From positions 1 to 55,431 of the IMG/VR virus record IMGVR_UViG_3300007523_000015: a stretch of DNA of 55,431 bases. One strand, given 5' to 3'. A program made the translations under genes and the position numbers. This document shows, piece by piece, positions 1 through 55,431 of this stretch (positions are counted from its first letter, which is position 1; every line of letters begins with the position of its first letter). The notes under the pieces were generated by a model. The model was not told where the DNA came from. It worked only from the letters and a program-made list of their open reading frames with translations, and did not search any database. The DNA is from a virus. Its lineage: Duplodnaviria; Caudoviricetes.

Positions 1-497
1 AAGTCACCTGCTGCAAATGTAGCTACTGGCATTGTACCGTTAAATGCTGCAAATTCCATGTTAAATGTAACTGCACCAGCTGCAACGCTAACTAGAGCGC
101 CAACTGTATCCGTAGGTGCTGCACCAGCTGTTGTTACAACTGCTTGAGCATTAACTACTGGAAGTGCTGCTGCGATAAGACCGGCTGTATCAGAGAACCA
201 ACCTTCTGCATGGCCTAGCATAACGTCAACACTGAATGCTGATGCATCGTAACGGCTGATTGCTAATACTGTGGACTTTGTTTGCAATGTCTTAAGTGCT
301 TGAACCATTGCGCTTTCTACAACTGCGAAAGTTGCATCAGCTACAGTGCCATCACCAGCTGCCGTTGCTGTACCCAAAACACGAAGATCGGCTGTTAAAA
401 GAGCTGAGATGTCTGTATTGAAGGTTAACTTAACAAATGTTACTTGCTTCTCTACCCAAATGCCTGCATATGCGGCACCATTTACTTTTGTCGTCAT
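1..497 (-). CDS. Ala/Thr/Val-rich putative virion structural protein, runs off the window edge
   Basis: Hand translation MTTKVNGAAYAGIWVEKQVTFVKLTF...; AAGGAG SD upstream; GATAAATA at 545-552; absent from the ORF track because truncated. Confidence 0.6.
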   Translation of the reverse strand, partial: MTTKVNGAAYAGIWVEKQVTFVKLTFNTDISALLTADLRVLGTATAAGDGTVADATFAVVESAMVQALKTLQTKSTVLAISRYDASAFSVDVMLGHAEGWFSDTAGLIAAALPVVNAQAVVTTAGAAPTDTVGALVSVAAGAVTFNMEFAAFNGTMPVATFAAGD

Positions 498-543
498 TTT
501 GAAAACTCCTTAAATTTGTGATAGGTTAATCCTATTCATAAAC

Positions 544-1422
544 TTATTTATCATTTTCGGAAATATACTTGGCTATTTCGGGTGGATATATGAACATTTT
601 AGCATCATCTCGCATAGATAAGTCATATACAATCTGCTTCCATACCTTTTCTTGAGTATTCTTATCATAATTACGCTTAACAGCATTCATTAGTGTTTCG
701 ACACTGTCTAAATCAAACAATGTGTTACTTTCAGGAAATAATGTACCAATAACTGCGTGGAAATCAAATACAGGCGTAGTTAATTGCGTATCTTTCTGTT
801 TTTTATGAACTTTTCCCGAAGATTCGTTAAAAGTCGATACTCTTTCGACCTGAACAAACCCTTTTGGGCCAAATTTCCACCTAATCTGGGATACAGGGCG
901 CCCAAAAGTATCCAATTTATCTGAAACTTCGGTTGCCAATGCGGTACAAATTGCAGATATTAATATATTTCTGTGAAATCCTTTATACTCTGACTCGGCG
1001 CCGGCACTAAAATGGAATATCTTTTCCCATTTTACATCGCCAAATATAAAATCAACTTGAACAAACCCTGTTCGTGGTTTTCTCTCTTGTAGTTCTTCCT
1101 TGTAATTTACAATGGGATACTTAAGATGAATCATTGTTCCTGTTCGGCGAGTGTCATTTTCGTTATATATTAAATCCAAGTGCTTCTTGAATGCTACAGG
1201 ACCATGGCCCCACTCGTAGTCACCTAGAACTAAATCTAAGTCACCCGAATATTCTTTCTTACCAGTAGAACCTATAGCGAAATCATTCAAATCGATATGA
1301 AATCCTAGATCATCTGATAATTTATCTAACGTTGGCTTTACTTCCGATTTGTGAATGGTTCCGCAATCCGGTATAGCACCACCACCTTCATTTTCGGGTA
1401 TTGTTCTGTATTTTAGTTCCAT
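544..1422 (-). CDS. Pol-beta superfamily nucleotidyltransferase
   Basis: IGSTGKKEYSGDLDLV (GS...DxD) plus third Asp in VQVDF. Confidence 0.7.
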   Translation of the reverse strand: MELKYRTIPENEGGGAIPDCGTIHKSEVKPTLDKLSDDLGFHIDLNDFAIGSTGKKEYSGDLDLVLGDYEWGHGPVAFKKHLDLIYNENDTRRTGTMIHLKYPIVNYKEELQERKPRTGFVQVDFIFGDVKWEKIFHFSAGAESEYKGFHRNILISAICTALATEVSDKLDTFGRPVSQIRWKFGPKGFVQVERVSTFNESSGKVHKKQKDTQLTTPVFDFHAVIGTLFPESNTLFDLDSVETLMNAVKRNYDKNTQEKVWKQIVYDLSMRDDAKMFIYPPEIAKYISENDK

Positions 1423-1423
1423 T

Positions 1424-2797
1424 TTAGCTTTCTATTAAATATTTTCCTGCAACAGTCTCTAGCAAATCGGACGGAACAGTCGATTTCTCAATTTTGTATT
1501 TTGTGTCATTTATCCTAATAAATGTCTCTGCAAATGTCTCCAGAGTACGCCTTCTTATTTCGCCTGTATCGGTGTGATCTTTATATGATGCTAATAATCC
1601 AGATAACTCATAAGATGCTTCGTCTGCCAAATGAAATAGATATGATTTTATGGATTCAAATTCCATATATTCATTTATACTGCTAATAATATCTTTTATC
1701 GGTATATTTAATCTTTTCAAATATGGTCTAGCTTGTATAGTACCTAATTCTGGGTGGCCTAATGCAAATGCTAATCCTACGTCCAGTTTACCCATGATAC
1801 TTGCAGGATTCTGGGCACTCATCGATCTTTCATTTATACTGTTACGTGTTTTCCATGCACGCTGTCTCATTACCCCAAAGACATTTTTATCTACTAGTTT
1901 CAGCATATTTCCGGTGGTTTTATGCCTGAAGACAACACCTTCTATCCACCCACCTTCTTCGCATATTGGTCCAAATGCACTTGGACGATTATGGACAATG
2001 TATTGCAATAATATTTCTTTTATTACCAGTTTCATGTCCATAACTTGCTGCCGTAGTATTTCACGCTCGTTTGTTATGTCTAACTTTTCTGTTGACCAAT
2101 CTGAATGACTGATAAACTCGGGACACTTATTCATCTTCAACGAATATATGTCCAACCGTGATACACCATCATACATTGTCCCTGCATGTAGAAAATATTC
2201 TAACTTATCTAACAAATGCCTAACCTTTGTATAGATTTCGTTTGACAATGTTATTACCGGGGATCTTTTAAACTTCCAATCATGCATTTCTGTACGTATA
2301 GACATTGTAATACCGTCGTCAGTATACGGAACATCTAACACTGTGGATATGTACTTGTCTGCTAAAGAATTTTGCAACTTGTTTATGTCTACTAATCCAG
2401 CTGTTGACCTTAAAAAGATCAAGTAATTCGTGTCGGGTGAATAAGGTACCACGTTTGGTAATTCTCCAAATAAAACTTCACATTCTATTTGGTCACCTAC
2501 ACTTAGTCCAATCTCTTTTAACGTCGGAAGAATAGATTCTAATAACAGATGTACTGATCTTCTGTAAGTTGTAGAAAATTGGATGTCGTATTCTGTTGCA
2601 CTGTAATGTCTTTTGCCGCCTTTGGATTCTCTGGATGTATAAAATCCAAGTTCGTCCATGCCGAACAAGATCTGGCTTCCATCTAACTTTTCCGTTGTTT
2701 CGTAGCTAATGCCTAATTCTTTCACAGTTTGAATAAATTCCAAAGGTGGTAAATCTTCAATGTGGGTAATCCCACGTGATCTTTCAGTTAAAATCAT
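1424..2797 (-). CDS. ATP-dependent ligase/RNA-ligase-like nucleotidyltransferase
   Basis: Motif I TEKLDG, motif III CEVLF, motif IV EGVVF, motif V LKLVDK. Confidence 0.6.
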   Translation of the reverse strand: MILTERSRGITHIEDLPPLEFIQTVKELGISYETTEKLDGSQILFGMDELGFYTSRESKGGKRHYSATEYDIQFSTTYRRSVHLLLESILPTLKEIGLSVGDQIECEVLFGELPNVVPYSPDTNYLIFLRSTAGLVDINKLQNSLADKYISTVLDVPYTDDGITMSIRTEMHDWKFKRSPVITLSNEIYTKVRHLLDKLEYFLHAGTMYDGVSRLDIYSLKMNKCPEFISHSDWSTEKLDITNEREILRQQVMDMKLVIKEILLQYIVHNRPSAFGPICEEGGWIEGVVFRHKTTGNMLKLVDKNVFGVMRQRAWKTRNSINERSMSAQNPASIMGKLDVGLAFALGHPELGTIQARPYLKRLNIPIKDIISSINEYMEFESIKSYLFHLADEASYELSGLLASYKDHTDTGEIRRRTLETFAETFIRINDTKYKIEKSTVPSDLLETVAGKYLIES

Positions 2798-3774
2798 TTT
2801 TTAGTTCGGCCGAGCGATGTTTGTTGATAATTTCTAATCAATATACTTCTGTCAGAACGTTCCTCATTTACAATTGCAGTAAATATTTCTCGTATGTCTT
2901 CCACTACTGCTTTCCCGTAGGATTCAACAGATTCCTTAAATCCATATTCAGATGCCATAAATGCTTTTAGTTCTTCAGCAATACCATTGTCCTTTGCATA
3001 TTTTGCAATTTTTTGTATCACTGGACTTTGTGTCGGCTCTGCATATTCGTCACTACCGCGTTGTTTACCGAACACAGAAGAAAATACTTTGTTTATTTCC
3101 TTTTTATTAAATCCATGATTAGTAAGTATAGCATAAATATCGCGTGTGTCATCCGGATAACCCTCGTCCGCCCAAGATTTCTGTAAATCGCTTACATCTA
3201 TTTTATCTTTCCTCAATCCTTTAAATATTCTGCCAAGTCCAGACGGCTTATTCTTTAGATCGCCCGCTTTCTTAAAAACATCCTTTGCATCGGCCGAACT
3301 TAGCTGTGCTTCGTGTAAACTTTCTGTATCCGGATCATAATTCGGATCGCGGACTGCATTCTTACTAATGACATAGTATTCGTCACCGTCTGCTACAACA
3401 GACCAAGTAGCAATCAATGTTTTAATGAGTCTAGAATACAATTTTTTCCGGCTGGGTTCGTATGCTGAAAAGTTTATTACTCGAACTTGATAGCGTCTTA
3501 TAAAACTATCCATAATATCGATGACTGTCGACATAACTGCTACCGATGAGCCATCGCCTGTCACAGAATAGGCCTGGGATAAGTCTTTTGACGAATTGTT
3601 TCTGAATTCTACTACCCATATTGGGTCTTTATATCCTCGAAATAATTCCGAACGTACGGCAGTAAATTCATATTCTTTATCTCCAGCAGCGAATTCGGCT
3701 CTGTATTCTTCTCCGTTACGAAGGGTTTCTTTCCAGGGCAACGGTGCATTAAATAATTCATTAAGTTTATCCAT
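2794..3774 (-). CDS. Hypothetical protein, possibly head-packaged
   Basis: 326-aa ORF overlapping its neighbours; N-terminus MDKLNELF. Confidence 0.5.
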   Translation of the reverse strand: MDKLNELFNAPLPWKETLRNGEEYRAEFAAGDKEYEFTAVRSELFRGYKDPIWVVEFRNNSSKDLSQAYSVTGDGSSVAVMSTVIDIMDSFIRRYQVRVINFSAYEPSRKKLYSRLIKTLIATWSVVADGDEYYVISKNAVRDPNYDPDTESLHEAQLSSADAKDVFKKAGDLKNKPSGLGRIFKGLRKDKIDVSDLQKSWADEGYPDDTRDIYAILTNHGFNKKEINKVFSSVFGKQRGSDEYAEPTQSPVIQKIAKYAKDNGIAEELKAFMASEYGFKESVESYGKAVVEDIREIFTAIVNEERSDRSILIRNYQQTSLGRTKK

Positions 3775-4447
3775 TGGACAATAACCTCCAAAGTGCCATT
3801 CTCTGTTGCTCAGTCATTGTATCTCGAATCAACCTTTTAATTTTACGAATGTTTTCTTGCTTCTTTTCTGTGTCTTGTTCTGGTGGCACTTCTGTTTGCG
3901 GTGATGCCTGTCCAGGCTGCTGTGTTCGACCAGGTTTCTGTTTTTGTGAAGTTCCCTTTTCATTGGCAGATAGCATATCGAAAATTTTCTCGACATCATC
4001 CTCGTCTAAGTTATATCCCGGATCATCTTTAAATGCTTCGTCTACTTTGTCTCTGTAATCGACGTCGGTCGCATTATCCGTATTAATTTTTTTCTTTTTA
4101 GGTGCAGGTTTGGCAGGACCCGGTAACAGCCGCTGCTGTGGACCCGGTAACTGTGCCTGTTTCGATGGAGCCGGGGCAGGCAACTGTCCTTGCTTTGGTG
4201 CTGGTGGCGCGCCTAATGATTTTGGTGCTCCGGAGATTGCTTTACCTGTTAGTGCAGTGTGAATTGCATTACTGATTTCGTCGGGTGTATAGTCTGATGC
4301 ACCGTCCAGGAACGTAGCTACATCATCCGATGTTACTTTTCTGTTGTAGGTTAGATTGCCTGTGTCTGGATCAGAGTTTAATTTAACAATCTGGTTGTTC
4401 TTTAAATACTGTATCCATTTCTTAACAAGTGCTGGATTAGCTGCCAT
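3767..4447 (-). CDS. Hypothetical protein with Pro/Gln-rich linker
   Basis: 226-aa ORF in a coupled operon. Confidence 0.5.
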   Translation of the reverse strand: MAANPALVKKWIQYLKNNQIVKLNSDPDTGNLTYNRKVTSDDVATFLDGASDYTPDEISNAIHTALTGKAISGAPKSLGAPPAPKQGQLPAPAPSKQAQLPGPQQRLLPGPAKPAPKKKKINTDNATDVDYRDKVDEAFKDDPGYNLDEDDVEKIFDMLSANEKGTSQKQKPGRTQQPGQASPQTEVPPEQDTEKKQENIRKIKRLIRDTMTEQQRMALWRLLSNG

Positions 4448-4718
4448 CAGAATCGTCGTCCCCGTAGCCGCCAGTCTTTATTCGTTTGACCATGCGAGTG
4501 AAACGATTAGGGTCTGCACCTCGTATGCTAGACACAAACCGTTTCTTTAGTGCTTCTGCTTCTTCAGCAGAATAGGAATCGTCTATTGATTCTAACAGAT
4601 TAATAGCCGAGACTATAATATGCTGAGCACGAGCTTCTATTAGTTCTTCCTTGCTCTTTACCGGAACATAGGTACTAATTTCTTCTAAGATAGATCTGCT
4701 TCTTCGATTAATAGACAA
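4437..4718 (-). CDS. Hypothetical protein
   Basis: 93 aa, TTG start with GGAG SD, GATAAATA at 4743-4750. Confidence 0.5.
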   Translation of the reverse strand: MSINRRSRSILEEISTYVPVKSKEELIEARAQHIIVSAINLLESIDDSYSAEEAEALKKRFVSSIRGADPNRFTRMVKRIKTGGYGDDDSDGS

Positions 4719-4749
4719 TTTATAAGCTCCAGTTACTTTTGTTATTTAT

Positions 4750-5280
4750 CTATTTTTTCTTCAGAAAAGACCTTAACGAGGCAGCACCTTCTAACGGGTC
4801 TACTTTCATGCTCGGCTTAGTCATAGACATGATCTCACCGGATAATGGGTCTATCTTTTGAGCAGTTTTTACCACACTATTCTTCTTCAGTTGATCATAA
4901 ATGTTCTTAGTTGTTGCCATAGTTGCATTATCATCACCCTCTTCCAAGTCTGTGATTCTTAAACTCTTTGTATTGAACATTAAGTCTACTTTCGAACCAA
5001 CACCCGAACTAGAACGCGTCTTCATAAATTGAATTTGGTAACGACCACTTTCTTTCATTGCTGCACTTGTAAAAATACCGACAACGTTATCTGCTGTATT
5101 AACTTTAGAAATACCGCCTGCAATGTGACTTGGGTCGAATTCGATCTCTTCATATGACGAATTGTGTGTAAGAACATCATTAGCAAAGAATAAATGGTCA
5201 CCGGTGGTGGTGATATCTATTGTATCTATTTCACCTATATATTCTATTTCTACAATTTCGTCTTCAAATATTGCTTTCAT
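4750..5280 (-). CDS. 41: gp41/DnaB-like replicative helicase, C-terminal part, preceded by a split-intein C-fragment
   Basis: 40-aa IntC ending ...HLFFANDVLTHN, Ser+1, then helicase C-terminus (SHIAGGISKVNTAD, QFMKTRSSSG). Confidence 0.9.
   Translation of the reverse strand: MKAIFEDEIVEIEYIGEIDTIDITTTGDHLFFANDVLTHNSSYEEIEFDPSHIAGGISKVNTADNVVGIFTSAAMKESGRYQIQFMKTRSSSGVGSKVDLMFNTKSLRITDLEEGDDNATMATTKNIYDQLKKNSVVKTAQKIDPLSGEIMSMTKPSMKVDPLEGAASLRSFLKKK
5161..5280 (-). other. Split intein C-fragment (IntC, 40 aa) of gp41
   Basis: Block F/G IDITTTGDHLFFANDVLTHN|S, similar to the gp41-1 IntC. Confidence 0.9.
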
Positions 5281-6544
5281 TTAAGAACTCCACGCATTCT
5301 GTTATTGTTTGATGTTTATGTTTTACATAGTCCGCCGACCATACTATTTTAATCATGTATCCTAATTCCTGTAAAATACTTAGTCTGATGCGATCCTCTT
5401 CCCAGATCACAGATGAAGTAATCCCCCTTCTCCTCGGATTAGGTGTATCCCGGGGTGCATATATTGACGGGTTAGCATGATAGACATCTCCATAAAATTC
5501 TATTATCCGATTATTATATATCAGATCGGGCTTGATAAAGTGCCGTTTATATTTTCTTTTGGTCTCGTCATCTAGCACAATTGCTGTTTCATTCTCACCA
5601 TAACAAATGGCCCCATTAATAAATACCGAAATATAATCAAACATTTCTGTAGAAATTTTAGATCTAGATCTTGTAGATTTACACGAATTTGCTAAATTAT
5701 CTATTTTCTTTTTAAACAATTTCTTACCTTCTACCTCGCCGTATTTTCCTACAAATGCATCCTCTGTTCCCTTAAATGCTACTCGTGCCCCATTTATATA
5801 TGCTGTGGTTATATCGTTGGACATTTTTGTTATATATTTGAGATAGCTGGTAGTACCGTCGACTTCACCGTGCCTCGAAATAAACGATTCTATCGATGTG
5901 TTGTTCTTAACTTCCTTACACCGTTGACGACCTTCCACATCCCCCAATTCATCTATATATCGTTGACGAGATACCTTGTAACGTTGATTTTTTAGTTTAT
6001 TATAATATACCTCTGAGCCCTTCTCCTTACCATACTTGATAATAAAGAATTCTTCATTGTATTTGGCAAAATTGTATCCATCGATGTGCTTCTGTGCATA
6101 AGATGCTGCACGTTTTATTAAATATGCTTGCCATTTTTGTCTACCTAAAATTTCACCATATCTTTTTATATAATTGCTCTCGGACGCGCCTCGATTTGAT
6201 AATAATTCGTTTGTTCTCTCCACACCATATTTACTAATGTAGTCTGCTCGTGTACGGGCTGATTTAATACATTTTTCCTTAAATCGCCTATACCCTTCTT
6301 TTAATCCATACCTATAATAAAAGAATTTTTTTGATGATGAATCTTTTCCCAATAGAAGTATTTTCGATATACGCTTGCTGAGCGACGAAAACGATACATT
6401 ATATTCCTTTAAAGTCCGGATATACCCGACTACCCGGCTTGCCGACATTTTCCTAGGATTAAATAATTCCTCAGCAACAATTATCTGCTGTTTTTCAAAA
6501 TCAGTAAACCCAATAGGCAAGAGTTTTGATAAATATTTCGACAT
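5264..6544 (-). mobile_element. Free-standing homing endonuclease (Vsr/PD-(D/E)XK-like C-domain, KYG repeats) between the split-intein halves
   Basis: PDLIYNNRIIEFYGDVYHANP; repeated KYG/RYG helical units; ATG at 6544 with GAGGA SD (track uses TTG at 6571). Confidence 0.8.
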
Positions 6545-6576
6545 GTAATTACATCCTCTGTTTAGTTGCAATGCAC

Positions 6577-7872
6577 TTATTTATCTCTTACATACAAGAT
6601 TGACCCCATAGCGAGGCCAGATTCTATACTACATGCCTGGGCTGTAGTTGGGAATATATGAGAACCCGAACAAATAATCTCCTTTCCGGATTTTGTCTTT
6701 ATCTTAAACACTTTTTGTTTCGAATGCCATTTGTCTATAACTGTATTATATACGCCGTCTTTAGACAGGATCTTATCACCTATATTAACATCTTTCAATC
6801 GCACGGTGCCATTTGTTTCAGAAATAATGTTTGTGTTAGGGTGCAGGCAACGGTTCAACTGTGAAGCTGAAACTGTAACAGTCTGTAGTTCCACTGCCAG
6901 GTTACGTAATTCTTCTGTTACATATTTGTCCTTAACAAACAAGTTCTCTGCAGAAATCTTCTTACTCATTGGCATCATTAAATCTAAGTAGTCAACTAAG
7001 ATTGCATCTACTTTTCTTCCCGAATGAATTTCATATTCCTTAATGAATGCTCGTATATCGTTCGACGTACATCCATTGGGAAGTTGCTTAACCCGCAATG
7101 AACCGCCACTCTTTTGCTGCGATGCCCTGACCTTAATGTGAACGTCGTCGATGTTACGCATAACTTCTCGAGTTTCATATCCAGTATGCATTGCATCAAT
7201 ACGCATTGAACAAAGTTTTTCACTAAGTTCTAATGTTAAGTATACTACATTAAATCCAGCCTGGGCCCAATTAACTGCAAGGTTTTGCAAGAAAAGGGAT
7301 TTTCCTGCACCTGATTGTCCTGCAAAGATGGTTATTTCGCCTTTATTAAAGCCGCCATATAGTTTCTCATCGACTGTCTTCCACCCTGTAGAAACTTGTC
7401 CCTTGCCCTCTCTGATCGCCTCGAGACGCTCTTTGGGGTTAGCATAGTAATCTGTTCCCAAATCTTTAACCAGCGCGATCTGTACCGCCGCTTTGATAGA
7501 TGTTTCAACCTCGCCATATCTCCCCTCATCCAATAACTCAGGTGATGCCAATATTGCATCACGCAAAGATTTATATCTACAAAAAAGTTCTATTTCTTTT
7601 AAAAACCATCTATCCTCTTTTGCTGCTACCTCTGGAATAAGTTCAATATTTTTACCCGTAAGTGACCTGACCTGCTCAATAGCCGGCAATGTTGAATAAT
7701 CTTTAAAATGAGAAATAATAATACTAACAACGTCTTTATTTTGCTTATTGTCGAAAAAATTAGCATCTAATATACCGGAACACCTTACAAACAATTCATG
7801 ATTACTCATCATAAATTGTATAAACAACGTTTCTATATCAGAATTGTATTCTTTAATTTCACTTTCCATCAA
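6577..7872 (-). CDS. 41: gp41/DnaB-like replicative helicase, N-terminal part, fused to a split-intein N-fragment
   Basis: Walker [27 protein letters not shown] followed by intein block A CLHPNT. Confidence 0.9.
6580..6849 (-). other. Split intein N-fragment (IntN, 90 aa) of gp41
   Basis: Cys1 CLHPNT...VNIGDKILS...block [10 protein letters not shown]...LYVRDK-stop. Confidence 0.9.
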
Positions 7873-8737
7873 TCTTATCCTTATATTTCTTAATTACAGA
7901 TTCTGATATTTTCTTTTTAGATTCTAAGGAATGATTTTTCCCTGACATACCAGTAACTACCCTTTTTCCAGATTTCCATTCTTCCATTAATCTCTCAGAG
8001 ATTGCAAATTTTTCTTTTGCTGTTTTAGGTGGCAATTTATTTCCTGCATTGGCCTTTCCTATTTTTTCTTTTCTATCATCCGACATTGGTCCTCGCCCTA
8101 ATATCCATCCATTGCTTATATAAGAATTTAATTCATCGAGGCATACCTTTTTTATTATGTCATCTTTTATTATGTATTTCTTACCAGATGGTAACTTGCC
8201 TTTTACCCACCCATCTGATATAAATTTGTCTAGCAAAACCGGATCAATCTTTTTATATTCTATACCGTTGTTTACTGCTATTTTACCTTTTTGTGATTTA
8301 CTCATCCTATCTTTTGTTTCATCGGACCATTTACATCCTGCAGTAGTTGGAATTTTTGTTTTACTTTTTCTTTCTAGCCGTTCTTGTTCGGATAAACTTA
8401 TATAATAGTCCTTTGCAGATTGAGATAATTTTTTAGATGTTTCCTCTGTTGTTATTCTCCCAGCACCCCCTTCTCCGCCGCCAGTTCTGTTCAATAAAAT
8501 TCCGGTCCCGCGGTCTTTTCTTCCCCACCATTTAATATATCTGCGCTCTAATGCAAAAGCACCTACCTCCGATAAATTGTTTTCTAATATAATAATGTAT
8601 GATCTGTTTTTCGGAACAGGGATATTCTTATGGGTACTAAACGCACGGCTGCCGTGACCTTTTCCTATATAATATGGTGTCCCGATTTTTGCTGTAGCAG
8701 AATCTCTGCAACGAATATAGGCATAAATATAAAACAT
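7859..8737 (-). mobile_element. GIY-YIG-like homing endonuclease with NUMOD3-type repeats
   Basis: FYIYAY...PYYIGKG...[10 protein letters not shown], basic C-terminal repeats ([11 protein letters not shown]). Confidence 0.8.
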
Positions 8738-8769
8738 AACTATATTTATCGTATTCTATTAGAAACCTA

Positions 8770-9837
8770 TTAATATTTTCGAATTCTATTCCTTATATTT
8801 TGATCGAGTGCCCACGCAACATCAATCTTTGTTGATCCGGTTACAATTGACGAAATAATAGAATGAGTTGTTAATAATCTTCCGTATTTTTCCGCCGCGG
8901 CTGCTGCATCTTTGATATCCATTCCCCATTTAGGAAATGATACTGACCAATTATTGTCAATTGCTACTTTTACTAAGTCCCAGCCCTTCTTATCTCGGTC
9001 TGGGCAAACTATAATTTCTTTTTGTAGTCTATTTATGATGTCTACTTTGGACTGGCCCATTTCGCCTAAGTTGCTTATACCGTCAACTGTCCATGCATCG
9101 AGGACACCCTCATTAACAATGACATATTTACGCAACCATGCCTGCTGGTGGTCAAGATTATAGACAAAGTCTGTGGGAGATTGTTGGTAATATTTCGGTA
9201 TATCCTTGCCATCTGTGTCGTAGCATAGTCTAGACGTGAATCCTACTATTTTTTGCTTGTAATAATATGGAACTATAAAACGCTGATTTAGATTAAAATC
9301 TGTGCTGGGTGACCAATAGAACTCAGATAAATTGTGGATATTCCTATTTAATACATATTCTGCAACTTTCAGAAAATTTGGATCATCTAATCCGTGTTCC
9401 AACCATTCGGATATAGGTAACGAACCTTCTGGCAGATCCATTGGTTTCCATTTCTGGAACAAATCCCTGAATTTCTTTTCTGGATCTACTAACGTTGTTG
9501 TCTCACCTTCTCTTATACTTTGTATTTGATTCTTCTGCTTAAATATTTCAAACTTCAGTTGTTCAATTAATTTTTCAGCAATATTGATTTGCTTAAGAAA
9601 GAATTTAAAGTTATTGGATAGATCTTCGCCTTCTTTGAATGAAGCTGAGAACCCACAGTTAAAACAGTTTAACGCGATTGTTTGCGGATTAAATTGTATT
9701 CCAAATCTGTGACGTGTGTCTTTACCATGCCCCTGTGTATGACACAACGGACAATTTCTTTTATTCCATTCCTTAGGTGCTTTTTTCAGGGGACCTATGT
9801 TAGATAAAATTGCTTCTTTAATAATATCGGCTATCAT
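8770..9837 (-). CDS. 61: DNA primase (gp61-like)
   Basis: Zn-binding CPLC...CFNC; TOPRIM EGVLDA, PDRD, KDA; adjacent to the helicase. Confidence 0.85.
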   Translation of the reverse strand: MIADIIKEAILSNIGPLKKAPKEWNKRNCPLCHTQGHGKDTRHRFGIQFNPQTIALNCFNCGFSASFKEGEDLSNNFKFFLKQINIAEKLIEQLKFEIFKQKNQIQSIREGETTTLVDPEKKFRDLFQKWKPMDLPEGSLPISEWLEHGLDDPNFLKVAEYVLNRNIHNLSEFYWSPSTDFNLNQRFIVPYYYKQKIVGFTSRLCYDTDGKDIPKYYQQSPTDFVYNLDHQQAWLRKYVIVNEGVLDAWTVDGISNLGEMGQSKVDIINRLQKEIIVCPDRDKKGWDLVKVAIDNNWSVSFPKWGMDIKDAAAAAEKYGRLLTTHSIISSIVTGSTKIDVAWALDQNIRNRIRKY

Positions 9838-9843
9838 ATCGAC

Positions 9844-9872
9844 ATTATAGCAGAAATTCTACAGAAAATCAA
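9844..9872 (-). promoter_or_regulatory. sigma70-type promoter for primase
   Basis: TTGATT-17 nt-TATAAT with extended -10 TG. Confidence 0.6.
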
Positions 9873-9909
9873 GCCGATACATCTATGCCTAATTTTTCCT
9901 TAGCGTAAG

Positions 9910-10923
9910 TTAAAATTTAAAATAATTCTTATAAGAGTTCCACTGCCAGCCCCGTTTAATGTTCGGTTCTGCTTCCGGCCATCTGCCTTTAATTACATCT
10001 TTGGCATAATCATAGGCAGCATCGGGATGTTTCATTATATAAGGTTCTGCTTCCGGCCATCTTCCCTTAATTACATCTCGGGCATAAGCATAGGCAGCAT
10101 AGGGATGTTTCATTATATAAGGTTCTGCTTCCGGCCACCGTCCTCTAATCACATTCGTAGCATATTCTGATAACCGACCCGAGTCATTTTCTAATAATAA
10201 TGATTCGGCTTCCGGCCATCTTCCCTTAATTACATCTTTAGCATACAAATATGCTGTCCTTTCGTTTTTCAATATGATCGGCTCTGCCTTCGGCCACCGT
10301 CCTCTAATCACATTCTTAGCATATTCGTATGCTTTCATCGGATCTTTCAATATCTTTTGTTCTTCCCTTGAAGATAATTTCTGTGGATTTGGATTTTGTC
10401 TCCTATATTCTATATATTCTTTTCCGGTCATCAATTCTTTAGGTTTGTCCTTTATGAGCACATTATTATTGCCGACACCAATACTAGCTGTCCATAAATT
10501 ATCTAGCGAAGAGACTATAACTCGCGGATCAAGTAATAGTGGTTTATATTTACCTATATCGATGTCATTTATATTTTCGGGTGGGACAATTATTGATATT
10601 TTTGTAATATATTTATTTGCATTTTCGATTGTTCCAGTTACATATTCTTCGTATTCAGTTGCCTGGTTTGGTCCTTTTCCGCTGTTATAATCTAAATCTA
10701 TCTGGGGTTTAAGTCTTTTTCCTATATCTCTGTACAATAAATTCTGATTTATAGACAGAACAACATTTCCAAATCTCGGTGCTACTCTTATATCTCTGGA
10801 CAAACTTACACCATGGTTTCCACTTATTTTATTCGACTTTATAATCCCTAATGCTCCACTTAAATCTGTTCCGTGGTATAAATCAGCAGATCTACTTTCC
10901 ATAATGAATTCAAATAATCTCAT
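9910..10923 (-). CDS. Putative ADP-ribosyltransferase-fold protein with five ~26-aa C-terminal repeats
   Basis: LYHGT...GVSLSRD...EYEE; repeats of YAxxVIxGRWPEAE. Confidence 0.5.
   Translation of the reverse strand: MRLFEFIMESRSADLYHGTDLSGALGIIKSNKISGNHGVSLSRDIRVAPRFGNVVLSINQNLLYRDIGKRLKPQIDLDYNSGKGPNQATEYEEYVTGTIENANKYITKISIIVPPENINDIDIGKYKPLLLDPRVIVSSLDNLWTASIGVGNNNVLIKDKPKELMTGKEYIEYRRQNPNPQKLSSREEQKILKDPMKAYEYAKNVIRGRWPKAEPIILKNERTAYLYAKDVIKGRWPEAESLLLENDSGRLSEYATNVIRGRWPEAEPYIMKHPYAAYAYARDVIKGRWPEAEPYIMKHPDAAYDYAKDVIKGRWPEAEPNIKRGWQWNSYKNYFKF
9960..10350 (-). repeat. Five ~78-nt coding tandem repeats
   Basis: Recurring gcttccggcca...ttaattacatct units; the last two are nearly identical. 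Confidence 0.85.
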
Positions 10924-10926
10924 AGA

Positions 10927-11799
10927 TTAAACTCTTACGATAAGTTTTTCTAATACGCCTGGATCTAATACTTCTTTACTAGGAATGTATCTAAACTTTA
11001 ACCACATGAAGTTTGCAGCAAATGTCCAGGCTTGTGTTCCTGTATATCCAAGAAACTCTATGTCTTGTGACGTTGTCGATGGGTAAATCTTAAACCATCG
11101 TGCTGCACTCGGTGTTGGATTTGGGGATTCTTCTAATGTTCCCCAAATTTCAACAATGCCTGTAAAGTTTATTGTATAGGTCGAGAATGAATGCACAGAA
11201 TTAATGTGATTTAATACTCTAGCACCGGCGATTCGGCCAGTGTAGAAACTGTCAACCACTGGACCAAATACCGGAATATTCATATCTGGTGTCCAGTCTT
11301 TTGGCAAATATGTTGTGCTAGGCTTTGGTGCTTTAAATGCTTGCTCGGTAATCTCTATCTCCATTGCTACGTTATCATCTATATCACTAAACAAAGGACG
11401 CTCAACAAACTCGCCTTGCATCCCTGATACAAAATCCTGTGTTCTAATAAGAACCATGTTATAAAGTCCGGCATGTAACGATGCAATGTCCCCTCCATCC
11501 AACTCTAATGTAATAATACCCTTAGCTGGACCTAAGCGGCATAGCTTCTCTAATACTACTCGCCTGTTATCAGGATCCATAATACGAGCATATACTTGCT
11601 GATTGCACGAAATATCTAATGGTGCTCTATCAGGGCCTAATACTCTGAAGATTGCTTTATTATCTATCCCTTTATGGATTTTAATTGGGTTTTTGGACAT
11701 GGGACCGGTATCCTTATATGAAGAGAAAGTATCATCTACCATTAGCAATTGCCTTACATGGTCATATAAATACAATTTATTAAATGTTATATCAGACAT
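10927..11799 (-). CDS. Conserved phage protein, probably structural (beta-rich)
   Basis: Likely start MSDITF at 11799; beta-rich sequence; GATAAATA at 11956-11963. Confidence 0.45.
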   Translation of the reverse strand: MSDITFNKLYLYDHVRQLLMVDDTFSSYKDTGPMSKNPIKIHKGIDNKAIFRVLGPDRAPLDISCNQQVYARIMDPDNRRVVLEKLCRLGPAKGIITLELDGGDIASLHAGLYNMVLIRTQDFVSGMQGEFVERPLFSDIDDNVAMEIEITEQAFKAPKPSTTYLPKDWTPDMNIPVFGPVVDSFYTGRIAGARVLNHINSVHSFSTYTINFTGIVEIWGTLEESPNPTPSAARWFKIYPSTTSQDIEFLGYTGTQAWTFAANFMWLKFRYIPSKEVLDPGVLEKLIVRV

Positions 11800-12017
11800 T
11801 ATGATCTGCGACAGGGTAAAATATGATATTTCTCTGTATAGCCCTGTGGTTGTGTTCTTTCTTTTGCAAGTTTGCATAAGGTTATATATTCATCCACATA
11901 TGCAGACCCGTTTGATATATCAGAAATAATTGTTAAATACTTGTTCATTATTCTATATTTATCTTAAGTGGCACCAAAAAAATTTCCGAAAGGAATGGAA
12001 GTATATAAATATAGACA

Positions 12018-12390
12018 TATGATAAATTTCGACGATATTAAAGACAAATTCCCGTTTATAAGTGGTATACGATGCCATAATATCGAATACATTGGTATTA
12101 TACAAAATTCCGATGATAAAATCATCAGTTTTTATGATTATGAATCAATACGTAGCCCGGAAGAAAAGATATTGTTTCTCGAGCACGGAGAGACATGGTG
12201 GTGGGAAAGTAACCGTTATTTGCCAATTTCGATATTTTTGCAGGGCCAAATGATACCCTTTAGATATTGTCTAAAAACTATAGTTAATAAAGATGTCGAG
12301 ATAATGTTTGGCTCAGTTACAAGTCTAAACAACATAATGAAAAAGCGTATTAAGAAACGGCAAATTCAACTAATACGTAGAATTGATTAA
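12018..12390 (+). CDS. Conserved hypothetical phage protein (WWWESNR motif)
   Basis: ATG near 12018 just after TATAAATA at 12004-12011. Confidence 0.55.
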
Positions 12391-12645
12391 ATTATAGTTG
12401 CTGCTGTTGCAGCATTTTTTGACAGGGCAACAAATGTATTACTATTATCAATTGCGACAGACTGCCAGTTGTTAACTGACGGCATTGTGCGTGTCGTCCA
12501 ATTTATACCATCTGGTGAGCTTACATAAGTCGACGAAGCATTTTTAAGACCCAGAAATACCGCTAAATGCAGGGGGGCCAGATGGGATGCCTGTTGCTTT
12601 TATTCCGCCGGATGGAAAAATCTTACCTGTTATATTCAATGCCAT
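12387..12645 (-). pseudogene. Frameshifted small gene with an Asp-box (BNR-like) motif
   Basis: ATG 12645 with GGAG SD, 33 codons then stop; +1 frame beyond a C6 run reads ...SSPDGINWTTRTMPSVNNWQSVA... Confidence 0.5.
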
Positions 12646-12671
12646 AATATCTCCTAATTTGCTATATTTAT

Positions 12672-13259
12672 TTATTCATTAGATAATTTTTCTATCAACA
12701 GATTTAAATTCACAACAATTGCCAATGCATAGGAAATACTGTGTGATTTTTTAAAATAATAATTCTCGTTGCCTGATTTAATCCACACTTCTTTCTTAAT
12801 ATGTTCCCACGACGACTGCTGCAAATGCGCCTTACCTGGGCGGATTATCGCCAAAATAATAGCTAAATCCTCAACCGACTTGGGTTTAAACTTCTGTAGC
12901 AGGTTGTCATGTCCCTTAAGATGGAATAGTTGATCTGTTATTTCCTGATATTGAAAGAAGTCCCACGGCGGCTCTGTATGTAACAATTCTAATAAATGTG
13001 CTTCATTCAGAATACCGCTATACATATTCACATTTAGGAAATCAATCTTAAAATAGCCATAGTCGCTTGCGATTCTGTGATCTAACGTGGAAATATTAGT
13101 TGTCGGGTCCCTTGGTATGTTTTGGAAGTATACACCTGTTGGATGTTTCTCAAACTTATTTTCTTTACGATCTATTCGACCAAATATGCATTCTGTTTTA
13201 GAAAGTATGTCATCCCTGCCAAAGACGTCTATGTCTACATCAGTTTGTACAGATCGCAT
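12672..13259 (-). CDS. Miniature DNA polymerase III alpha (DnaE/PolC, family C)-like protein
   Basis: DVDID, KHPTGVY, GYFKIDFLN, LAIIRPG, YYFKKSHSISYA match the DnaE motifs PDxDxD, HAxG, KxDFLG, RPG, FNKSH. Confidence 0.75.
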   Translation of the reverse strand: MRSVQTDVDIDVFGRDDILSKTECIFGRIDRKENKFEKHPTGVYFQNIPRDPTTNISTLDHRIASDYGYFKIDFLNVNMYSGILNEAHLLELLHTEPPWDFFQYQEITDQLFHLKGHDNLLQKFKPKSVEDLAIILAIIRPGKAHLQQSSWEHIKKEVWIKSGNENYYFKKSHSISYALAIVVNLNLLIEKLSNE

Positions 13260-13261
13260 AT

Positions 13262-13966
13262 TTACAACCCTGCCTGTTCTAATAAATTCTTAATATATTC
13301 CACATCATCGGAATTTTGTTTAAATTTCTTCATCCAAAACCCAGCATCTATAATATTGCCAATAATGTTACCGTGCTCTTCATTGAATCTACACATCAAT
13401 TCTCCACCGGATAAACACAGATATAATACCCACGGGCTAATCTTTCCCGTCTTTATCATATATGCAGCTTCATTTACAGAAACTACAGAGAAGAATTTAA
13501 TAAATTCTTCTCTATTATCTTCCGACCACGCCATAATAGTAGTTATGGTTCTTTCTGTAGCACTAATTGCTGGTTCCTTCTTTAACAGATCTTCGATGAA
13601 TGTATAATAGATAACGTCCTTTGTCCAGTCTTTTAATGCTACCCCACCTTTAATAACAGAATCAATGAATTGATCCATGTGCAAAGGTTTCAGAGATACT
13701 AAATGATGACCGAACTTAACAAAAGCAATGTAGTATGGGCTATCAATAAATTCTTCTTGTGTCTTTGGTGTCTTATTTTTAGTCGTCAATTCAAAGAATC
13801 TCTGGAATACTCTGAATCCAAATCGTGGGCCTGATGATCCTAGGTCAGCATACCTGCGTTTCTTGACGCACATATGAGTTGCCAGGGTTATATCTTTGTG
13901 AAATTTCTTATTACAGAATTTACATTGATGATTCTGTTCCATTTTCTTTTTACTTACGCTTTGCAT
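13262..13966 (-). CDS. Conserved phage protein with N-terminal Zn finger
   Basis: CKFC...HMC. Confidence 0.55.
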   Translation of the reverse strand: MQSVSKKKMEQNHQCKFCNKKFHKDITLATHMCVKKRRYADLGSSGPRFGFRVFQRFFELTTKNKTPKTQEEFIDSPYYIAFVKFGHHLVSLKPLHMDQFIDSVIKGGVALKDWTKDVIYYTFIEDLLKKEPAISATERTITTIMAWSEDNREEFIKFFSVVSVNEAAYMIKTGKISPWVLYLCLSGGELMCRFNEEHGNIIGNIIDAGFWMKKFKQNSDDVEYIKNLLEQAGL

Positions 13967-14534
13967 CTGCCTTTAGGAGTTCTTTAATAGTTTTATTATC
14001 ATATCCATTCGACATAAAAAAGTCTTCCAATTCTTCTGTCGTATTTACTTCTAACAACAACTCTAATTCGTCATCTTTCATCATAGGATAAAATTTCAGT
14101 ATTTCTTCCTCTAACTTATTCTTGGTTGCGCCTTTGCCGGGTTTAATGAATTTACGTCTTGGCGATTTACCAGTACCACAGAGTGTCAGAAGCATCCATT
14201 GTAACTCTTTATGACCAGCTTTGCCCATAGTCTTTAATGGTGCTAACACTGAAAAGTTAGCATTGACAAAATCATTTACTGACAATAAATAATGTGGCTG
14301 ATCATTATTTGAATCTGCTGAAGCCAGCCATCGCATTAAAATCCAAGGCTCTATACTATCTTTCTCGTCCTGATTCAAGTTACGATAATAGAATTTGTCT
14401 TGTCTGTCAATCGCAGGTAATACTTGCCTAAACAAATCTAGCTTGTAAGATTTTGCTTCTTCGGCATTATCGCTTTCTTTAGAGTCGGGATTTAATTCAA
14501 AGAATTCGCCCAACCAACTGTCTATATTACTCAA
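13950..14534 (-). CDS. Putative clamp-loader small subunit (gp62-like)
   Basis: PWILMRWLAS...HKELQWMLL...KFIK pattern; replication context. Confidence 0.5.
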   Translation of the reverse strand: MSNIDSWLGEFFELNPDSKESDNAEEAKSYKLDLFRQVLPAIDRQDKFYYRNLNQDEKDSIEPWILMRWLASADSNNDQPHYLLSVNDFVNANFSVLAPLKTMGKAGHKELQWMLLTLCGTGKSPRRKFIKPGKGATKNKLEEEILKFYPMMKDDELELLLEVNTTEELEDFFMSNGYDNKTIKELLKADAKRK

Positions 14535-15033
14535 AAAGTGCCCCTATATCGATCACATCAGGAAGTTTACTAACCTCTTTAACAAATAATACACAATTCG
14601 GGTAAGGTTTATCTTCTACTGGTACAACCAAAATATTTCCATTCTTTAACTTAGGAAAGAACCATTTCACTTCTGCATACACATTTGTAATGTTTATTTG
14701 CTGTGGTCTCGGCACCATATGCCTTAAAGGATTATACACCATTGTGTGAAATTCTCTATCATTCAAACTTGTAAGTGGCATAACTTCCAAATCACTATAA
14801 TCTTCATCACATACCAATATACACCAATCTAGTGGCATTTGTATGGTGTATTTTCCAATATTTAATACCACTGCTGGTGCCGAGAAGCTTTCTAGAAATA
14901 TAAGTGGGATAAAGAAATAGTCCGGATTCTTCGGATCAGAATAATCAAGAACTGCGTACCTGATATCTTCAATTTCGTTTGGAATCTTATCCAAATTATA
15001 TGCTTTATTTTCGTTCGTGAGGATGAATGTCAT
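14527..15033 (-). CDS. Conserved hypothetical phage protein
   Basis: 168-aa ORF with AAGG SD, coupled to the downstream gene. Confidence 0.5.
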   Translation of the reverse strand: MTFILTNENKAYNLDKIPNEIEDIRYAVLDYSDPKNPDYFFIPLIFLESFSAPAVVLNIGKYTIQMPLDWCILVCDEDYSDLEVMPLTSLNDREFHTMVYNPLRHMVPRPQQINITNVYAEVKWFFPKLKNGNILVVPVEDKPYPNCVLFVKEVSKLPDVIDIGALFE

Positions 15034-15114
15034 TAATATACCTTATGATAAATAAGTGTAGTTCGCGATACTATCAATATCCAACTACTCTAACGCCTAT
15101 CAGGAGCAATCAGC

Positions 15115-15780
15115 ATGATATTTATCGACAACAAATACACTAAGTGTTATTTTAACATCATTGCTATAGCAAAAGCAAGAATTTCGATTACGGGTTATGT
15201 AGAAAAACATCATATTTTGCCACGATCACTCGGTGGAAATAATACTACATCTAATTTAGTGCAATTAACAGCACGAGAACATTTTATATGCCACGCATTA
15301 CTAACTAAAATGACATCTGGGGATGATAGAAGAAAAATGATTTTTGCTTCTAATATGATGTTGTGTGGTAAAAATAGATATGTCCCGTCTGGTAAAATCT
15401 ATCAGATTGTAAAGGAAGATTTTGCCAAAATGTCTTCTATATTACATACTGGAAAATCTATATCAGATAAACAGAAATTATTAATTTCGGAAGCAAATAA
15501 GAATAAAATTGTTTCAGATGAAACATGTATTAAAATTTCTAATAGTAAGATTGGAAAGAAAAGAAAATTGTTTACCGAATCTGCCAAAGAAAATATGAGT
15601 AAATGCAAATTAGGTGAAAAGAATGCAAATTTTGGAAAAACTTTCACGGCTTGCACAATAGAAAAAATGAAGTTATCTGCACAAAATCGGTCTAAATTAA
15701 AATGCCTCTGCGGAAAGGAATGTTCGCCATCAAATTTCAAAAGATGGCATGGAGATAACTGCAAGTTAATTAAATCCTAG
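15115..15780 (+). mobile_element. HNH homing endonuclease with NUMOD3, inserted antisense
   Basis: EKHHILPRSLGG...NLV.LTAREHFICH; C-terminal CxC...WHGDNC; own GATAAATA at 15047-15054. Confidence 0.85.
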
Positions 15781-16101
15781 TGTTTCTTTTCTATATACTT
15801 CCCAGTCGGCATCTAACTTCTTCGGATCTCGTGCAGGACCATATTTGCCGTATGATATCGACCGCTGGCTCACTCCGCATTTGATCAGGTAATCGTAGAG
15901 CATATTCTCGAAACCAAGGTGTCTATATGACAAAAATGTAATGCTTGTCGCAGTTTCTGATGCATCGTTATATGTCAATGTTATCTTCGTCTGATACATG
16001 CCGGGGGATCGTTCCGATATAATAACATCTAATTCATTGGCTGTCATGAATATTTCTATCAGATCCTTATATCCCCACGATATATTTGTTTCTACTATCA
16101 T
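15766..16101 (-). CDS. Hypothetical protein
   Basis: 111-aa ORF coupled to the UvsW C-part (TAATG). Confidence 0.45.
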   Translation of the reverse strand: MIVETNISWGYKDLIEIFMTANELDVIISERSPGMYQTKITLTYNDASETATSITFLSYRHLGFENMLYDYLIKCGVSQRSISYGKYGPARDPKKLDADWEVYRKETLGFN

Positions 16102-16946
16102 TAATAAGTTACCTTTTTAACAGAATACGGATACTCTGCCTCCGCATAAAATTTCTTTCTCTTTGTCAAGTGTCGTTTGGAGAATTTGCAGTTCGAGCAT
16201 ACATCATAAACATTTACAAAGTCCTTATCTGGTGCAACACGAATGCCACGTCCGATACTTTGTATAACCCTTACAAAACTCTTACCAGATTCAAATAATA
16301 CAAGATTAAAAATACGAACAATATTAATGCCCGTAGATGCTACACCATATGTAGCAATAATGACCTTCCCGTCTATTTCTTGAACTTCTTTATATTCGTC
16401 CTTACGGTCCTTTGACTTCATCTGTCCAGAAACAAATACCGAATCTGGTATAAGCAATTGTAACATCTTTCCCGTCTCGATTCTATCTACCAGCACAAGA
16501 GTATTACCCGACTCGGACATAATCTCTACTGACTGTGCAAGAAACTGTAGTCTTGCCTGATTAGTTGTTAACCATTTGAGTTCTGATTGATAATCACTGA
16601 AGGCTGCTGCTTTTAATAAATCCTGCAACTGCCAGACATTCACATGCAATTGTGCAAGTATGCCTTTGTCCTGAAGTTCTTTTGTATTAATTTTGCCAAG
16701 CATCGAGCCAATACATGCCAATATAGACATTTTTTCATGGTCTTCTTCTGGCATTGTTCCGGTTAGTCCCCACCGTATCGGGGCGTTTGCTAACGGGCCA
16801 GATAAGATTTTACGAAGCACATCGGCTTTCGCCTTGTGGCAATTCTGAACTACTGCATCATTAACGATAAAGTTATGGTCATCTTTTATACCTAATGTAT
16901 ATACTTCGGGCGGCTTATCTATTTCTGTTCTTTTTATAAGTTTCAT
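16101..16946 (-). CDS. uvsW: UvsW SF2 helicase, C-terminal part, preceded by a split-intein C-fragment
   Basis: 35-aa IntC ...HNFIVNDAVVQN|CHKAK, then GLTGT, STGINI, QSIGRGIR. Confidence 0.9.
   Translation of the reverse strand: MKLIKRTEIDKPPEVYTLGIKDDHNFIVNDAVVQNCHKAKADVLRKILSGPLANAPIRWGLTGTMPEEDHEKMSILACIGSMLGKINTKELQDKGILAQLHVNVWQLQDLLKAAAFSDYQSELKWLTTNQARLQFLAQSVEIMSESGNTLVLVDRIETGKMLQLLIPDSVFVSGQMKSKDRKDEYKEVQEIDGKVIIATYGVASTGINIVRIFNLVLFESGKSFVRVIQSIGRGIRVAPDKDFVNVYDVCSNCKFSKRHLTKRKKFYAEAEYPYSVKKVTY
16842..16946 (-). other. Split intein C-fragment (IntC, 35 aa) of UvsW
   Basis: MKLIKRTEI...VYTLGIKDDHNFIVNDAVVQN|C; penultimate Gln instead of His. Confidence 0.85.
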
Positions 16947-17012
16947 AGTTTCTTTATCTTATTCTGAGTTTTGATATCAAATAACAACATGCTGATCCCA
17001 TTCTCTACGATC

Positions 17013-18038
17013 TTATGTATTTCGGTTTATGCTTTTTATATCATCTGCAAGAGACAATTGATCTGCTCGTACCCAACCTCGTTGAGTTAAAAACTTATGA
17101 TTTCCTGTAACTTTTATTTTCTTATTATTATCGAACTCTAATTTATACATTTTTTCATTTGACGATTTTGTCAGATTTTTATAGACTGCATCAACGGTAT
17201 CTTCTTTGAATATATTCTCCATTTCTGAATAGTTTATTATCCTATCCCCGACTTTTATTTCCGATATTTTCAAATAGCCCAATGATGTCAAGACTAATGC
17301 ATCTGGGTGAAAACATTCGTCCACCATAACGCAAACTACTCCTTCGAAGAAATCGTTTATATCGATCTCTAAATCGGTTTCTTTCGAACGCTTTGCTAGG
17401 CTTTCCAGACTTTGCCATGTACATATAGTGTGAGTTTTTAAATACTCTTTCCTATCTCCATAAAATACGCCTACATCTAATCCAAGATTGATATAATCTT
17501 CTTCTGTTTGCGTTACTAAATCCTTAGTCGGCACAATCACTATGCTGCGACCATACTGCTGAACCTTATGGCTTAAAATCGCCGTAATTAGCGTTTTTCC
17601 CGAGCCGGTCGGGCAAATATTTACACCGGTTAAGTTGTTCAAATACGAATTAATGCATTCGGTTTGGTGTTCCTTGATAACAATCGGTTGTCCGGCAAGT
17701 GTATGTCCTTTGGGCCAGGTGATATGTGAATAGCTATCTGCAACTACTTCGTCGAAGACAAAGTCGTGTGTCGTATCTCTAAGATCATCTATTTCTATTT
17801 CATATCCCTGTGCCTGAACAATGGGCAACAATGTATCTAATAGATTAAGATATGTGCGCGCTCCTACATCACAGAAAGAGATCTTACCGTTCCATCTTCC
17901 GAGCCGATAAGCTGGAGTATATCGTGCATGCTCCATAAAGAATTCTAAAGACTGTGTCATTTTTCGTCGTGTGACGATATCAAGCCCCTCGAACTTTACG
18001 TTACATTCATCTTGTATGATTAGTTTTGTTGTTGCCAT
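17013..18038 (-). CDS. uvsW: UvsW SF2 helicase, N-terminal part, fused to a split-intein N-fragment
   Basis: PTGSGKT, IVPTKDLVTQ, TWQSL, VMVDE|CFHPDA. Confidence 0.9.
   Translation of the reverse strand: MATTKLIIQDECNVKFEGLDIVTRRKMTQSLEFFMEHARYTPAYRLGRWNGKISFCDVGARTYLNLLDTLLPIVQAQGYEIEIDDLRDTTHDFVFDEVVADSYSHITWPKGHTLAGQPIVIKEHQTECINSYLNNLTGVNICPTGSGKTLITAILSHKVQQYGRSIVIVPTKDLVTQTEEDYINLGLDVGVFYGDRKEYLKTHTICTWQSLESLAKRSKETDLEIDINDFFEGVVCVMVDECFHPDALVLTSLGYLKISEIKVGDRIINYSEMENIFKEDTVDAVYKNLTKSSNEKMYKLEFDNNKKIKVTGNHKFLTQRGWVRADQLSLADDIKSINRNT
17016..17315 (-). other. Split intein N-fragment (IntN, 100 aa) of UvsW
   Basis: CFHPDALV...IKVGD...block B VTGNHKFLT.RGWVRADQL. Confidence 0.88.
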
Positions 18039-18047
18039 TTATATCTG

Positions 18048-18404
18048 TTACGGAGTTTTAGCCGTTAATAATGTGAAAAAGTCCCTGCCCATCTTTTCAT
18101 AGAATGCAGAATCCAATGCAGTACCATCCTGCACTATCTCAATCGGCAATCTTACTGTCATTTCTATCTCCGGAGCAAATTTGTTATTATTCATTGTTAC
18201 TTGTTTTTTTACTAATGTTATCATATGTTTCCTTGTAATTTTTACCATGCCATTAAGACTTTTAGGCAGTATGTGATGCTTTTCTGTATATCCGGTTAAA
18301 ATCCGTGATGACGTAGAAGTAATAATATTCCTATACCACAAAGTATATTTTGAATTTTTACTCATCTCATCTACAATATCTAAATAGTCACACACTTGCA
18401 TCAT
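18048..18404 (-). pseudogene. Truncated HNH endonuclease remnant in frame with a small ORF (MNNNKFAPEIE...)
   Basis: KYTLWYRNII...GYTEKHHILPKSL matches the starts of the HNHs at 15115 and 28659, then breaks off. Confidence 0.6.
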
Positions 18405-18849
18405 CTAAGCCAGCCGTTCTGAGTTTTATTATATTCGAAGAACTAAAAGACTTCTGCTCTAGTGCTTTAGATATGCCCAAATATTTATTTCGCAATAATG
18501 CAACTTCATTTATCAATAAAGTAGAGTCAACAATGCTTGCCACGCCGTCTACATACTTTTCTGCATCTCTGGAACTAAGTGTTTTATTGTATGCTTCTAG
18601 AAACTTTTTAAACTCGGCCGATCTATCCTTACGTAGCTGTATATTTAGATATTCTAATACTGCCTCGATTTCCTGTAACTGAACATACCTATGTTCAACA
18701 ATACCCGGTAACTCGGCTGCATGTTTTTCTAATGTCTTACCTTTAAGGGATAATTCAAATCGTGCAGCCTCGAGTTCCGTTTCGAAGTGTATGATGAAAT
18801 CGGGTATCTTTGATATATCTCCCGTTACTTTATAATACCAGCTCGACAT
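18388..18849 (-). CDS. uvsY: UvsY recombination mediator
   Basis: Helical 153 aa, LSSRDAEKYVDG; lies between uvsX and uvsW. Confidence 0.7.
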   Translation of the reverse strand: MSSWYYKVTGDISKIPDFIIHFETELEAARFELSLKGKTLEKHAAELPGIVEHRYVQLQEIEAVLEYLNIQLRKDRSAEFKKFLEAYNKTLSSRDAEKYVDGVASIVDSTLLINEVALLRNKYLGISKALEQKSFSSSNIIKLRTAGLDDASV

Positions 18850-18861
18850 TCTTATTACCTA

Positions 18862-19170
18862 TCATAGTTGATGTGTTCGTCTGATTGCAATTTCCATAGC
18901 TTGCACCAATAATACTGCTCGTTGAGTTCTTGACATCATTGCTCGTCTAATTGCCATAGCACGTGGAGGAACACCGAGGTCTTCTGCCAAAGCTTTATGT
19001 ATTTTGGTCAGATTTACTGGCTCAGAAATCCACATTACGTAGTCAGCACCCACAGTTTGGTTTTTCATTGATTCTTTAAACTGCTGGACTTGCGTCATGG
19101 TTTTTAGAGCATCCTTGCTTTTAATTGTCTCGAGTAATAATTCTCCAGAATCCTTAGCGGTAGTCGTCAT
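18862..19170 (-). CDS. Hypothetical protein
   Basis: ORF in operon. Confidence 0.45.
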   Translation of the reverse strand: MTTTAKDSGELLLETIKSKDALKTMTQVQQFKESMKNQTVGADYVMWISEPVNLTKIHKALAEDLGVPPRAMAIRRAMMSRTQRAVLLVQAMEIAIRRTHQL

Positions 19171-19402
19171 CTAATAGATCCTCATCTTCGTCATCGAACT
19201 CTTCGATACCATCGGATAAATGACTTCTTGCTGCTGCCCGCATCTCCTTGTCTAGATCCTCATCTAAGAGACTATCTTCGATTAAGCTAAACTCGTCAAA
19301 CACCACTACAAGGATATCTGCTACTTCTAGTCGTTCCTTTGGAGCAATATGTGATTTAATTCTGCCCCACAATTCTAATAATAATTCATGATTTTCGTTC
19401 AT
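19154..19402 (-). CDS. Acidic hypothetical protein
   Basis: Likely start MNENH at 19402 with AAGGA SD. Confidence 0.5.
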   Translation of the reverse strand: MNENHELLLELWGRIKSHIAPKERLEVADILVVVFDEFSLIEDSLLDEDLDKEMRAAARSHLSDGIEEFDDEDEDLLDDDYR

Positions 19403-19403
19403 A

Positions 19404-20504
19404 TTATTCCTTTTCCTTTTCTTCTGCTTGTTTTCTCTCATCTTCGTCCGTGATAACTGCAATTAGATCGTCTTGTGTGAATTCATTCATTAGAATCTTC
19501 ATACTTTCTAGATCATTGTTCCAAGCCTTCTTAAACTGCTTAATCACTTTACCAGTTACTCCGGAAGTATAGACATAACTGTTACCTTCCTTAACCAGTT
19601 TCCCGGCTTTTTCGAAAAGATCGAACAGACCCGATGTGGGATTCATACCTGTTTCCCACGGAATATCAATCTTAATTGATTCGAACGGTTTCGAATATCG
19701 TGTCTTAACAACTTTACATGTTGCACGAATTCCTCGAATATCGGCACCGGTAGTTTTGTTTCCGTCTTCGTCTTCTTTAAGTTTATATTTCTTCATAGCA
19801 ATAATGATACTAGATGCAAACATGAATCCAGATCCGCCTGAAATCTTGTCATCTGGATCAAACATATCCTGGCTTGCATATGTGTGATTTGTAACAACCA
19901 TACCAATATTCAAGTCACCGAACATATTAACACAATTAGATACGAATGCCTTTAACTGTTTTGCTTTTCGACCCATGTCGCCTTTCATATCAGCTGCTTC
20001 GAACTGTTTAACTTCTGTAGGAGTTAATAACATGCCCAAAGAGTCAATAATGAATAAGATTTTTGGTCGATTTTCTTTTGCTAAGTCTAGATGATTTGCT
20101 TTGTAGTCGGTCACAAATGCGTGAACAATTCCTGCAACGTCATCAATCATTGATGCGCTAATACGTAACATCTTTTCTTCGCTTGTGTCTACACCTAAAT
20201 TGTGCAACCACTTTTCATCAAGTGCATTCTCTGTGTCAATCATAACAACAAAGATTCCCTGTTCCTGAGCATTCTTAGCAATGTTGCCAGAAACAATATA
20301 TGATTTGCCGGCTCCTGATTCGCCTGCAAATACTGTTACCTTACCCATCGGGACTCCGCGATCGAAGTCTCCGCTGATAAGGAAGTTTAAACCGTAGGAT
20401 CCTGTACTAACCCAAGTATCGGGGTCGTTGAATCCTGTAGAAATTCCTGTAATACTTTTAGTCACAGCTTTCCTAAATTTTGATATGTCAAACGGCTTAG
20501 CCAT
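19404..20504 (-). CDS. uvsX: UvsX RecA-like recombinase
   Basis: GESGAGKS, IDTENALD, IDSLG, SGGSG. Confidence 0.9.
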   Translation of the reverse strand: MAKPFDISKFRKAVTKSITGISTGFNDPDTWVSTGSYGLNFLISGDFDRGVPMGKVTVFAGESGAGKSYIVSGNIAKNAQEQGIFVVMIDTENALDEKWLHNLGVDTSEEKMLRISASMIDDVAGIVHAFVTDYKANHLDLAKENRPKILFIIDSLGMLLTPTEVKQFEAADMKGDMGRKAKQLKAFVSNCVNMFGDLNIGMVVTNHTYASQDMFDPDDKISGGSGFMFASSIIIAMKKYKLKEDEDGNKTTGADIRGIRATCKVVKTRYSKPFESIKIDIPWETGMNPTSGLFDLFEKAGKLVKEGNSYVYTSGVTGKVIKQFKKAWNNDLESMKILMNEFTQDDLIAVITDEDERKQAEEKEKE

Positions 20505-21156
20505 TATAATTTTCCTTTTTATAAATTATATTAATATGTTTCTTAAAATTTCCAGGATCATACATTTTGCCACAATGCAAACACGAGATGCGAGCCGAAG
20601 TAACACCTTTATTCCATGCTATTTTTCCAGAATGTAACTTGGATAAATTATCCTTAAATTCCTGTGTTCTGATCTTCCCCTTATTCTTGTGATTGTTTGT
20701 ATCCTGTTGTTTAAATTTTATTCCCTTCCTTCCGTTAGGGTGACCTTTGCGACTTTCACTATTCTTAAAGTTCTGTTCTGGTGTTCTCTTTATTCCCTTA
20801 TTTGCAGATCCCATTTTAATACGAGTTTGTATAGATGGATTCGAGTTGCCTTCCCCGCCATCTGTTAAATTAAGCAATGTGCCCAGCCCCGTATCTTTTC
20901 TTCCGAATTTTGCAATTAATTCCACTTCTATCAAAAATGAAAATTCTTCATCTAATCCAGAATATAAGCCTATAACAGGTTTAATATTGTTTCTCTTCAT
21001 GAATTGTAATCGTTGTATAAACGGATGCCTTTTACGGCGAGTCAAATGTTGCCAGGCTCGTGTCCCGTGCCCTTTTCCCACATAAATAGGCTCGTTATTA
21101 CGAGATGGGTCATAATAGATATAGGTGTAGAATTTATCAATCATATACAAAAGCAA
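20497..21156 (-). mobile_element. GIY-YIG-like homing endonuclease
   Basis: FYTYIY...PIYVGKG..R, LLNLTDGGEG, NUMOD3-like tail, CLHC. Confidence 0.8.
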
Positions 21157-21178
21157 AGGATTTTAGTCCTTTGCTTCA
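21148..21178 (-). terminator. Intrinsic terminator after ssb
   Basis: AAGCAAAGGA/TCCTTTGCTT hairpin followed by T run on the minus strand. Confidence 0.6.
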
Positions 21179-21191
21179 ATCGATTAGATAA

Positions 21192-22202
21192 TTATTGTTT
21201 CCTGTTCCTGAGCATTTGCAGAATCTCTTGTGGAGATTTGCCAGTTGTTGCTGGCGCCGTAGATGCTGCCGACTCGACAGCAGAGACTGCTTCTTCTAAG
21301 TCAGGATCTGCAACTGGTGCAACCTTTGTCGGTGTCGGTGTCGGCGCTGGGCGTAAAGTAGTTGGACGTTTTGTGTCCTCGTCCGCATCCTTTGATGACG
21401 AAGTGCCTGAATCGAAGCCGAATGGCTTGTAGAATGTAGCCCACTTTTCCGGATCATAAAGATCACCATCGAGAGATGCCTGGAACATTTCGTACATAAT
21501 GGCCAAGTCAGCCTGTGTAGGCTTCTTTGGGAGATATGATTTCAGGTCTACTAAACCATATTGGTCAATTGCTTCTTGCATGTCTTCTGTAATACTCGAT
21601 TCCTTTCTGGCCCACTTTGATGTTGCGTAGTCTGCATAGCCGCCCTTGCTTGTTTTATTAACAATGAAATCCAATCCATTTATAATATGAACCGGGCTAT
21701 GTTCCATTTCGGGATCCAACAAAGCTGCTTTCACAGTTGCGAAAAGCTGTGGGCCAATGACGAATTTACGAATCGGATTGTCCGGAGAGTCTTCATTCAT
21801 TGGATCCACTTTAACGAATCCTTGCATGTAATACGCTCTCTTAACCCAATATTTACGAGCTGTGTCCTCGAGCGACTTATCCTTCCACCATGGTCGTACT
21901 TCGTTAAGGATAGGGCATGTCTTTGCCCCATCGAACATCTCGATACACGGGACTTGTACTTCTACTCGTTTGCTTTCGTCCTGCCCCTTGATGCCTGCGA
22001 AGGGCAGTTTGATAATTTGACGCTCTGTCCAGAAGAATGTGTTGTCTTCGTTTGCGTCTGGTAAAAATCGCAATGTGCAGGAAGTTCCTTCTGCGATATT
22101 CCAGTGTGCGTATGTAGCTTTATCTCCACCAGTGAAGTTTCCACCCTTACGATTGTCTAGTGCTTGTAATTTTTTACGAATTTCTTCCAATGTTTTACTC
22201 AT
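21192..22202 (-). CDS. 32: Single-stranded DNA-binding protein (gp32-like)
   Basis: LRFLPD, CPI, YWVKR, DFIVNKTSKGGYADY.TSKW; start MSKTLEEIR at 22202. Confidence 0.85.
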   Translation of the reverse strand: MSKTLEEIRKKLQALDNRKGGNFTGGDKATYAHWNIAEGTSCTLRFLPDANEDNTFFWTERQIIKLPFAGIKGQDESKRVEVQVPCIEMFDGAKTCPILNEVRPWWKDKSLEDTARKYWVKRAYYMQGFVKVDPMNEDSPDNPIRKFVIGPQLFATVKAALLDPEMEHSPVHIINGLDFIVNKTSKGGYADYATSKWARKESSITEDMQEAIDQYGLVDLKSYLPKKPTQADLAIMYEMFQASLDGDLYDPEKWATFYKPFGFDSGTSSSKDADEDTKRPTTLRPAPTPTPTKVAPVADPDLEEAVSAVESAASTAPATTGKSPQEILQMLRNRKQ

Positions 22203-22362
22203 ACTATTTCCTTTTATAAATGTTATATTTTGCTTATGCTTTAACAATTAAGATACATTAATCTCGTTTGTTGTATTGAACGCTATCATCTGAGACTACG
22301 ATCTACTCGGGTCACGTTAAACCCTTTCGCACCTTACCTATTAAAGTTTTCGTCTGTAGCTA

Positions 22363-22391
22363 ATTATAACGAAAACTTGTGTGTTTGTCAA
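22363..22391 (-). promoter_or_regulatory. Consensus sigma70 promoter for ssb
   Basis: TTGACA-17 nt-TATAAT. Confidence 0.8.
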
Positions 22392-22402
22392 GAACTCCTT
22401 AA

Positions 22403-23887
22403 TTAAAAGAAGTTCATTGTAAATTTATCAAAGAATACCGATAGGTAAGCGGATTCTTTTATTTCTGATGTCTTATCTATCTCTTTGGCAAACTTCACAT
22501 TCTCTAATACCTGTGTAAGTACAGCCTTTTCAAAATCGTTAACCTGGCCTTCTTTGCAAAGCTTCGAACCGATCTTGTTAATAAATCCAGCGAGTTCATC
22601 ATTTTCTGTAATTCTTAGTGCAAATTCGCTTAACTTAAAACCTAATCGAGCATTGTCACTTGCAAACTCGAATATCGGAGTAGTATTTATCGACTCCCGA
22701 CGTAATGTGATAGAATTTCCGGCTGCTTCCTCGATACGCTTATGGAAAGTATTCTTCTCTTGGATAAGTTGTTTAACAATCGGCAATACTTCTTCGAACT
22801 TCTCATCAAATCTTCGGATGGTGAAAAGATCCTTCAATCCAGACACATCATCTTCTTCAAGTGCCTCGCGTTCAAATGTTTCAATACGTGCTCTTACTGT
22901 TTCGTACGTCTTCGATCCCGTCAATTTCTTAAGTTCAGTGCGGAGTGTTTCGATATTTTCTTTAACTGTATCAACAATCCCGGAACTATCTTCGTTTACA
23001 AGTTTATTAGTTGTTACATAGCGGTTGAACGACTGGAGCTTCAGTAAATCATTTGTGCTCTCTGAAATATATATGCCGACCTTATCACCCATTGCTCCGC
23101 CATGAGCCAGGTGTTGTGCCATTGCTCTGGCACCGGGCAGGTAAGTGTTTGGGAAACGGAATCGTTCACCATTACATTCAAGGAAAATTGCACTAATGTG
23201 ACGAGATCGTGATCCACGGACGTTCTCGTCTACAGGAGTCTTATGCTTAACCAGAATCCTAACATTTTCCAATGTTTGTTGCGATGTTTTTAGTGAGCCA
23301 AACATCTTGCTAAAACTTTCTGTGATTGCTTCTTCCATAGATTTCCCATATACAGGCTGATTGCCCGAGTGCTGAATAATATCAACTTTGTTATCTTGCA
23401 AAAGTGCGTTTAATGCTATCTGAACCTCGTTCAGGTCTGCGCCTGGGATATTGTCTGCCAATGCCTGGGCCGTCATCCCTGCTGCATAATCTAATTCGTG
23501 ATAGACTTTAGATAGCATTAAACTATTTGTCTTGTACCCTTCCATCATATTACTGTCCTTTTGCATCTTTGCTTGATAAGCATAATCTCTCGGCTGAATT
23601 GCTTTTCCGAAAACTTTAATATCTGAATTCATCAAAAATTCATCTGCAAGCTTTCTTACATTTTTTTGTACGGCTGTTACGTCACCTGCTGAGGACCCTT
23701 TATTAAATTCGACTCGGTTTCCCTCTTCGTCGATAGTAACCATTATGTTAGGGGAAGCTACGAAGAAACGTCGACCAGTTGTTGGATCTGTTGTTTCGGT
23801 TCCTTCATTGTCGAAGATTTTGATTTTAAATCCATTGCCCTTAAGTAATGAAAAAATCTTCCCAGCTAATGTATCTAGTTCTACCAT
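22403..23887 (-). CDS. Conserved hypothetical phage protein, possibly virion
   Basis: 494-aa ORF downstream of the terminase. Confidence 0.5.
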   Translation of the reverse strand: MVELDTLAGKIFSLLKGNGFKIKIFDNEGTETTDPTTGRRFFVASPNIMVTIDEEGNRVEFNKGSSAGDVTAVQKNVRKLADEFLMNSDIKVFGKAIQPRDYAYQAKMQKDSNMMEGYKTNSLMLSKVYHELDYAAGMTAQALADNIPGADLNEVQIALNALLQDNKVDIIQHSGNQPVYGKSMEEAITESFSKMFGSLKTSQQTLENVRILVKHKTPVDENVRGSRSRHISAIFLECNGERFRFPNTYLPGARAMAQHLAHGGAMGDKVGIYISESTNDLLKLQSFNRYVTTNKLVNEDSSGIVDTVKENIETLRTELKKLTGSKTYETVRARIETFEREALEEDDVSGLKDLFTIRRFDEKFEEVLPIVKQLIQEKNTFHKRIEEAAGNSITLRRESINTTPIFEFASDNARLGFKLSEFALRITENDELAGFINKIGSKLCKEGQVNDFEKAVLTQVLENVKFAKEIDKTSEIKESAYLSVFFDKFTMNFF

Positions 23888-24553
23888 TTAAACCTTTATG
23901 TTTCTTTTATTTAGTTCTTGTCTTAGTGCAAGTAACTTATTGTCTGTCCTGGAAATAGCATTCCTTATCTCACCTGCTTGTTTCTTGTCTATTTGTCCTA
24001 AGACATCGTTTATTATGTTCTCGATCTCGGAATATTGTTTTCCAACATTCGGGTCTTTTACAGCCTTCGTATTTTGTCTAGGTTCATCTTCGTCGTCTTC
24101 GCCCGACTTGCTTTCTAATTCGTCTATTTTATTTTCATAATTATTAAGTGCAGTAACTGATGCGTTAACTGCTGATAATAATCTTGTATTCTTTGTAGTC
24201 TTTGCTATTCTTTGCAAAATATCTAACAGTATATTTTGTACATTCGAAAATTTAGAATCATTAGTTCCTAAGAATCCCTGTAGTTCTGATCTTACCTGCG
24301 GTGATAGCGACTTTGCAAAGTTATACAATGCAGATTTTAGATTGCTAAAATAGACATCCTGATACCACGTACTTTTTTGGCTACCAGATACTAGTTTAAA
24401 TCCGTCTAAATTACCCTTATTATTAAACATCTTTTCTGCCATAATAGACAGTTTATGATAAAGCTGAGGTAACTCCGTTGTCAATACATCTACAATGTTC
24501 TTTTGTGATGCCTCAGGCGATACATCTTCTCGAATTATTTCATTTATTCTCAT
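23888..24553 (-). CDS. Hypothetical protein with MRINEII N-terminal tag
   Basis: GATAAATA at 24559-24566 directly upstream. Confidence 0.5.
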   Translation of the reverse strand: MRINEIIREDVSPEASQKNIVDVLTTELPQLYHKLSIMAEKMFNNKGNLDGFKLVSGSQKSTWYQDVYFSNLKSALYNFAKSLSPQVRSELQGFLGTNDSKFSNVQNILLDILQRIAKTTKNTRLLSAVNASVTALNNYENKIDELESKSGEDDEDEPRQNTKAVKDPNVGKQYSEIENIINDVLGQIDKKQAGEIRNAISRTDNKLLALRQELNKRNIKV

Positions 24554-24568
24554 ATCTGTATTTATCTA

Positions 24569-26143
24569 TTAAATGCAGATTGGCATCGGAGAATCATATG
24601 ACGTTTCATCTGACATCGATATATTTGTGTTAATGGCAGCTTGCGATTTATCGTCCCATGTCGATATATAGTCAGTCATCCTAATTGCAAGAATCATAGC
24701 CATAATTAGGTCATCTGTTTGGCCGATTCGAGCTTCGAAAGTGTTACCACGAGAAACAAATACTTTTAACTCTGATAATATTCCTCTAGAATTTAATTTC
24801 ATCTTCAGCGATTCAATTAAGAATTTCATTTTTGCACAACATTCTAATTTAGACTTATTTGTAGTAACAAACCCTGCTCGGCGGCCTGTTTTTCCTTGTA
24901 ACCTATTTTTTGGATCATGCAGCATGGTGCCTGGGAAATTCTCTTCCCCAGTATCTCTGATAACTACTAATGCAGCTTCGCCCAATGTATTGCTCTCTAC
25001 TGACCAATAGATTTCCGGCCGGCCGGCAGCGGCAATTTCCTCAAGTATGTCTTTCATAGTCTTAACTTGTTGCTCCACCGGCGCTCTGTTGTCGCTCCAT
25101 TCGGCTACCTGAACTAATGACGGCAATTCTAATACCTGGATCGCTGCATTGTCACCGCCTGTTCCCATTGATGGGTCAAGTGCAACAACATATGTCATAT
25201 CTTGTCTTATATTAGCATACCATCGAACTTGCCCAGATTTTTTAATAGGCTGGGTAGAAGTAAGCTGCGATAACTTTACAGGATTAATTAGTGTTTCTTC
25301 GAATGTAATGAACTGGCACCGGTGTTCGCGCAAGAATCTATCTTCACCGAGGGACGCTAATTGTTCGTCGGCCCATGCTTCGTCACGATCCGGATGGGCT
25401 TCCCACGTCGCCATATATGGCTTGAATCCATTTGTCCCTGTAACCGTTTCATTGCCACGGTTGTCCACTAACTTATTGGCGCCAAACCAAATGTCAGCAA
25501 ATTGGTCTTCATCTGTGTTAGGGGTAGACGTAATGATGCACTTGCCGCCAGTTGACAAAGTAGGTGCAAGTGATGTCCAGAATTCCTTAGCAATGTTTGC
25601 ATCCACGAATGCAAACTCGTCAAGGTAGACAAGTGATAACGACATTCCGCGTCCGGTAGTTTCTGTAGTTGTAGTTGCTGTTATCTTAGACCCATTATCG
25701 AATGCAATTGAACGCTTATTGTATGTTGTGACACCTGCTCGAATGTGATCCGGGACAGATTCGTACGCAAAGCGGACTCGGTCCATGATATCCTGGGCGC
25801 TATCATATTTGTACGATGTCACTAATATTTGTGCATCGTCGGTAAACATTGCATACCATAACAAGTACCCGGCTGCAACTGCGGTTTTCCCCATTTGACG
25901 AGAAACCATGTTTATGGATTTCTTAAAATGCGTATATGATTCAATTAAATCAAGCTGAAACTCATACGGAGTAAATTTCTGTCTCCCCTTTGTAGAGTGT
26001 TGAACATACATAAAATTAGATATGAAATATAACGGTCCCGTGTCGGGATCCATACATGCCTTCAATTCATCTATTTGTTCTTTAGTATAAGAAACCTTTT
26101 TATAGGCTCGCTTAACAAGAGTATCATCTTGATAAATGGCCAT
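24569..26143 (-). CDS. 17: Terminase large subunit (gp17-like)
   Basis: SRQMGKT, YLDEFAFV, ITSTPN, nuclease LDPSMG and DDLIMA. Confidence 0.92.
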   Translation of the reverse strand: MAIYQDDTLVKRAYKKVSYTKEQIDELKACMDPDTGPLYFISNFMYVQHSTKGRQKFTPYEFQLDLIESYTHFKKSINMVSRQMGKTAVAAGYLLWYAMFTDDAQILVTSYKYDSAQDIMDRVRFAYESVPDHIRAGVTTYNKRSIAFDNGSKITATTTTETTGRGMSLSLVYLDEFAFVDANIAKEFWTSLAPTLSTGGKCIITSTPNTDEDQFADIWFGANKLVDNRGNETVTGTNGFKPYMATWEAHPDRDEAWADEQLASLGEDRFLREHRCQFITFEETLINPVKLSQLTSTQPIKKSGQVRWYANIRQDMTYVVALDPSMGTGGDNAAIQVLELPSLVQVAEWSDNRAPVEQQVKTMKDILEEIAAAGRPEIYWSVESNTLGEAALVVIRDTGEENFPGTMLHDPKNRLQGKTGRRAGFVTTNKSKLECCAKMKFLIESLKMKLNSRGILSELKVFVSRGNTFEARIGQTDDLIMAMILAIRMTDYISTWDDKSQAAINTNISMSDETSYDSPMPICI

Positions 26144-27465
26144 TATTTCTTAGTAACTTTCGATTCCTTCAAGAAGTTCCTGTATGCATATACAAGTTCT
26201 TTATGGGTCTCAGTAACTTCCATTTTCTTCTGTTCTGGATTATCGCCGTGACGGGCACCAGATGGTCCAACAGATTTAACTACCGGGCCGTCTGCACCGT
26301 TAGGGAAATAGTCGGCGCCATCGGCGTATTTTTCTTCGCCGTATCCATTTTGCAGGTCTTCACTTACATTTCTGCCTGGAACGTGTGACCTTTCATAATC
26401 GGTCTCGTCCTCGTCCTCGTCCTCGTCCTCGTACCCTTCGTCATCCAGGCCGTCAGTTCTTTCACCTGCTTCTTGATCTCGATTGTACATATCTGCGCGG
26501 TGGCCTGCTGGTGTGTCGGCGCCCATCATACCATTTTCGCCTTGACGCATACTATAATCTGTATAATCTGCAGAATCTAATTTATCACGAAATTCTTCAT
26601 ATGATATTTCCCCTGCTGATAGCATTGCTGTTAATTCTTCGACATATCGAGTATCGATTTCCTCATTTACAATGCGTCCAGTGCCAGGAACTGCGGTAAT
26701 TCCTTCCATTAGATTAATCAATTTTCTCATATCGTTCATATCATTTATGCCTTCCATATCGCAGGCCGTGGCTCCCTCATTTACTCTGGCCATTTTAGTT
26801 GCTGCCGTTGCGACACCTTTGGTGCGCTTTGTTAGGTGTCTTTGCAGGAAATCTTCCTCATCGGCCCAATCTGCTTCCTTGTCTGGCATTTCTTTTCTGA
26901 AATCTCTTGCATTCTGAATGCTGACATTTGTGTGCCGCATATCATCTGCTGCACCTTTCATATAGCCACTAATTGTCTCGGGTGACATTTCTTCCAAGCC
27001 TGGATGTAATTGATCGAATTCTATATCATCCAGATCATCTTCTCTGACATCATCATCGCCCCAGCCCTCGGCCGGCATAAACACTCCGTCATCTTCTATT
27101 CCGAATTCAATTGTATGAATATTCGGGTCAAACCACCGTTTGGTCTTCATATAGCGTTTTATATCAGGGTATTCATCTTTTGTGTATGGGCCAGACATTA
27201 TTTTATAATCGTCACCGTCCACAACATAGTAAGAAGGGACAGTATCGTTGTCGTCGCCTAACTCTATGCCTTCCTCAGTGGGCTGATCCTGAGATGCATC
27301 AAATTCACCATAGGCCTCATCTCGGCCGACAGTTCCAGAAGTTTGCATATCTGATTCAGTGCCCCTGCCTGCCGATGGGCCGATGCCAGGAATAGCACTA
27401 ACCCCTTCGGTTAGTTGCTTACTAGCTGGTAGTCCAGCAAGTTGTCTCATTCGTTGTAAATTCAT
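26143..27465 (-). CDS. Highly acidic putative prohead core/scaffold protein
   Basis: MRQLAGL start, duplicated EG(V/I)xA(I/V)PG, many xxE putative protease sites, D/E-rich. Confidence 0.45.
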   Translation of the reverse strand: MNLQRMRQLAGLPASKQLTEGVSAIPGIGPSAGRGTESDMQTSGTVGRDEAYGEFDASQDQPTEEGIELGDDNDTVPSYYVVDGDDYKIMSGPYTKDEYPDIKRYMKTKRWFDPNIHTIEFGIEDDGVFMPAEGWGDDDVREDDLDDIEFDQLHPGLEEMSPETISGYMKGAADDMRHTNVSIQNARDFRKEMPDKEADWADEEDFLQRHLTKRTKGVATAATKMARVNEGATACDMEGINDMNDMRKLINLMEGITAVPGTGRIVNEEIDTRYVEELTAMLSAGEISYEEFRDKLDSADYTDYSMRQGENGMMGADTPAGHRADMYNRDQEAGERTDGLDDEGYEDEDEDEDETDYERSHVPGRNVSEDLQNGYGEEKYADGADYFPNGADGPVVKSVGPSGARHGDNPEQKKMEVTETHKELVYAYRNFLKESKVTKK

Positions 27466-28133
27466 AGCACACCTACCTTTAACAAATTAGTTTTCTTAAC
27501 ACGACCGAACAACCCAACATCGTCTTTCTTCAAATTCTTTGGATCATTAAATCCGTCATAACCTTTAGGCAATGTCGAATGATCGATAGTCTCAGCCGGG
27601 CTTAGTGGATTCTCTACGGTTGTTACTTGCTGTTCTTTGCGAACTTTTTCTAATTCTTTCAAGAATGAAATGTTATAAGTTGCAGGAACAGTTTCTAAAT
27701 CAGACTCTGTTTCTTCGTGATCACTGCCTAAACGAGTTTTGTATTTTGCTTTGTATTCTGCTGAAGTTCTGTCAACATACAAGTCTGTTTCGATCTGTCT
27801 TGGATCATTTCCAGAATATACTGCTAAACATGCAGGGGATATTCCCAACGAATTACAAATGTATATTCTTAGAAAATCTATAGAACCGGGATATTTCATT
27901 GTCATATCGCAGATATATACTGCTGTATTCTTAATATTCGGGAAATCTAATGGGCTTTCTTGGATTGGTGTTTTTCTGAAGGCTGATGCATTCGTTAGAT
28001 CATATTTGGCAAGACATGCTTCCAAACTGTCTACCATGCTGTCAGTCATCTCATTTACAGCGAATTTCAGAACATAACTATATTCTGTTTTAAATTCAGC
28101 TACATAATTGGAAAATGATTTCTTATCTGTCAT
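27462..28133 (-). CDS. Conserved phage protein, probably head-associated
   Basis: TPIQESPLDFP; late motif at 28157-28164. Confidence 0.45.
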   Translation of the reverse strand: MTDKKSFSNYVAEFKTEYSYVLKFAVNEMTDSMVDSLEACLAKYDLTNASAFRKTPIQESPLDFPNIKNTAVYICDMTMKYPGSIDFLRIYICNSLGISPACLAVYSGNDPRQIETDLYVDRTSAEYKAKYKTRLGSDHEETESDLETVPATYNISFLKELEKVRKEQQVTTVENPLSPAETIDHSTLPKGYDGFNDPKNLKKDDVGLFGRVKKTNLLKVGVL

Positions 28134-28155
28134 AACTTCGACTCCAGTGTTATGA

Positions 28156-28662
28156 CTATTTATCAGAGTTTTCGGTTTTACTCGACACTATGTGACGCAA
28201 TAACTCGTTTCTGTCAAATTCAGTACCTTGCTGACCTTTTGCAGGGCCACTGCCATTTTCGAAATCAATTTGCTCTGATCGAATCCGTCTTAGTTGCAAT
28301 TCGATCATTTTTAATTTTCTATCAGCTTTGGCATTTTTAGCCTCTAATGCTGTCTTCAGCATTTGGCCGGCAACTTCGTAAATTTTCCCAGCATGTATGT
28401 CAGGCACATTACCACCTAACGCAATTAGGTCGTTGAATGTGTCAACTGCTTTTTTCGCAATAGAGTCCATTTCGCCGTCATGGGCATCTAAACCTATCAC
28501 AGTTGGCAACGAATAGTCAACTTTTTCCGCAGTAGTTAATGCATTATAAATTTCCTTTGCATCCACCATTAACTGCTCTCTTGTCATAACCGGCTTATCT
28601 TCTTCTGGTTCAGATGATTCCGCAGGCGGAATATTAAAAAAATCTTCCATTTTGCGAGTCAA
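28156..28662 (-). CDS. Helical conserved protein, candidate terminase small subunit
   Basis: Size, coiled-coil character, upstream of terL; assignment inferred. Confidence 0.35.
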   Translation of the reverse strand: MTRKMEDFFNIPPAESSEPEEDKPVMTREQLMVDAKEIYNALTTAEKVDYSLPTVIGLDAHDGEMDSIAKKAVDTFNDLIALGGNVPDIHAGKIYEVAGQMLKTALEAKNAKADRKLKMIELQLRRIRSEQIDFENGSGPAKGQQGTEFDRNELLRHIVSSKTENSDK

Positions 28663-29330
28663 AGTATACCCTCCTTCTTTTTATTTTGTGCTGTGCGACG
28701 GGCGGCGGACCAAGGCCTATTTTTCCGTGCCTTTCCCATTTCGATAAGATGTGTGTTATTTCTTTTCGACGCTGCAATTGATTTATTCCTGCATTCTTCT
28801 TTAGAATCTTTCTTCCCTGTGCTCGATGCACTTATTTTATCTGCTCGGGCCTGTGTGTATACGACAGGATTACAACAAGATTTTGCCATACGTTCGGACA
28901 TCTCATTCTTAGAGAGTTTAGCCAAGGTGGCCGACATGCCCGCACTAATCTTTTTCTTTGATTCTGCAGAGTGAGATATTAAATATGCAGGATGACCTGT
29001 TTGTGCTTCAATAAACATTGACTTACCGATTTCATACATTCTGGATGTAGGTTTATATCGTCGTAAATTACTGTTACACATTCTCCAAAATGCATATTTC
29101 ATCTTCTTTCTGAATTCGTCTACGACAGATTTTGTTAGAAGTAAATGGCAAATATAATGCTCTTTAGCCGTTAGTGAGACTATATTCTTTTTAGCATTCG
29201 ATCCACCCATCGATTTAGGAATAATATGGTGATTTTCGGAATATCCCAAAGAGATGCGATTTCTGGCGCCATCGATTATATTAAAATACCACACTGAATA
29301 TTTGTTATTCAGGAAGATTTTTTTAGTCAC
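28659..29330 (-). mobile_element. HNH homing endonuclease
   Basis: ENHHIIPKSMGG...LTAKEHYICH. Confidence 0.85.
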
Positions 29331-29572
29331 TTCCTTATTCTCCTATGGTGAGACACAAGTTTGGAAAATGAATCTAATATATCATCGAATTCCGAATCTT
29401 CTATCATATATTTCTCCAGCATCAAAGATGAAATTGTTAATAACCTCTCAAATTCATCATCTGATAGCAAGACATAATTTTCAATAATAGAAGATACTGC
29501 ATTTACAAAATCGAGCCGTTCTTGTTCGAGATACCTAGTCGTTATATTAATGATTACTTCGGATAGTCTCAT
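29327..29572 (-). CDS. Hypothetical protein (MRLSEVII start)
   Basis: ATG 29572 with GGAG SD. Confidence 0.45.
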   Translation of the reverse strand: MRLSEVIINITTRYLEQERLDFVNAVSSIIENYVLLSDDEFERLLTISSLMLEKYMIEDSEFDDILDSFSKLVSHHRRIRK

Positions 29573-29708
29573 GTCTCTCCATTGCACCTTTTAATATCTT
29601 GTTCATTTCCCTAAGGGAATCTAACTGACCTTGTATTTTTTCTTCATTGGTTAATTCGGCCTGTTCATCTATTTGTTTTTGTTCTTTATCGACCTTTTTA
29701 TCTTTCAT
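29547..29708 (-). CDS. Small charged hypothetical protein (53 aa)
   Basis: Hand translation MKDKKVDKEQKQIDEQAELTNEEK...; fills the gap with an ATGA overlap. Confidence 0.4.
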   Translation of the reverse strand: MKDKKVDKEQKQIDEQAELTNEEKIQGQLDSLREMNKILKGAMERHETIRSNH

Positions 29709-31212
29709 ACCGTACCCATTATATATTTATTTTCTATATCCCATATCCACACATCGTTGCCACAGTCCCAAAGCCGATCATATCCATTGTTCTTCATATT
29801 GTCCCATTCTGTAATATTGCAATCAAAATTCTCCAGTAATTCGGACAATTTATGTTTTTGATATTTTAATCTATTCTCGAAAGTATAATAATTCTTTGTA
29901 TAATAGTATGCTGGATTGGATGAATGAGAATATTTAAATCCTAGCACTGTGTACATATTTCCGTTAAATTTGTCTATATGAGAATATGATGTAATATGCT
30001 CCCACTTATATCTAATTATCGAATATTTGAAAAGTTTAGAACTTCCTCCAATGACACTTGTATTAAGTTTATTACAAAATCTCAGTAACTCGATACCAGA
30101 TTTTTTAAATCTTGCTTTCCCAAAAGACATTACCGAAACTAGTTCATTTTCATAGTATAGGCCGTGACACACCGAACTAGAGACATATCCTTGTAAATGG
30201 TTATTATTTAGAAACTCTCGTTCAGTGATAGCATCAATTTCTCTAATTTCTGTTTTTCTAGCATATAATGTATTCGATAATCTTAGTCTTGATTTTATCA
30301 TAGATTTTATTATATCTTTCTTATATTTCCATTCATAATCGAAAATATGTAAAAGATCAATTTCTGTCTTTCTACATTCGTTTGTTTTATTTATATGATA
30401 ATACTTATCTTTGTTTCCGGAAAGTTCCGAATGCCAAAAGGCACCGTTGTATTCGATTGCTAATTTGAGTTCAGGTAGTAGATATCAAGCTCTTTAGGGG
30501 GAATAATGGATCTATTATTTAATATAATGCTAATGTCCGGGACTAAGGATTTAATAAATAACGAAATTTCCAGCTCTTCTTGTGATTTTATAAAATATAA
30601 TACATCAATCCCATTCTTATTATACATTTTTCCTAGTTGGGATTTACTTATACCTAATTCTTCTGCAATAATATATATGGGTCGTTGATTAACTTGATGT
30701 TCTGTCTGCAGCCAGACTGTGTCATTAGATTTTAATATAGCGTCTTGAGTAATATGGGTTTGTGTGTGATTAGATCTTCCATACTTTAATAAATTAGTAG
30801 TTCGTGTTTTCTCTTTTGTACTGATCAACTTTGACGGAAACTCTACATTATATTTTTTTAAATTTGTTGCCTTTATAGAATCCATTACCGATTTATTCTG
30901 TGTCGGAAACTCTGTACCGTATCTCTCAATATTAGTAAATTTAATCCGATCTCTTATTTTGCTATTCATCAATGGATTTTCAACGCCATATCTTTCGATA
31001 TTCGTTTTCTTGTATTTTTCTTTTAATTCCTGCGATTGTGCTGTATTTTCTACACCGTATCTTTCGAGATTCGTTTTTCTTCTTTTTTCCTTTATACTGT
31101 CCATGATAAAATTTCGAGATATGACTTGCCCAATCTTGCTACAGGCTGTCGAGCAATATAGTATGCCTTTCTTACCAACAATATTTTCGCACTTCTCTAA
31201 TTTACATTTCAT
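29705..31212 (-). pseudogene. Frameshifted KYG-repeat/Vsr-like homing endonuclease, paralog of 35668-37227
   Basis: Frame breaks at ELDIY (~30478); the other frame continues PELKLAIEYNGAFWHSE... into the 29705-30301 ORF. Confidence 0.8.
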
Positions 31213-31649
31213 CCTTTACCTTTCGGGTTGTTAAATATATTCCCCTCTGTCATTACTCTGAAATTCATCCCATGCTGTTTCGCAAACACTTGTGCTGCTG
31301 CCCATTTGAATGTATTCAACGCGACTGCTGCCTTAGCCTTTGGACTTTTTGCCTGTTCCAGGAAAGTCTCTTTTGCTGGCTTTACTTCGATAATCTCTGC
31401 TTTCTGATTACCTTTAGCGTCTACATAAGTTACTACAAAATCTGGCACGTACACTGTATATTTACCTGTAAAAGGATTTCGATACGGGATTTTCAAGGAT
31501 TCACTTGCCCAACTAGTAAAACTTGGATTTGAGTCAAATAGAACCATGACTTTATGTTCCCACGATGATCGGAATATTATAGGATAAGTACCCACATATT
31601 TGCCAGGATTTATGGGTTTATACTGACCCTGGACATATGATCGGGCCAT
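31209..31649 (-). CDS. 4: Head completion nuclease (gp4-like, TnsA-type)
   Basis: NPGKYVG...RSSWE...WASE...YVPDF...EVKP. Confidence 0.85.
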   Translation of the reverse strand: MARSYVQGQYKPINPGKYVGTYPIIFRSSWEHKVMVLFDSNPSFTSWASESLKIPYRNPFTGKYTVYVPDFVVTYVDAKGNQKAEIIEVKPAKETFLEQAKSPKAKAAVALNTFKWAAAQVFAKQHGMNFRVMTEGNIFNNPKGKG

Positions 31650-32296
31650 TATGCTATTGGATCTGTAAATACAAGTTGAGGCATATTTCCCGTTATACGC
31701 ATCATTATATTTTTGTCGTATATGTCGTTCATGAACTTAGAATCCCTTAAAATTCCTATTATTAGTCCCAATGCCTGTTTTAATTGTTTATCTTTTATTA
31801 AATAAGTATTTTTTCCAGCAACAATGTAAGCCATTTTATACACAATGTCTTCTAATGAAGGTTCTTCTGCTGGTTCATCTAAGAACATCTTTTCCCACAT
31901 CGCCGAAGCCATTTCCCTTGGTATACGCTCCGATTGCAATGGTATAAGTCTTTCTATGTTTGCAACATATGTAAATTGGTTGTTTGATTTTTTATAAACT
32001 TTGAAATCGTCTATTCTAGGAAAATAAGGATTATTTAAACCACTGTCAACAATAGCCTTTATATATGCTATATAACCATCATCTGTTAATTCTTTAAAAA
32101 TAGAATAGTTCATATTTCGTGCTATACCAGATTTAGTTACCTGATTTAATCTTTTATTTGAGTTTATCGAATAGGCAGAGCCGAATGAACCAGACCCCAA
32201 TTTATCAATATTAGATCGTCTATCCAGTCTGCGGCCGAGATCAGAGTTTGATTTTCTGTCTCTCGGGGTAAAATCTATAAGTTCCTGCAATCTCAT
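31649..32296 (-). CDS. Protein kinase-like protein
   Basis: LGSGSFGSAY glycine loop, ERL hinge, DIYDKNIM catalytic loop, TDP. Confidence 0.65.
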   Translation of the reverse strand: MRLQELIDFTPRDRKSNSDLGRRLDRRSNIDKLGSGSFGSAYSINSNKRLNQVTKSGIARNMNYSIFKELTDDGYIAYIKAIVDSGLNNPYFPRIDDFKVYKKSNNQFTYVANIERLIPLQSERIPREMASAMWEKMFLDEPAEEPSLEDIVYKMAYIVAGKNTYLIKDKQLKQALGLIIGILRDSKFMNDIYDKNIMMRITGNMPQLVFTDPIA

Positions 32297-32297
32297 A

Positions 32298-32771
32298 TTA
32301 TGGCCTTATTGCACGAGCTTGTAAACTATGCTTGTTACTAACTGTCGTAACTGTGCCTACTTGATTTCCCGGATCTCTCAGATTGTTAAGTGCTCTATAT
32401 GCATTGGGAGACAGTTCCAATTTTCCGCCGACTTCAAACCTCTCCAACATTGCCTGTGGAGAAATGCCTAACATAGCTGCTGTATCTATTGCAAGCCCTG
32501 TCATGGCTTCAGCGTACATCTGCCCTGCTCCCCGTGATAGGAAGAAACACTTTGTCGAGTTAAATGCCGATGCTGAATAGTTACCTACTACTCCGCCACC
32601 CAAATCAGATTGGAGTAGTGCGCCGGCACTCGGAAATGATACGGCGCCGGCATTATACTTAAATGTATTTGTCGGAACACCATTTACATACTTAACAGTT
32701 TTCTGAGCACCCAGGTTGGATAACATCTGGGAACTGAATCTTCCTATAGAAGCGATATTAGAATTAGACAG
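32298..32771 (-). CDS. Hypothetical protein in tail/baseplate context; start is ATG 32726 or possibly CTG 32771
   Basis: Frame is open upstream of the ATG to a CTG preceded by GGAGG. Confidence 0.5.
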   Translation of the reverse strand: MSNSNIASIGRFSSQMLSNLGAQKTVKYVNGVPTNTFKYNAGAVSFPSAGALLQSDLGGGVVGNYSASAFNSTKCFFLSRGAGQMYAEAMTGLAIDTAAMLGISPQAMLERFEVGGKLELSPNAYRALNNLRDPGNQVGTVTTVSNKHSLQARAIRP

Positions 32772-34017
32772 GGCCGCCTCCTGTTCTGTTTACATCCTGA
32801 TATGATGTACTGGATTTAGTCGCAGAAGATGCAAATGGTCGGCTTATTATTATCGCTGGAGGTACTTTAGCATATGGAGTAGGAGAAATATTTGCTAGTC
32901 CACTCAACACACTTGCACTAACCCTTCTCACAATTTTATCAGATGCAAATGCACCGGTTACAGCACCAATTGACGATTGAACATTTTTCCCAATACGTTG
33001 AAGAATTGGATTGTCGGATGCTAATAATGGATTATTAGACTCGATGAAGTCATTTAGTGTTGCATTGAAAGCTAACGCTGGCAATTCGAGAAATTCTCCA
33101 TGCTCGAATGGCTCCTTTGTGGAATCATTACTACCGCCCAATTTCAAATTCTGAATCGTATAATAGGCATATTCGTATTCGAACGTAAACGTTAGCTCTA
33201 ATGTTTTAGAACTTTCTGCATAATTCAGAACATCATGCGTGAATGCTGAGACTCTGGGATTAACTAAAGTAACTTGATTAAATCGGCCACCATGAACCTG
33301 GAATATGTCAATTGTCTGTATTAAACTCCTGACATTATTAACAGTCTGCAAATTATATCCGAAATTATGATTATCGATTGTGTTACTTACGATATTATTT
33401 AATGATTGCTTATTCCCCAGGGTATTAGTCGGTAACCAAGAATTGTTAGGGGAGTTGCTTTGGAATAAATTCTTAATACTAGCAGGCAATCCAATGATGT
33501 TAGGATTGAAGGACGGGGTTATATTTTTTAAGAAAGATTCTACTGTATAAGTTCCGTTCTTCTGAGGTACTTGTTTTGCTTCGTTTTTCCCTGGCTCATT
33601 CCCATCCATGAAATAGTATCTGTAATACATATCCCAGAACTTAAGAGTTTTACCATCCGCTACGTCGTGGAATACCATCTTAACTGGCTCGAATGAGATT
33701 TTACTTTGACTTATTCTTTTTCTGTTATACTGATTTAAGTGGTCTGTATCTATTTTCATGGATGGCATTTCGACTGTCTTAACCAACGGAGTTACTTGAT
33801 TCCATGTAGGGTTGTTAAAATAGGTATTGATATATTGGCTAGCAGTAGCCACTTTGTTTAAATTTATACTTACGTAATACTCGAACGGAAATCTGGGTTG
33901 ATTCTTATATAATGATTGGCCGTCTTGATTAAAGTTATAGGAGGCATGGCGAGAATTCTTTTCATAAAAGAATCCCGCACCAGTTAACGATGTAAATAAA
34001 CTTGAGAATGAGGGCAT
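32764..34017 (-). CDS. Tail-tube-like baseplate/tube initiator (gp48/gp54-like)
   Basis: VKTVEMPS...NQYNRKR...PVKMVFHD...LTFTFEYE tube-fold pattern. Confidence 0.65.
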   Translation of the reverse strand: MPSFSSLFTSLTGAGFFYEKNSRHASYNFNQDGQSLYKNQPRFPFEYYVSINLNKVATASQYINTYFNNPTWNQVTPLVKTVEMPSMKIDTDHLNQYNRKRISQSKISFEPVKMVFHDVADGKTLKFWDMYYRYYFMDGNEPGKNEAKQVPQKNGTYTVESFLKNITPSFNPNIIGLPASIKNLFQSNSPNNSWLPTNTLGNKQSLNNIVSNTIDNHNFGYNLQTVNNVRSLIQTIDIFQVHGGRFNQVTLVNPRVSAFTHDVLNYAESSKTLELTFTFEYEYAYYTIQNLKLGGSNDSTKEPFEHGEFLELPALAFNATLNDFIESNNPLLASDNPILQRIGKNVQSSIGAVTGAFASDKIVRRVSASVLSGLANISPTPYAKVPPAIIISRPFASSATKSSTSYQDVNRTGGGPV

Positions 34018-34025
34018 AATACTAT

Positions 34026-34925
34026 TTACCTATCTAAAAGATTTCCATGTTTATCAAAAATCATGAACTTGAAATTATACCCTGCATCCAGACAGGCTTG
34101 CCTCTTCAAAATATTTCTAGGGATATTTTTATTATAAGTATATAGAGATTTTACTTCTATAATAAGATTTTCATCCAAAATATATAGATCGGGAAAGTAA
34201 TAATGATTCTTGCCATCATCTGTCTTATATACTATCCTAGGTTTATCAAATGTATCAATCATTATCCTGTCTTCGGAATAATTTTCCAATAAATAATCGA
34301 TGGCAAACGGTTCATATCCCTGTACACCTACTATCTTTCCACTAGGCATTTGATATGATTTTATCCTATATTGACGCTTCATTGTTCTTTCATATACACC
34401 CGTATCTTGTGCAGAGTTTTCGACACCGTATTTCTTCAAACAAGAGTCTTTAGATTTCTGCCTAATTACTGCATTCATTTGTGGAGCATCTACTCCATAT
34501 TTTTCAACACATGTGGACTTAGATCTATCCTTGAAATCCTTTGTCTTCTGTGGTTTTTCTACTCCGTATTTCTTCAGACAAGTCTCTTTAGACTTTTTTT
34601 CTATTTCTGGCAAAAGTTGTGGTTTGTCCGTGCCATATTTTTCTATATTGGTCGATTTCATTTTAGCCAAAAATATAGGGGAATGAGATGGATTCTCAAC
34701 CCCATATTTTTCTAAATTTGTTTCTTTAATTTTATCTTTTACTGCAGATGTCGATGCTGGATTCTTAACTCCATACCTTTCCAAACTGGTTTTCTGCATT
34801 GCTGAAACTACACCAATTTTCTGGCAGACCGACGAGCAGTACGATTTATACTGTCCGTCTTTCTTCCTTACCTCAGTTACAAGAACCTTACAGTCTATGT
34901 TCTTGCATTTTTGCCCATTTATCAT
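34026..34925 (-). mobile_element. Homing endonuclease with KYGVEN repeats and PD-(D/E)XK domain
   Basis: Multiple TxLEKYGV repeats; YFPDLYI...IIEVKS. Confidence 0.75.
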
Positions 34926-34976
34926 AAAATACCTTACAAATTTTAGTAAAGTATTTATACAATAGACAGCAATGCG

Positions 34977-35591
34977 TCAGGCAAACGTGGTTCCGCCAGT
35001 TGGACTTGCGATACCTGGATATGGATTTCCACCAACAGTTGTTCCGTCGTTTGTATTTGGACCAGAAACGTTAGTTGCGTTGTCGAATCTAATAGACAAT
35101 GTTACTTCCTGTGAATCACCTGATGAATAATCGCCTTCGCCGTATGTGGCTTCTTTTAACCAGCATCCGTCTAGTACCCATGATTCTAACTGTTCATTGT
35201 TTGTACCATCCAACGAGTGGATTTCCATCGTGAATTTGTAGTTAATACCTGCAACTGCACTTGTCTGTTCAAAATGGTTCATTTGTTTCTGAACCTGTGC
35301 ACCAACCGAGGAAATGACTGCATTTGTAATATCATCACGTAGTTTAATCTCGATAGGCTCGAATGTGTGCTTACCCTGAATCCATGCAACCGAGTTGTAT
35401 GAATGCAATTCAGCCTCGGACCAAGAAATCTTTGGTCGGGTGACTGTTATAACGTTAGCAGTCATTTCTCGTAAACCATTATTCTCGCCAAAGTTCTGCC
35501 ACACTACCCTGAAGCGATATTTCTGCTTTGGGTGTAATATGCCTAGTTTGTTTCCGTCTAAAGGAATACCAAATTTTGCTAAGTTTGCCAT
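34977..35591 (-). CDS. 19: Tail tube protein (gp19-like)
   Basis: PKQKYRFRV, GKHTFEPIEIKLRDD, LSIRFDNA; near the sheath gene. Confidence 0.85.
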   Translation of the reverse strand: MANLAKFGIPLDGNKLGILHPKQKYRFRVVWQNFGENNGLREMTANVITVTRPKISWSEAELHSYNSVAWIQGKHTFEPIEIKLRDDITNAVISSVGAQVQKQMNHFEQTSAVAGINYKFTMEIHSLDGTNNEQLESWVLDGCWLKEATYGEGDYSSGDSQEVTLSIRFDNATNVSGPNTNDGTTVGGNPYPGIASPTGGTTFA

Positions 35592-35667
35592 CTTATTCTC
35601 CGAATTAATATAAATACAATTAACATGTATATTCTATGCAAGTATTTATCATTTATCAAAAAATTCT

Positions 35668-37227
35668 ATGACTATCGAAATCCGAAACTGTAAAATATGC
35701 GACACACCGTTTACTTCACAAAAATGGTATAAAAAGGAAACATGCTCGCGATCATGTGGTGCTGCTCTTTCAATAGAAACAAAGAAAGTAATGTATGGTG
35801 ATAAGTTAGAATTAATTACAGCAAAGAGAATATCAAGCAACTTAGCAAAATATGGGGTCGAATCCACTTTATTAGTCCCGTCTATTCAGGAACAGATTAG
35901 AAAAACCACATTAAAAAAATACGGAACAGAGTGGGCGAGTCAATCTCTAATGGCAAAGAATAAAAGTCAATTAACTTGCTTGACAAAATACGGAGTTACA
36001 TCTTTTTCTAAAACTACAGAATTCTTAGAAAAATCTAAAAATACTAATTTAGAAAGACACGGGGTTGATAATGTATTTAAAAACACAGATATGGTAAAAA
36101 AATCGTATATACAGAAACTCGGAGTAACACATCCGATGAGGCTTTCGTCAGTTGTAGACAAGTGCAAGGCTACAAATACTGAACGGTATGGATCTAATTG
36201 GCCTCAACAAGCACATATACCAGAAAATACAAACTCTATATTAGAAAATAAAGATTGGCTCGAGACCGAATATACTGTAAATAAGAGATCAATTGAGAGC
36301 ATTGCTACAGAATGCGAAGTAGGTTACACCTATATTTTAAACAAATTAAAGAAGTTTGCTATACCGATCATAAAAAACATATCTGACCTGGAATTAGACA
36401 TAGGATTATATGTTGCTGAATTTGTCAATTTTGAAAAAAACTGTAGGGATATAATAGGATTAGAACTAGACATATATATACCGGAATATAATTTAGCAAT
36501 AGAATGCAATGGATCGTATTGGCATAGTGAATTAAATGGTAAAGACAAAAACTATCATCTGAACAAAACAACCTTATGCAACGAACGTGGAATACACTTA
36601 TTGCATATCTGGGAGCATGACTGGAAAATCAAACAACAGATTATTAAATCAAAGATTAGTTCTTTACTGGGGAAAAATAAAAAAATCTATGCAAGAAAGT
36701 GTACTATAAGAGAAGTTAATACAGTCGACTCTAATAGGTTTCTGTACAATAATCATATTCAGGGGGTTTGCGCATCATCGACGAAAATTGGATTATATTT
36801 CGAAAATGAATTAGTTACTGTAATGACTTTTGGCAAAAGTAGATTTAATAAGAATATAGAGTACGAACTATTAAGATATGCATCACTGTCAGGTACTACT
36901 ATAATTGGCGGGGCAAGTAAGTCACTTCAGCATTTCTTAAAAACATATTCTCCAAAATCTGTAATATCTTATTCAGACAAAGCTATGAACAAGGGCAATA
37001 TGTATAAAGCCATTGGATTTACTAAAGTTAGTGAGTCGCCACCGGGGTATAAATATACTAAAAATTATTCTAATTTTTATCCTCGTGTAAAATTTCAAAA
37101 ACATAAATTACCATTATTGCTAGAAAATGTTAATATGTCACTCACCGAATGGGATAATATGAAGAATAACGGATATGATCGTATCTGGGACTGTGGCAAT
37201 GATGTATTTACATTATCGCTCGAGTAG
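35668..37227 (+). mobile_element. Intact KYG-repeat/Vsr-like homing endonuclease, inserted antisense
   Basis: KYGV repeats; ELDIYIPEYNLAIECNGSYWH; IYARKC; RIWDCG. Confidence 0.8.
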
Positions 37228-37378
37228 TCACATGGATGTTATCGAATATGCTTCGCCGATATCATTTTCACATTCGTATGGCAACAATCCTATACCGTGA
37301 TCTCCCCATTTCGGCCAACAGAATTAGCTATAATCCATGCTTCCGCAGTATATCCTATAATTACTACAGCATGTCCTT
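37228..37378 (-). pseudogene. Remnant of a second papain-like peptidase (C-terminal part)
   Basis: GHAVVIIGYTAEAWIIANSVG / frameshift / KWGDHGIGLLPYECENDIGEAYSIT. Confidence 0.65.
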
Positions 37379-38089
37379 TAGATTCTCAATTATCGGAAAT
37401 TTTTTATCTATGGTGATTCCTGCAAATTCAGTTATAACAAATGACTCGCCGATATCGACATTGCAAGCATAGGATATAGCGCCAAACCCCCTATTTCCCC
37501 ACGGTAATCCTGCAGAATTTGCTATAATCCACGATCCATCCGACAGGTTGTCATCGTAACCCACTATAGTTATAGCGTGGTTTAAGGAATGCCTGTTATC
37601 TGTATCATTTACTGAACCGTACAGATGATTTTCATATGGTCCCTTTAACTTCCAGAATTTTCTTCCAGTTTTTATTCCAACTATGATAGGTATGCCCGAC
37701 AGAAGGTAATCCTTAAATTCGTTTATACCGATATGGCTGAATTTATTTAATCTGTATTCCCTTGCACATTCTTCGACCGCAGCATGTGGTTCCTTATCTA
37801 TATAATTGTGTCTCAGAGGCCAGACATTGTCGGGCGCGGCGCCATATAGCTCCATAGACCTAAGTGTATTATACAATGATACACCTTTCTGTTTTAATCT
37901 ATTACCCAATTTCCTAGCCATGTAATAGACATATAGGCGTGACAGAGGTTTTGTTCTATTTTGCGAGTTTAGAAATATTTCAGCTGCTAAAAGACTCGAA
38001 CTTGCAGAACAACATCCTATATTTTCTTGTGAGGGCATTGCATATATGAGATGTTGCAAACTACAAGAAGAAGGTAAAATATCCATCAA
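37364..38089 (-). CDS. Papain-like (C1 family) cysteine peptidase
   Basis: QENIGCC, NHAITIVGY, IIANS, WGNRGF. Confidence 0.85.
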   Translation of the reverse strand: MMDILPSSCSLQHLIYAMPSQENIGCCSASSSLLAAEIFLNSQNRTKPLSRLYVYYMARKLGNRLKQKGVSLYNTLRSMELYGAAPDNVWPLRHNYIDKEPHAAVEECAREYRLNKFSHIGINEFKDYLLSGIPIIVGIKTGRKFWKLKGPYENHLYGSVNDTDNRHSLNHAITIVGYDDNLSDGSWIIANSAGLPWGNRGFGAISYACNVDIGESFVITEFAGITIDKKFPIIENLKDML

Positions 38090-38101
38090 ATATTTATCGC
38101 C

Positions 38102-38131
38102 AAAAAAATACCTGCCGAAACAGGTATTTTT
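38102..38131 (-). terminator. Intrinsic terminator after tail sheath
   Basis: AAAAATACCTG/CAGGTATTTTT inverted repeat with TTCG-containing loop and T run. Confidence 0.7.
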
Positions 38132-38144
38132 AATCTAAATTAGA

Positions 38145-40700
38145 TTAAGACGAAAGATCCGAACCTGTGTTCTTTATTCTGATTGGAATATAGATAAATT
38201 CGATTGCTTTCACTGGTTGGATTGCAATGTCAATCCATAGTTCATTTCTGTCAATTCTGGCAGGAGTGTTATTGCTTAAATCACATACAACTAAGAAGTC
38301 ATATAAACCACGCAATGTAATCAATTCTGCTAATGCACGATCGAATGCATCCTTGACTGCTTTCCTTGTTGTCGAATCATTTGGTTCGAACAAGAACGGC
38401 TGTGCAAGTAAATTGAGCTGGTAGCGCAAGTAGTTTTCTAAACGAACTACGTTGATACGATCTGTTGCACTTGCAAACGGCTGACGTGTCTTCTGACCAA
38501 AAACAACGATTCCGCCCTGTGGCATAATGCGAATTGGATTGATACCATTCTGATAAAGGATGTCACGTTGGCCTTCATTTAGTCTAACTGGTACAAATTG
38601 ACCTGCATCATTTACATATCCAACAGATGCTGCATTGTTAACAATGCCGCGTTGTAAACCAGCTGGTGCAAACCAAGGATAAGCAACCTGATCGTTATAA
38701 GCAATAGTCCTTAGTGCCATGTGAGTTGGCGGAACAACTACATCGGTTCCATCGACGTTTGTGCTCAATCCACTTGGATACCAAGCCGAGAAATATTTAC
38801 TTGCCGAAACAAGTCCGTCAGGTCCATTACCTAATGCCGATGAAGAATTAGTTGCCCAATTCTGCAAAGCAGTTCCAGTTGCTGCCAATGTAAATGGTGT
38901 ATCACCTAATACAAAAGATGTTTGCTTCCTGTCTTCGTTAAGAACAAGCATCTCATCTATAGCCTCTACATAACCTGGTGCCGCAATCAAGTTAAAGTAA
39001 ATATCTTCTGCACGAATTTCTTCGTTAGAAATAATGTCCGATTGAATTGCACGAACAATCATAATGTTCTGTGCTCCAGCGCCCATGTAAGGGATTCCAG
39101 AAGCATTGTTGCCCGAAGCTGTAACCCAACGACCTGTTGAGCCGTTGTTTGTATTATCCGGACTTGCTGTTGAACTGTTAAACACATATGGTGATTCCCA
39201 TTCCTTGACATTGTTTGTCGAGTAACGTGTATTCCACAATAAGAATCCCTTTGGATACAAATCTGCATCAGGTGCATCTGGATCTAAGTCTGGATTGCCT
39301 GCGCCGCCGTTGAATTCACCAGTGCCGCCGAGCGTGAACAATGGGTTCGAACGTACATCGGTAAAGATAATACCATTCGGTGTTGTCTGATCTGAATTGC
39401 TAACTGCAATCCACGACACCGTCGAAACATTCCAGCGTCTAATGACCGGATATGGATCAACATCTGTGTCTACCCAAATGTCACCCTGTATAAGTGTCGG
39501 TGTAAGAATGTTATCCTGTGGATCTGCAGATTGTGCAAAGACAGTTGGATCTGCTGGACCCGGAGGAACGTCAACAAATGTAAATCCTTCTAAGTTCAAA
39601 TTCTGCCAAGAACCCGCACCATCAGCAATCATAATATCAACTGTTGATTGTCCGACACCATTAACACCCACTTCTGCATTAAACCATAGTTGACCATTAC
39701 CTGGACCATCTGTTGGAACTGATTCAGAACCAATGATGTTTGCCAATGGGGCCCATGGACCAGTGGTGCCTGGGAAATATCTAAATTCGAAAGAATTTTC
39801 TGTACCTAAACCAACTGGTGTTGGGCGGATATAAACTTGGCCTGCCGAACCGAGTGCATTTGTGCTGTAATACGTATCTGCTGATGTATCGTCAGCTAAG
39901 ACAGGAGCTTCCACTTGTAGAAACTGTTCCAATGTTGCATCCATTCTGCGCAATACAAGATTTGCTCCCTGGGCGGCGGCGCTGGTTTTAACCCAATATT
40001 GCTGAGTTGTTAAAACATTTGTCAGATCAGGCCACACTGATTGAATAATAAGACTTTGTGCGCCAACTGCTCCGGACAATTGTGTCCAAACTGTAGCAAC
40101 ATTTTCCCAATAGGTAATGCTACTTGTAACTGAGTCAAAATAGACCCCATAGTCGCCCGGCGAGCCGCCGTTAGGTGCAATGTCGTTGAACAGGACATCT
40201 ATCTCCACTGATACCCAAATTTCATTAGGGAATACTCCGGTACGAACAAACAATCCATATGACGAACCATTTGGCAACGGACTTTCGTCAAACCAATATG
40301 TCCCCGTTGCTGCTGGACTTGTAGGCTCTATGGATGAAGCTTCTAACTGAGCAGTGTCTATATCTGCCCTAACAATTCGTGCTAAGTTAGCAACGCCTAG
40401 ATATGAATAAGCAGCTAACAAGCCGTATTCATTTAATGGATAACCGTTTATTGATGTGCCGCTAACTTCATAGAAAATAGGATCGCCGAATGTCTGAACC
40501 AAGTCTCGTTGCGATGTAATTGACCAAATCTTACCAGCATTAGCTTTAGTTGTCCCTTGTGCTATTGCTGTTCCCGATGGATCTGATTTATTTTCCTGTG
40601 TAGCTATAAAGATTAGGGGGACTGTCCCCGGACCGGCTCCGACATTGATCGATTCATCGATCACGGAAATACTTACACCTGGGGATACTAGAGTTGCCAT
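38145..40700 (-). CDS. 18: Tail sheath protein (gp18-like)
   Basis: MATLVSPGVS start; PWFAPAGLQRG, GQKT, RINVVRL, PVKAIEFIYIP. Confidence 0.92.
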   Translation of the reverse strand: MATLVSPGVSISVIDESINVGAGPGTVPLIFIATQENKSDPSGTAIAQGTTKANAGKIWSITSQRDLVQTFGDPIFYEVSGTSINGYPLNEYGLLAAYSYLGVANLARIVRADIDTAQLEASSIEPTSPAATGTYWFDESPLPNGSSYGLFVRTGVFPNEIWVSVEIDVLFNDIAPNGGSPGDYGVYFDSVTSSITYWENVATVWTQLSGAVGAQSLIIQSVWPDLTNVLTTQQYWVKTSAAAQGANLVLRRMDATLEQFLQVEAPVLADDTSADTYYSTNALGSAGQVYIRPTPVGLGTENSFEFRYFPGTTGPWAPLANIIGSESVPTDGPGNGQLWFNAEVGVNGVGQSTVDIMIADGAGSWQNLNLEGFTFVDVPPGPADPTVFAQSADPQDNILTPTLIQGDIWVDTDVDPYPVIRRWNVSTVSWIAVSNSDQTTPNGIIFTDVRSNPLFTLGGTGEFNGGAGNPDLDPDAPDADLYPKGFLLWNTRYSTNNVKEWESPYVFNSSTASPDNTNNGSTGRWVTASGNNASGIPYMGAGAQNIMIVRAIQSDIISNEEIRAEDIYFNLIAAPGYVEAIDEMLVLNEDRKQTSFVLGDTPFTLAATGTALQNWATNSSSALGNGPDGLVSASKYFSAWYPSGLSTNVDGTDVVVPPTHMALRTIAYNDQVAYPWFAPAGLQRGIVNNAASVGYVNDAGQFVPVRLNEGQRDILYQNGINPIRIMPQGGIVVFGQKTRQPFASATDRINVVRLENYLRYQLNLLAQPFLFEPNDSTTRKAVKDAFDRALAELITLRGLYDFLVVCDLSNNTPARIDRNELWIDIAIQPVKAIEFIYIPIRIKNTGSDLSS

Positions 40701-40773
40701 TTTATGTTTTCTCCGATAAATAATATAAATAGCCATTTTGGCTGTTTTATATATTTATATGAAAGGCACTAAA

Positions 40774-41544
40774 ATGACACCAATATGTACTCCCATAAAC
40801 GGAATTATTTATAAGATAACTAACATTATAAACGGAATGTGGTATATAGGGAAAGATGAAAGAGATGATCCAAAATATTTAGGAAGCGGTGTCTATCTTT
40901 CCAGGGCTATAGCCAATTACGGTAAGGATAATTTTACAAAAGATATATTGGATGGGGCACTTACATCCGAGAAACTAGCTTTATTGGAAGCAGAATATAT
41001 AGAAAAATTTAATGCTACTACTAGCCAAATGTCCTACAATATAGCTGCCGGGGGGTATGGTGGTAACACATTGGGAGGAATGGATAATACAGACAAGATA
41101 AAATTTTCCGAGAAAATGTCCGAAACATGGGATAATTTAACAATAGAGGCAAAACGAGATCGTATTTCTCCAATGAATACTGCTGTAAAAGGGAAACCAA
41201 AAACACGAAGACACCGGGATAAGATATCGAAATCAAAAACCGGAACTAAGCAGAGTATTGAAACTATAGAAAAGAAGAGATTAATTAGTAAAAAATTATA
41301 CGACGAAGGAAGAATATCGCCACCAAAGAATGATTGGGCAGGCCGAATTCATTCCACTGAATCTAAAATTAAGATATCTAAGGCGAAGACCGGAATAAAA
41401 AATTATAAGAAAAGATTATTTACGCAAGAGGATTGCACAGAAATGAAGAAATTAAAAGATTCAGGTATTAGTACCAGGATTATTGCAAAAATATTTTCTA
41501 CAACCACACCGACTATATTAAGATATATAAGAGAACTATCATAA
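40774..41544 (+). mobile_element. GIY-YIG (Seg-like) homing endonuclease, inserted antisense
   Basis: GIIYKITN...YIG, YLGSG, YNIAAGG, NUMOD3 and HTH tail; GATAAATA at 40715-40722. Confidence 0.85.
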
Positions 41545-41557
41545 CTTGCCTAGCTAT

Positions 41558-42193
41558 TTATTCAATGTCTGCAATGTCTTTAATCTGCTTTGTTAATGAT
41601 AATAGAGTAAAGTTATTATCTAACTCGTGATCAGTCTGGCATCCTGCCCATGCCCATTCGCTAAAATGCGCATCAGAATATGTTTTCGTCATTGCTTCTT
41701 TTGCTAAAGAATTACCCCTGTTTGCTAAGACTGCTGTCTCGTACCAGACAGGTAATGGGCCTCGGTTTATTCGAACAATTATTCCATTTTGCTCTTTAAT
41801 GAATTTTATTTCGTTGGGGAATCTGACATCGCTAATAACAACCGATTGATTTGGATTTTTTCTGATTCTGTTCTTAACTGTTTTAAACCACATATCTTGA
41901 TGGAAATTATTCCTCATAACTTCGGTACCCATTAACTGCAAAGCCAATCGTGGGCTGAAATTAGGAATGCTTAACTCATCTGACCACCACTGGTCTACAA
42001 TTTCCCTGTATTCTCTAGATTCGACTGTGTCGCCTTCCAACAAATGCCTGGGCCAATCGAACATTGCCGCACATGCATCCTTAAGGGATGCTGCAAAACT
42101 ATCTTGTCTGAAATTATATTTACTAACAAGTTCTGCTGCAACTGTGCCTTTGCCGCTACCAATAAATCCTACAAGTCCGATAATTTTACTCAT
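41558..42193 (-). CDS. 1: Deoxynucleoside monophosphate kinase (gp1-like)
   Basis: GFIGSGKGT, SFAASLKD, LQLMGTE, ISDVRFPNE. Confidence 0.9.
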   Translation of the reverse strand: MSKIIGLVGFIGSGKGTVAAELVSKYNFRQDSFAASLKDACAAMFDWPRHLLEGDTVESREYREIVDQWWSDELSIPNFSPRLALQLMGTEVMRNNFHQDMWFKTVKNRIRKNPNQSVVISDVRFPNEIKFIKEQNGIIVRINRGPLPVWYETAVLANRGNSLAKEAMTKTYSDAHFSEWAWAGCQTDHELDNNFTLLSLTKQIKDIADIE

Positions 42194-42267
42194 TAAAAAT
42201 CCCCTTAAGTTGCTTTATGTAGTTATACACAAACTCCTTAAGGGGAGGCGAATCTTGTTAGCTAAAT

Positions 42268-43020
42268 TTATCCAACAATGAATGCGTACCCATCCGAACT
42301 TGTCACCAACTCATGTAATTGCTTTTCTAATTTTTCTATCTCAGCTTGTGCTTCCTGCTTTAGGGTAGCACCGTTTAACATCACGTTTCCGTTAGGCCCC
42401 GGAAAGCCCGACGGAAATTTATCCCTGGCTTCTCCCAACGCATATTTAGCAAGTGCTGTTGCATACGAACGTACCCAAGGCCCAGCGTATGGATCATTGA
42501 TTACATCATCCTCAGACTTCCTAGCATAGACGCGAACGACGACTTCTTCATCACCTCTCGGCTTACGAAGAATTGTTAATAATTTATTATTAACGTCCCA
42601 CGTGAAATTATACTGACTTGCAAAAACTCTTTCTGTCGTTTCTAAGAATTGGTTATAGAAATCCCAAGTTGCTAACCCGCCTGATCTATTTGGTTGTAAC
42701 AAATAGATATTCGCAAATGCAGCATCAACCGGATCGAAATTTACCCCGCCATTGGTATATGCACCGACACCACGACGGTATAGACGTCTAACTTCTTGCA
42801 CTTCATCTGGAAGAGTATATTCTGTTATATCTCGTGTTATGTGTAGGAAAATGTCTTTCTCTAAATTGGCACCATCTGATCGCTGACGCAATTTTTGGAT
42901 GCTAATTGTGATTGCCTGATTTAAATGTTCCACATCGAGTTCCACGTCGACCATTTGCGCGCCGAGACTAAGCTCGATTTGCTTCATTAATACAACTCTT
43001 GGCGTAACTTGTGAGGACAT
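42268..43020 (-). CDS. 13: Neck protein (gp13-like)
   Basis: LGAQMVDVELD, WVRSYATALAK..LGEARDKF, LNG. Confidence 0.8.
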   Translation of the reverse strand: MSSQVTPRVVLMKQIELSLGAQMVDVELDVEHLNQAITISIQKLRQRSDGANLEKDIFLHITRDITEYTLPDEVQEVRRLYRRGVGAYTNGGVNFDPVDAAFANIYLLQPNRSGGLATWDFYNQFLETTERVFASQYNFTWDVNNKLLTILRKPRGDEEVVVRVYARKSEDDVINDPYAGPWVRSYATALAKYALGEARDKFPSGFPGPNGNVMLNGATLKQEAQAEIEKLEKQLHELVTSSDGYAFIVG

Positions 43021-43021
43021 G

Positions 43022-43870
43022 TTATGAATTCCTGTAATTTTCGAATAATTCGATTAAAGTTTTATCTGATAGGCCACCCTTTGCTATATTTTCATCATAT
43101 TTCATTATTTGCAAATTTGTATAATGCGATATCACATTAACTGGCACACTATTCTCAAATCCGTCTTTTATACTAAAAATATGATCTAAGTGATACGAAG
43201 TTCTTCCACGGCTAAAATTACAGGGATTTATAATAGATTTGTGTTTTTTATAATTTCTATCAGATAAGTTTCTCACGTCAGCATAATATCTATCAAATTC
43301 ACATTTACTCGCCGGATCTGTGATTAATCCGAGTTCTAATTTCGTGTGTAAAATTTTATCTATTCTTTCCCTAATTACCTCTTCTGGCAAATTCTTATAA
43401 TAATTATTAATGAATTTCTTATGTGTTTCTGTTTTTCCATAATTATCAACACCATGGTTTCTGACCATGGTGTCTTTTTTCAGACTTATGACATCCTTCG
43501 TCGATAATGGATGGCTACCATAAATGTCATTAAATGTTTTGTTTCGTTTCTTGTTTATAAACGGGACTTGTGACACATTCTCTGACCCATATCTCGAAAC
43601 ACATGTATCTCGACGTTTTTTATTAATTGTATTCCAATCTAATGTCAAATATCTTATTTTCTTTTTTGCTATAATAGTCGTACTTAACGACACATTTTTA
43701 CATCCGTATTTTGCTAATATTGTTTTTTCTTGAGCCGCTTTATTAGCAGGACATAATTTAGCATTCTTTTCGCAACACCATTTTTTAGTAGTTACAAAAT
43801 ATTTTATCGCAGATCTGCCGCAGTTGTGATAGCTGCATTTATTCAGATCTGCTATAATTTGTGATGACAT
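43022..43870 (-). mobile_element. Putative HNH-type homing endonuclease with KYG repeats
   Basis: YHLDHIFSIKDGF...NLQIM...NIAKG; Cys-rich N-terminus. Confidence 0.7.
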
Positions 43871-43893
43871 AACTTTAACTTTCCAGTGATATG

Positions 43894-45057
43894 TTATTTA
43901 TCAATTCTTAATATAACATGGTGCTCGTTAAGTTTGCCGCCAGCAGGAATATCCACTGTTGTTAAATCCTTCATAAAAGTGCGAAGCTTTACCTTAGACG
44001 CCTTCTTAAACTCTGCTAACGTCTCTGCTGGCTTACGGACTGTTTTTTCCACAGAATCTGGCGAATAATTCAACAAACTGCCGCCTTTAACACTCATACC
44101 GTCTACGTCAAGTGCCTTATACTGCGTAATCTTCCTAGTCTTGGTATTATAGACCCAAACTTCCTTCGAACCAATAATATTAATAGGATTGATACTTACA
44201 ATCCCTAGTGAACTATCTTCCTTTTTATATTTCAACTTAGATACGGCTTTATCATGTGAGACAGGTTTCTTCTTCCTTGGTTCTCTTGCAACTTTAGCAA
44301 CTTCTTGGAACATGTCAGATGCCTTAATCAGGTTAGCATAAAATACTTGTAACTTTTTCAATTCTGATTTGGAGAAGTTAGAATATCCCTCTGCAATGTC
44401 TTTATCCTTGCCGGATAATGCTATCGAGATTTCAGTAGTTCGTCTCTCAAATATCTGACATATGAATCTCATGTGTGGAGATTTTAAATCATTCGACTTG
44501 AACAGGTTCACGAAATCTTCAACCGACTTAGCAGGTAACTTTTTATTTAAACAAAAGTCATCTATCCATCCTTCGACTTCGCCTGCTATTTCGTGCGCCT
44601 TGTCCTTGAGCCTGTCCTGAATAGTAGGAATAACTTTTTCATTGTTATTAACCGAATTCGAATTCGAATCCGATTCTGCACCATAAGTGGAAACTTTCTC
44701 TTTGTTAACTGTCTTAGTTTCTTCTTCCTCAATCACTTTCTCCAATGCAGGTATAATCTTAACAGCAATGTCTTCGGGAAGTTGGCCACCATGATTTTCA
44801 ATATACATATATTTGCCAACAGTGACAAATCTGTTTTCATTTATGCCAGAGATTCTTTCAAGTAGTGGGTGCTTAGGATCCTTAGTTCTGAGATATCTTA
44901 ATACCTCTTTTTTAAGTTCAGAAGATGACAATTCATAATGAGCATACATCATTGCTGCGTGATAGTATTGTCTGAATTCTTTGTTTGTCCTTACCACTAA
45001 AGTAAAGGAGGGACGGGGCCAACTTACATGAACACCCGATAGTTTCTTACCTGCCAT
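43894..45057 (-). CDS. Conserved T4-like-phage hypothetical protein
   Basis: 387 aa; C-terminal VYNTKTRK...KTVRKP; AAGGA SD. Confidence 0.5.
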   Translation of the reverse strand: MAGKKLSGVHVSWPRPSFTLVVRTNKEFRQYYHAAMMYAHYELSSSELKKEVLRYLRTKDPKHPLLERISGINENRFVTVGKYMYIENHGGQLPEDIAVKIIPALEKVIEEEETKTVNKEKVSTYGAESDSNSNSVNNNEKVIPTIQDRLKDKAHEIAGEVEGWIDDFCLNKKLPAKSVEDFVNLFKSNDLKSPHMRFICQIFERRTTEISIALSGKDKDIAEGYSNFSKSELKKLQVFYANLIKASDMFQEVAKVAREPRKKKPVSHDKAVSKLKYKKEDSSLGIVSINPINIIGSKEVWVYNTKTRKITQYKALDVDGMSVKGGSLLNYSPDSVEKTVRKPAETLAEFKKASKVKLRTFMKDLTTVDIPAGGKLNEHHVILRIDK

Positions 45058-45156
45058 TTTAATATCCTTTTAACACTTAGCTATTTTAGCTAAGGTGTAA
45101 TACAAAGGGCAACTAATCTTGGTTAGTTACCACGGGATATTTAGCAGATGTCTTAT

Positions 45157-45342
45157 TTAATCGATAGTTTCTTCACCGATTTGTTTATCTTTATGTTTTT
45201 CTTTGCGATCGAATTTTTTAGATGCATGAGAACCAGCACCTGATGTTTTGGCATACTTAGACACAAAGTTTCTCGGAGGCGGAGATTTTACGACCATCTT
45301 CTTGGCCTCTTTTGCTTCAAATAATTCAAATAATCTCATCAT
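45157..45342 (-). CDS. Small basic protein (MRLFELFE start)
   Basis: ATG 45342/45339 with GGAG SD; PRNFVSK...GAGSH. Confidence 0.55.
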   Translation of the reverse strand: MMRLFELFEAKEAKKMVVKSPPPRNFVSKYAKTSGAGSHASKKFDRKEKHKDKQIGEETID

Positions 45343-45445
45343 AGCTCCAAATAAAAATAGAGGAACACAGTAGCGAATTGTGTTCCTCAGACGCCTGCAT
45401 TTCGGCAGTAGCCACAACGTGTCCTAAGATAGTGTTGTTATTATT
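45343..45445 (-). ncRNA. Candidate structured small RNA or leader ending in a terminator-like hairpin
   Basis: GATAAATA at 45445-45452, CTGC-CGAAAT-GCAG hairpin, 10-bp GAGGAACACA/TGTGTTCCTC stem plus T tract. Confidence 0.4.
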
Positions 45446-45848
45446 ATTTATCAGAATATTTGAATTTTAGGTATCCATCCAAGAACCCACGAATATTCCT
45501 TTCACCTTCTGGATTCTTACTATGAATAGTGTACTTAAAATCAGCAGGCATTGCACCCGTATCCATATCTAATTCAACTAACCATTTAGCAAAATCTAAA
45601 CCTGTCTTTTCTTCTTTTGCAGATGTTACAACTACAATCCCAGTAGTGCTATCTGTTTCCCATTCCTCATACCCTAAGTCGTGATCCAGACTTACAACAT
45701 CAGGGAACCCATTTTCCTGTACCCATTTTACAGCTTCATTAAACGAACGAACTACTATCCATTCGGCGGCCCAGTGACCGACACCTCCTATTAGGAGCCA
45801 TTTAACTTCGGATGGAACTCTTATATCATCTAAGAATAGATACTTCAT
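45444..45848 (-). CDS. Cyclic-phosphate-processing receiver-like domain protein
   Basis: LFLDDIRVP, VVRS, SLDHDLG, TGLDFAKWL, IHSKNPEG. Confidence 0.7.
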   Translation of the reverse strand: MKYLFLDDIRVPSEVKWLLIGGVGHWAAEWIVVRSFNEAVKWVQENGFPDVVSLDHDLGYEEWETDSTTGIVVVTSAKEEKTGLDFAKWLVELDMDTGAMPADFKYTIHSKNPEGERNIRGFLDGYLKFKYSDK

Positions 45849-46282
45849 GCAAGGACGCCGTTGCCGGTTACCACTTTGTTAAACTTAAGTTTATGAGCTT
45901 TTTTATCGGTCAACTTTTTACCAGTAACTACATTCCAGGCACCATATGCATCCTCAGGAAAATATCTACCCTTATAGTCGTTATTTTGGTATTGGTCGGA
46001 ATTGCCACAAGAAGATTCTGTAAAAAGCTCTCTTGAAATCGACCAGATTGCTGGCCAGGTTCCGCCAGCATCTGGTATATGCTCACATCCGCATAATTCG
46101 CCTTTTCCTATGTAAATATATGTAAAGCCGAACCCTATTGCTAACATGAATAGATCGTTCAGATATTCTTCCCGCAACTCGGTGATATCTTCTTCTCCGG
46201 CCAGTGCAAATAACCCAAGTTTGTCATTGCCGACTCGTTCTTTAATCTCGAGTAATCTTAGGATTTTTTTATCGTTTTTCAT
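45845..46282 (-). CDS. Hypothetical protein
   Basis: 145-aa ORF. Confidence 0.45.
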   Translation of the reverse strand: MKNDKKILRLLEIKERVGNDKLGLFALAGEEDITELREEYLNDLFMLAIGFGFTYIYIGKGELCGCEHIPDAGGTWPAIWSISRELFTESSCGNSDQYQNNDYKGRYFPEDAYGAWNVVTGKKLTDKKAHKLKFNKVVTGNGVLA

Positions 46283-46299
46283 ATATGTATTATAATAGG

Positions 46300-46550
46300 C
46301 GTTACGTCATATGTAACTCGGAGTCGTAAATGTAGGGCAGTGAGTTTCCTAACTGCCCTACAAAATGTGTATCTAGGCACCCCACCTAAATTCCCCGTCC
46401 TACATTTAGAATCCACCGTAGTTACATTTCCCTTGTAGGGGAAAGTGCTACTCCATCTTCGATACATGCATGTTTATAGTCGACTATAGTTTATACATAG
46501 GCAGCATCTGCAAGACTGTAGGGACGCGACCGGCTCTACAAAACCACACA
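46300..46550. ncRNA. Candidate structured non-coding element
   Basis: 11-bp hairpin 46331-46362, hairpin 46427-46444, long-range pair 46366/46461, 14-bp palindrome 46475-46488. Confidence 0.4.
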
Positions 46551-46607
46551 TTTATTTCAAAATATCCAACTTATAATATGCCTCACATTGCATTTGTGCC
46601 AATGTTG

Positions 46608-46892
46608 CTATTTTTCTTTATACGAGATATCACTCTTTGGTGATTTTTTCCCCTGTATTCTTTCTGCCATATTATCCAGGTTGTGCAACAATTCATATAA
46701 ATTCTGTTGCACAACTTTAGCATAAGTATTCGATTGTTTATCGATATAGTCGACAACACACTTATCTATTTTCTCTATTTTCTCTATTTTTTCTTTCTTT
46801 ACTATCGATTGTGCAATTTCTTTTGACCACAACTGTTCTGGTTCCTCAGCGTAGGCACTAAATGCTAATAATAATATAAGAAAAAATCGCAT
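46608..46892 (-). CDS. Secreted/periplasmic hypothetical protein, possibly frameshifted near its 3' end
   Basis: Signal peptide MRFFLILLLAFSAYA; alternate frame continues EKIATLAQMQCEAYYKLDILK. Confidence 0.5.
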   Translation of the reverse strand: MRFFLILLLAFSAYAEEPEQLWSKEIAQSIVKKEKIEKIEKIDKCVVDYIDKQSNTYAKVVQQNLYELLHNLDNMAERIQGKKSPKSDISYKEK

Positions 46893-46917
46893 TATACAAG
46901 GGCCGAAGCCCTGTGTT

Positions 46918-47898
46918 TTATTCGACTTCGATTTCAGTGCCAGCTTCTACAATCTTCAATGCTGCCTTTTTCTGTACAGAATTTTTAGCAACACGTTCGC
47001 GAGCTTCATCGATAGTCATCCCTTCATACTCTACCCAGCCGCCATGTACACGCATTAAGTCGTACAACGGTTCGGCATCCCACTCGGGTGCAACTGGTTC
47101 TTTACCAACTGCAAATGGCCAAGCTGCTGCTTTTGCAGAGTATGGCTCATTATATTCGCCATTTACCGCAGAAGCAAATGCATCCTTTGGATCACCGTTC
47201 ACCTGTCCAACAACTTTATATCGCATGCATCGACCTTTTGCACCATCATAGTCGGTAGGAATACTAACCACATCGGCTGGACTGATTTTTAAAATCATAA
47301 CCGGATCAGACCCGCCGCCAAAATGGCCAAGGTAAGATTCACTACAAAAATGCAAGCCAGTCGAACAATGCGATTCTGGATCGTCATCGACAAGATTTCG
47401 TTCCATCTCGACTACTTGACCAACACTATTGTTGATAGTCCCAGAATGGCAGTCGAGGTAGTTACTTCGAACACGTTTGTATGCAAGGAAATAACCATCT
47501 TCAGTGATAGGCAAGCTATTCTTTTCCAAGAATCCATATACCTGGTCAACAGAACGCTTTGAAGGATTCTGCATCAGGTTTTCCATGAATCGAACCATCG
47601 GGTCGATCGGAAAACCGTCTTGATACATTTCGATCATGCGGGATGTAAGTGCATTGTTAAATGGCTGGTCTTTCCACATAATGGTATTACCGTTGATGGA
47701 TACGTTTCCAGCACCAAAGTCGATAATCGCCTTTTTAGGTTCGACCAAACTTTCCAACTCGTCCCAGTCCTGAGCTTTCAATGCTTCCATGATCTTTGCA
47801 TATGCGATATGCGTATCTTTGCTAATAGTGTGGCTCTTGTTATTCACCACCAAAATTATATTTTTGCCCTGAATTAAGAAAGGCACGGGGTTCGTCAT
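46918..47898 (-). CDS. rIIB: rIIB-like protein
   Basis: LPITEDGYFLAYK, CSTGLHFC, PADVVSIP.DY...KGRC. Confidence 0.85.
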   Translation of the reverse strand: MTNPVPFLIQGKNIILVVNNKSHTISKDTHIAYAKIMEALKAQDWDELESLVEPKKAIIDFGAGNVSINGNTIMWKDQPFNNALTSRMIEMYQDGFPIDPMVRFMENLMQNPSKRSVDQVYGFLEKNSLPITEDGYFLAYKRVRSNYLDCHSGTINNSVGQVVEMERNLVDDDPESHCSTGLHFCSESYLGHFGGGSDPVMILKISPADVVSIPTDYDGAKGRCMRYKVVGQVNGDPKDAFASAVNGEYNEPYSAKAAAWPFAVGKEPVAPEWDAEPLYDLMRVHGGWVEYEGMTIDEARERVAKNSVQKKAALKIVEAGTEIEVE

Positions 47899-47925
47899 AA
47901 TATTTCCTTTTCTGTGTTATCCTGT

Positions 47926-50073
47926 TTAACTATTATCTACCATCATAATATATTCTGCCACATCTCCATCTTTTGCCGAAGTATTTACATACTGCAACAT
48001 AGGATATTTTTTATATAAGTCAGCTTTAGTCTTAGTTACATCAGCGGTAACTTTATCTGCATGAATTCCTTTACCAAATAACTTGCACAACCATTCGAGT
48101 TGTGCTGTGCTTCCGCTTGATCGTTTAATCCCGCCATATTTAGCAACATACTTTGCATAGTCGGAAGTTGGGCCGACTAACTGTGCAACAGTTTTGCTAG
48201 TATACACTCTGCTTGTGTAAGAATCAAGTAAATGTTGCACAACCATCGAAGCGACATCCGAATCAGACACTTTCTTCACTTCCTCTGTTAGTTTCTCGTC
48301 GATCAAAATCCAGTTGTCCAGTTCTTGAATTTCCTTAATGCGGTTCTTCCGCACACCGTATACTTCGATATTCGAAATATTCGATACACCACATTGGTCC
48401 ATTGCTTCTTTCATCGGAATGAAGTTGCGATCTTTTCCAAATTTGTCCAAAGTTTTGTGACCACTTAGGCAAGTGTAATAATACACCTCATTTTCATCAA
48501 TCGGATCTGTATCCTGTTTCCAGATGTATTCGGCTTGTCGCCGACCGCTGGATGACTCCTTGTGTACTAACTTAGTAATGCCTGACGTGGATACTGGCGT
48601 AGTTCTCGGGCGAGCTGTGAGCGTGGTGCCCATCGTAACATTCGGTGGATTATGAAGATCTTTCAATATTTCATCATAGGCAACTTGCCTAACTGCCATA
48701 TCATCGGATGCGTGTGACAATATAATCACAAATGCATCCTTATTATATATTTTTGTATAGTGATATCGCGATCGGCTAATCACTCCAATCTTCGTATCAT
48801 TTAGCACAAATATTACCTCAGGTGCCACAGGAATACGATATTCATAGTCATACAAGCCAGTTACTGGATCCTTAACAGATGTCGAGTACTTTTGTATGAT
48901 AGTGGTCGATCGCCCCACTGACGACCTGAAGCCCATTACCTTAATACCTTTGTCAGTCATAGCCTTGATCGACATAGGAAGAATATCTTCGCCATAATGA
49001 CTTCTACCTTTGAAAAACAACTCAAACTTTGTTTTTGCTACATAGGATTCGACGGCAGCTTTATACAACTCGTCCCTGTAATGTTCCTGCAACAAGAATG
49101 ATTTTTGCCATTTGCAGGTGATTGCATCTGCTTTTTTAGCTAAATGACTAACAATATTATCATTTAGTTCTGTTAACTTACGTTTAATGCTCGTAATAGT
49201 CATTGAAACATAACTCAATTCTTCCCGTGAAGCTGCAAAATCTAGTTCGCCGATTCCACATTCCAGAACAATACAACAGTTCAACAATTTGCTAAGTGTA
49301 CCAAAATGCTTTTCTGGTTCAGAGATGTTAATAGGATATGAAATGTTTCCCATTATAGCAATAGATGCTGATCGATTATATCGATGATTATCGTTCAATA
49401 AAATGTGTACGCCGGGTACAATGTCTTTTTCTTTGTATTCTATTTCACCAATAATAAAATTATCGACACCGGTAATGATCGGCTTAACCTTAAACCATTT
49501 TAGCACATTACGAGCTTCATTCGCGAAGCTTTGGTAATCATATCGATTCGTAACACTGAATTTTACTTCTACACCATTATTTTCGTCAGTTAGTTGTTCG
49601 CCCATCTCGGCAACACTCGGAATGCCCGACTCATTAATAAATGCACTGTAGATACGCTTGTAACCGTCCTTAATGGCAGTTACAGTAAAGTTTTCTGTAT
49701 AGCTGAATGGTGATTTGGAACCTAACCCAAGCGCGCCAATAAAGTCATTGGACTGTGTTTTCGTAGATTCAAAATACGTTGTATAGATGTTAATAACATC
49801 TTCACCGCTTAAACCAATACCAAAGTCGGTTACAGCAAACCACGGTTCCAATACAGTAGGTAGATGCAATTCAAATGGCACTTCTTTTTTTCCTGCTGCT
49901 ACGTGACTATCAACGGCATTACACGAGAGTTCTCGAATAACTGCTTTAATTTTGTTCGAATACAGTCCATCCGATAAGATTTTAAATGCCTTAGCAGAAT
50001 TACGAATCTTAAATTCGCCAGTTGTCCCGACATTGGATAGGACTGCCTCATTTACATCTGCTGCTAGTTTCAT
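47926..50073 (-). CDS. rIIA: rIIA-like protein (GHKL ATPase N-domain)
   Basis: LYSNK...RELSCNAVDSH, DFGIGL, GALGLGSKSPFSY. Confidence 0.88.
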   Translation of the reverse strand: MKLAADVNEAVLSNVGTTGEFKIRNSAKAFKILSDGLYSNKIKAVIRELSCNAVDSHVAAGKKEVPFELHLPTVLEPWFAVTDFGIGLSGEDVINIYTTYFESTKTQSNDFIGALGLGSKSPFSYTENFTVTAIKDGYKRIYSAFINESGIPSVAEMGEQLTDENNGVEVKFSVTNRYDYQSFANEARNVLKWFKVKPIITGVDNFIIGEIEYKEKDIVPGVHILLNDNHRYNRSASIAIMGNISYPINISEPEKHFGTLSKLLNCCIVLECGIGELDFAASREELSYVSMTITSIKRKLTELNDNIVSHLAKKADAITCKWQKSFLLQEHYRDELYKAAVESYVAKTKFELFFKGRSHYGEDILPMSIKAMTDKGIKVMGFRSSVGRSTTIIQKYSTSVKDPVTGLYDYEYRIPVAPEVIFVLNDTKIGVISRSRYHYTKIYNKDAFVIILSHASDDMAVRQVAYDEILKDLHNPPNVTMGTTLTARPRTTPVSTSGITKLVHKESSSGRRQAEYIWKQDTDPIDENEVYYYTCLSGHKTLDKFGKDRNFIPMKEAMDQCGVSNISNIEVYGVRKNRIKEIQELDNWILIDEKLTEEVKKVSDSDVASMVVQHLLDSYTSRVYTSKTVAQLVGPTSDYAKYVAKYGGIKRSSGSTAQLEWLCKLFGKGIHADKVTADVTKTKADLYKKYPMLQYVNTSAKDGDVAEYIMMVDNS

Positions 50074-50108
50074 AGTTGTGTGTTCTTCCTGTGTTAGCGT
50101 TAACCTAT

Positions 50109-50137
50109 ATTATGCTTGCTATTGTATTATGTGTCAA
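50109..50137 (-). promoter_or_regulatory. sigma70 early promoter for rIIA
   Basis: TTGACA-17 nt-CATAAT. Confidence 0.7.
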
Positions 50138-50142
50138 GCGGG

Positions 50143-50355
50143 TTATCCCCACATGAGTCTGAACAATAAAAGGAACTCATTGTCAATCGGTTTCTCAAAT
50201 TCTATAATCATAGGATGGCCCCATTCTGGGATCCATTCATCCGACACTACCCATTTCCACTTGTTGTTGATCACATTTTCATCCAACCAAACTGTTATCG
50301 GCACCATATCATATGATGTTCGAATGTGTCTACTAGTTTCGATCTTTATTGTCAT
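50143..50355 (-). CDS. Small hypothetical protein (F.L.WG C-terminus)
   Basis: 70 aa behind its own promoter. Confidence 0.5.
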   Translation of the reverse strand: MTIKIETSRHIRTSYDMVPITVWLDENVINNKWKWVVSDEWIPEWGHPMIIEFEKPIDNEFLLLFRLMWG

Positions 50356-50360
50356 ACGTC

Positions 50361-50389
50361 ATTGTATTATAACAACTATAATGTGTCAA
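50361..50389 (-). promoter_or_regulatory. sigma70 early promoter
   Basis: TTGACA-17 nt-TACAAT. Confidence 0.65.
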
Positions 50390-50393
50390 CCGG

Positions 50394-51215
50394 TTAGAAC
50401 TCTTCCCACATATCAAATGCTCTGGATTCTTTTCCTTTTATGTTCCTAACAGTATTATAATGTATATTAAATCTTTTAGCCACTTCTGCGTTCGTTCCCG
50501 TAGCATTATAAACATCATCCACTTCGGACCTGGTCAGGCCATATCGTCTGACCTGACCAGGTTTTTCCAGATGTAATGTTATTTTTTTAAAAGATGTTTT
50601 ACCTTTTATACTCCTAACAACTCGTTCGGATGCCTTATATTTTTCCCAAAAATAATCATACCCGCCTGTGTCATAAAAAATATCGGGTATTAAGTCAATT
50701 GGTATGGGAAATGGTGTCGATTTTTGATTATCTGGAAATCCTGGTAGAACTGTTATATCTTTTGTTACATTCTTATAATAGATCTTTCGCTTGATTGTGA
50801 TTATATTATAACGATTCACATCGTACTTTTTAGACAAGATGTCCAAATCCTCATTCGAATGATATATCTCCAATGCTTGCTCATTTGTAAACTTAGCCGA
50901 CGGATTATTCTCGCCTGAAACAGAGGTGGCAAATCTTTTTCTAATCCATCCATACCATTTATTGGTTCTTTTATTTTTCGAACTACTCGAGCACATTTTA
51001 GATAATGCATTTATAAGTTTTCTATTTTGCGGATTTAATTTAACTAGTAATTGATGTGCTACAAAATGTTCTTCTGCTGTTAATTCTATTAAATTAGATA
51101 CATCGTCTGTGCCGCCCATGCATTTAGGTATTATGTGGTGGCGCTCTTTATAACCCGAGAGAATTCTATAATTTGCTCGATTTATCAATTTATTGTAATG
51201 CTTATTATAATCCAT
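50394..51215 (-). mobile_element. HNH homing endonuclease with HTH repeats
   Basis: ERHHIIPKCMGG...NLIELTAEEHFVAH; GENNPSAKFT. Confidence 0.85.
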
Positions 51216-51311
51216 TGTAGCGACCTATTCAGCGTGTTTCCTTATATATTTACCTATTATATGATAAATATTTTTATAAATCAATCAAGACTTATATCCA
51301 AAGGAGTTATT

Positions 51312-51728
51312 ATGGGTCGTCCAATAAAAAAATCAAATTTCGGAGTATCCGCAACCGCAGGTAATCAAATCGTAGTTGACGGTGTTATGTTTGCAGATGG
51401 CACAACTGCCACAGGTGCTTACATTGTTAAGCAAACAGGTTCCGAAGCTTACGTAGTGAGCAATGGAACAAAGGCAGAAATCTGTTTCATGGTAAATGCA
51501 GATGGACTCGGTGCTTTGCTACCAGGACAATGCTATATCACAGCAACACCATTCGGCGGTGTTGCTTTACCGTGCGAAACAATCGCTCAGTATCGTGTAT
51601 CAGTTTATGAAGTACCAAATTCGGTACCAAGAGAAGTCGGTGATCCAGCAGTTTCACCAGTCGGCAACTATAGCTGGTCAACTCAGCCTGCTGCTGCAAA
51701 AGGTCAAGCAGATTTGAACTTGGCATAA
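51312..51728 (+). CDS. Putative virion structural protein
   Basis: Start MGRPIKK at 51312 with AAGGAG SD; GATAAATA at 51263-51270. Confidence 0.55.
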   Translation: MGRPIKKSNFGVSATAGNQIVVDGVMFADGTTATGAYIVKQTGSEAYVVSNGTKAEICFMVNADGLGALLPGQCYITATPFGGVALPCETIAQYRVSVYEVPNSVPREVGDPAVSPVGNYSWSTQPAAAKGQADLNLA

Positions 51729-51741
51729 GAAACTTTAATCA

Positions 51742-51766
51742 AGACAAAGCACTAAGTGCTTTGTCT
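51742..51766 (+). terminator. Hairpin terminator between convergent units
   Basis: AGACAAAGCAC/GTGCTTTGTCT. Confidence 0.55.
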
Positions 51767-51851
51767 ATTCGTACCTCTAGTGGGAAACCACATTCGGTAC
51801 CATTCGTGCAATTCTAAATCCATAATAGAAGAAATAAAACAGTTAGTGGGA

Positions 51852-51927
51852 TGGTCGGACCGACAGGACTCGAACCTGCATACAAATAGTTTAGGAAACT
51901 ACTGTTCATCCTTTGAACTACGGTCCG
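51852..51927 (-). tRNA. tRNA-Arg(CCT)
   Basis: Cloverleaf; anticodon loop TTCCTAA; TTCGA; encoded CCA. Confidence 0.9.
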
Positions 51928-51991
51928 CTATTTCTGACACGACCTGTCTTCGAGGCAGGCTTGCACCCCGTGCAATTAATCTTCCTAATTC

Positions 51992-52162
51992 TTATCTACG
52001 ATCGTCGTGCTCTCGACCTTTGTCGTATAACGTTTCTCTGTCCCAGCTTCGTTTCTTTTCTTTAACTGGTTCAACTTTCTTAAATTTTCGATTGCTGCGA
52101 GAATAGTCACGATCGTTATCGCTAAAATCAAAGTCTCCGTCATACTGCGATTTCTTATCCAT
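51992..52162 (-). CDS. Small charged hypothetical protein (56 aa)
   Basis: Hand translation MDKKSQYDGDFDFSDNDRDY... Confidence 0.4.
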   Translation of the reverse strand: MDKKSQYDGDFDFSDNDRDYSRSNRKFKKVEPVKEKKRSWDRETLYDKGREHDDRR

Positions 52163-52166
52163 ATTC

Positions 52167-52403
52167 CTAATTAGTCTTTGCTAACTCCTGTTGTAATCCA
52201 CTAAATCCGCCCGGTACAAGTAATCCATCCTTAAAAATTTGAGGAATGGACTTTACCTTGGCACCTAATTTTTCTTCTAACTTTACTAAATTCTTTTCAT
52301 CATCTACATCAAAATATACATAATCAACTAACTTCGTCTTACAAAGCAACTCTGCTTTTTTACAATAAGAACACCATTCCGCACCATATATTTCAATATT
52401 CAT
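52167..52403 (-). CDS. Glutaredoxin
   Basis: WCSYC, SIPQIF, GGF. Confidence 0.88.
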   Translation of the reverse strand: MNIEIYGAEWCSYCKKAELLCKTKLVDYVYFDVDDEKNLVKLEEKLGAKVKSIPQIFKDGLLVPGGFSGLQQELAKTN

Positions 52404-52480
52404 AGTAATTACTCCTTAATAGAGTATTACTTATCTGGTTATCTGTATATGTAAAAGTATATAGATATTAACAAAAAGAG

Positions 52481-52693
52481 TCAATCAATAATAGACATGA
52501 ATTCTAAATGACCGTCTGGATATTCAAAGATTCCTATTGTCTCTATTGTCTGCCCGTTGTTTTGATACTGCCTCGGTATTTGGGACACTCTTAACACAAT
52601 AACATTTTTCCTGTAGGTTTCGGTTATTTTTATTATTGTTCCCTTGAACCCTTCAAAGCTTATCTTGCCACCTTCTTTAAAATACGTTGCCAT
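52481..52693 (-). CDS. Hypothetical protein
   Basis: 70 aa with AGGA SD. Confidence 0.45.
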   Translation of the reverse strand: MATYFKEGGKISFEGFKGTIIKITETYRKNVIVLRVSQIPRQYQNNGQTIETIGIFEYPDGHLEFMSIID

Positions 52694-52708
52694 AAAATCC
52701 TATTGTAT

Positions 52709-52783
52709 TGGTGCACCTAACAGGAATCGAACCTGTAACATTGCCTTCGGAGGGCGGTATGATATCCATTCCACCATAGGCGC
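52709..52783 (-). tRNA. tRNA-Arg(CCG)
   Basis: Cloverleaf; loop CTCCGAA; TTCGA; CCA. Confidence 0.85.
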
Positions 52784-52787
52784 TTTC

Positions 52788-52861
52788 TGGTGCTGGTTGA
52801 CAGAATCAGACTGTCGTTCTTGCGTTACGAGGGCAATGTAATGTCACTATACTAAACCAGC
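52788..52861 (-). tRNA. tRNA-Thr(CGT), atypical T-loop
   Basis: Acceptor GCTGGTT/AACCAGC, loop CTCGTAA, T-loop TCTGATT, CCA. Confidence 0.7.
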
Positions 52862-52866
52862 TTTCA

Positions 52867-53112
52867 TTATTTATCGACCCTGCTTGCAGCTATCATTCTT
52901 GCTGCTATCTCTTCTGCTATTTGTTCGCTTGTTTTTCCGCCACGCTTGTTAAGTTTCTTCAGTTGTTCCTTAATCCAAAATGGAAAATGCGTACCAGTTA
53001 GTTCATCTATCTGGTCATCCGAATATTGATCAATCTTATCCAAAACTGCTTGCAGCTCTGGCTTCTTTTTCATCTTTCGAAAAAATGTATCTTTATTATG
53101 GAAACTTCTCAT
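52867..53112 (-). CDS. Hypothetical protein
   Basis: 81-aa coupled ORF. Confidence 0.45.
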   Translation of the reverse strand: MRSFHNKDTFFRKMKKKPELQAVLDKIDQYSDDQIDELTGTHFPFWIKEQLKKLNKRGGKTSEQIAEEIAARMIAASRVDK

Positions 53113-53579
53113 CGTCTTATTTTTGTCTTATCATAGTCAAATAGACAAGCTACCTTCCCATACGAATTTGCAAAAGAATGTCTCCTGACCATATCTTCGT
53201 GTGTATAGAGATACAACTCATCCTCGAATACAAATATTATGTACAAGCCGTCCAGCCCCATTAATTCTACTGTTTTCATATAGTGGTCGAACTTGTAACT
53301 ATCTACAGTAAAGTATCTACCACCTTCTATAAAATATGCGCTAGTTTTTGCTTTTACATCGACTGCATGCTTGCCCTTAAACCTGTCATATATAATGAAA
53401 TCTGGCAGAATTACACTACCACTAGTTCCTTCTAGTCTCGGACCAGTACCTTCTTTCCTTGTCTGATATCTTGTATCTTGTACGTAGCTGTAAATAGACT
53501 TCAACCAAGCATAAACAATATCTTCGGCTTTGGTCCCGACTTCCAACGCTGCTTCAAACGTTTCTTTATCGGATCTCAT
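53109..53579 (-). CDS. PD-(D/E)XK nuclease-like protein
   Basis: G..AE...LPDF...AVDVKAK. Confidence 0.55.
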   Translation of the reverse strand: MRSDKETFEAALEVGTKAEDIVYAWLKSIYSYVQDTRYQTRKEGTGPRLEGTSGSVILPDFIIYDRFKGKHAVDVKAKTSAYFIEGGRYFTVDSYKFDHYMKTVELMGLDGLYIIFVFEDELYLYTHEDMVRRHSFANSYGKVACLFDYDKTKIRR

Positions 53580-54039
53580 CTCTAACTCGCATTAAGCATT
53601 TTCCTAACAAATTCTTACCAAGCCATTGCGATTGATCTAGTGCTCTATGATCCGATTCTTCTAAACCAATTCCCCATATTTTATCATACGGGCTTGCTTC
53701 GACAATAATTTTGTCACCGGTGTCCAACAGAGTATTTAAACAATATTCATTTTGCAAGAATTTCGACTTTAGGCCCGGAATCATTAACCCCTCGCATTCT
53801 GCCATCCATGTTGCATCGTCATAACCCCGAACCTGTCTTCCTAAGAATTTTTGTTTTCGTGGTTCGCGTTGTTCCATGATCATTTCAGCTACATCGAAGT
53901 CTTTGAACAATCGAGCCTTCATATACATCATATATTGTTCACTGCAATTGTATTGATTGCCGCTGTGTGCAAACGGACTCATATACCAATTCGAAAACGG
54001 ATTTAATGACCGGTAAAAGAATACAAAGTTATGTGTCAT
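53566..54039 (-). CDS. NADAR (YbiA-like) hydrolase
   Basis: FSNWY, SEQYMMYMKA, LGRQV, EASPYDKIWGIG, G.NLLG; real start MTHNF at 54039. Confidence 0.9.
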   Translation of the reverse strand: MTHNFVFFYRSLNPFSNWYMSPFAHSGNQYNCSEQYMMYMKARLFKDFDVAEMIMEQREPRKQKFLGRQVRGYDDATWMAECEGLMIPGLKSKFLQNEYCLNTLLDTGDKIIVEASPYDKIWGIGLEESDHRALDQSQWLGKNLLGKCLMRVRDEIR

Positions 54040-54057
54040 GTGATATTTTAATGTTGT

Positions 54058-54129
54058 TGGTACCCCTGGAAGGATTCGAACCCTCAGTCCCGAGCTTAGA
54101 AGGCTCAGACCCAATCCATTGGCAGGGAT
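54058..54129 (-). tRNA. tRNA-Arg(TCT), short D-arm
   Basis: Loop CTTCTAA; TTCGAAT; CCA; only 72 nt. Confidence 0.75.
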
Positions 54130-54134
54130 ATATT

Positions 54135-54209
54135 TGGTGCGTAATGAGAGATTCGAACTCCCGACTACTGACAAGTCAAATCAGTACTCTACCACTGAGT
54201 TAATTACGC
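54135..54209 (-). tRNA. tRNA-Val(GAC)
   Basis: Cloverleaf; loop TTGACTT; TTCGAAT; CCA. Confidence 0.85.
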
Positions 54210-54385
54210 TATTTTTCTAATCTAATTTTAGAAACTTGCTGTAAGAATTCCCAAGCTTCTTCTGTTTTATTCTGTGCTATCAGACCTTTCATATGTATCT
54301 TTTGTTCAGGTGTTGCCACTTGATAGAATCTGGCCATTTCCATCATGCCTAAGTTTCCTGGGTAATTTAATTCTGATATTTTCAT
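54209..54385 (-). CDS. Small hypothetical protein (58 aa, MKISEL start)
   Basis: Hand translation MKISELNYPGNLGMMEMARFYQ...; ATGA-coupled to the KTSC gene. Confidence 0.5.
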   Translation of the reverse strand: MKISELNYPGNLGMMEMARFYQVATPEQKIHMKGLIAQNKTEEAWEFLQQVSKIRLEK

Positions 54386-54612
54386 TTTATTCTACGTATC
54401 TGATATTCGTCTTTTATAAAATTATGAAAATATGTTCCTTTGGAGCCAGAGTTTACCCATTTCTCAAAACCCGTTCTAGTTATTCCCGGAATAGAAAATG
54501 TTCTTCCATTTGACAGTCTCATTGTAACCGTCCTGTTTGGACGGTTATGTATTAAATCAGATATCCAGGTAGACTGGACAGGCTTCTCATTTAATAATTC
54601 AAATGCTCTCAT
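54382..54612 (-). CDS. KTSC-domain protein
   Basis: PVQSTWIS...SGSKGTYFHNFIK. Confidence 0.7.
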   Translation of the reverse strand: MRAFELLNEKPVQSTWISDLIHNRPNRTVTMRLSNGRTFSIPGITRTGFEKWVNSGSKGTYFHNFIKDEYQIRRIK

Positions 54613-55075
54613 TTCTTAAATACTCGATAAATCTATAGTTATATGTTTCATTATTACTTTCCACTATACTATTTATCATCCATTTTGTCAAGTCTATCTC
54701 GGGGAAAAATACATCAGCTTCAAATTCTGCATCCACATGCGTTATGACTAATTTAGTAGCTTTCTCCATTGTTTGTTTATATATAGACGCTCCACCGATA
54801 ATAACTATTTCCGGATAACAATGCTCGATAGATAATGCACTTTCAACACTATCAGCTCTTATTAAGTGACACGGTAACTCTATCGAGGAAACTATTATAT
54901 TCTTTCTGCCTGGGAGGGTTTTGCCAATGCTAAGGAATGTATTCCTTCCCATCACCACAACTTTACCCATGGTATATTCTTTAAAATGAACCATATCTTC
55001 GGGAATATCCCAGAGTAAATGGTTTCTGAATCCCAATTCTCTATTTTTACCTATTGCTGCAATTAAAGTTATCAT
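54599..55075 (-). CDS. frd: Dihydrofolate reductase
   Basis: LLWDIPEDMVHFK, VMGRNT, LPGRKNI, IIGGASIY, ADVFFP. Confidence 0.93.
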   Translation of the reverse strand: MITLIAAIGKNRELGFRNHLLWDIPEDMVHFKEYTMGKVVVMGRNTFLSIGKTLPGRKNIIVSSIELPCHLIRADSVESALSIEHCYPEIVIIGGASIYKQTMEKATKLVITHVDAEFEADVFFPEIDLTKWMINSIVESNNETYNYRFIEYLRNESI

Positions 55076-55239
55076 CGTGATATATGAGATATTTATCCTA
55101 AAACATGAATAAAATTAGCATCACTTCTGTGCTGTAAATATCCTATCATAAATTTATCTGTCTGTAATCATACGCACTATTGCAGTATAACATAGTTGCC
55201 AATTAATAACAACGATTTTTTAGCCAATTATGTTATTAT

Positions 55240-55431
55240 TTACACCGCTATAATTTCAATATTTGGTTCGATTGTTTGTACTAAGTTCTCAATAGCTCGT
55301 AGTGTACCAGCAGTAGAGCTCGGACAGGTGCCGCACGCGCCCTGGTAGTGCACGCTGAGCTGGTTGCCGTTGAGACCGACTACGTGGAGGTCGCCGCCGT
55401 CGCTTTTCAGGTAAGGGCGAATCTGCTCGTC
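55240..55431 (-). CDS. NifU/NfuA C-terminal Fe-S scaffold domain, 5'-truncated by the window edge
   Basis: Hand translation DEQIRPYLKSDGGDLHVVGL...YQGACGTCPSSTAGTL. Confidence 0.85.
   Translation of the reverse strand, partial: DEQIRPYLKSDGGDLHVVGLNGNQLSVHYQGACGTCPSSTAGTLRAIENLVQTIEPNIEIIAV

Follow-up and report, generated by a model that had tools for sequence, protein, structure and literature searches.

Two DNA helicases encoded in the window analysed here, which comprises 55,431 nt (positions 1-55,431) of record IMGVR_UViG_3300007523_000015 (Duplodnaviria; Caudoviricetes), are split into two genes each, namely the gp41-type helicase and UvsW. The two split genes lie on a single strand within one replication/recombination block that also holds the genes for primase, UvsY, UvsX and gp32, and the host is a giant, uncultured phage related to PA5oct/Rak2-like phages. 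As the initial annotation had proposed, the two helicases are interrupted by different split inteins, a 90-aa IntN/40-aa IntC pair in gp41 and a 100-aa IntN/35-aa IntC pair in UvsW, and the limits given there (5161 and 17315) coincide exactly with the last codon of the gp41 IntC and the first codon of the UvsW IntN. In a search of the whole record with the Pfam profile Intein_splicing, all three matches fell on these loci (UvsW, E 8e-16, above the cut-off; gp41 IntN, 6e-5; gp41 IntC, 2e-3). Since the record represents only about 14% of the genome according to CheckV, additional inteins may be present elsewhere.

The block is also populated by homing endonuclease sequences. A free-standing GIY-YIG/NUMOD3 gene (7859..8737, minus strand; Pfam NUMOD3, PHROG 314 homing endonuclease) is located between primase and gp41, two genes that abut in the PA5oct-like phages, which are without it. 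Just upstream of UvsW resides a truncated HNH homing-endonuclease remnant (18048..18404, minus strand; PHROG 655, residues 4-52 only), and an HNH/NUMOD3 homing endonuclease gene, encoded on the other strand, lies downstream of UvsW (15115..15780, plus strand; PHROG 655, E 2e-49; Pfam NUMOD3 and HNH_5). None of the RNA runs holds this stretch.

The gp41 locus and its empty site

The gp41 locus (4750-7872, all parts on the minus strand) encodes, in this order, the N-extein with IntN, an endonuclease, and IntC with the C-extein. The N part (6577-7872) consists of the 341-aa N-extein of a gp41/DnaB-like replicative helicase (6850..7872; Pfam DnaB_C, E 1.5e-19; PHROG 19 DnaB-like helicase, E 4e-58), which is colinear with intein-free relatives, and the 90-aa IntN (6580..6849; stop codon 6577-6579), with a junction that reads SASQLNR/CLHPNT. 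In the C part (4750-5280), the 40-aa IntC (5161..5280) has a net charge of -9 and ends in VLTHN, followed by a 136-aa C-extein (4750..5160; SSYEEIEF...) with Ser at +1 that is colinear with relatives reading QLNR/GSYEEI and with an empty-site contig described below. Cys1, the THN end and Ser+1 are thus all in place, and the block B His (H405) is invariant in alignment A4. The IntN matches the solved gp41-1 intein (6QAZ/6RIZ; E 1.1e-13 to 1.7e-13) and the IntC that of gp41-1 (E 3.9e-7), and the similarity of both halves assigns the intein to the gp41-1 family. The IntC is in addition 78% identical to that of another phage (P0036), and the IntN is 45-48% identical to its relatives P0002-P0009, with an invariant set of 16 protein letters (not shown); P0002 and P0003 are inserted at points other than the gp41 site of the window.

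Between the halves lies a free-standing gene for a 426-aa Vsr-like (EDxHD-type) homing endonuclease (5264..6544; PHROG 22677), which has its own GAGGA ribosome-binding site 9 nt upstream and whose 3' end overlaps the start of IntC by 17 nt. In the AlphaFold model (mean pLDDT 85.6), residues 292-425 resemble Vsr (1cw0_A; Z 10.7, rmsd 2.8, 112 aligned residues) as well as the EDxHD catalytic domain of I-Bth0305I (PMC3239194; PDB 3R3P, chain 3r3p_A; Z 10.0, rmsd 2.3, 95 of 97 residues aligned). The family shows invariant E319, D340, E349, G352 and H356 and near-invariant D353 and D384, so that the model combines a Vsr-type fold with putative active-site residues (acidic and His) that are conserved in the family. 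The gene for I-Bth0305I resides in a group I intron of recA, whereas the endonuclease gene of the window is free-standing within a split intein.

With colinear, adjacent ORFs on the same strand, IntN and IntC at the ends of the extein parts and an endonuclease gene between the halves, the locus is a fractured gene. This layout has been described by Dassa et al. (2009; PMC2677866), along with the family of Vsr-like endonucleases and a locus termed gp41-7 that has no endonuclease gene. Like the gp41-1 locus as presented there, that of the window combines a gp41/DnaB-like helicase, a roughly 90-aa IntN that starts with Cys1, a Vsr-like gene and a roughly 40-aa acidic IntC with THN/Ser. It differs in its host, a PA5oct/Rak2-related giant phage instead of a cyanophage, and in its endonuclease, whose predicted model shows a long N-terminal domain of helical repeats, unlike the gp41-1 fractured-gene loci. 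Because the local exteins differ as well (LNR/SSY compared with SGY/SSS, the sequences given for gp41-1 in PMC6823396), the intein may be inserted a few residues away from the gp41-1 site. A fractured gene with a split intein is also known from Pseudomonas jumbo phage MIJ3 (PMC6892783), a giant phage akin to the nearest cultured relatives of the window; there, the split gene is that of DNA polymerase B, the intein is a different one and the endonuclease gene is of the HNH type (PMC6892783).

The gp41 junction is free of an intein in all 21 related viral loci that show it, with QLNR followed by G (13), T (3), A (3) or S (2) and then x-x-EE. An empty site was also recovered in run X5, which stems from another sample and study: one contig maps to 5020-5154 and 6854-7043, skips 1699 nt with 10 letters between the blocks, and reads QLNR-GS-YEE. 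Hence, the gp41 of a near-identical phage from another sample has a site that is precisely free of the intein, and this allele is a putative natural target for homing by the Vsr-like endonuclease. The X5 contigs, one of which spans the UvsW extein/IntN junction, are short (151-390 nt) with a depth of about 3 and do not imply origin from a single strain. Run X4, an independent sample of a different study and year, contains contigs that match at 99% or more in three places, namely the endonuclease gene, the junction to the gp41 IntN, and the UvsW IntN with 43 nt of the following spacer.

The UvsW locus: a split intein without endonuclease

The UvsW locus (16101-18038, minus strand throughout) is broken inside motif II (DE/CH). 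Its N part (17013-18038) comprises the 241-aa N-extein, which ends with the first half of motif II (17316..18038; Pfam ResIII, DEAD and UvsW_N; PHROG 16259; 80 related loci), and the 100-aa IntN (17016..17315; stop codon 17013-17015; Pfam Intein_splicing and PT-HINT) with Cys1 and block B T70-G-N-H73, the junction reading VMVDE/CFHPD. The C part (16101-16946) starts with the 35-aa IntC (16842..16946; MKLIKRTEID...AVVQN; alignment A3, and a weak DnaE-type IntC match), followed by the 246-aa C-extein (16101..16841; CHKAKAD...; Pfam Helicase_C, with PHROG 9690 spanning IntC and extein, and relatives), whose +1 Cys restores DE-CH. C1, T70, N72 and H73 are invariant in the 11 aligned IntN rows, the terminal Asn and Cys+1 in the 12 IntC rows, and alignment A3 further shows I9, Y16, L18, H24, N25 and V32 as IntC invariants, next to N35 and Cys+1. 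Judged by its residues, the element is a class 1 intein (Cys1, block B Thr-x-x-His, C-terminal Asn, Cys+1).

Instead of a free-standing endonuclease gene, only 66 nt (16947..17012) separate the halves. This spacer carries further in-frame stops, so that the Intein_splicing match contains one TGA and two TAA codons. It aligns to the 3' end of an endonuclease ORF in the closest relative, L003, from which we infer that the endonuclease gene was lost from the UvsW intein and that the 3' ~50 nt of the spacer are the remnant of its 3' end. With colinear ORFs and the splicing residues present, the locus is an endonuclease-less variant of the fractured gene, of the gp41-7 type. The gp41-7 locus likewise has adjacent intein-half genes with the endonuclease gene lost, which is step III of the Dassa model (PMC2677866); it concerns another host gene and intein family, and a retained hairpin is reported there, whereas a search for a hairpin in the UvsW spacer found none (z 0.01).

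Among the 80 related viral loci, UvsW is uninterrupted in 67, with the sequence DE-[V 60, C 3, T 2, A 2]-H at this point, and 13 carry the intein, 10 of them split and 3 as contiguous mini-inteins. In the 10 split cases, 1013-1040 nt lie between the IntN stop and the +1 codon. The same DE/CH site is used in Salmonella phage S16 (gp114/gp114.1/gp115) and Proteus phage PM2, whose IntN (gp114 in S16) is 58% identical to that of the window and whose IntC likewise has the basic start and Cys+1. Unlike the window, both phages retain the canonical penultimate His and, separating the halves, an endonuclease-like ORF of 291 aa. In both phages the intein is unannotated, with entries that read 'DNA helicase / hypothetical protein / DNA helicase'. 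In the window, the intein has stayed split after endonuclease loss, while other lineages have re-fused it to a contiguous mini-intein.

The split layout without endonuclease was seen in the window only; none of the UvsW loci with an intein used for comparison, 15 in all (S16, PM2 and 13 viral loci), shows it. As the source is a metagenomic contig, one could therefore imagine that the 66-nt spacer is an assembly or sequencing error and that the intein is in reality contiguous or still endonuclease-bearing. This would require three separate in-frame stops to be erroneous at once. Moreover, a single contig of run X1, possibly the source sample, covers 10874-18100 with 1 difference at a depth of 23.8, the X4 contig over 16970-17355 takes in 43 nt of the spacer in another sample, study and year, and the same proteins are found on 6 contigs, which leaves an artefact with a negligible probability.

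A further question is whether the UvsW pair still splices. The penultimate His of block G and the Asp of block F act as assisting residues in inteins, the latter with a catalytic role in DnaE-type inteins. Both are missing from the UvsW IntC, which has Gln at the penultimate position and Thr in place of the DnaE-type block F Asp. Together with the loss of the endonuclease and the weak ribosome-binding site of the C part (the 4-nt Shine-Dalgarno core, which precedes only 28 of the 69 ORFs of the window, was looked for upstream of the IntC ATG and is absent), this could be taken to mean that the halves merely dock onto each other like a clasp, or that UvsW is in the process of being lost. However, C1, T70, H73, the terminal Asn and Cys+1 are all in place, and the penultimate residue varies throughout the family (H/E/Q/A/S/K, with N/T at the block F position), even in copies that are contiguous and thus depend on cis-splicing: in 3 relatives the contiguous intein sits inside motif II, so that helicase function would there need splicing. 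Thr at the block F position is also found in L003. Furthermore, non-synonymous differences relative to L003 amount to 0.12 in IntN and 0.11 in IntC compared with 0.18 in the N-extein, which suggests that the intein changes no faster than the extein, and the exteins, both of them intact, share 76-80% identity with those of L003. From our point of view, a non-splicing UvsW pair is hence unlikely.

Independent invasions or a co-adapted pair

The traits on which a tuned pair had been postulated were recovered as described: the two IntC differ in net charge (gp41 -9, UvsW -1, with +1 for the first 15 residues of the latter) and in the +1 nucleophile (Ser in gp41, Cys in UvsW). Identity between the two inteins amounts to 21/80 positions (26%) for IntN and 11/30 for IntC. 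With an identity of only about a quarter and membership of different intein lineages, the pairs are very unlikely to cross-react, and it is plausible from the sequences that they are mutually orthogonal. What found no support is the explanation of this property as an adaptation; orthogonality is the default of unrelated split inteins. When 16 unrelated inteins were tested jointly in vivo, 15 of them proved to be orthogonal already (PMC7090010), and a charge swap by itself gave no orthogonality for Npu DnaE (bioRxiv 10.1101/546465). The charge polarity of the gp41 intein, positive in the N and negative in the C half, is moreover the one reported for gp41-1.

It could be argued that co-residence on one strand of the same replication/recombination block, combined with the differences in charge and +1 residue, reflects selection against gp41N-UvsWC chimeras and possibly a post-translational gate on replication. 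Yet the traits in question are inherited in lineages where the other intein is absent. An acidic IntC with Ser+1 is common to gp41-1 and P0036, and 12 of 12 UvsW IntC alignment rows, as well as S16 and PM2, share the basic MKLIKK start and Cys+1. None of the 10 S16/PM2-type records listed is one of the 18 records with a gp41-IntN-like match, and in L035 and L037, the 2 of the 13 UvsW-intein loci in which the whole gp41 junction is visible, gp41 is free of an intein. The two intein elements thus occur independently among relatives. Of the proposed replication gate there was no sign: intein-free alleles form the majority among relatives for both genes, and the gp41 of a near-identical phage is empty. 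Taken together, we consider a co-adapted pair highly improbable; both split loci are of a kind known since 2009.

A structural model addressed binding with three chains, in which the gp41 IntN and the UvsW IntN were offered the UvsW IntC as partner. The result, 'supports binding', came with a score of 0.64 compared with 0.29 for the best of 3 controls, with a contact agreement between runs of at least 92%, a partner pLDDT of at least 67, and confident interface residues on the UvsW IntN alone. Of 157 solved complexes, 116 reach the mark, as do 2 of 215 mismatched pairs; the present job differs from this calibration by its own alignments and its three chains. Since split-intein complexes have already been solved, the pass may stem from memorised structures.

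The reading we favour with good confidence is that two helicase genes of this giant phage, which is rich in endonucleases, each acquired a selfish intein element in an invasion of its own, the two elements being unrelated, as indicated by their separate occurrence among relatives in which intein-free alleles are commoner, that trans-splicing is to be expected at both loci, and that orthogonality exists by default. gp41 represents a complete fractured gene, in which a class 1 split intein of the gp41-1 family (Cys1, THN, Ser+1) is accompanied by a Vsr-like endonuclease that presumably cuts the intein-free gp41 alleles of co-infecting relatives, upon which the whole 1.7-kb element would be copied into the cut allele. 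UvsW contains an S16-type split intein in motif II, whose endonuclease gene was later deleted, with the stop-bearing spacer remaining. At both loci the halves are expected, from sequence and homology, to associate via their intein parts and to trans-splice to QLNR-SSYEE and VDE-CHKA, respectively. That trans-splicing of UvsW has in addition been co-opted, for instance by tying UvsW activity to a balanced synthesis of the halves, and that the pairs form a working natural orthogonal Ser+1/Cys+1 set, strikes us as quite improbable.

Independent invasion would be ordinary biology, as the conserved motifs of phage proteins for replication and repair are places where selfish intein/endonuclease elements accumulate. 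The split intein of the UvsW type (100 + 35 aa, Cys+1, unusual penultimate and block F residues) is widespread and present even in the cultured phages S16 and PM2. Since a limited literature search turned up no published description of it, it could be a fresh candidate for the protein-ligation toolbox. Lastly, stages of the Dassa model are found side by side in one lineage, namely the empty site, the endonuclease-bearing fractured gene, the endonuclease-less split gene and the contiguous mini-intein.

Two fractured helicase genes

The gp41 gene is divided between an N part (6577-7872, minus strand), encoding a 341-aa DnaB-like N-extein that ends in SASQLNR and a 90-aa N-terminal intein half (IntN) starting with CLHPNT, and a C part (4750-5280, minus strand), which carries a GGAG site and encodes a 40-aa C-terminal intein half (IntC) ending in VLTHN and followed by SSYEEIEF. 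Between them lies an ORF of 426 aa (5264-6544, minus strand) with a GAGGA ribosome-binding site, which starts 6 bases past the stop of the N part and overlaps the start of the C part by 17 nt at its 3' end. Both intein halves match the solved gp41-1 intein (IntN, E ~1e-13; IntC, E 4e-7), a fast split intein reported to be in wide use (PMC6823396, PMC7090010), and all canonical splicing residues are present. The layout, including the Vsr-like endonuclease family, is the one to which Dassa et al. (2009; PMC2677866) gave the name "fractured gene", and the gp41 locus is a further member of this gp41-1/fractured-gene kind. Eight other helicase N-halves with 45-48% identical IntN were found in a collection of 5.8 billion proteins, and one stretch of 16 residues is invariant among these and the gp41 IntN of the window; one other phage encodes an IntC with 78% identity and the junction THN|SSAEE. 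A scan of viral contigs with the gp41 IntN returned only eight loci, all of them distant.

For the intervening 426-aa protein, a PDB sequence search gave chance matches only, none of seven pattern matches from a viral-contig scan was confirmed, and Foldseek with the structure model (mean pLDDT 85.6) returned nothing at E <= 0.001. VIA structure comparison of the model settled the fold: the segment 292-425 fits E. coli Vsr over 112 residues (Z 10.7, rmsd 2.8) and the catalytic domain of the homing endonuclease I-Bth0305I over 95 residues (Z 10.0, rmsd 2.3). Residues E319, D340, E349, G352 and H356 are invariant across 24 family members.

The UvsW N part (17013-18038, minus strand) encodes a 241-aa N-extein ending in VMVDE and a 100-aa IntN starting with CFHPD, and the C part (16101-16946, minus strand) a 35-aa IntC (MKLIKRTEIDKPPEVYTLGIKDDHNFIVNDAVVQN) followed by CHKAKAD, so that splicing would restore the DECH motif II of the helicase. 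The two halves share a frame and are 66 nt apart, and the Pfam profile Intein_splicing spans both of them (E 8e-16). Read-through across the break was considered and rejected despite the shared frame, since one TGA and two TAA stops lie in frame inside the Pfam match, and the gene is hence truly split. PHROG 16259 and PHROG 9690 each cover one UvsW half together with its intein part, which means that such halves are already present in the genomes of cultured phages. The IntN shares 58% identity with Salmonella phage S16 gp114 and its relatives, and 57% with the counterpart in Proteus phage PM2; records of this type contain the N half, a 291-aa "hypothetical protein" and the C half, are broken at the same DE|CH point as the window, and have their UvsW halves annotated merely as "DNA helicase". 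Our literature search found no description of this intein family in a UvsW host gene; a published case of a split intein in a jumbo phage is the split PolB of MIJ3.

No structure was detected when a hairpin was sought in the 66-nt spacer (z = 0.01). About 50 nt at its 3' end can be aligned to the 3' terminus of the endonuclease ORF of L003, a UvsW-bearing viral locus from IMG/VR, from which we conclude that the UvsW endonuclease gene was deleted in the window. The gp41-7 locus of Dassa et al. (2009) is likewise an endonuclease-less split intein, with a different host gene and intein family.

Distribution of the two inteins

IMG/VR was scanned with the UvsW N part, and the 80 loci kept were tabulated by tblastn of nine parts of both genes. 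UvsW is intein-free in 67 of them (DE-V-H in 60, DE-C-H in 3, DE-T-H in 2 and DE-A-H in 2) and carries the intein in 13, always at the same point. Ten of these 13 copies are split, with ~1.0 kb between the halves, which in L003 is filled by a 308-aa ORF resembling S16 gp114.1; among the loci compared, the window holds the sole split copy without an intervening gene. The remaining three loci (L035-L037, mutually identical) possess a contiguous 141-aa mini-intein. In L035 it occupies approximately positions 812-1234, at the DE|CH point, and its penultimate residue is Ser. As a cis-splicing relative of the split family that exists in nature, this mini-intein would lend itself to tests of the unusual residues in blocks G and F.

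Of the 80 loci, 21 show the gp41 junction, and all 21 are intein-free there; the residue after QLNR is G (13 loci), T (3), A (3) or S (2). L035 and L037 accordingly combine a UvsW intein with an intein-free gp41 junction, and the 18 phage records matching a gp41-like IntN include none of the ten S16/PM2-type records listed. Among relatives, each element is found independently of the other.

Public sequencing runs provide a further view on both loci. Three of them contain the complete stretch and may represent the source sample. In X4, a run from a different sample, study and year, contigs at least 99% alike cover the endonuclease gene (6223-6534), the gp41 extein/IntN junction (6652-7199) and the UvsW IntN plus 43 spacer nucleotides (16970-17355). 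A joint in X4 (6344-12116, side 22) and two joints in X1, a possible source sample, inside the repeat gene (10062-10874) were set aside as spurious. In X5, from another sample and study, a 390-nt contig aligns to 5020-5154 and 6854-7043, skipping 1699 nt with 10 letters between the two pieces, and reads in frame SQLN-R-G-S-YEEIEF, the commonest intein-free junction among the 21 loci. This contig represents an exact empty site for the gp41 element in its entirety (IntN, endonuclease and IntC), and the flanks differ from the window at 4 of 135 and at 11 of 190 positions. A contig of the same run spans the UvsW extein/IntN junction (17214-17364) with 3 differences; the X5 contigs are short, have low depth and may derive from more than one strain.

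Splicing competence and orthogonality

In favour of splicing, the UvsW intein retains C1, T70-x-x-H73, H24 of the IntC, the terminal Asn and Cys+1 (the first C-extein residue) as invariant positions. In the contiguous copies, moreover, the insert sits inside motif II, so that a non-splicing version should kill the helicase. Against splicing, the penultimate IntC residue is Gln in the window, the family as a whole having H, E, Q, A, S or K there, and Thr (Asn in most relatives) takes the place of the block F Asp of DnaE-type inteins. Also in favour, between window and L003, non-synonymous difference amounts to 0.12 for the UvsW IntN, 0.11 for the IntC and 0.18 for the N-extein, given as proportions only because synonymous sites are saturated, the C-extein comparison having been dropped owing to an indel. 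Synonymous difference is 0.60 in the IntN and thus lower than the 0.80 of the N-extein beside it, which hints at a transfer of the UvsW intein between the two lineages after their host genes had diverged. A further point against splicing is that the UvsW C half has no clear Shine-Dalgarno core, a lack it shares with 41 of the 69 ORFs of the window.

A three-chain complex prediction with the gp41 IntN, the UvsW IntN and the UvsW IntC as partner was classed as "supports binding" (score 0.64; best of three controls, 0.29). In the calibration, the mark for this class was attained by 116 of 157 solved complexes and by 2 of 215 mismatched pairs; the present job differed from that calibration in its user-made alignments and its three chains. 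At least 92% of contacts agree between runs, pLDDT of the partner is at least 67, and confident contacts are predicted on the UvsW IntN only. Since split-intein complexes have already been solved, this pass may merely reflect likeness. The control in which the UvsW IntC and gp41 IntN were kept and the UvsW IntN was replaced scored 0.29, below the mark, which gives no verdict on cross-binding and is not counted towards orthogonality.

The initial annotation had noted that the two inteins differ in IntC charge and +1 residue, and this is confirmed: net charges are +5/-9 for the gp41 pair and +2/-1 for the UvsW pair (IntN/IntC), and the +1 residue is Ser versus Cys. Its interpretation is partly supported, in that mutual orthogonality of the two inteins is plausible; the inference that co-residence selected for it is not supported. 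The gp41 polarity is that reported for gp41-1 (N positive, C negative; Dassa et al., PMC2677866), the related IntC of the other phage (P0036) is likewise acidic, and each of the 12 aligned UvsW IntC sequences has a basic MKLIKK start and Cys+1. Charge and +1 residue are traits of the lineages. Identity amounts to 21 of 80 aligned residues between the two IntN and to 11 of 30 between the two IntC. In the work of Pinto et al. (PMC7090010), 15 of 16 unrelated inteins were mutually orthogonal in vivo, and cross-reaction among allelic DnaE split inteins is described by Beyer et al. (bioRxiv 10.1101/546465). Non-reactivity between the gp41 and UvsW inteins is therefore expected from divergence alone, and no selection needs to be invoked. 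Charge alone predicts orthogonality poorly; in the latter study, an exchange of nothing but the charge network failed to render Npu DnaE orthogonal, though it succeeded with an engineered DnaB split. A replication gate finds no support, the intein-free condition being the majority state in relatives and the gp41 state of a near-identical strain.

Gene content of the window

The window comprises the entire record, estimated by CheckV at ~14% of a genome, and nearly all genes lie on the minus strand. Scans against PHROG and Pfam recognized a replication/recombination block (gp41/DnaB-like helicase, primase, UvsW, UvsY, UvsX and gp32-like SSB) as well as terminase, tail sheath and tube, rIIA/rIIB and DHFR. 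At the DNA level the closest cultured relatives are giant phages (69-73% over short pieces), with gp41 and primase nearest to PA5oct/MIJ3-like and UvsW nearest to Rak2/CBB-like phages. Between 4000 and 19000, promoter-like sites numbered 77 (59.7 expected), none compelling at the gp41 and UvsW loci, and TATAAATA occurred 9 times (9.45 expected) and was absent from both loci. Positions 16700-17400 were matched by no listed public RNA run.

The load of free-standing homing-endonuclease-like genes is unusually high. By PHROG and Pfam they lie at 7859-8737, 20497-21156, 40738-41544, 15115-15780, 28659-29330 and 50394-51215, and further at 18048-18404, 29705-31212, 34026-34925, 35668-37227 and 43022-43870. 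They include three GIY-YIG/NUMOD3 genes, three full HNH genes, one truncated HNH remnant and several of DUF7487 (PHROG 3339/559, "homing endonuclease"), one of which is apparently broken into two ORFs (29705-30301 and 30460-31212). Gaps between core genes occupied in this way include primase|gp41, UvsX|gp32 and tail tube|sheath.

The minus strand carries four tRNA genes at 51852-54209 (Arg-CCT, Arg-CCG, Arg-TCT and Val-GAC), and the long ORFs overlapping them (51496-52106 and 53566-54174) are probably not genes. A 195-aa ORF (12672-13259, minus strand) matches PHROG 11778 "DNA polymerase" (E 1e-61) and, only weakly, the finger domain of Pol III alpha; a similar truncated Pol III alpha-like protein, CBB_328, is described for phage CBB (PMC5259590). 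Lastly, a 337-aa protein (9910-10923, minus strand) contains a tandem 26-aa repeat (including DVIKGRWPEAEP), corresponding to a 78-nt unit in 2.2-2.6 copies at 9965-10164. Contigs of X1 break and join inside this gene, which suggests repeat-number variation or assembly trouble.

Follow-up and report, generated by a model that had tools for sequence, protein, structure and literature searches.

A probable naturally split intein within motif II of a phage UvsW helicase

How can a helicase work when its gene is broken in two inside motif II? In the viral window analysed here (the whole stretch of 55,431 nucleotides), uvsW is carried by two genes, each encoding one half of UvsW fused to one half of an intein, which is the arrangement of a naturally split, fractured gene. 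Structure prediction and comparison with relatives strongly favour the reading that the two halves constitute a functional class 1 intein, naturally split at the canonical site into 100 and 35 residues and located at the DE/CH of a jumbo-phage UvsW recombination helicase.

The divided uvsW gene and its host identity

All features of the locus lie on the minus strand. The first gene (17013..18038) encodes an N-half of 341 residues (...VCVMVDE/CFHPD...INRNT). Residues 1-241 form the UvsW N-extein (17316..18038), which comprises the N-terminal domain and motif I (PTGSGKT) and ends with the D-E of motif II, whereas residues 242-341 form the 100-residue IntN (17016..17315). The first residue of IntN, Cys1, is encoded by the TGT at 17313-17315, and its block B, T311-G-N-H314, is located at 17097-17108. 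The N-half is terminated by a TAA (17013..17015) and followed by a 66-nt spacer (16947..17012) harboring two additional in-frame stops. The second gene (16101..16946) encodes a C-half of 281 residues, composed of the 35-residue IntC (16842..16946) and the UvsW C-extein of 246 residues plus stop (16101..16841). IntC contains the invariant H24-N25 and ends in V-V-Q-N, with Q34 encoded by CAG (16845-16847) and the terminal Asn35 by AAT (16842-16844). The C-extein starts as CHKAK, its +1 Cys being encoded by TGC (16839-16841), and provides the C-H of motif II, the TGT of motif III and the Helicase_C domain. The same junctions, lengths and stop had been reported in the first-pass annotation, and all of them are exact on re-reading.

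Both open reading frames and the spacer share one frame, in which three stops (two TAA and one TGA) fall within 23 codons, so that no single base error or readthrough could fuse the two halves. Sequencing support comes from assembled contigs (Logan) of three runs. The TAA at 17013, which the first-pass annotation had marked for confirmation, is present in the contigs of runs X1 and X2, which are identical over 16600-17500 and may both be the source of the window, and in that of the independent run X4. The X4 contig (386 nt) spans 16970-17355 with three letter differences elsewhere, and extends only about 15 nt beyond the joint of the deletion described below, too short to bridge it. No significant RNA fold was found in the spacer (z-score 0.01), and promoter-like or terminator-like sites at the locus show no excess over shuffled sequences. 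Moreover, TATAAATA does not occur within the split-uvsW locus, and no near-identical phage DNA turned up when 15900-18200 was compared by megablast with 50,697 phage records.

The two halves together cover the known UvsW structure. The profile built from 68 N-halves matches residues 2-235 of T4 UvsW (PDB 1rif/2oca, E 1.5e-53) and the C-half profile matches residues 232-473 (E 4.4e-28), thus tiling the chain from residue 2 to 473. In a further match (2oca residues 232-472, E 2.9e-19), the D-E-C-H of T4 UvsW aligns with the Q-N/C-H of the C-half. The Pfam families ResIII and DEAD are found on the N-extein and Helicase_C on the C-extein, while the UvsW N-terminal domain family PF21241 scores 24.5 bits, slightly below its 25.3-bit cut-off. 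In addition, phrog_16259 aligns end to end with the N-half (E 2.3e-53) and phrog_9690 end to end with the C-half (E 3.1e-57). The neighbouring genes on the same strand (18388..22247) encode a UvsY-like protein (phrog_231), a UvsX-like protein (phrog_97, E 6e-66) and an SSB (phrog_1192). Judged by these sequence matches, the host is a UvsW-family SF2 helicase in a T4-type recombination module.

Most relatives lack an insertion at this position. The exact junction is intein-free in 133 of 159 loci, or 102 of 119 after removal of duplicates, and 94 of these 102 distinct junctions read DEVH rather than DECH, which suggests that the Cys of the rebuilt motif II travels with the intein. Between the window and its nearest relative, locus L102, the N-extein has a dN/dS of 0.03 at a dS of 0.86 and appears to be under selection.

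Splicing residues and predicted fold of the intein

The residues required of a class 1 intein are found in the two halves: Cys at position 1, the block B Thr-x-x-His, and the terminal Asn followed by Cys at +1. Among 68 aligned N-halves, C242, G312, N313 and H314 never vary, and at least 90% have T311. Among 34 aligned C-halves, M1, H24, N25, V32, V33, N35, C36 and H37 are invariant, whereas position 34 is variable. In a larger set of 50 C-halves, every IntC ends in Asn and is followed by the +1 Cys. Read across the stops, the locus matches the Pfam family Intein_splicing (PF14890) with 53.5 bits (cut-off 35.8 bits, E 8.3e-16); the N-half alone reaches 34.4 bits, slightly below the same cut-off. 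HINT families of Pfam match residues 238-334 of the N-half, and matches were obtained to the solved mini- or split inteins 4o1r, 6frg, 1mi8, 7cfv, 8ubs and 6qaz.

The penultimate His of class 1 inteins assists Asn cyclisation and is common but not obligatory. Sun et al. are said to have described, in 2005, a split Ssp DnaE intein without it. In the window this position is occupied by Gln34 instead of the canonical His, and the first-pass annotation had singled out the substitution as unusual. The Gln is indeed present, but it is not special, since the penultimate residue of all 50 C-halves tallied is Ser (23), Glu (11), Gln (8) or Ala (8). His occurs in none of them, which makes Gln an ordinary residue in this family. 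Some other members carry Lys at this position, and His does occur in the branch of phages S16 and PM2, whose IntC ends in A-H-N. According to an earlier study, phage inteins that lack the penultimate His are known to splice, and an upstream block-F His can substitute for it (Kelley 2016, PMC5050341). These inteins and that of Ssp DnaE have Gly, Lys, Ser or Ala at the position. The UvsW intein resembles them in having a non-His residue before the terminal Asn, with the invariant His24 present in its IntC, and differs in the residue used, Gln in the window and Ser, Glu, Gln, Ala or Lys across the family.

IntN and IntC are predicted to form a complex, with a docking score of 0.66 against 0.01 for the best control. 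At least 94% of contacts are shared between runs, and the partner pLDDT is at least 69. Of 157 solved complexes, 116 reach the mark applied here, as do 2 of 215 mismatched pairs; because solved split inteins exist and our own alignments served as input, the pass may reflect likeness or model memory instead of binding. For P0173, a natural single-chain relative, the predicted structure (mean pLDDT 86) shows an all-beta insert at this insertion site, and its best structural match is T4 UvsW (2oca, E 6.8e-25).

These features suggest how the helicase would be restored. Both genes probably share a transcript but are translated independently, whereupon IntN and IntC would dock into one HINT domain, and Cys1, the +1 Cys and Asn35 would perform protein trans-splicing to yield a 487-residue UvsW with the motif II sequence DECH. 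The N-half would supply motif I and the start of motif II (D-E), and the C-half the remainder of motif II together with motif III and the second RecA-like domain. With the motifs divided in this way, neither half should work alone. The first-pass reading of a split intein inside motif II of UvsW is strengthened by conserved catalytic residues, more than 100 homologous split halves and the predicted IntN/IntC complex.

Distribution, homing and the endonuclease relic

The UvsW split intein belongs to a very large family that is of a known kind but has gone unannotated. IntN matches (E <= 0.001) were found in 114 of 170 candidates, mostly proteins of 323-351 residues, and 50 C-halves start with IntC. 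At E <= 1e-10, 199 representative clusters (50% identity) were matched. The first-pass annotation had suggested searching metagenomes for split UvsW inteins, and many came to light: among the best 150 of these clusters, 81 consist of the UvsW N-terminal part and IntN, ending at IntN, so that at least 81 clusters of the split form exist. Contiguous mini-intein relatives are also present (L033-35, L110-111 and P0173). Cultured carriers in GenBank include the Salmonella phages S16, STP4-a and SEA1 and the Proteus phage PM2, whose proteins are labelled only 'DNA helicase', 'hypothetical protein' or 'UvsW'. No paper on a UvsW intein was found among the paper texts searched, although supplementary tables of intein surveys could list UvsW. 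The earlier suggestion that a UvsW host is undescribed therefore stands for papers in that literature, but copies of the element are plentiful in public data, cultured phages and two PHROG families among them.

The cultured T4-like phages share with the window the insertion point DE/C, a homologous IntN (57-58% identity) and halves belonging to PHROG families 16259 and 9690. Like the loci of other relatives, they carry a homologous endonuclease of about 290 residues between the halves. In contrast to the window, their N-exteins are only 22-24% identical to that of the window, the endonuclease gene is kept, and IntC has the penultimate His.

In most relatives the two halves are separated by a free-standing PD-(D/E)xK endonuclease gene of about 300 codons, which is present in 18 intein-bearing related loci (duplicates included) as well as in S16 and PM2. 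The window contains only the 66-nt spacer at this place; compared with L102, 873 nt are replaced by 43 nt. Endonuclease-bearing alleles are present in run X5. The spacer nevertheless holds the end of the missing gene, a 15-codon open reading frame (16943..16990, minus strand; MLLFDIKTQNKIKKL followed by a TGA that overlaps the IntC ATG). Its last 12 codons match the endonuclease C-terminus, the tails of the relatives reading FD.(N/K)TQ.(K/R)I(K/R)KL. For the 5' half of the spacer, from the TAA to ATGTTG, none of the loci compared gave a clear match. The ATGTTG itself also occurs at the endonuclease start of L102, but this sharing may be coincidence, which limits the relic to the 3' 12 codons. 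Several endonuclease relics lie around the uvsW locus. Before the IntC ATG, the Shine-Dalgarno-like stretch is AAAGAA in the window and AAGGAA in L102; it looks weaker in the window, and the C-half could thus be made at a lower level.

Between the window and L102, synonymous divergence differs across the locus, with dS values of 0.86 (N-extein), 0.035 (IntN) and 0 (IntC). Sliding nucleotide identity is 97-100% within the intein, about 87-97% over some 160 nt upstream and 60 nt downstream of it, and 53-90% farther out. Such near-identical intein DNA inside diverged exteins is a signature of homing. Host and intein identities (N-extein/IntN, in percent) are likewise incongruent for P0001 (77/98), P0003 (98/93), and SEA1 and PM2 (22-24/56). 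The element is probably a fractured-gene homing parasite, composed of a split intein and a free-standing PD-(D/E)xK/NUMOD3 endonuclease gene. It probably reached the uvsW gene of the window recently by homing, and the endonuclease gene was deleted afterwards, leaving the 12-codon relic.

Other explanations have to be weighed against this reading. An error of sequencing or assembly might have interrupted a contiguous cis mini-intein, or the stops of such an intein might be read through under another genetic code. The common frame of the two open reading frames and the existence of contiguous mini-intein relatives fit such an artefact, but it is already largely refuted and its probability is close to nil: three stops of two kinds lie within 23 codons, the contigs of X1 and X2 are identical and the stop recurs in the independent run X4, more than 100 homologous N-halves terminate at this position, and the spacer is a recognisable endonuclease relic instead of an intein linker. 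The first-pass claim of a natural split, as opposed to a contiguous cis-intein, holds on the same stops, contigs and N-half ends. It is also very improbable that the element has inactivated uvsW and the locus is a decaying pseudogene of a phage that manages without UvsW. The deletion of the endonuclease gene, the weak-looking ribosome-binding site before the C-half and the endonuclease relics around the locus would suit decay, whereas both open reading frames are intact (341 and 281 residues), the low dN/dS of the N-extein against L102 speaks for constraint, and at least 81 clusters (50% identity), as well as cultured, viable phages, retain the arrangement in two genes.

Alternatively, the intein halves could serve as a non-covalent clasp, docking with slow or absent splicing to give a two-chain helicase. 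This proposal draws on the missing penultimate His and on the docking model, which speaks for association and not for chemistry; we consider it quite improbable. A clasp would need no splicing residues, yet the whole set (Cys1, block B Thr and His, terminal Asn, +1 Cys) is present and conserved in the family. Moreover, an uncut HINT domain of 135 residues in motif II would occupy the ATPase site. Trans-splicing of a naturally split intein is thus the reading that we retain.

Significance and comparison with known fractured genes

Taken alone, the window contributes little more than a clear instance of the endonuclease-loss stage. Across relatives, the DE/CH site of UvsW displays almost every stage of gene breaking in the model of Dassa 2009 (PMC2677866): the empty site, the contiguous mini-intein, the fractured gene with endonuclease, the endonuclease fused in frame, the 5'-truncated endonuclease and the endonuclease-free split. 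These stages are accompanied by a measurable tract of homing and co-conversion. As judged from sequence, UvsW would be a new split-intein host within the literature searched, although the fractured-gene kind is already known. An essential-type recombination helicase would then depend on protein trans-splicing. For annotation, GenBank and PHROGs treat the two halves of one gene as two helicases. The family is also a resource for protein engineering: its many natural split inteins, divided at the canonical site, combine Cys at +1 and an acidic -1 context with penultimate residues other than His, and are candidates for screens of speed and orthogonality.

A bolder proposal, which we regard as unlikely, is that the DE/CH split inteins form an unpublished, very large natural family from jumbo phages to T4-like coliphage relatives, whose endonuclease-free alleles are kept because trans-splicing, tuned by the penultimate residue, sets the timing and amount of active UvsW. 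If true, the intein would have ceased to be only a parasite and would control the transition from origin-dependent to recombination-dependent replication.

The gp41-1 split intein (PDB 6qaz) is likewise a natural phage split intein of similar geometry, with a weak IntN match (E 1.7e-4), but it differs in host and insertion site and is distantly related in sequence. The window itself contains a gp41-1-type fractured gene (4750..7872), whose intein ends in T-H-N followed by Ser, compared with V-Q-N followed by Cys in the UvsW intein.

The available part of Dassa 2009 (PMC2677866) sets out a gene-breaking model of fractured genes with split inteins, in which the gp41-7 locus without endonuclease is step III, and names gp41, IMPDH, DnaE, NrdA, NrdJ, ligase and terminase as hosts; UvsW is absent from that part. 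As in those fractured genes, a phage DNA-metabolism gene is broken here at the endonuclease-insertion site of its intein into two adjacent genes, and in the UvsW relatives the 3' end of the free-standing endonuclease gene overlaps and supplies the IntC start codon. The differences lie in the host, UvsW, and in the insertion into motif II of an SF2 helicase. The closest parallel in that account is gp41-7, where the endonuclease gene is missing as in the window. However, the hairpin upstream of the gp41-7 C-part has no counterpart in the window, whereas part of the endonuclease coding sequence can still be read there, unlike at gp41-7.

Organization of the split uvsW gene

The UvsW split intein is encoded by two genes on the minus strand. 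The N-half, which joins the N-terminal UvsW portion to the N-terminal intein half (IntN), is a 341-aa ORF at 17013..18038 (-) ending in ...VCVMVDE|CFHPD...KVTGNHKFL...INRNT (bars mark intein junctions), with its TAA stop at 17013-17015 (-). A 66-nt spacer (16947-17012, -) separates it from the C-half, a 281-aa ORF at 16101..16946 (-) that starts with MKLIKRTEIDKPPEVYTLGIKDDHNFIVNDAVVQN|CHKAK... and comprises the C-terminal intein half (IntC) and the remainder of UvsW. For coordinates, junction residues and lengths (100 + 35 aa, 66 nt) alike, the ORF translations bear out the first-pass annotation. Both ORFs lie in a common reading frame, and the 23 intervening codons contain three stops of two kinds (two TAA and one TGA), which therefore rules out a single gene restored by a single error, readthrough or a recoded stop. 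The TAA at 17013 is present in assembled contigs of runs X1 and X2, which show no difference from the window between 16600 and 17500 and may both be its source, and also in the independent run X4, where a 386-nt contig spans 16970-17355 with the TAA intact and three differences elsewhere. The window is the entire IMG/VR record (55,431 bp; completeness estimate 14%), and its proteins find their best matches in jumbo phages, e.g. PA5oct and Rak2-like phages.

In Pfam searches, the N-half matches ResIII and DEAD, with UvsW_N slightly below cut-off (24.5 versus 25.3 bits), and the C-half matches Helicase_C. A profile from 68 N-halves matches residues 2-235 of T4 UvsW (E 1.5e-53), and one from 34 C-halves matches residues 232-473 (E 4.4e-28). 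Together, then, the two genes cover a single UvsW, with their boundary in motif II, where the first-pass annotation had placed the split. D-E-C-H of T4 UvsW (2oca) aligns with Q-N|C-H of the C-half. UvsY-like, UvsX-like and SSB genes follow uvsW on the same strand. Free-standing homing-endonuclease genes crowd this recombination module: an intact HNH/NUMOD3 gene lies just downstream of uvsW (15115..15780, +; phrog_655, E 2e-49), a truncated gene relic of that family just upstream (18048..18404, -; profile positions 13-61 of 343 only), and endonuclease-like ORFs beside the gp41 and uvsX genes (7859..8737 and 20497..21156, -).

Intein features and structure models

Residues 238-334 of the N-half match HINT-type Pfam families, and the stretch read across the stops matches Intein_splicing at 53.5 bits (cut-off 35.8 bits). 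IntN also matches the solved DnaB, DnaX, NrdJ-1 and gp41-1 inteins. Among aligned relatives, C1 and the block B G-N-H of IntN, H24-N25 and the terminal Asn35 of IntC, and the first C-extein residues C+1 and H+2 are invariant, and Thr311 of the N-half is conserved in at least 90%.

According to the accessible part of Kelley et al. 2016 (PMC5050341), phage class 1 inteins often lack a penultimate His, for which an upstream block-F His can substitute. The Gln (Q34) that the first-pass annotation remarked on in place of the usual His is present in the window, but nothing special attaches to it: the 50 C-halves compared, the window's included, have Ser (23), Glu (11), Gln (8) or Ala (8) at this position and none has His. 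Lys occurs in locus L044, and His in the cultured Salmonella phage S16 and Proteus phage PM2. The split Ssp DnaE intein reportedly lacks the penultimate His likewise (work attributed to Sun et al. 2005). Because the position varies within the family and His-less phage and Ssp DnaE inteins are on record, the Gln-Asn ending is, on sequence comparison, an ordinary, unremarkable variant.

A two-chain model of N-half residues 237-341 and C-half residues 1-45, each given a custom-built alignment, docks IntN and IntC with a score of 0.66, versus 0.01 for the best control; contact agreement between runs is at least 94% and partner pLDDT at least 69. Among solved complexes 116 of 157 attain the docking mark, as against 2 of 215 mismatched pairs. 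This pass may reflect mere likeness to split inteins of solved structure, because such structures already exist. The model of P0173, a natural single-chain relative, has a mean pLDDT of 86 and an all-beta insert at the UvsW intein position, with T4 UvsW as its best structural match. We conclude that the UvsW split intein of the window is real and very probably functional.

Distribution and homing signature of the UvsW intein

A word-based IntN search matched 114 of 170 candidate proteins at E <= 0.001, mostly of 323-351 aa, and an exhaustive search of 50%-identity representatives gave 1493 matches at E <= 0.001 and 199 at E <= 1e-10. Among the best 150 representatives, 81 consist of UvsW-N plus IntN and end at IntN, 25 stop at IntN with the N-part truncated or undetected, 15 have additional sequence past IntN, seven are single-chain (cis) and 22 sit in other hosts. 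Related loci were fetched from IMG/VR (80) and metagenomes (80), with some contigs common to both. The junction is free of intein in 67/80 and 66/80, respectively; a gap of about 900 nt with an intervening ORF (measured ORFs 298-311 aa) occurs in 10/80 and 8/80, and a contiguous mini-intein in 3/80 and 2/80. A 242-nt spacer coding the last ~80 aa of the intervening ORF (L112) and a 30-nt spacer (L121) are each found in 0/80 and 1/80, and 0/80 and 2/80 are cut off or undetermined. Removal of duplicates leaves 119 distinct junctions, of which 17 bear the intein and 102 do not. Six related N-halves (P0170, P0171, P0174, P0175, P0176 and P0166) have another intein besides the split IntN at DE|C, a contiguous LAGLIDADG intein within Walker A (GAGK|...HN|T), so both UvsW ATP-binding motifs are intein sites. 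Four unannotated Prevotella phage Lak megaphage records (B2, B4, B7, B8) contain 43%-identical IntN matches.

Closest to the window is L102, a metagenome contig of 2406 nt in which the endonuclease gene is present. It shares 95/97 IntN and 34/35 IntC residues with the window, and synonymous divergence between the two is 0.86 in the N-extein, 0.035 in IntN and 0 in IntC. At the nucleotide level the inteins are 97-100% identical; the adjoining ~160 nt on the upstream side and ~60 nt on the downstream side are about 87-97% identical, and identity outside these flanks falls to 53-90%. Host and intein are also incongruent: protein identity to the window (N-extein/IntN) is 77/98% for P0001, 98/93% for P0003 and 22-24/56% for Salmonella phage SEA1 and PM2. 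On these sequence data, the pattern is as would be expected if the intein homed recently, with co-conversion, and the endonuclease was lost afterwards. In the freshwater run X5, a near-identical IntC has a loose end at window position 16946, beyond which the reverse-complemented sequence matches the L102 endonuclease tail by eye; an allele with the endonuclease thus appears to exist in this run, and alleles with and without it may co-occur in related samples.

Distinct intein-free junctions read DEVH in 94/102 and DECH in 4/102, and Cys occupies +1 in all intein-bearing alleles; the Cys therefore arrives with the intein. The intein-free DECH loci (L043, L045, L077, L146) may be sites from which an intein was precisely lost. 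T4 UvsW natively reads DECH, so by analogy the spliced product should be functional.

Endonuclease loss and comparison with fractured genes

The intervening ORF combines NUMOD3 and TnsA-like PD-(D/E)xK domains and matches PHROG 'endonuclease' families. The endonucleases of the jumbo-phage loci, S16 and PM2 are homologous and share a conserved D...E-x-K motif; the overlap between the endonuclease gene and the IntC start is 4-38 nt. The fates of the endonuclease differ among relatives: P0172 (637 aa) fuses N-extein, IntN and endonuclease in frame, L112:3530-3771 is a 5'-truncated, 242-nt relic, and L121:1452-1481 is an independent split without endonuclease, with a 30-nt spacer. In the window, 873 nt of L102 are replaced by 43 nt. 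The spacer's final 36 nt encode F-D-I-K-T-Q-N-K-I-K-K-L-stop, which fits the conserved endonuclease C-terminus FD.(N/K)TQ.(K/R)I(K/R)KL, and the stop of this relic overlaps the ATG of IntC.

Another split intein in the window, at 4750..7872 (-), belongs to the classical fractured-gene type. A DnaB/gp41-like helicase N-part with IntN (6577..7872, -; ending ...QLNR|CLHPN...) precedes a 435-aa ORF with a weak C-terminal match to a restriction-endonuclease fold (5264..6571, -) and an IntC with the gp41-like C-part (4750..5280, -; ...DVLTHN|SSY). Each of its halves finds a match in 6qaz, the solved gp41-1 intein (E 1.3e-11 and 1.4e-5).

The suggestion that a UvsW host is undescribed holds for the literature covered but not for the databases. 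The searched literature, as far as its text was accessible, yielded no description of a UvsW intein or split intein, and UvsW is absent from the hosts named in the accessible part of Dassa et al. 2009 (gp41, IMPDH, DnaE, NrdA, NrdJ, ligase and terminase; PMC2677866). The element is nevertheless found in 10 public records for cultured phages of Salmonella and Proteus, annotated as 'DNA helicase', 'hypothetical protein' or 'DNA helicase/UvsW', and the two halves have full-length matches in PHROGs 16259 and 9690. The UvsW split intein of the window is thus a further case of the known fractured-gene type. In the available portion of Dassa et al. (PMC2677866), the endonuclease of fractured genes overlaps the IntC start as in the UvsW relatives, and step III of the gene-breaking model is endonuclease loss, exemplified by gp41-7, to which the window's UvsW locus corresponds. 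The locus provides a clean case of a fractured gene at the endonuclease-loss stage, with its homing tract and a legible relic.
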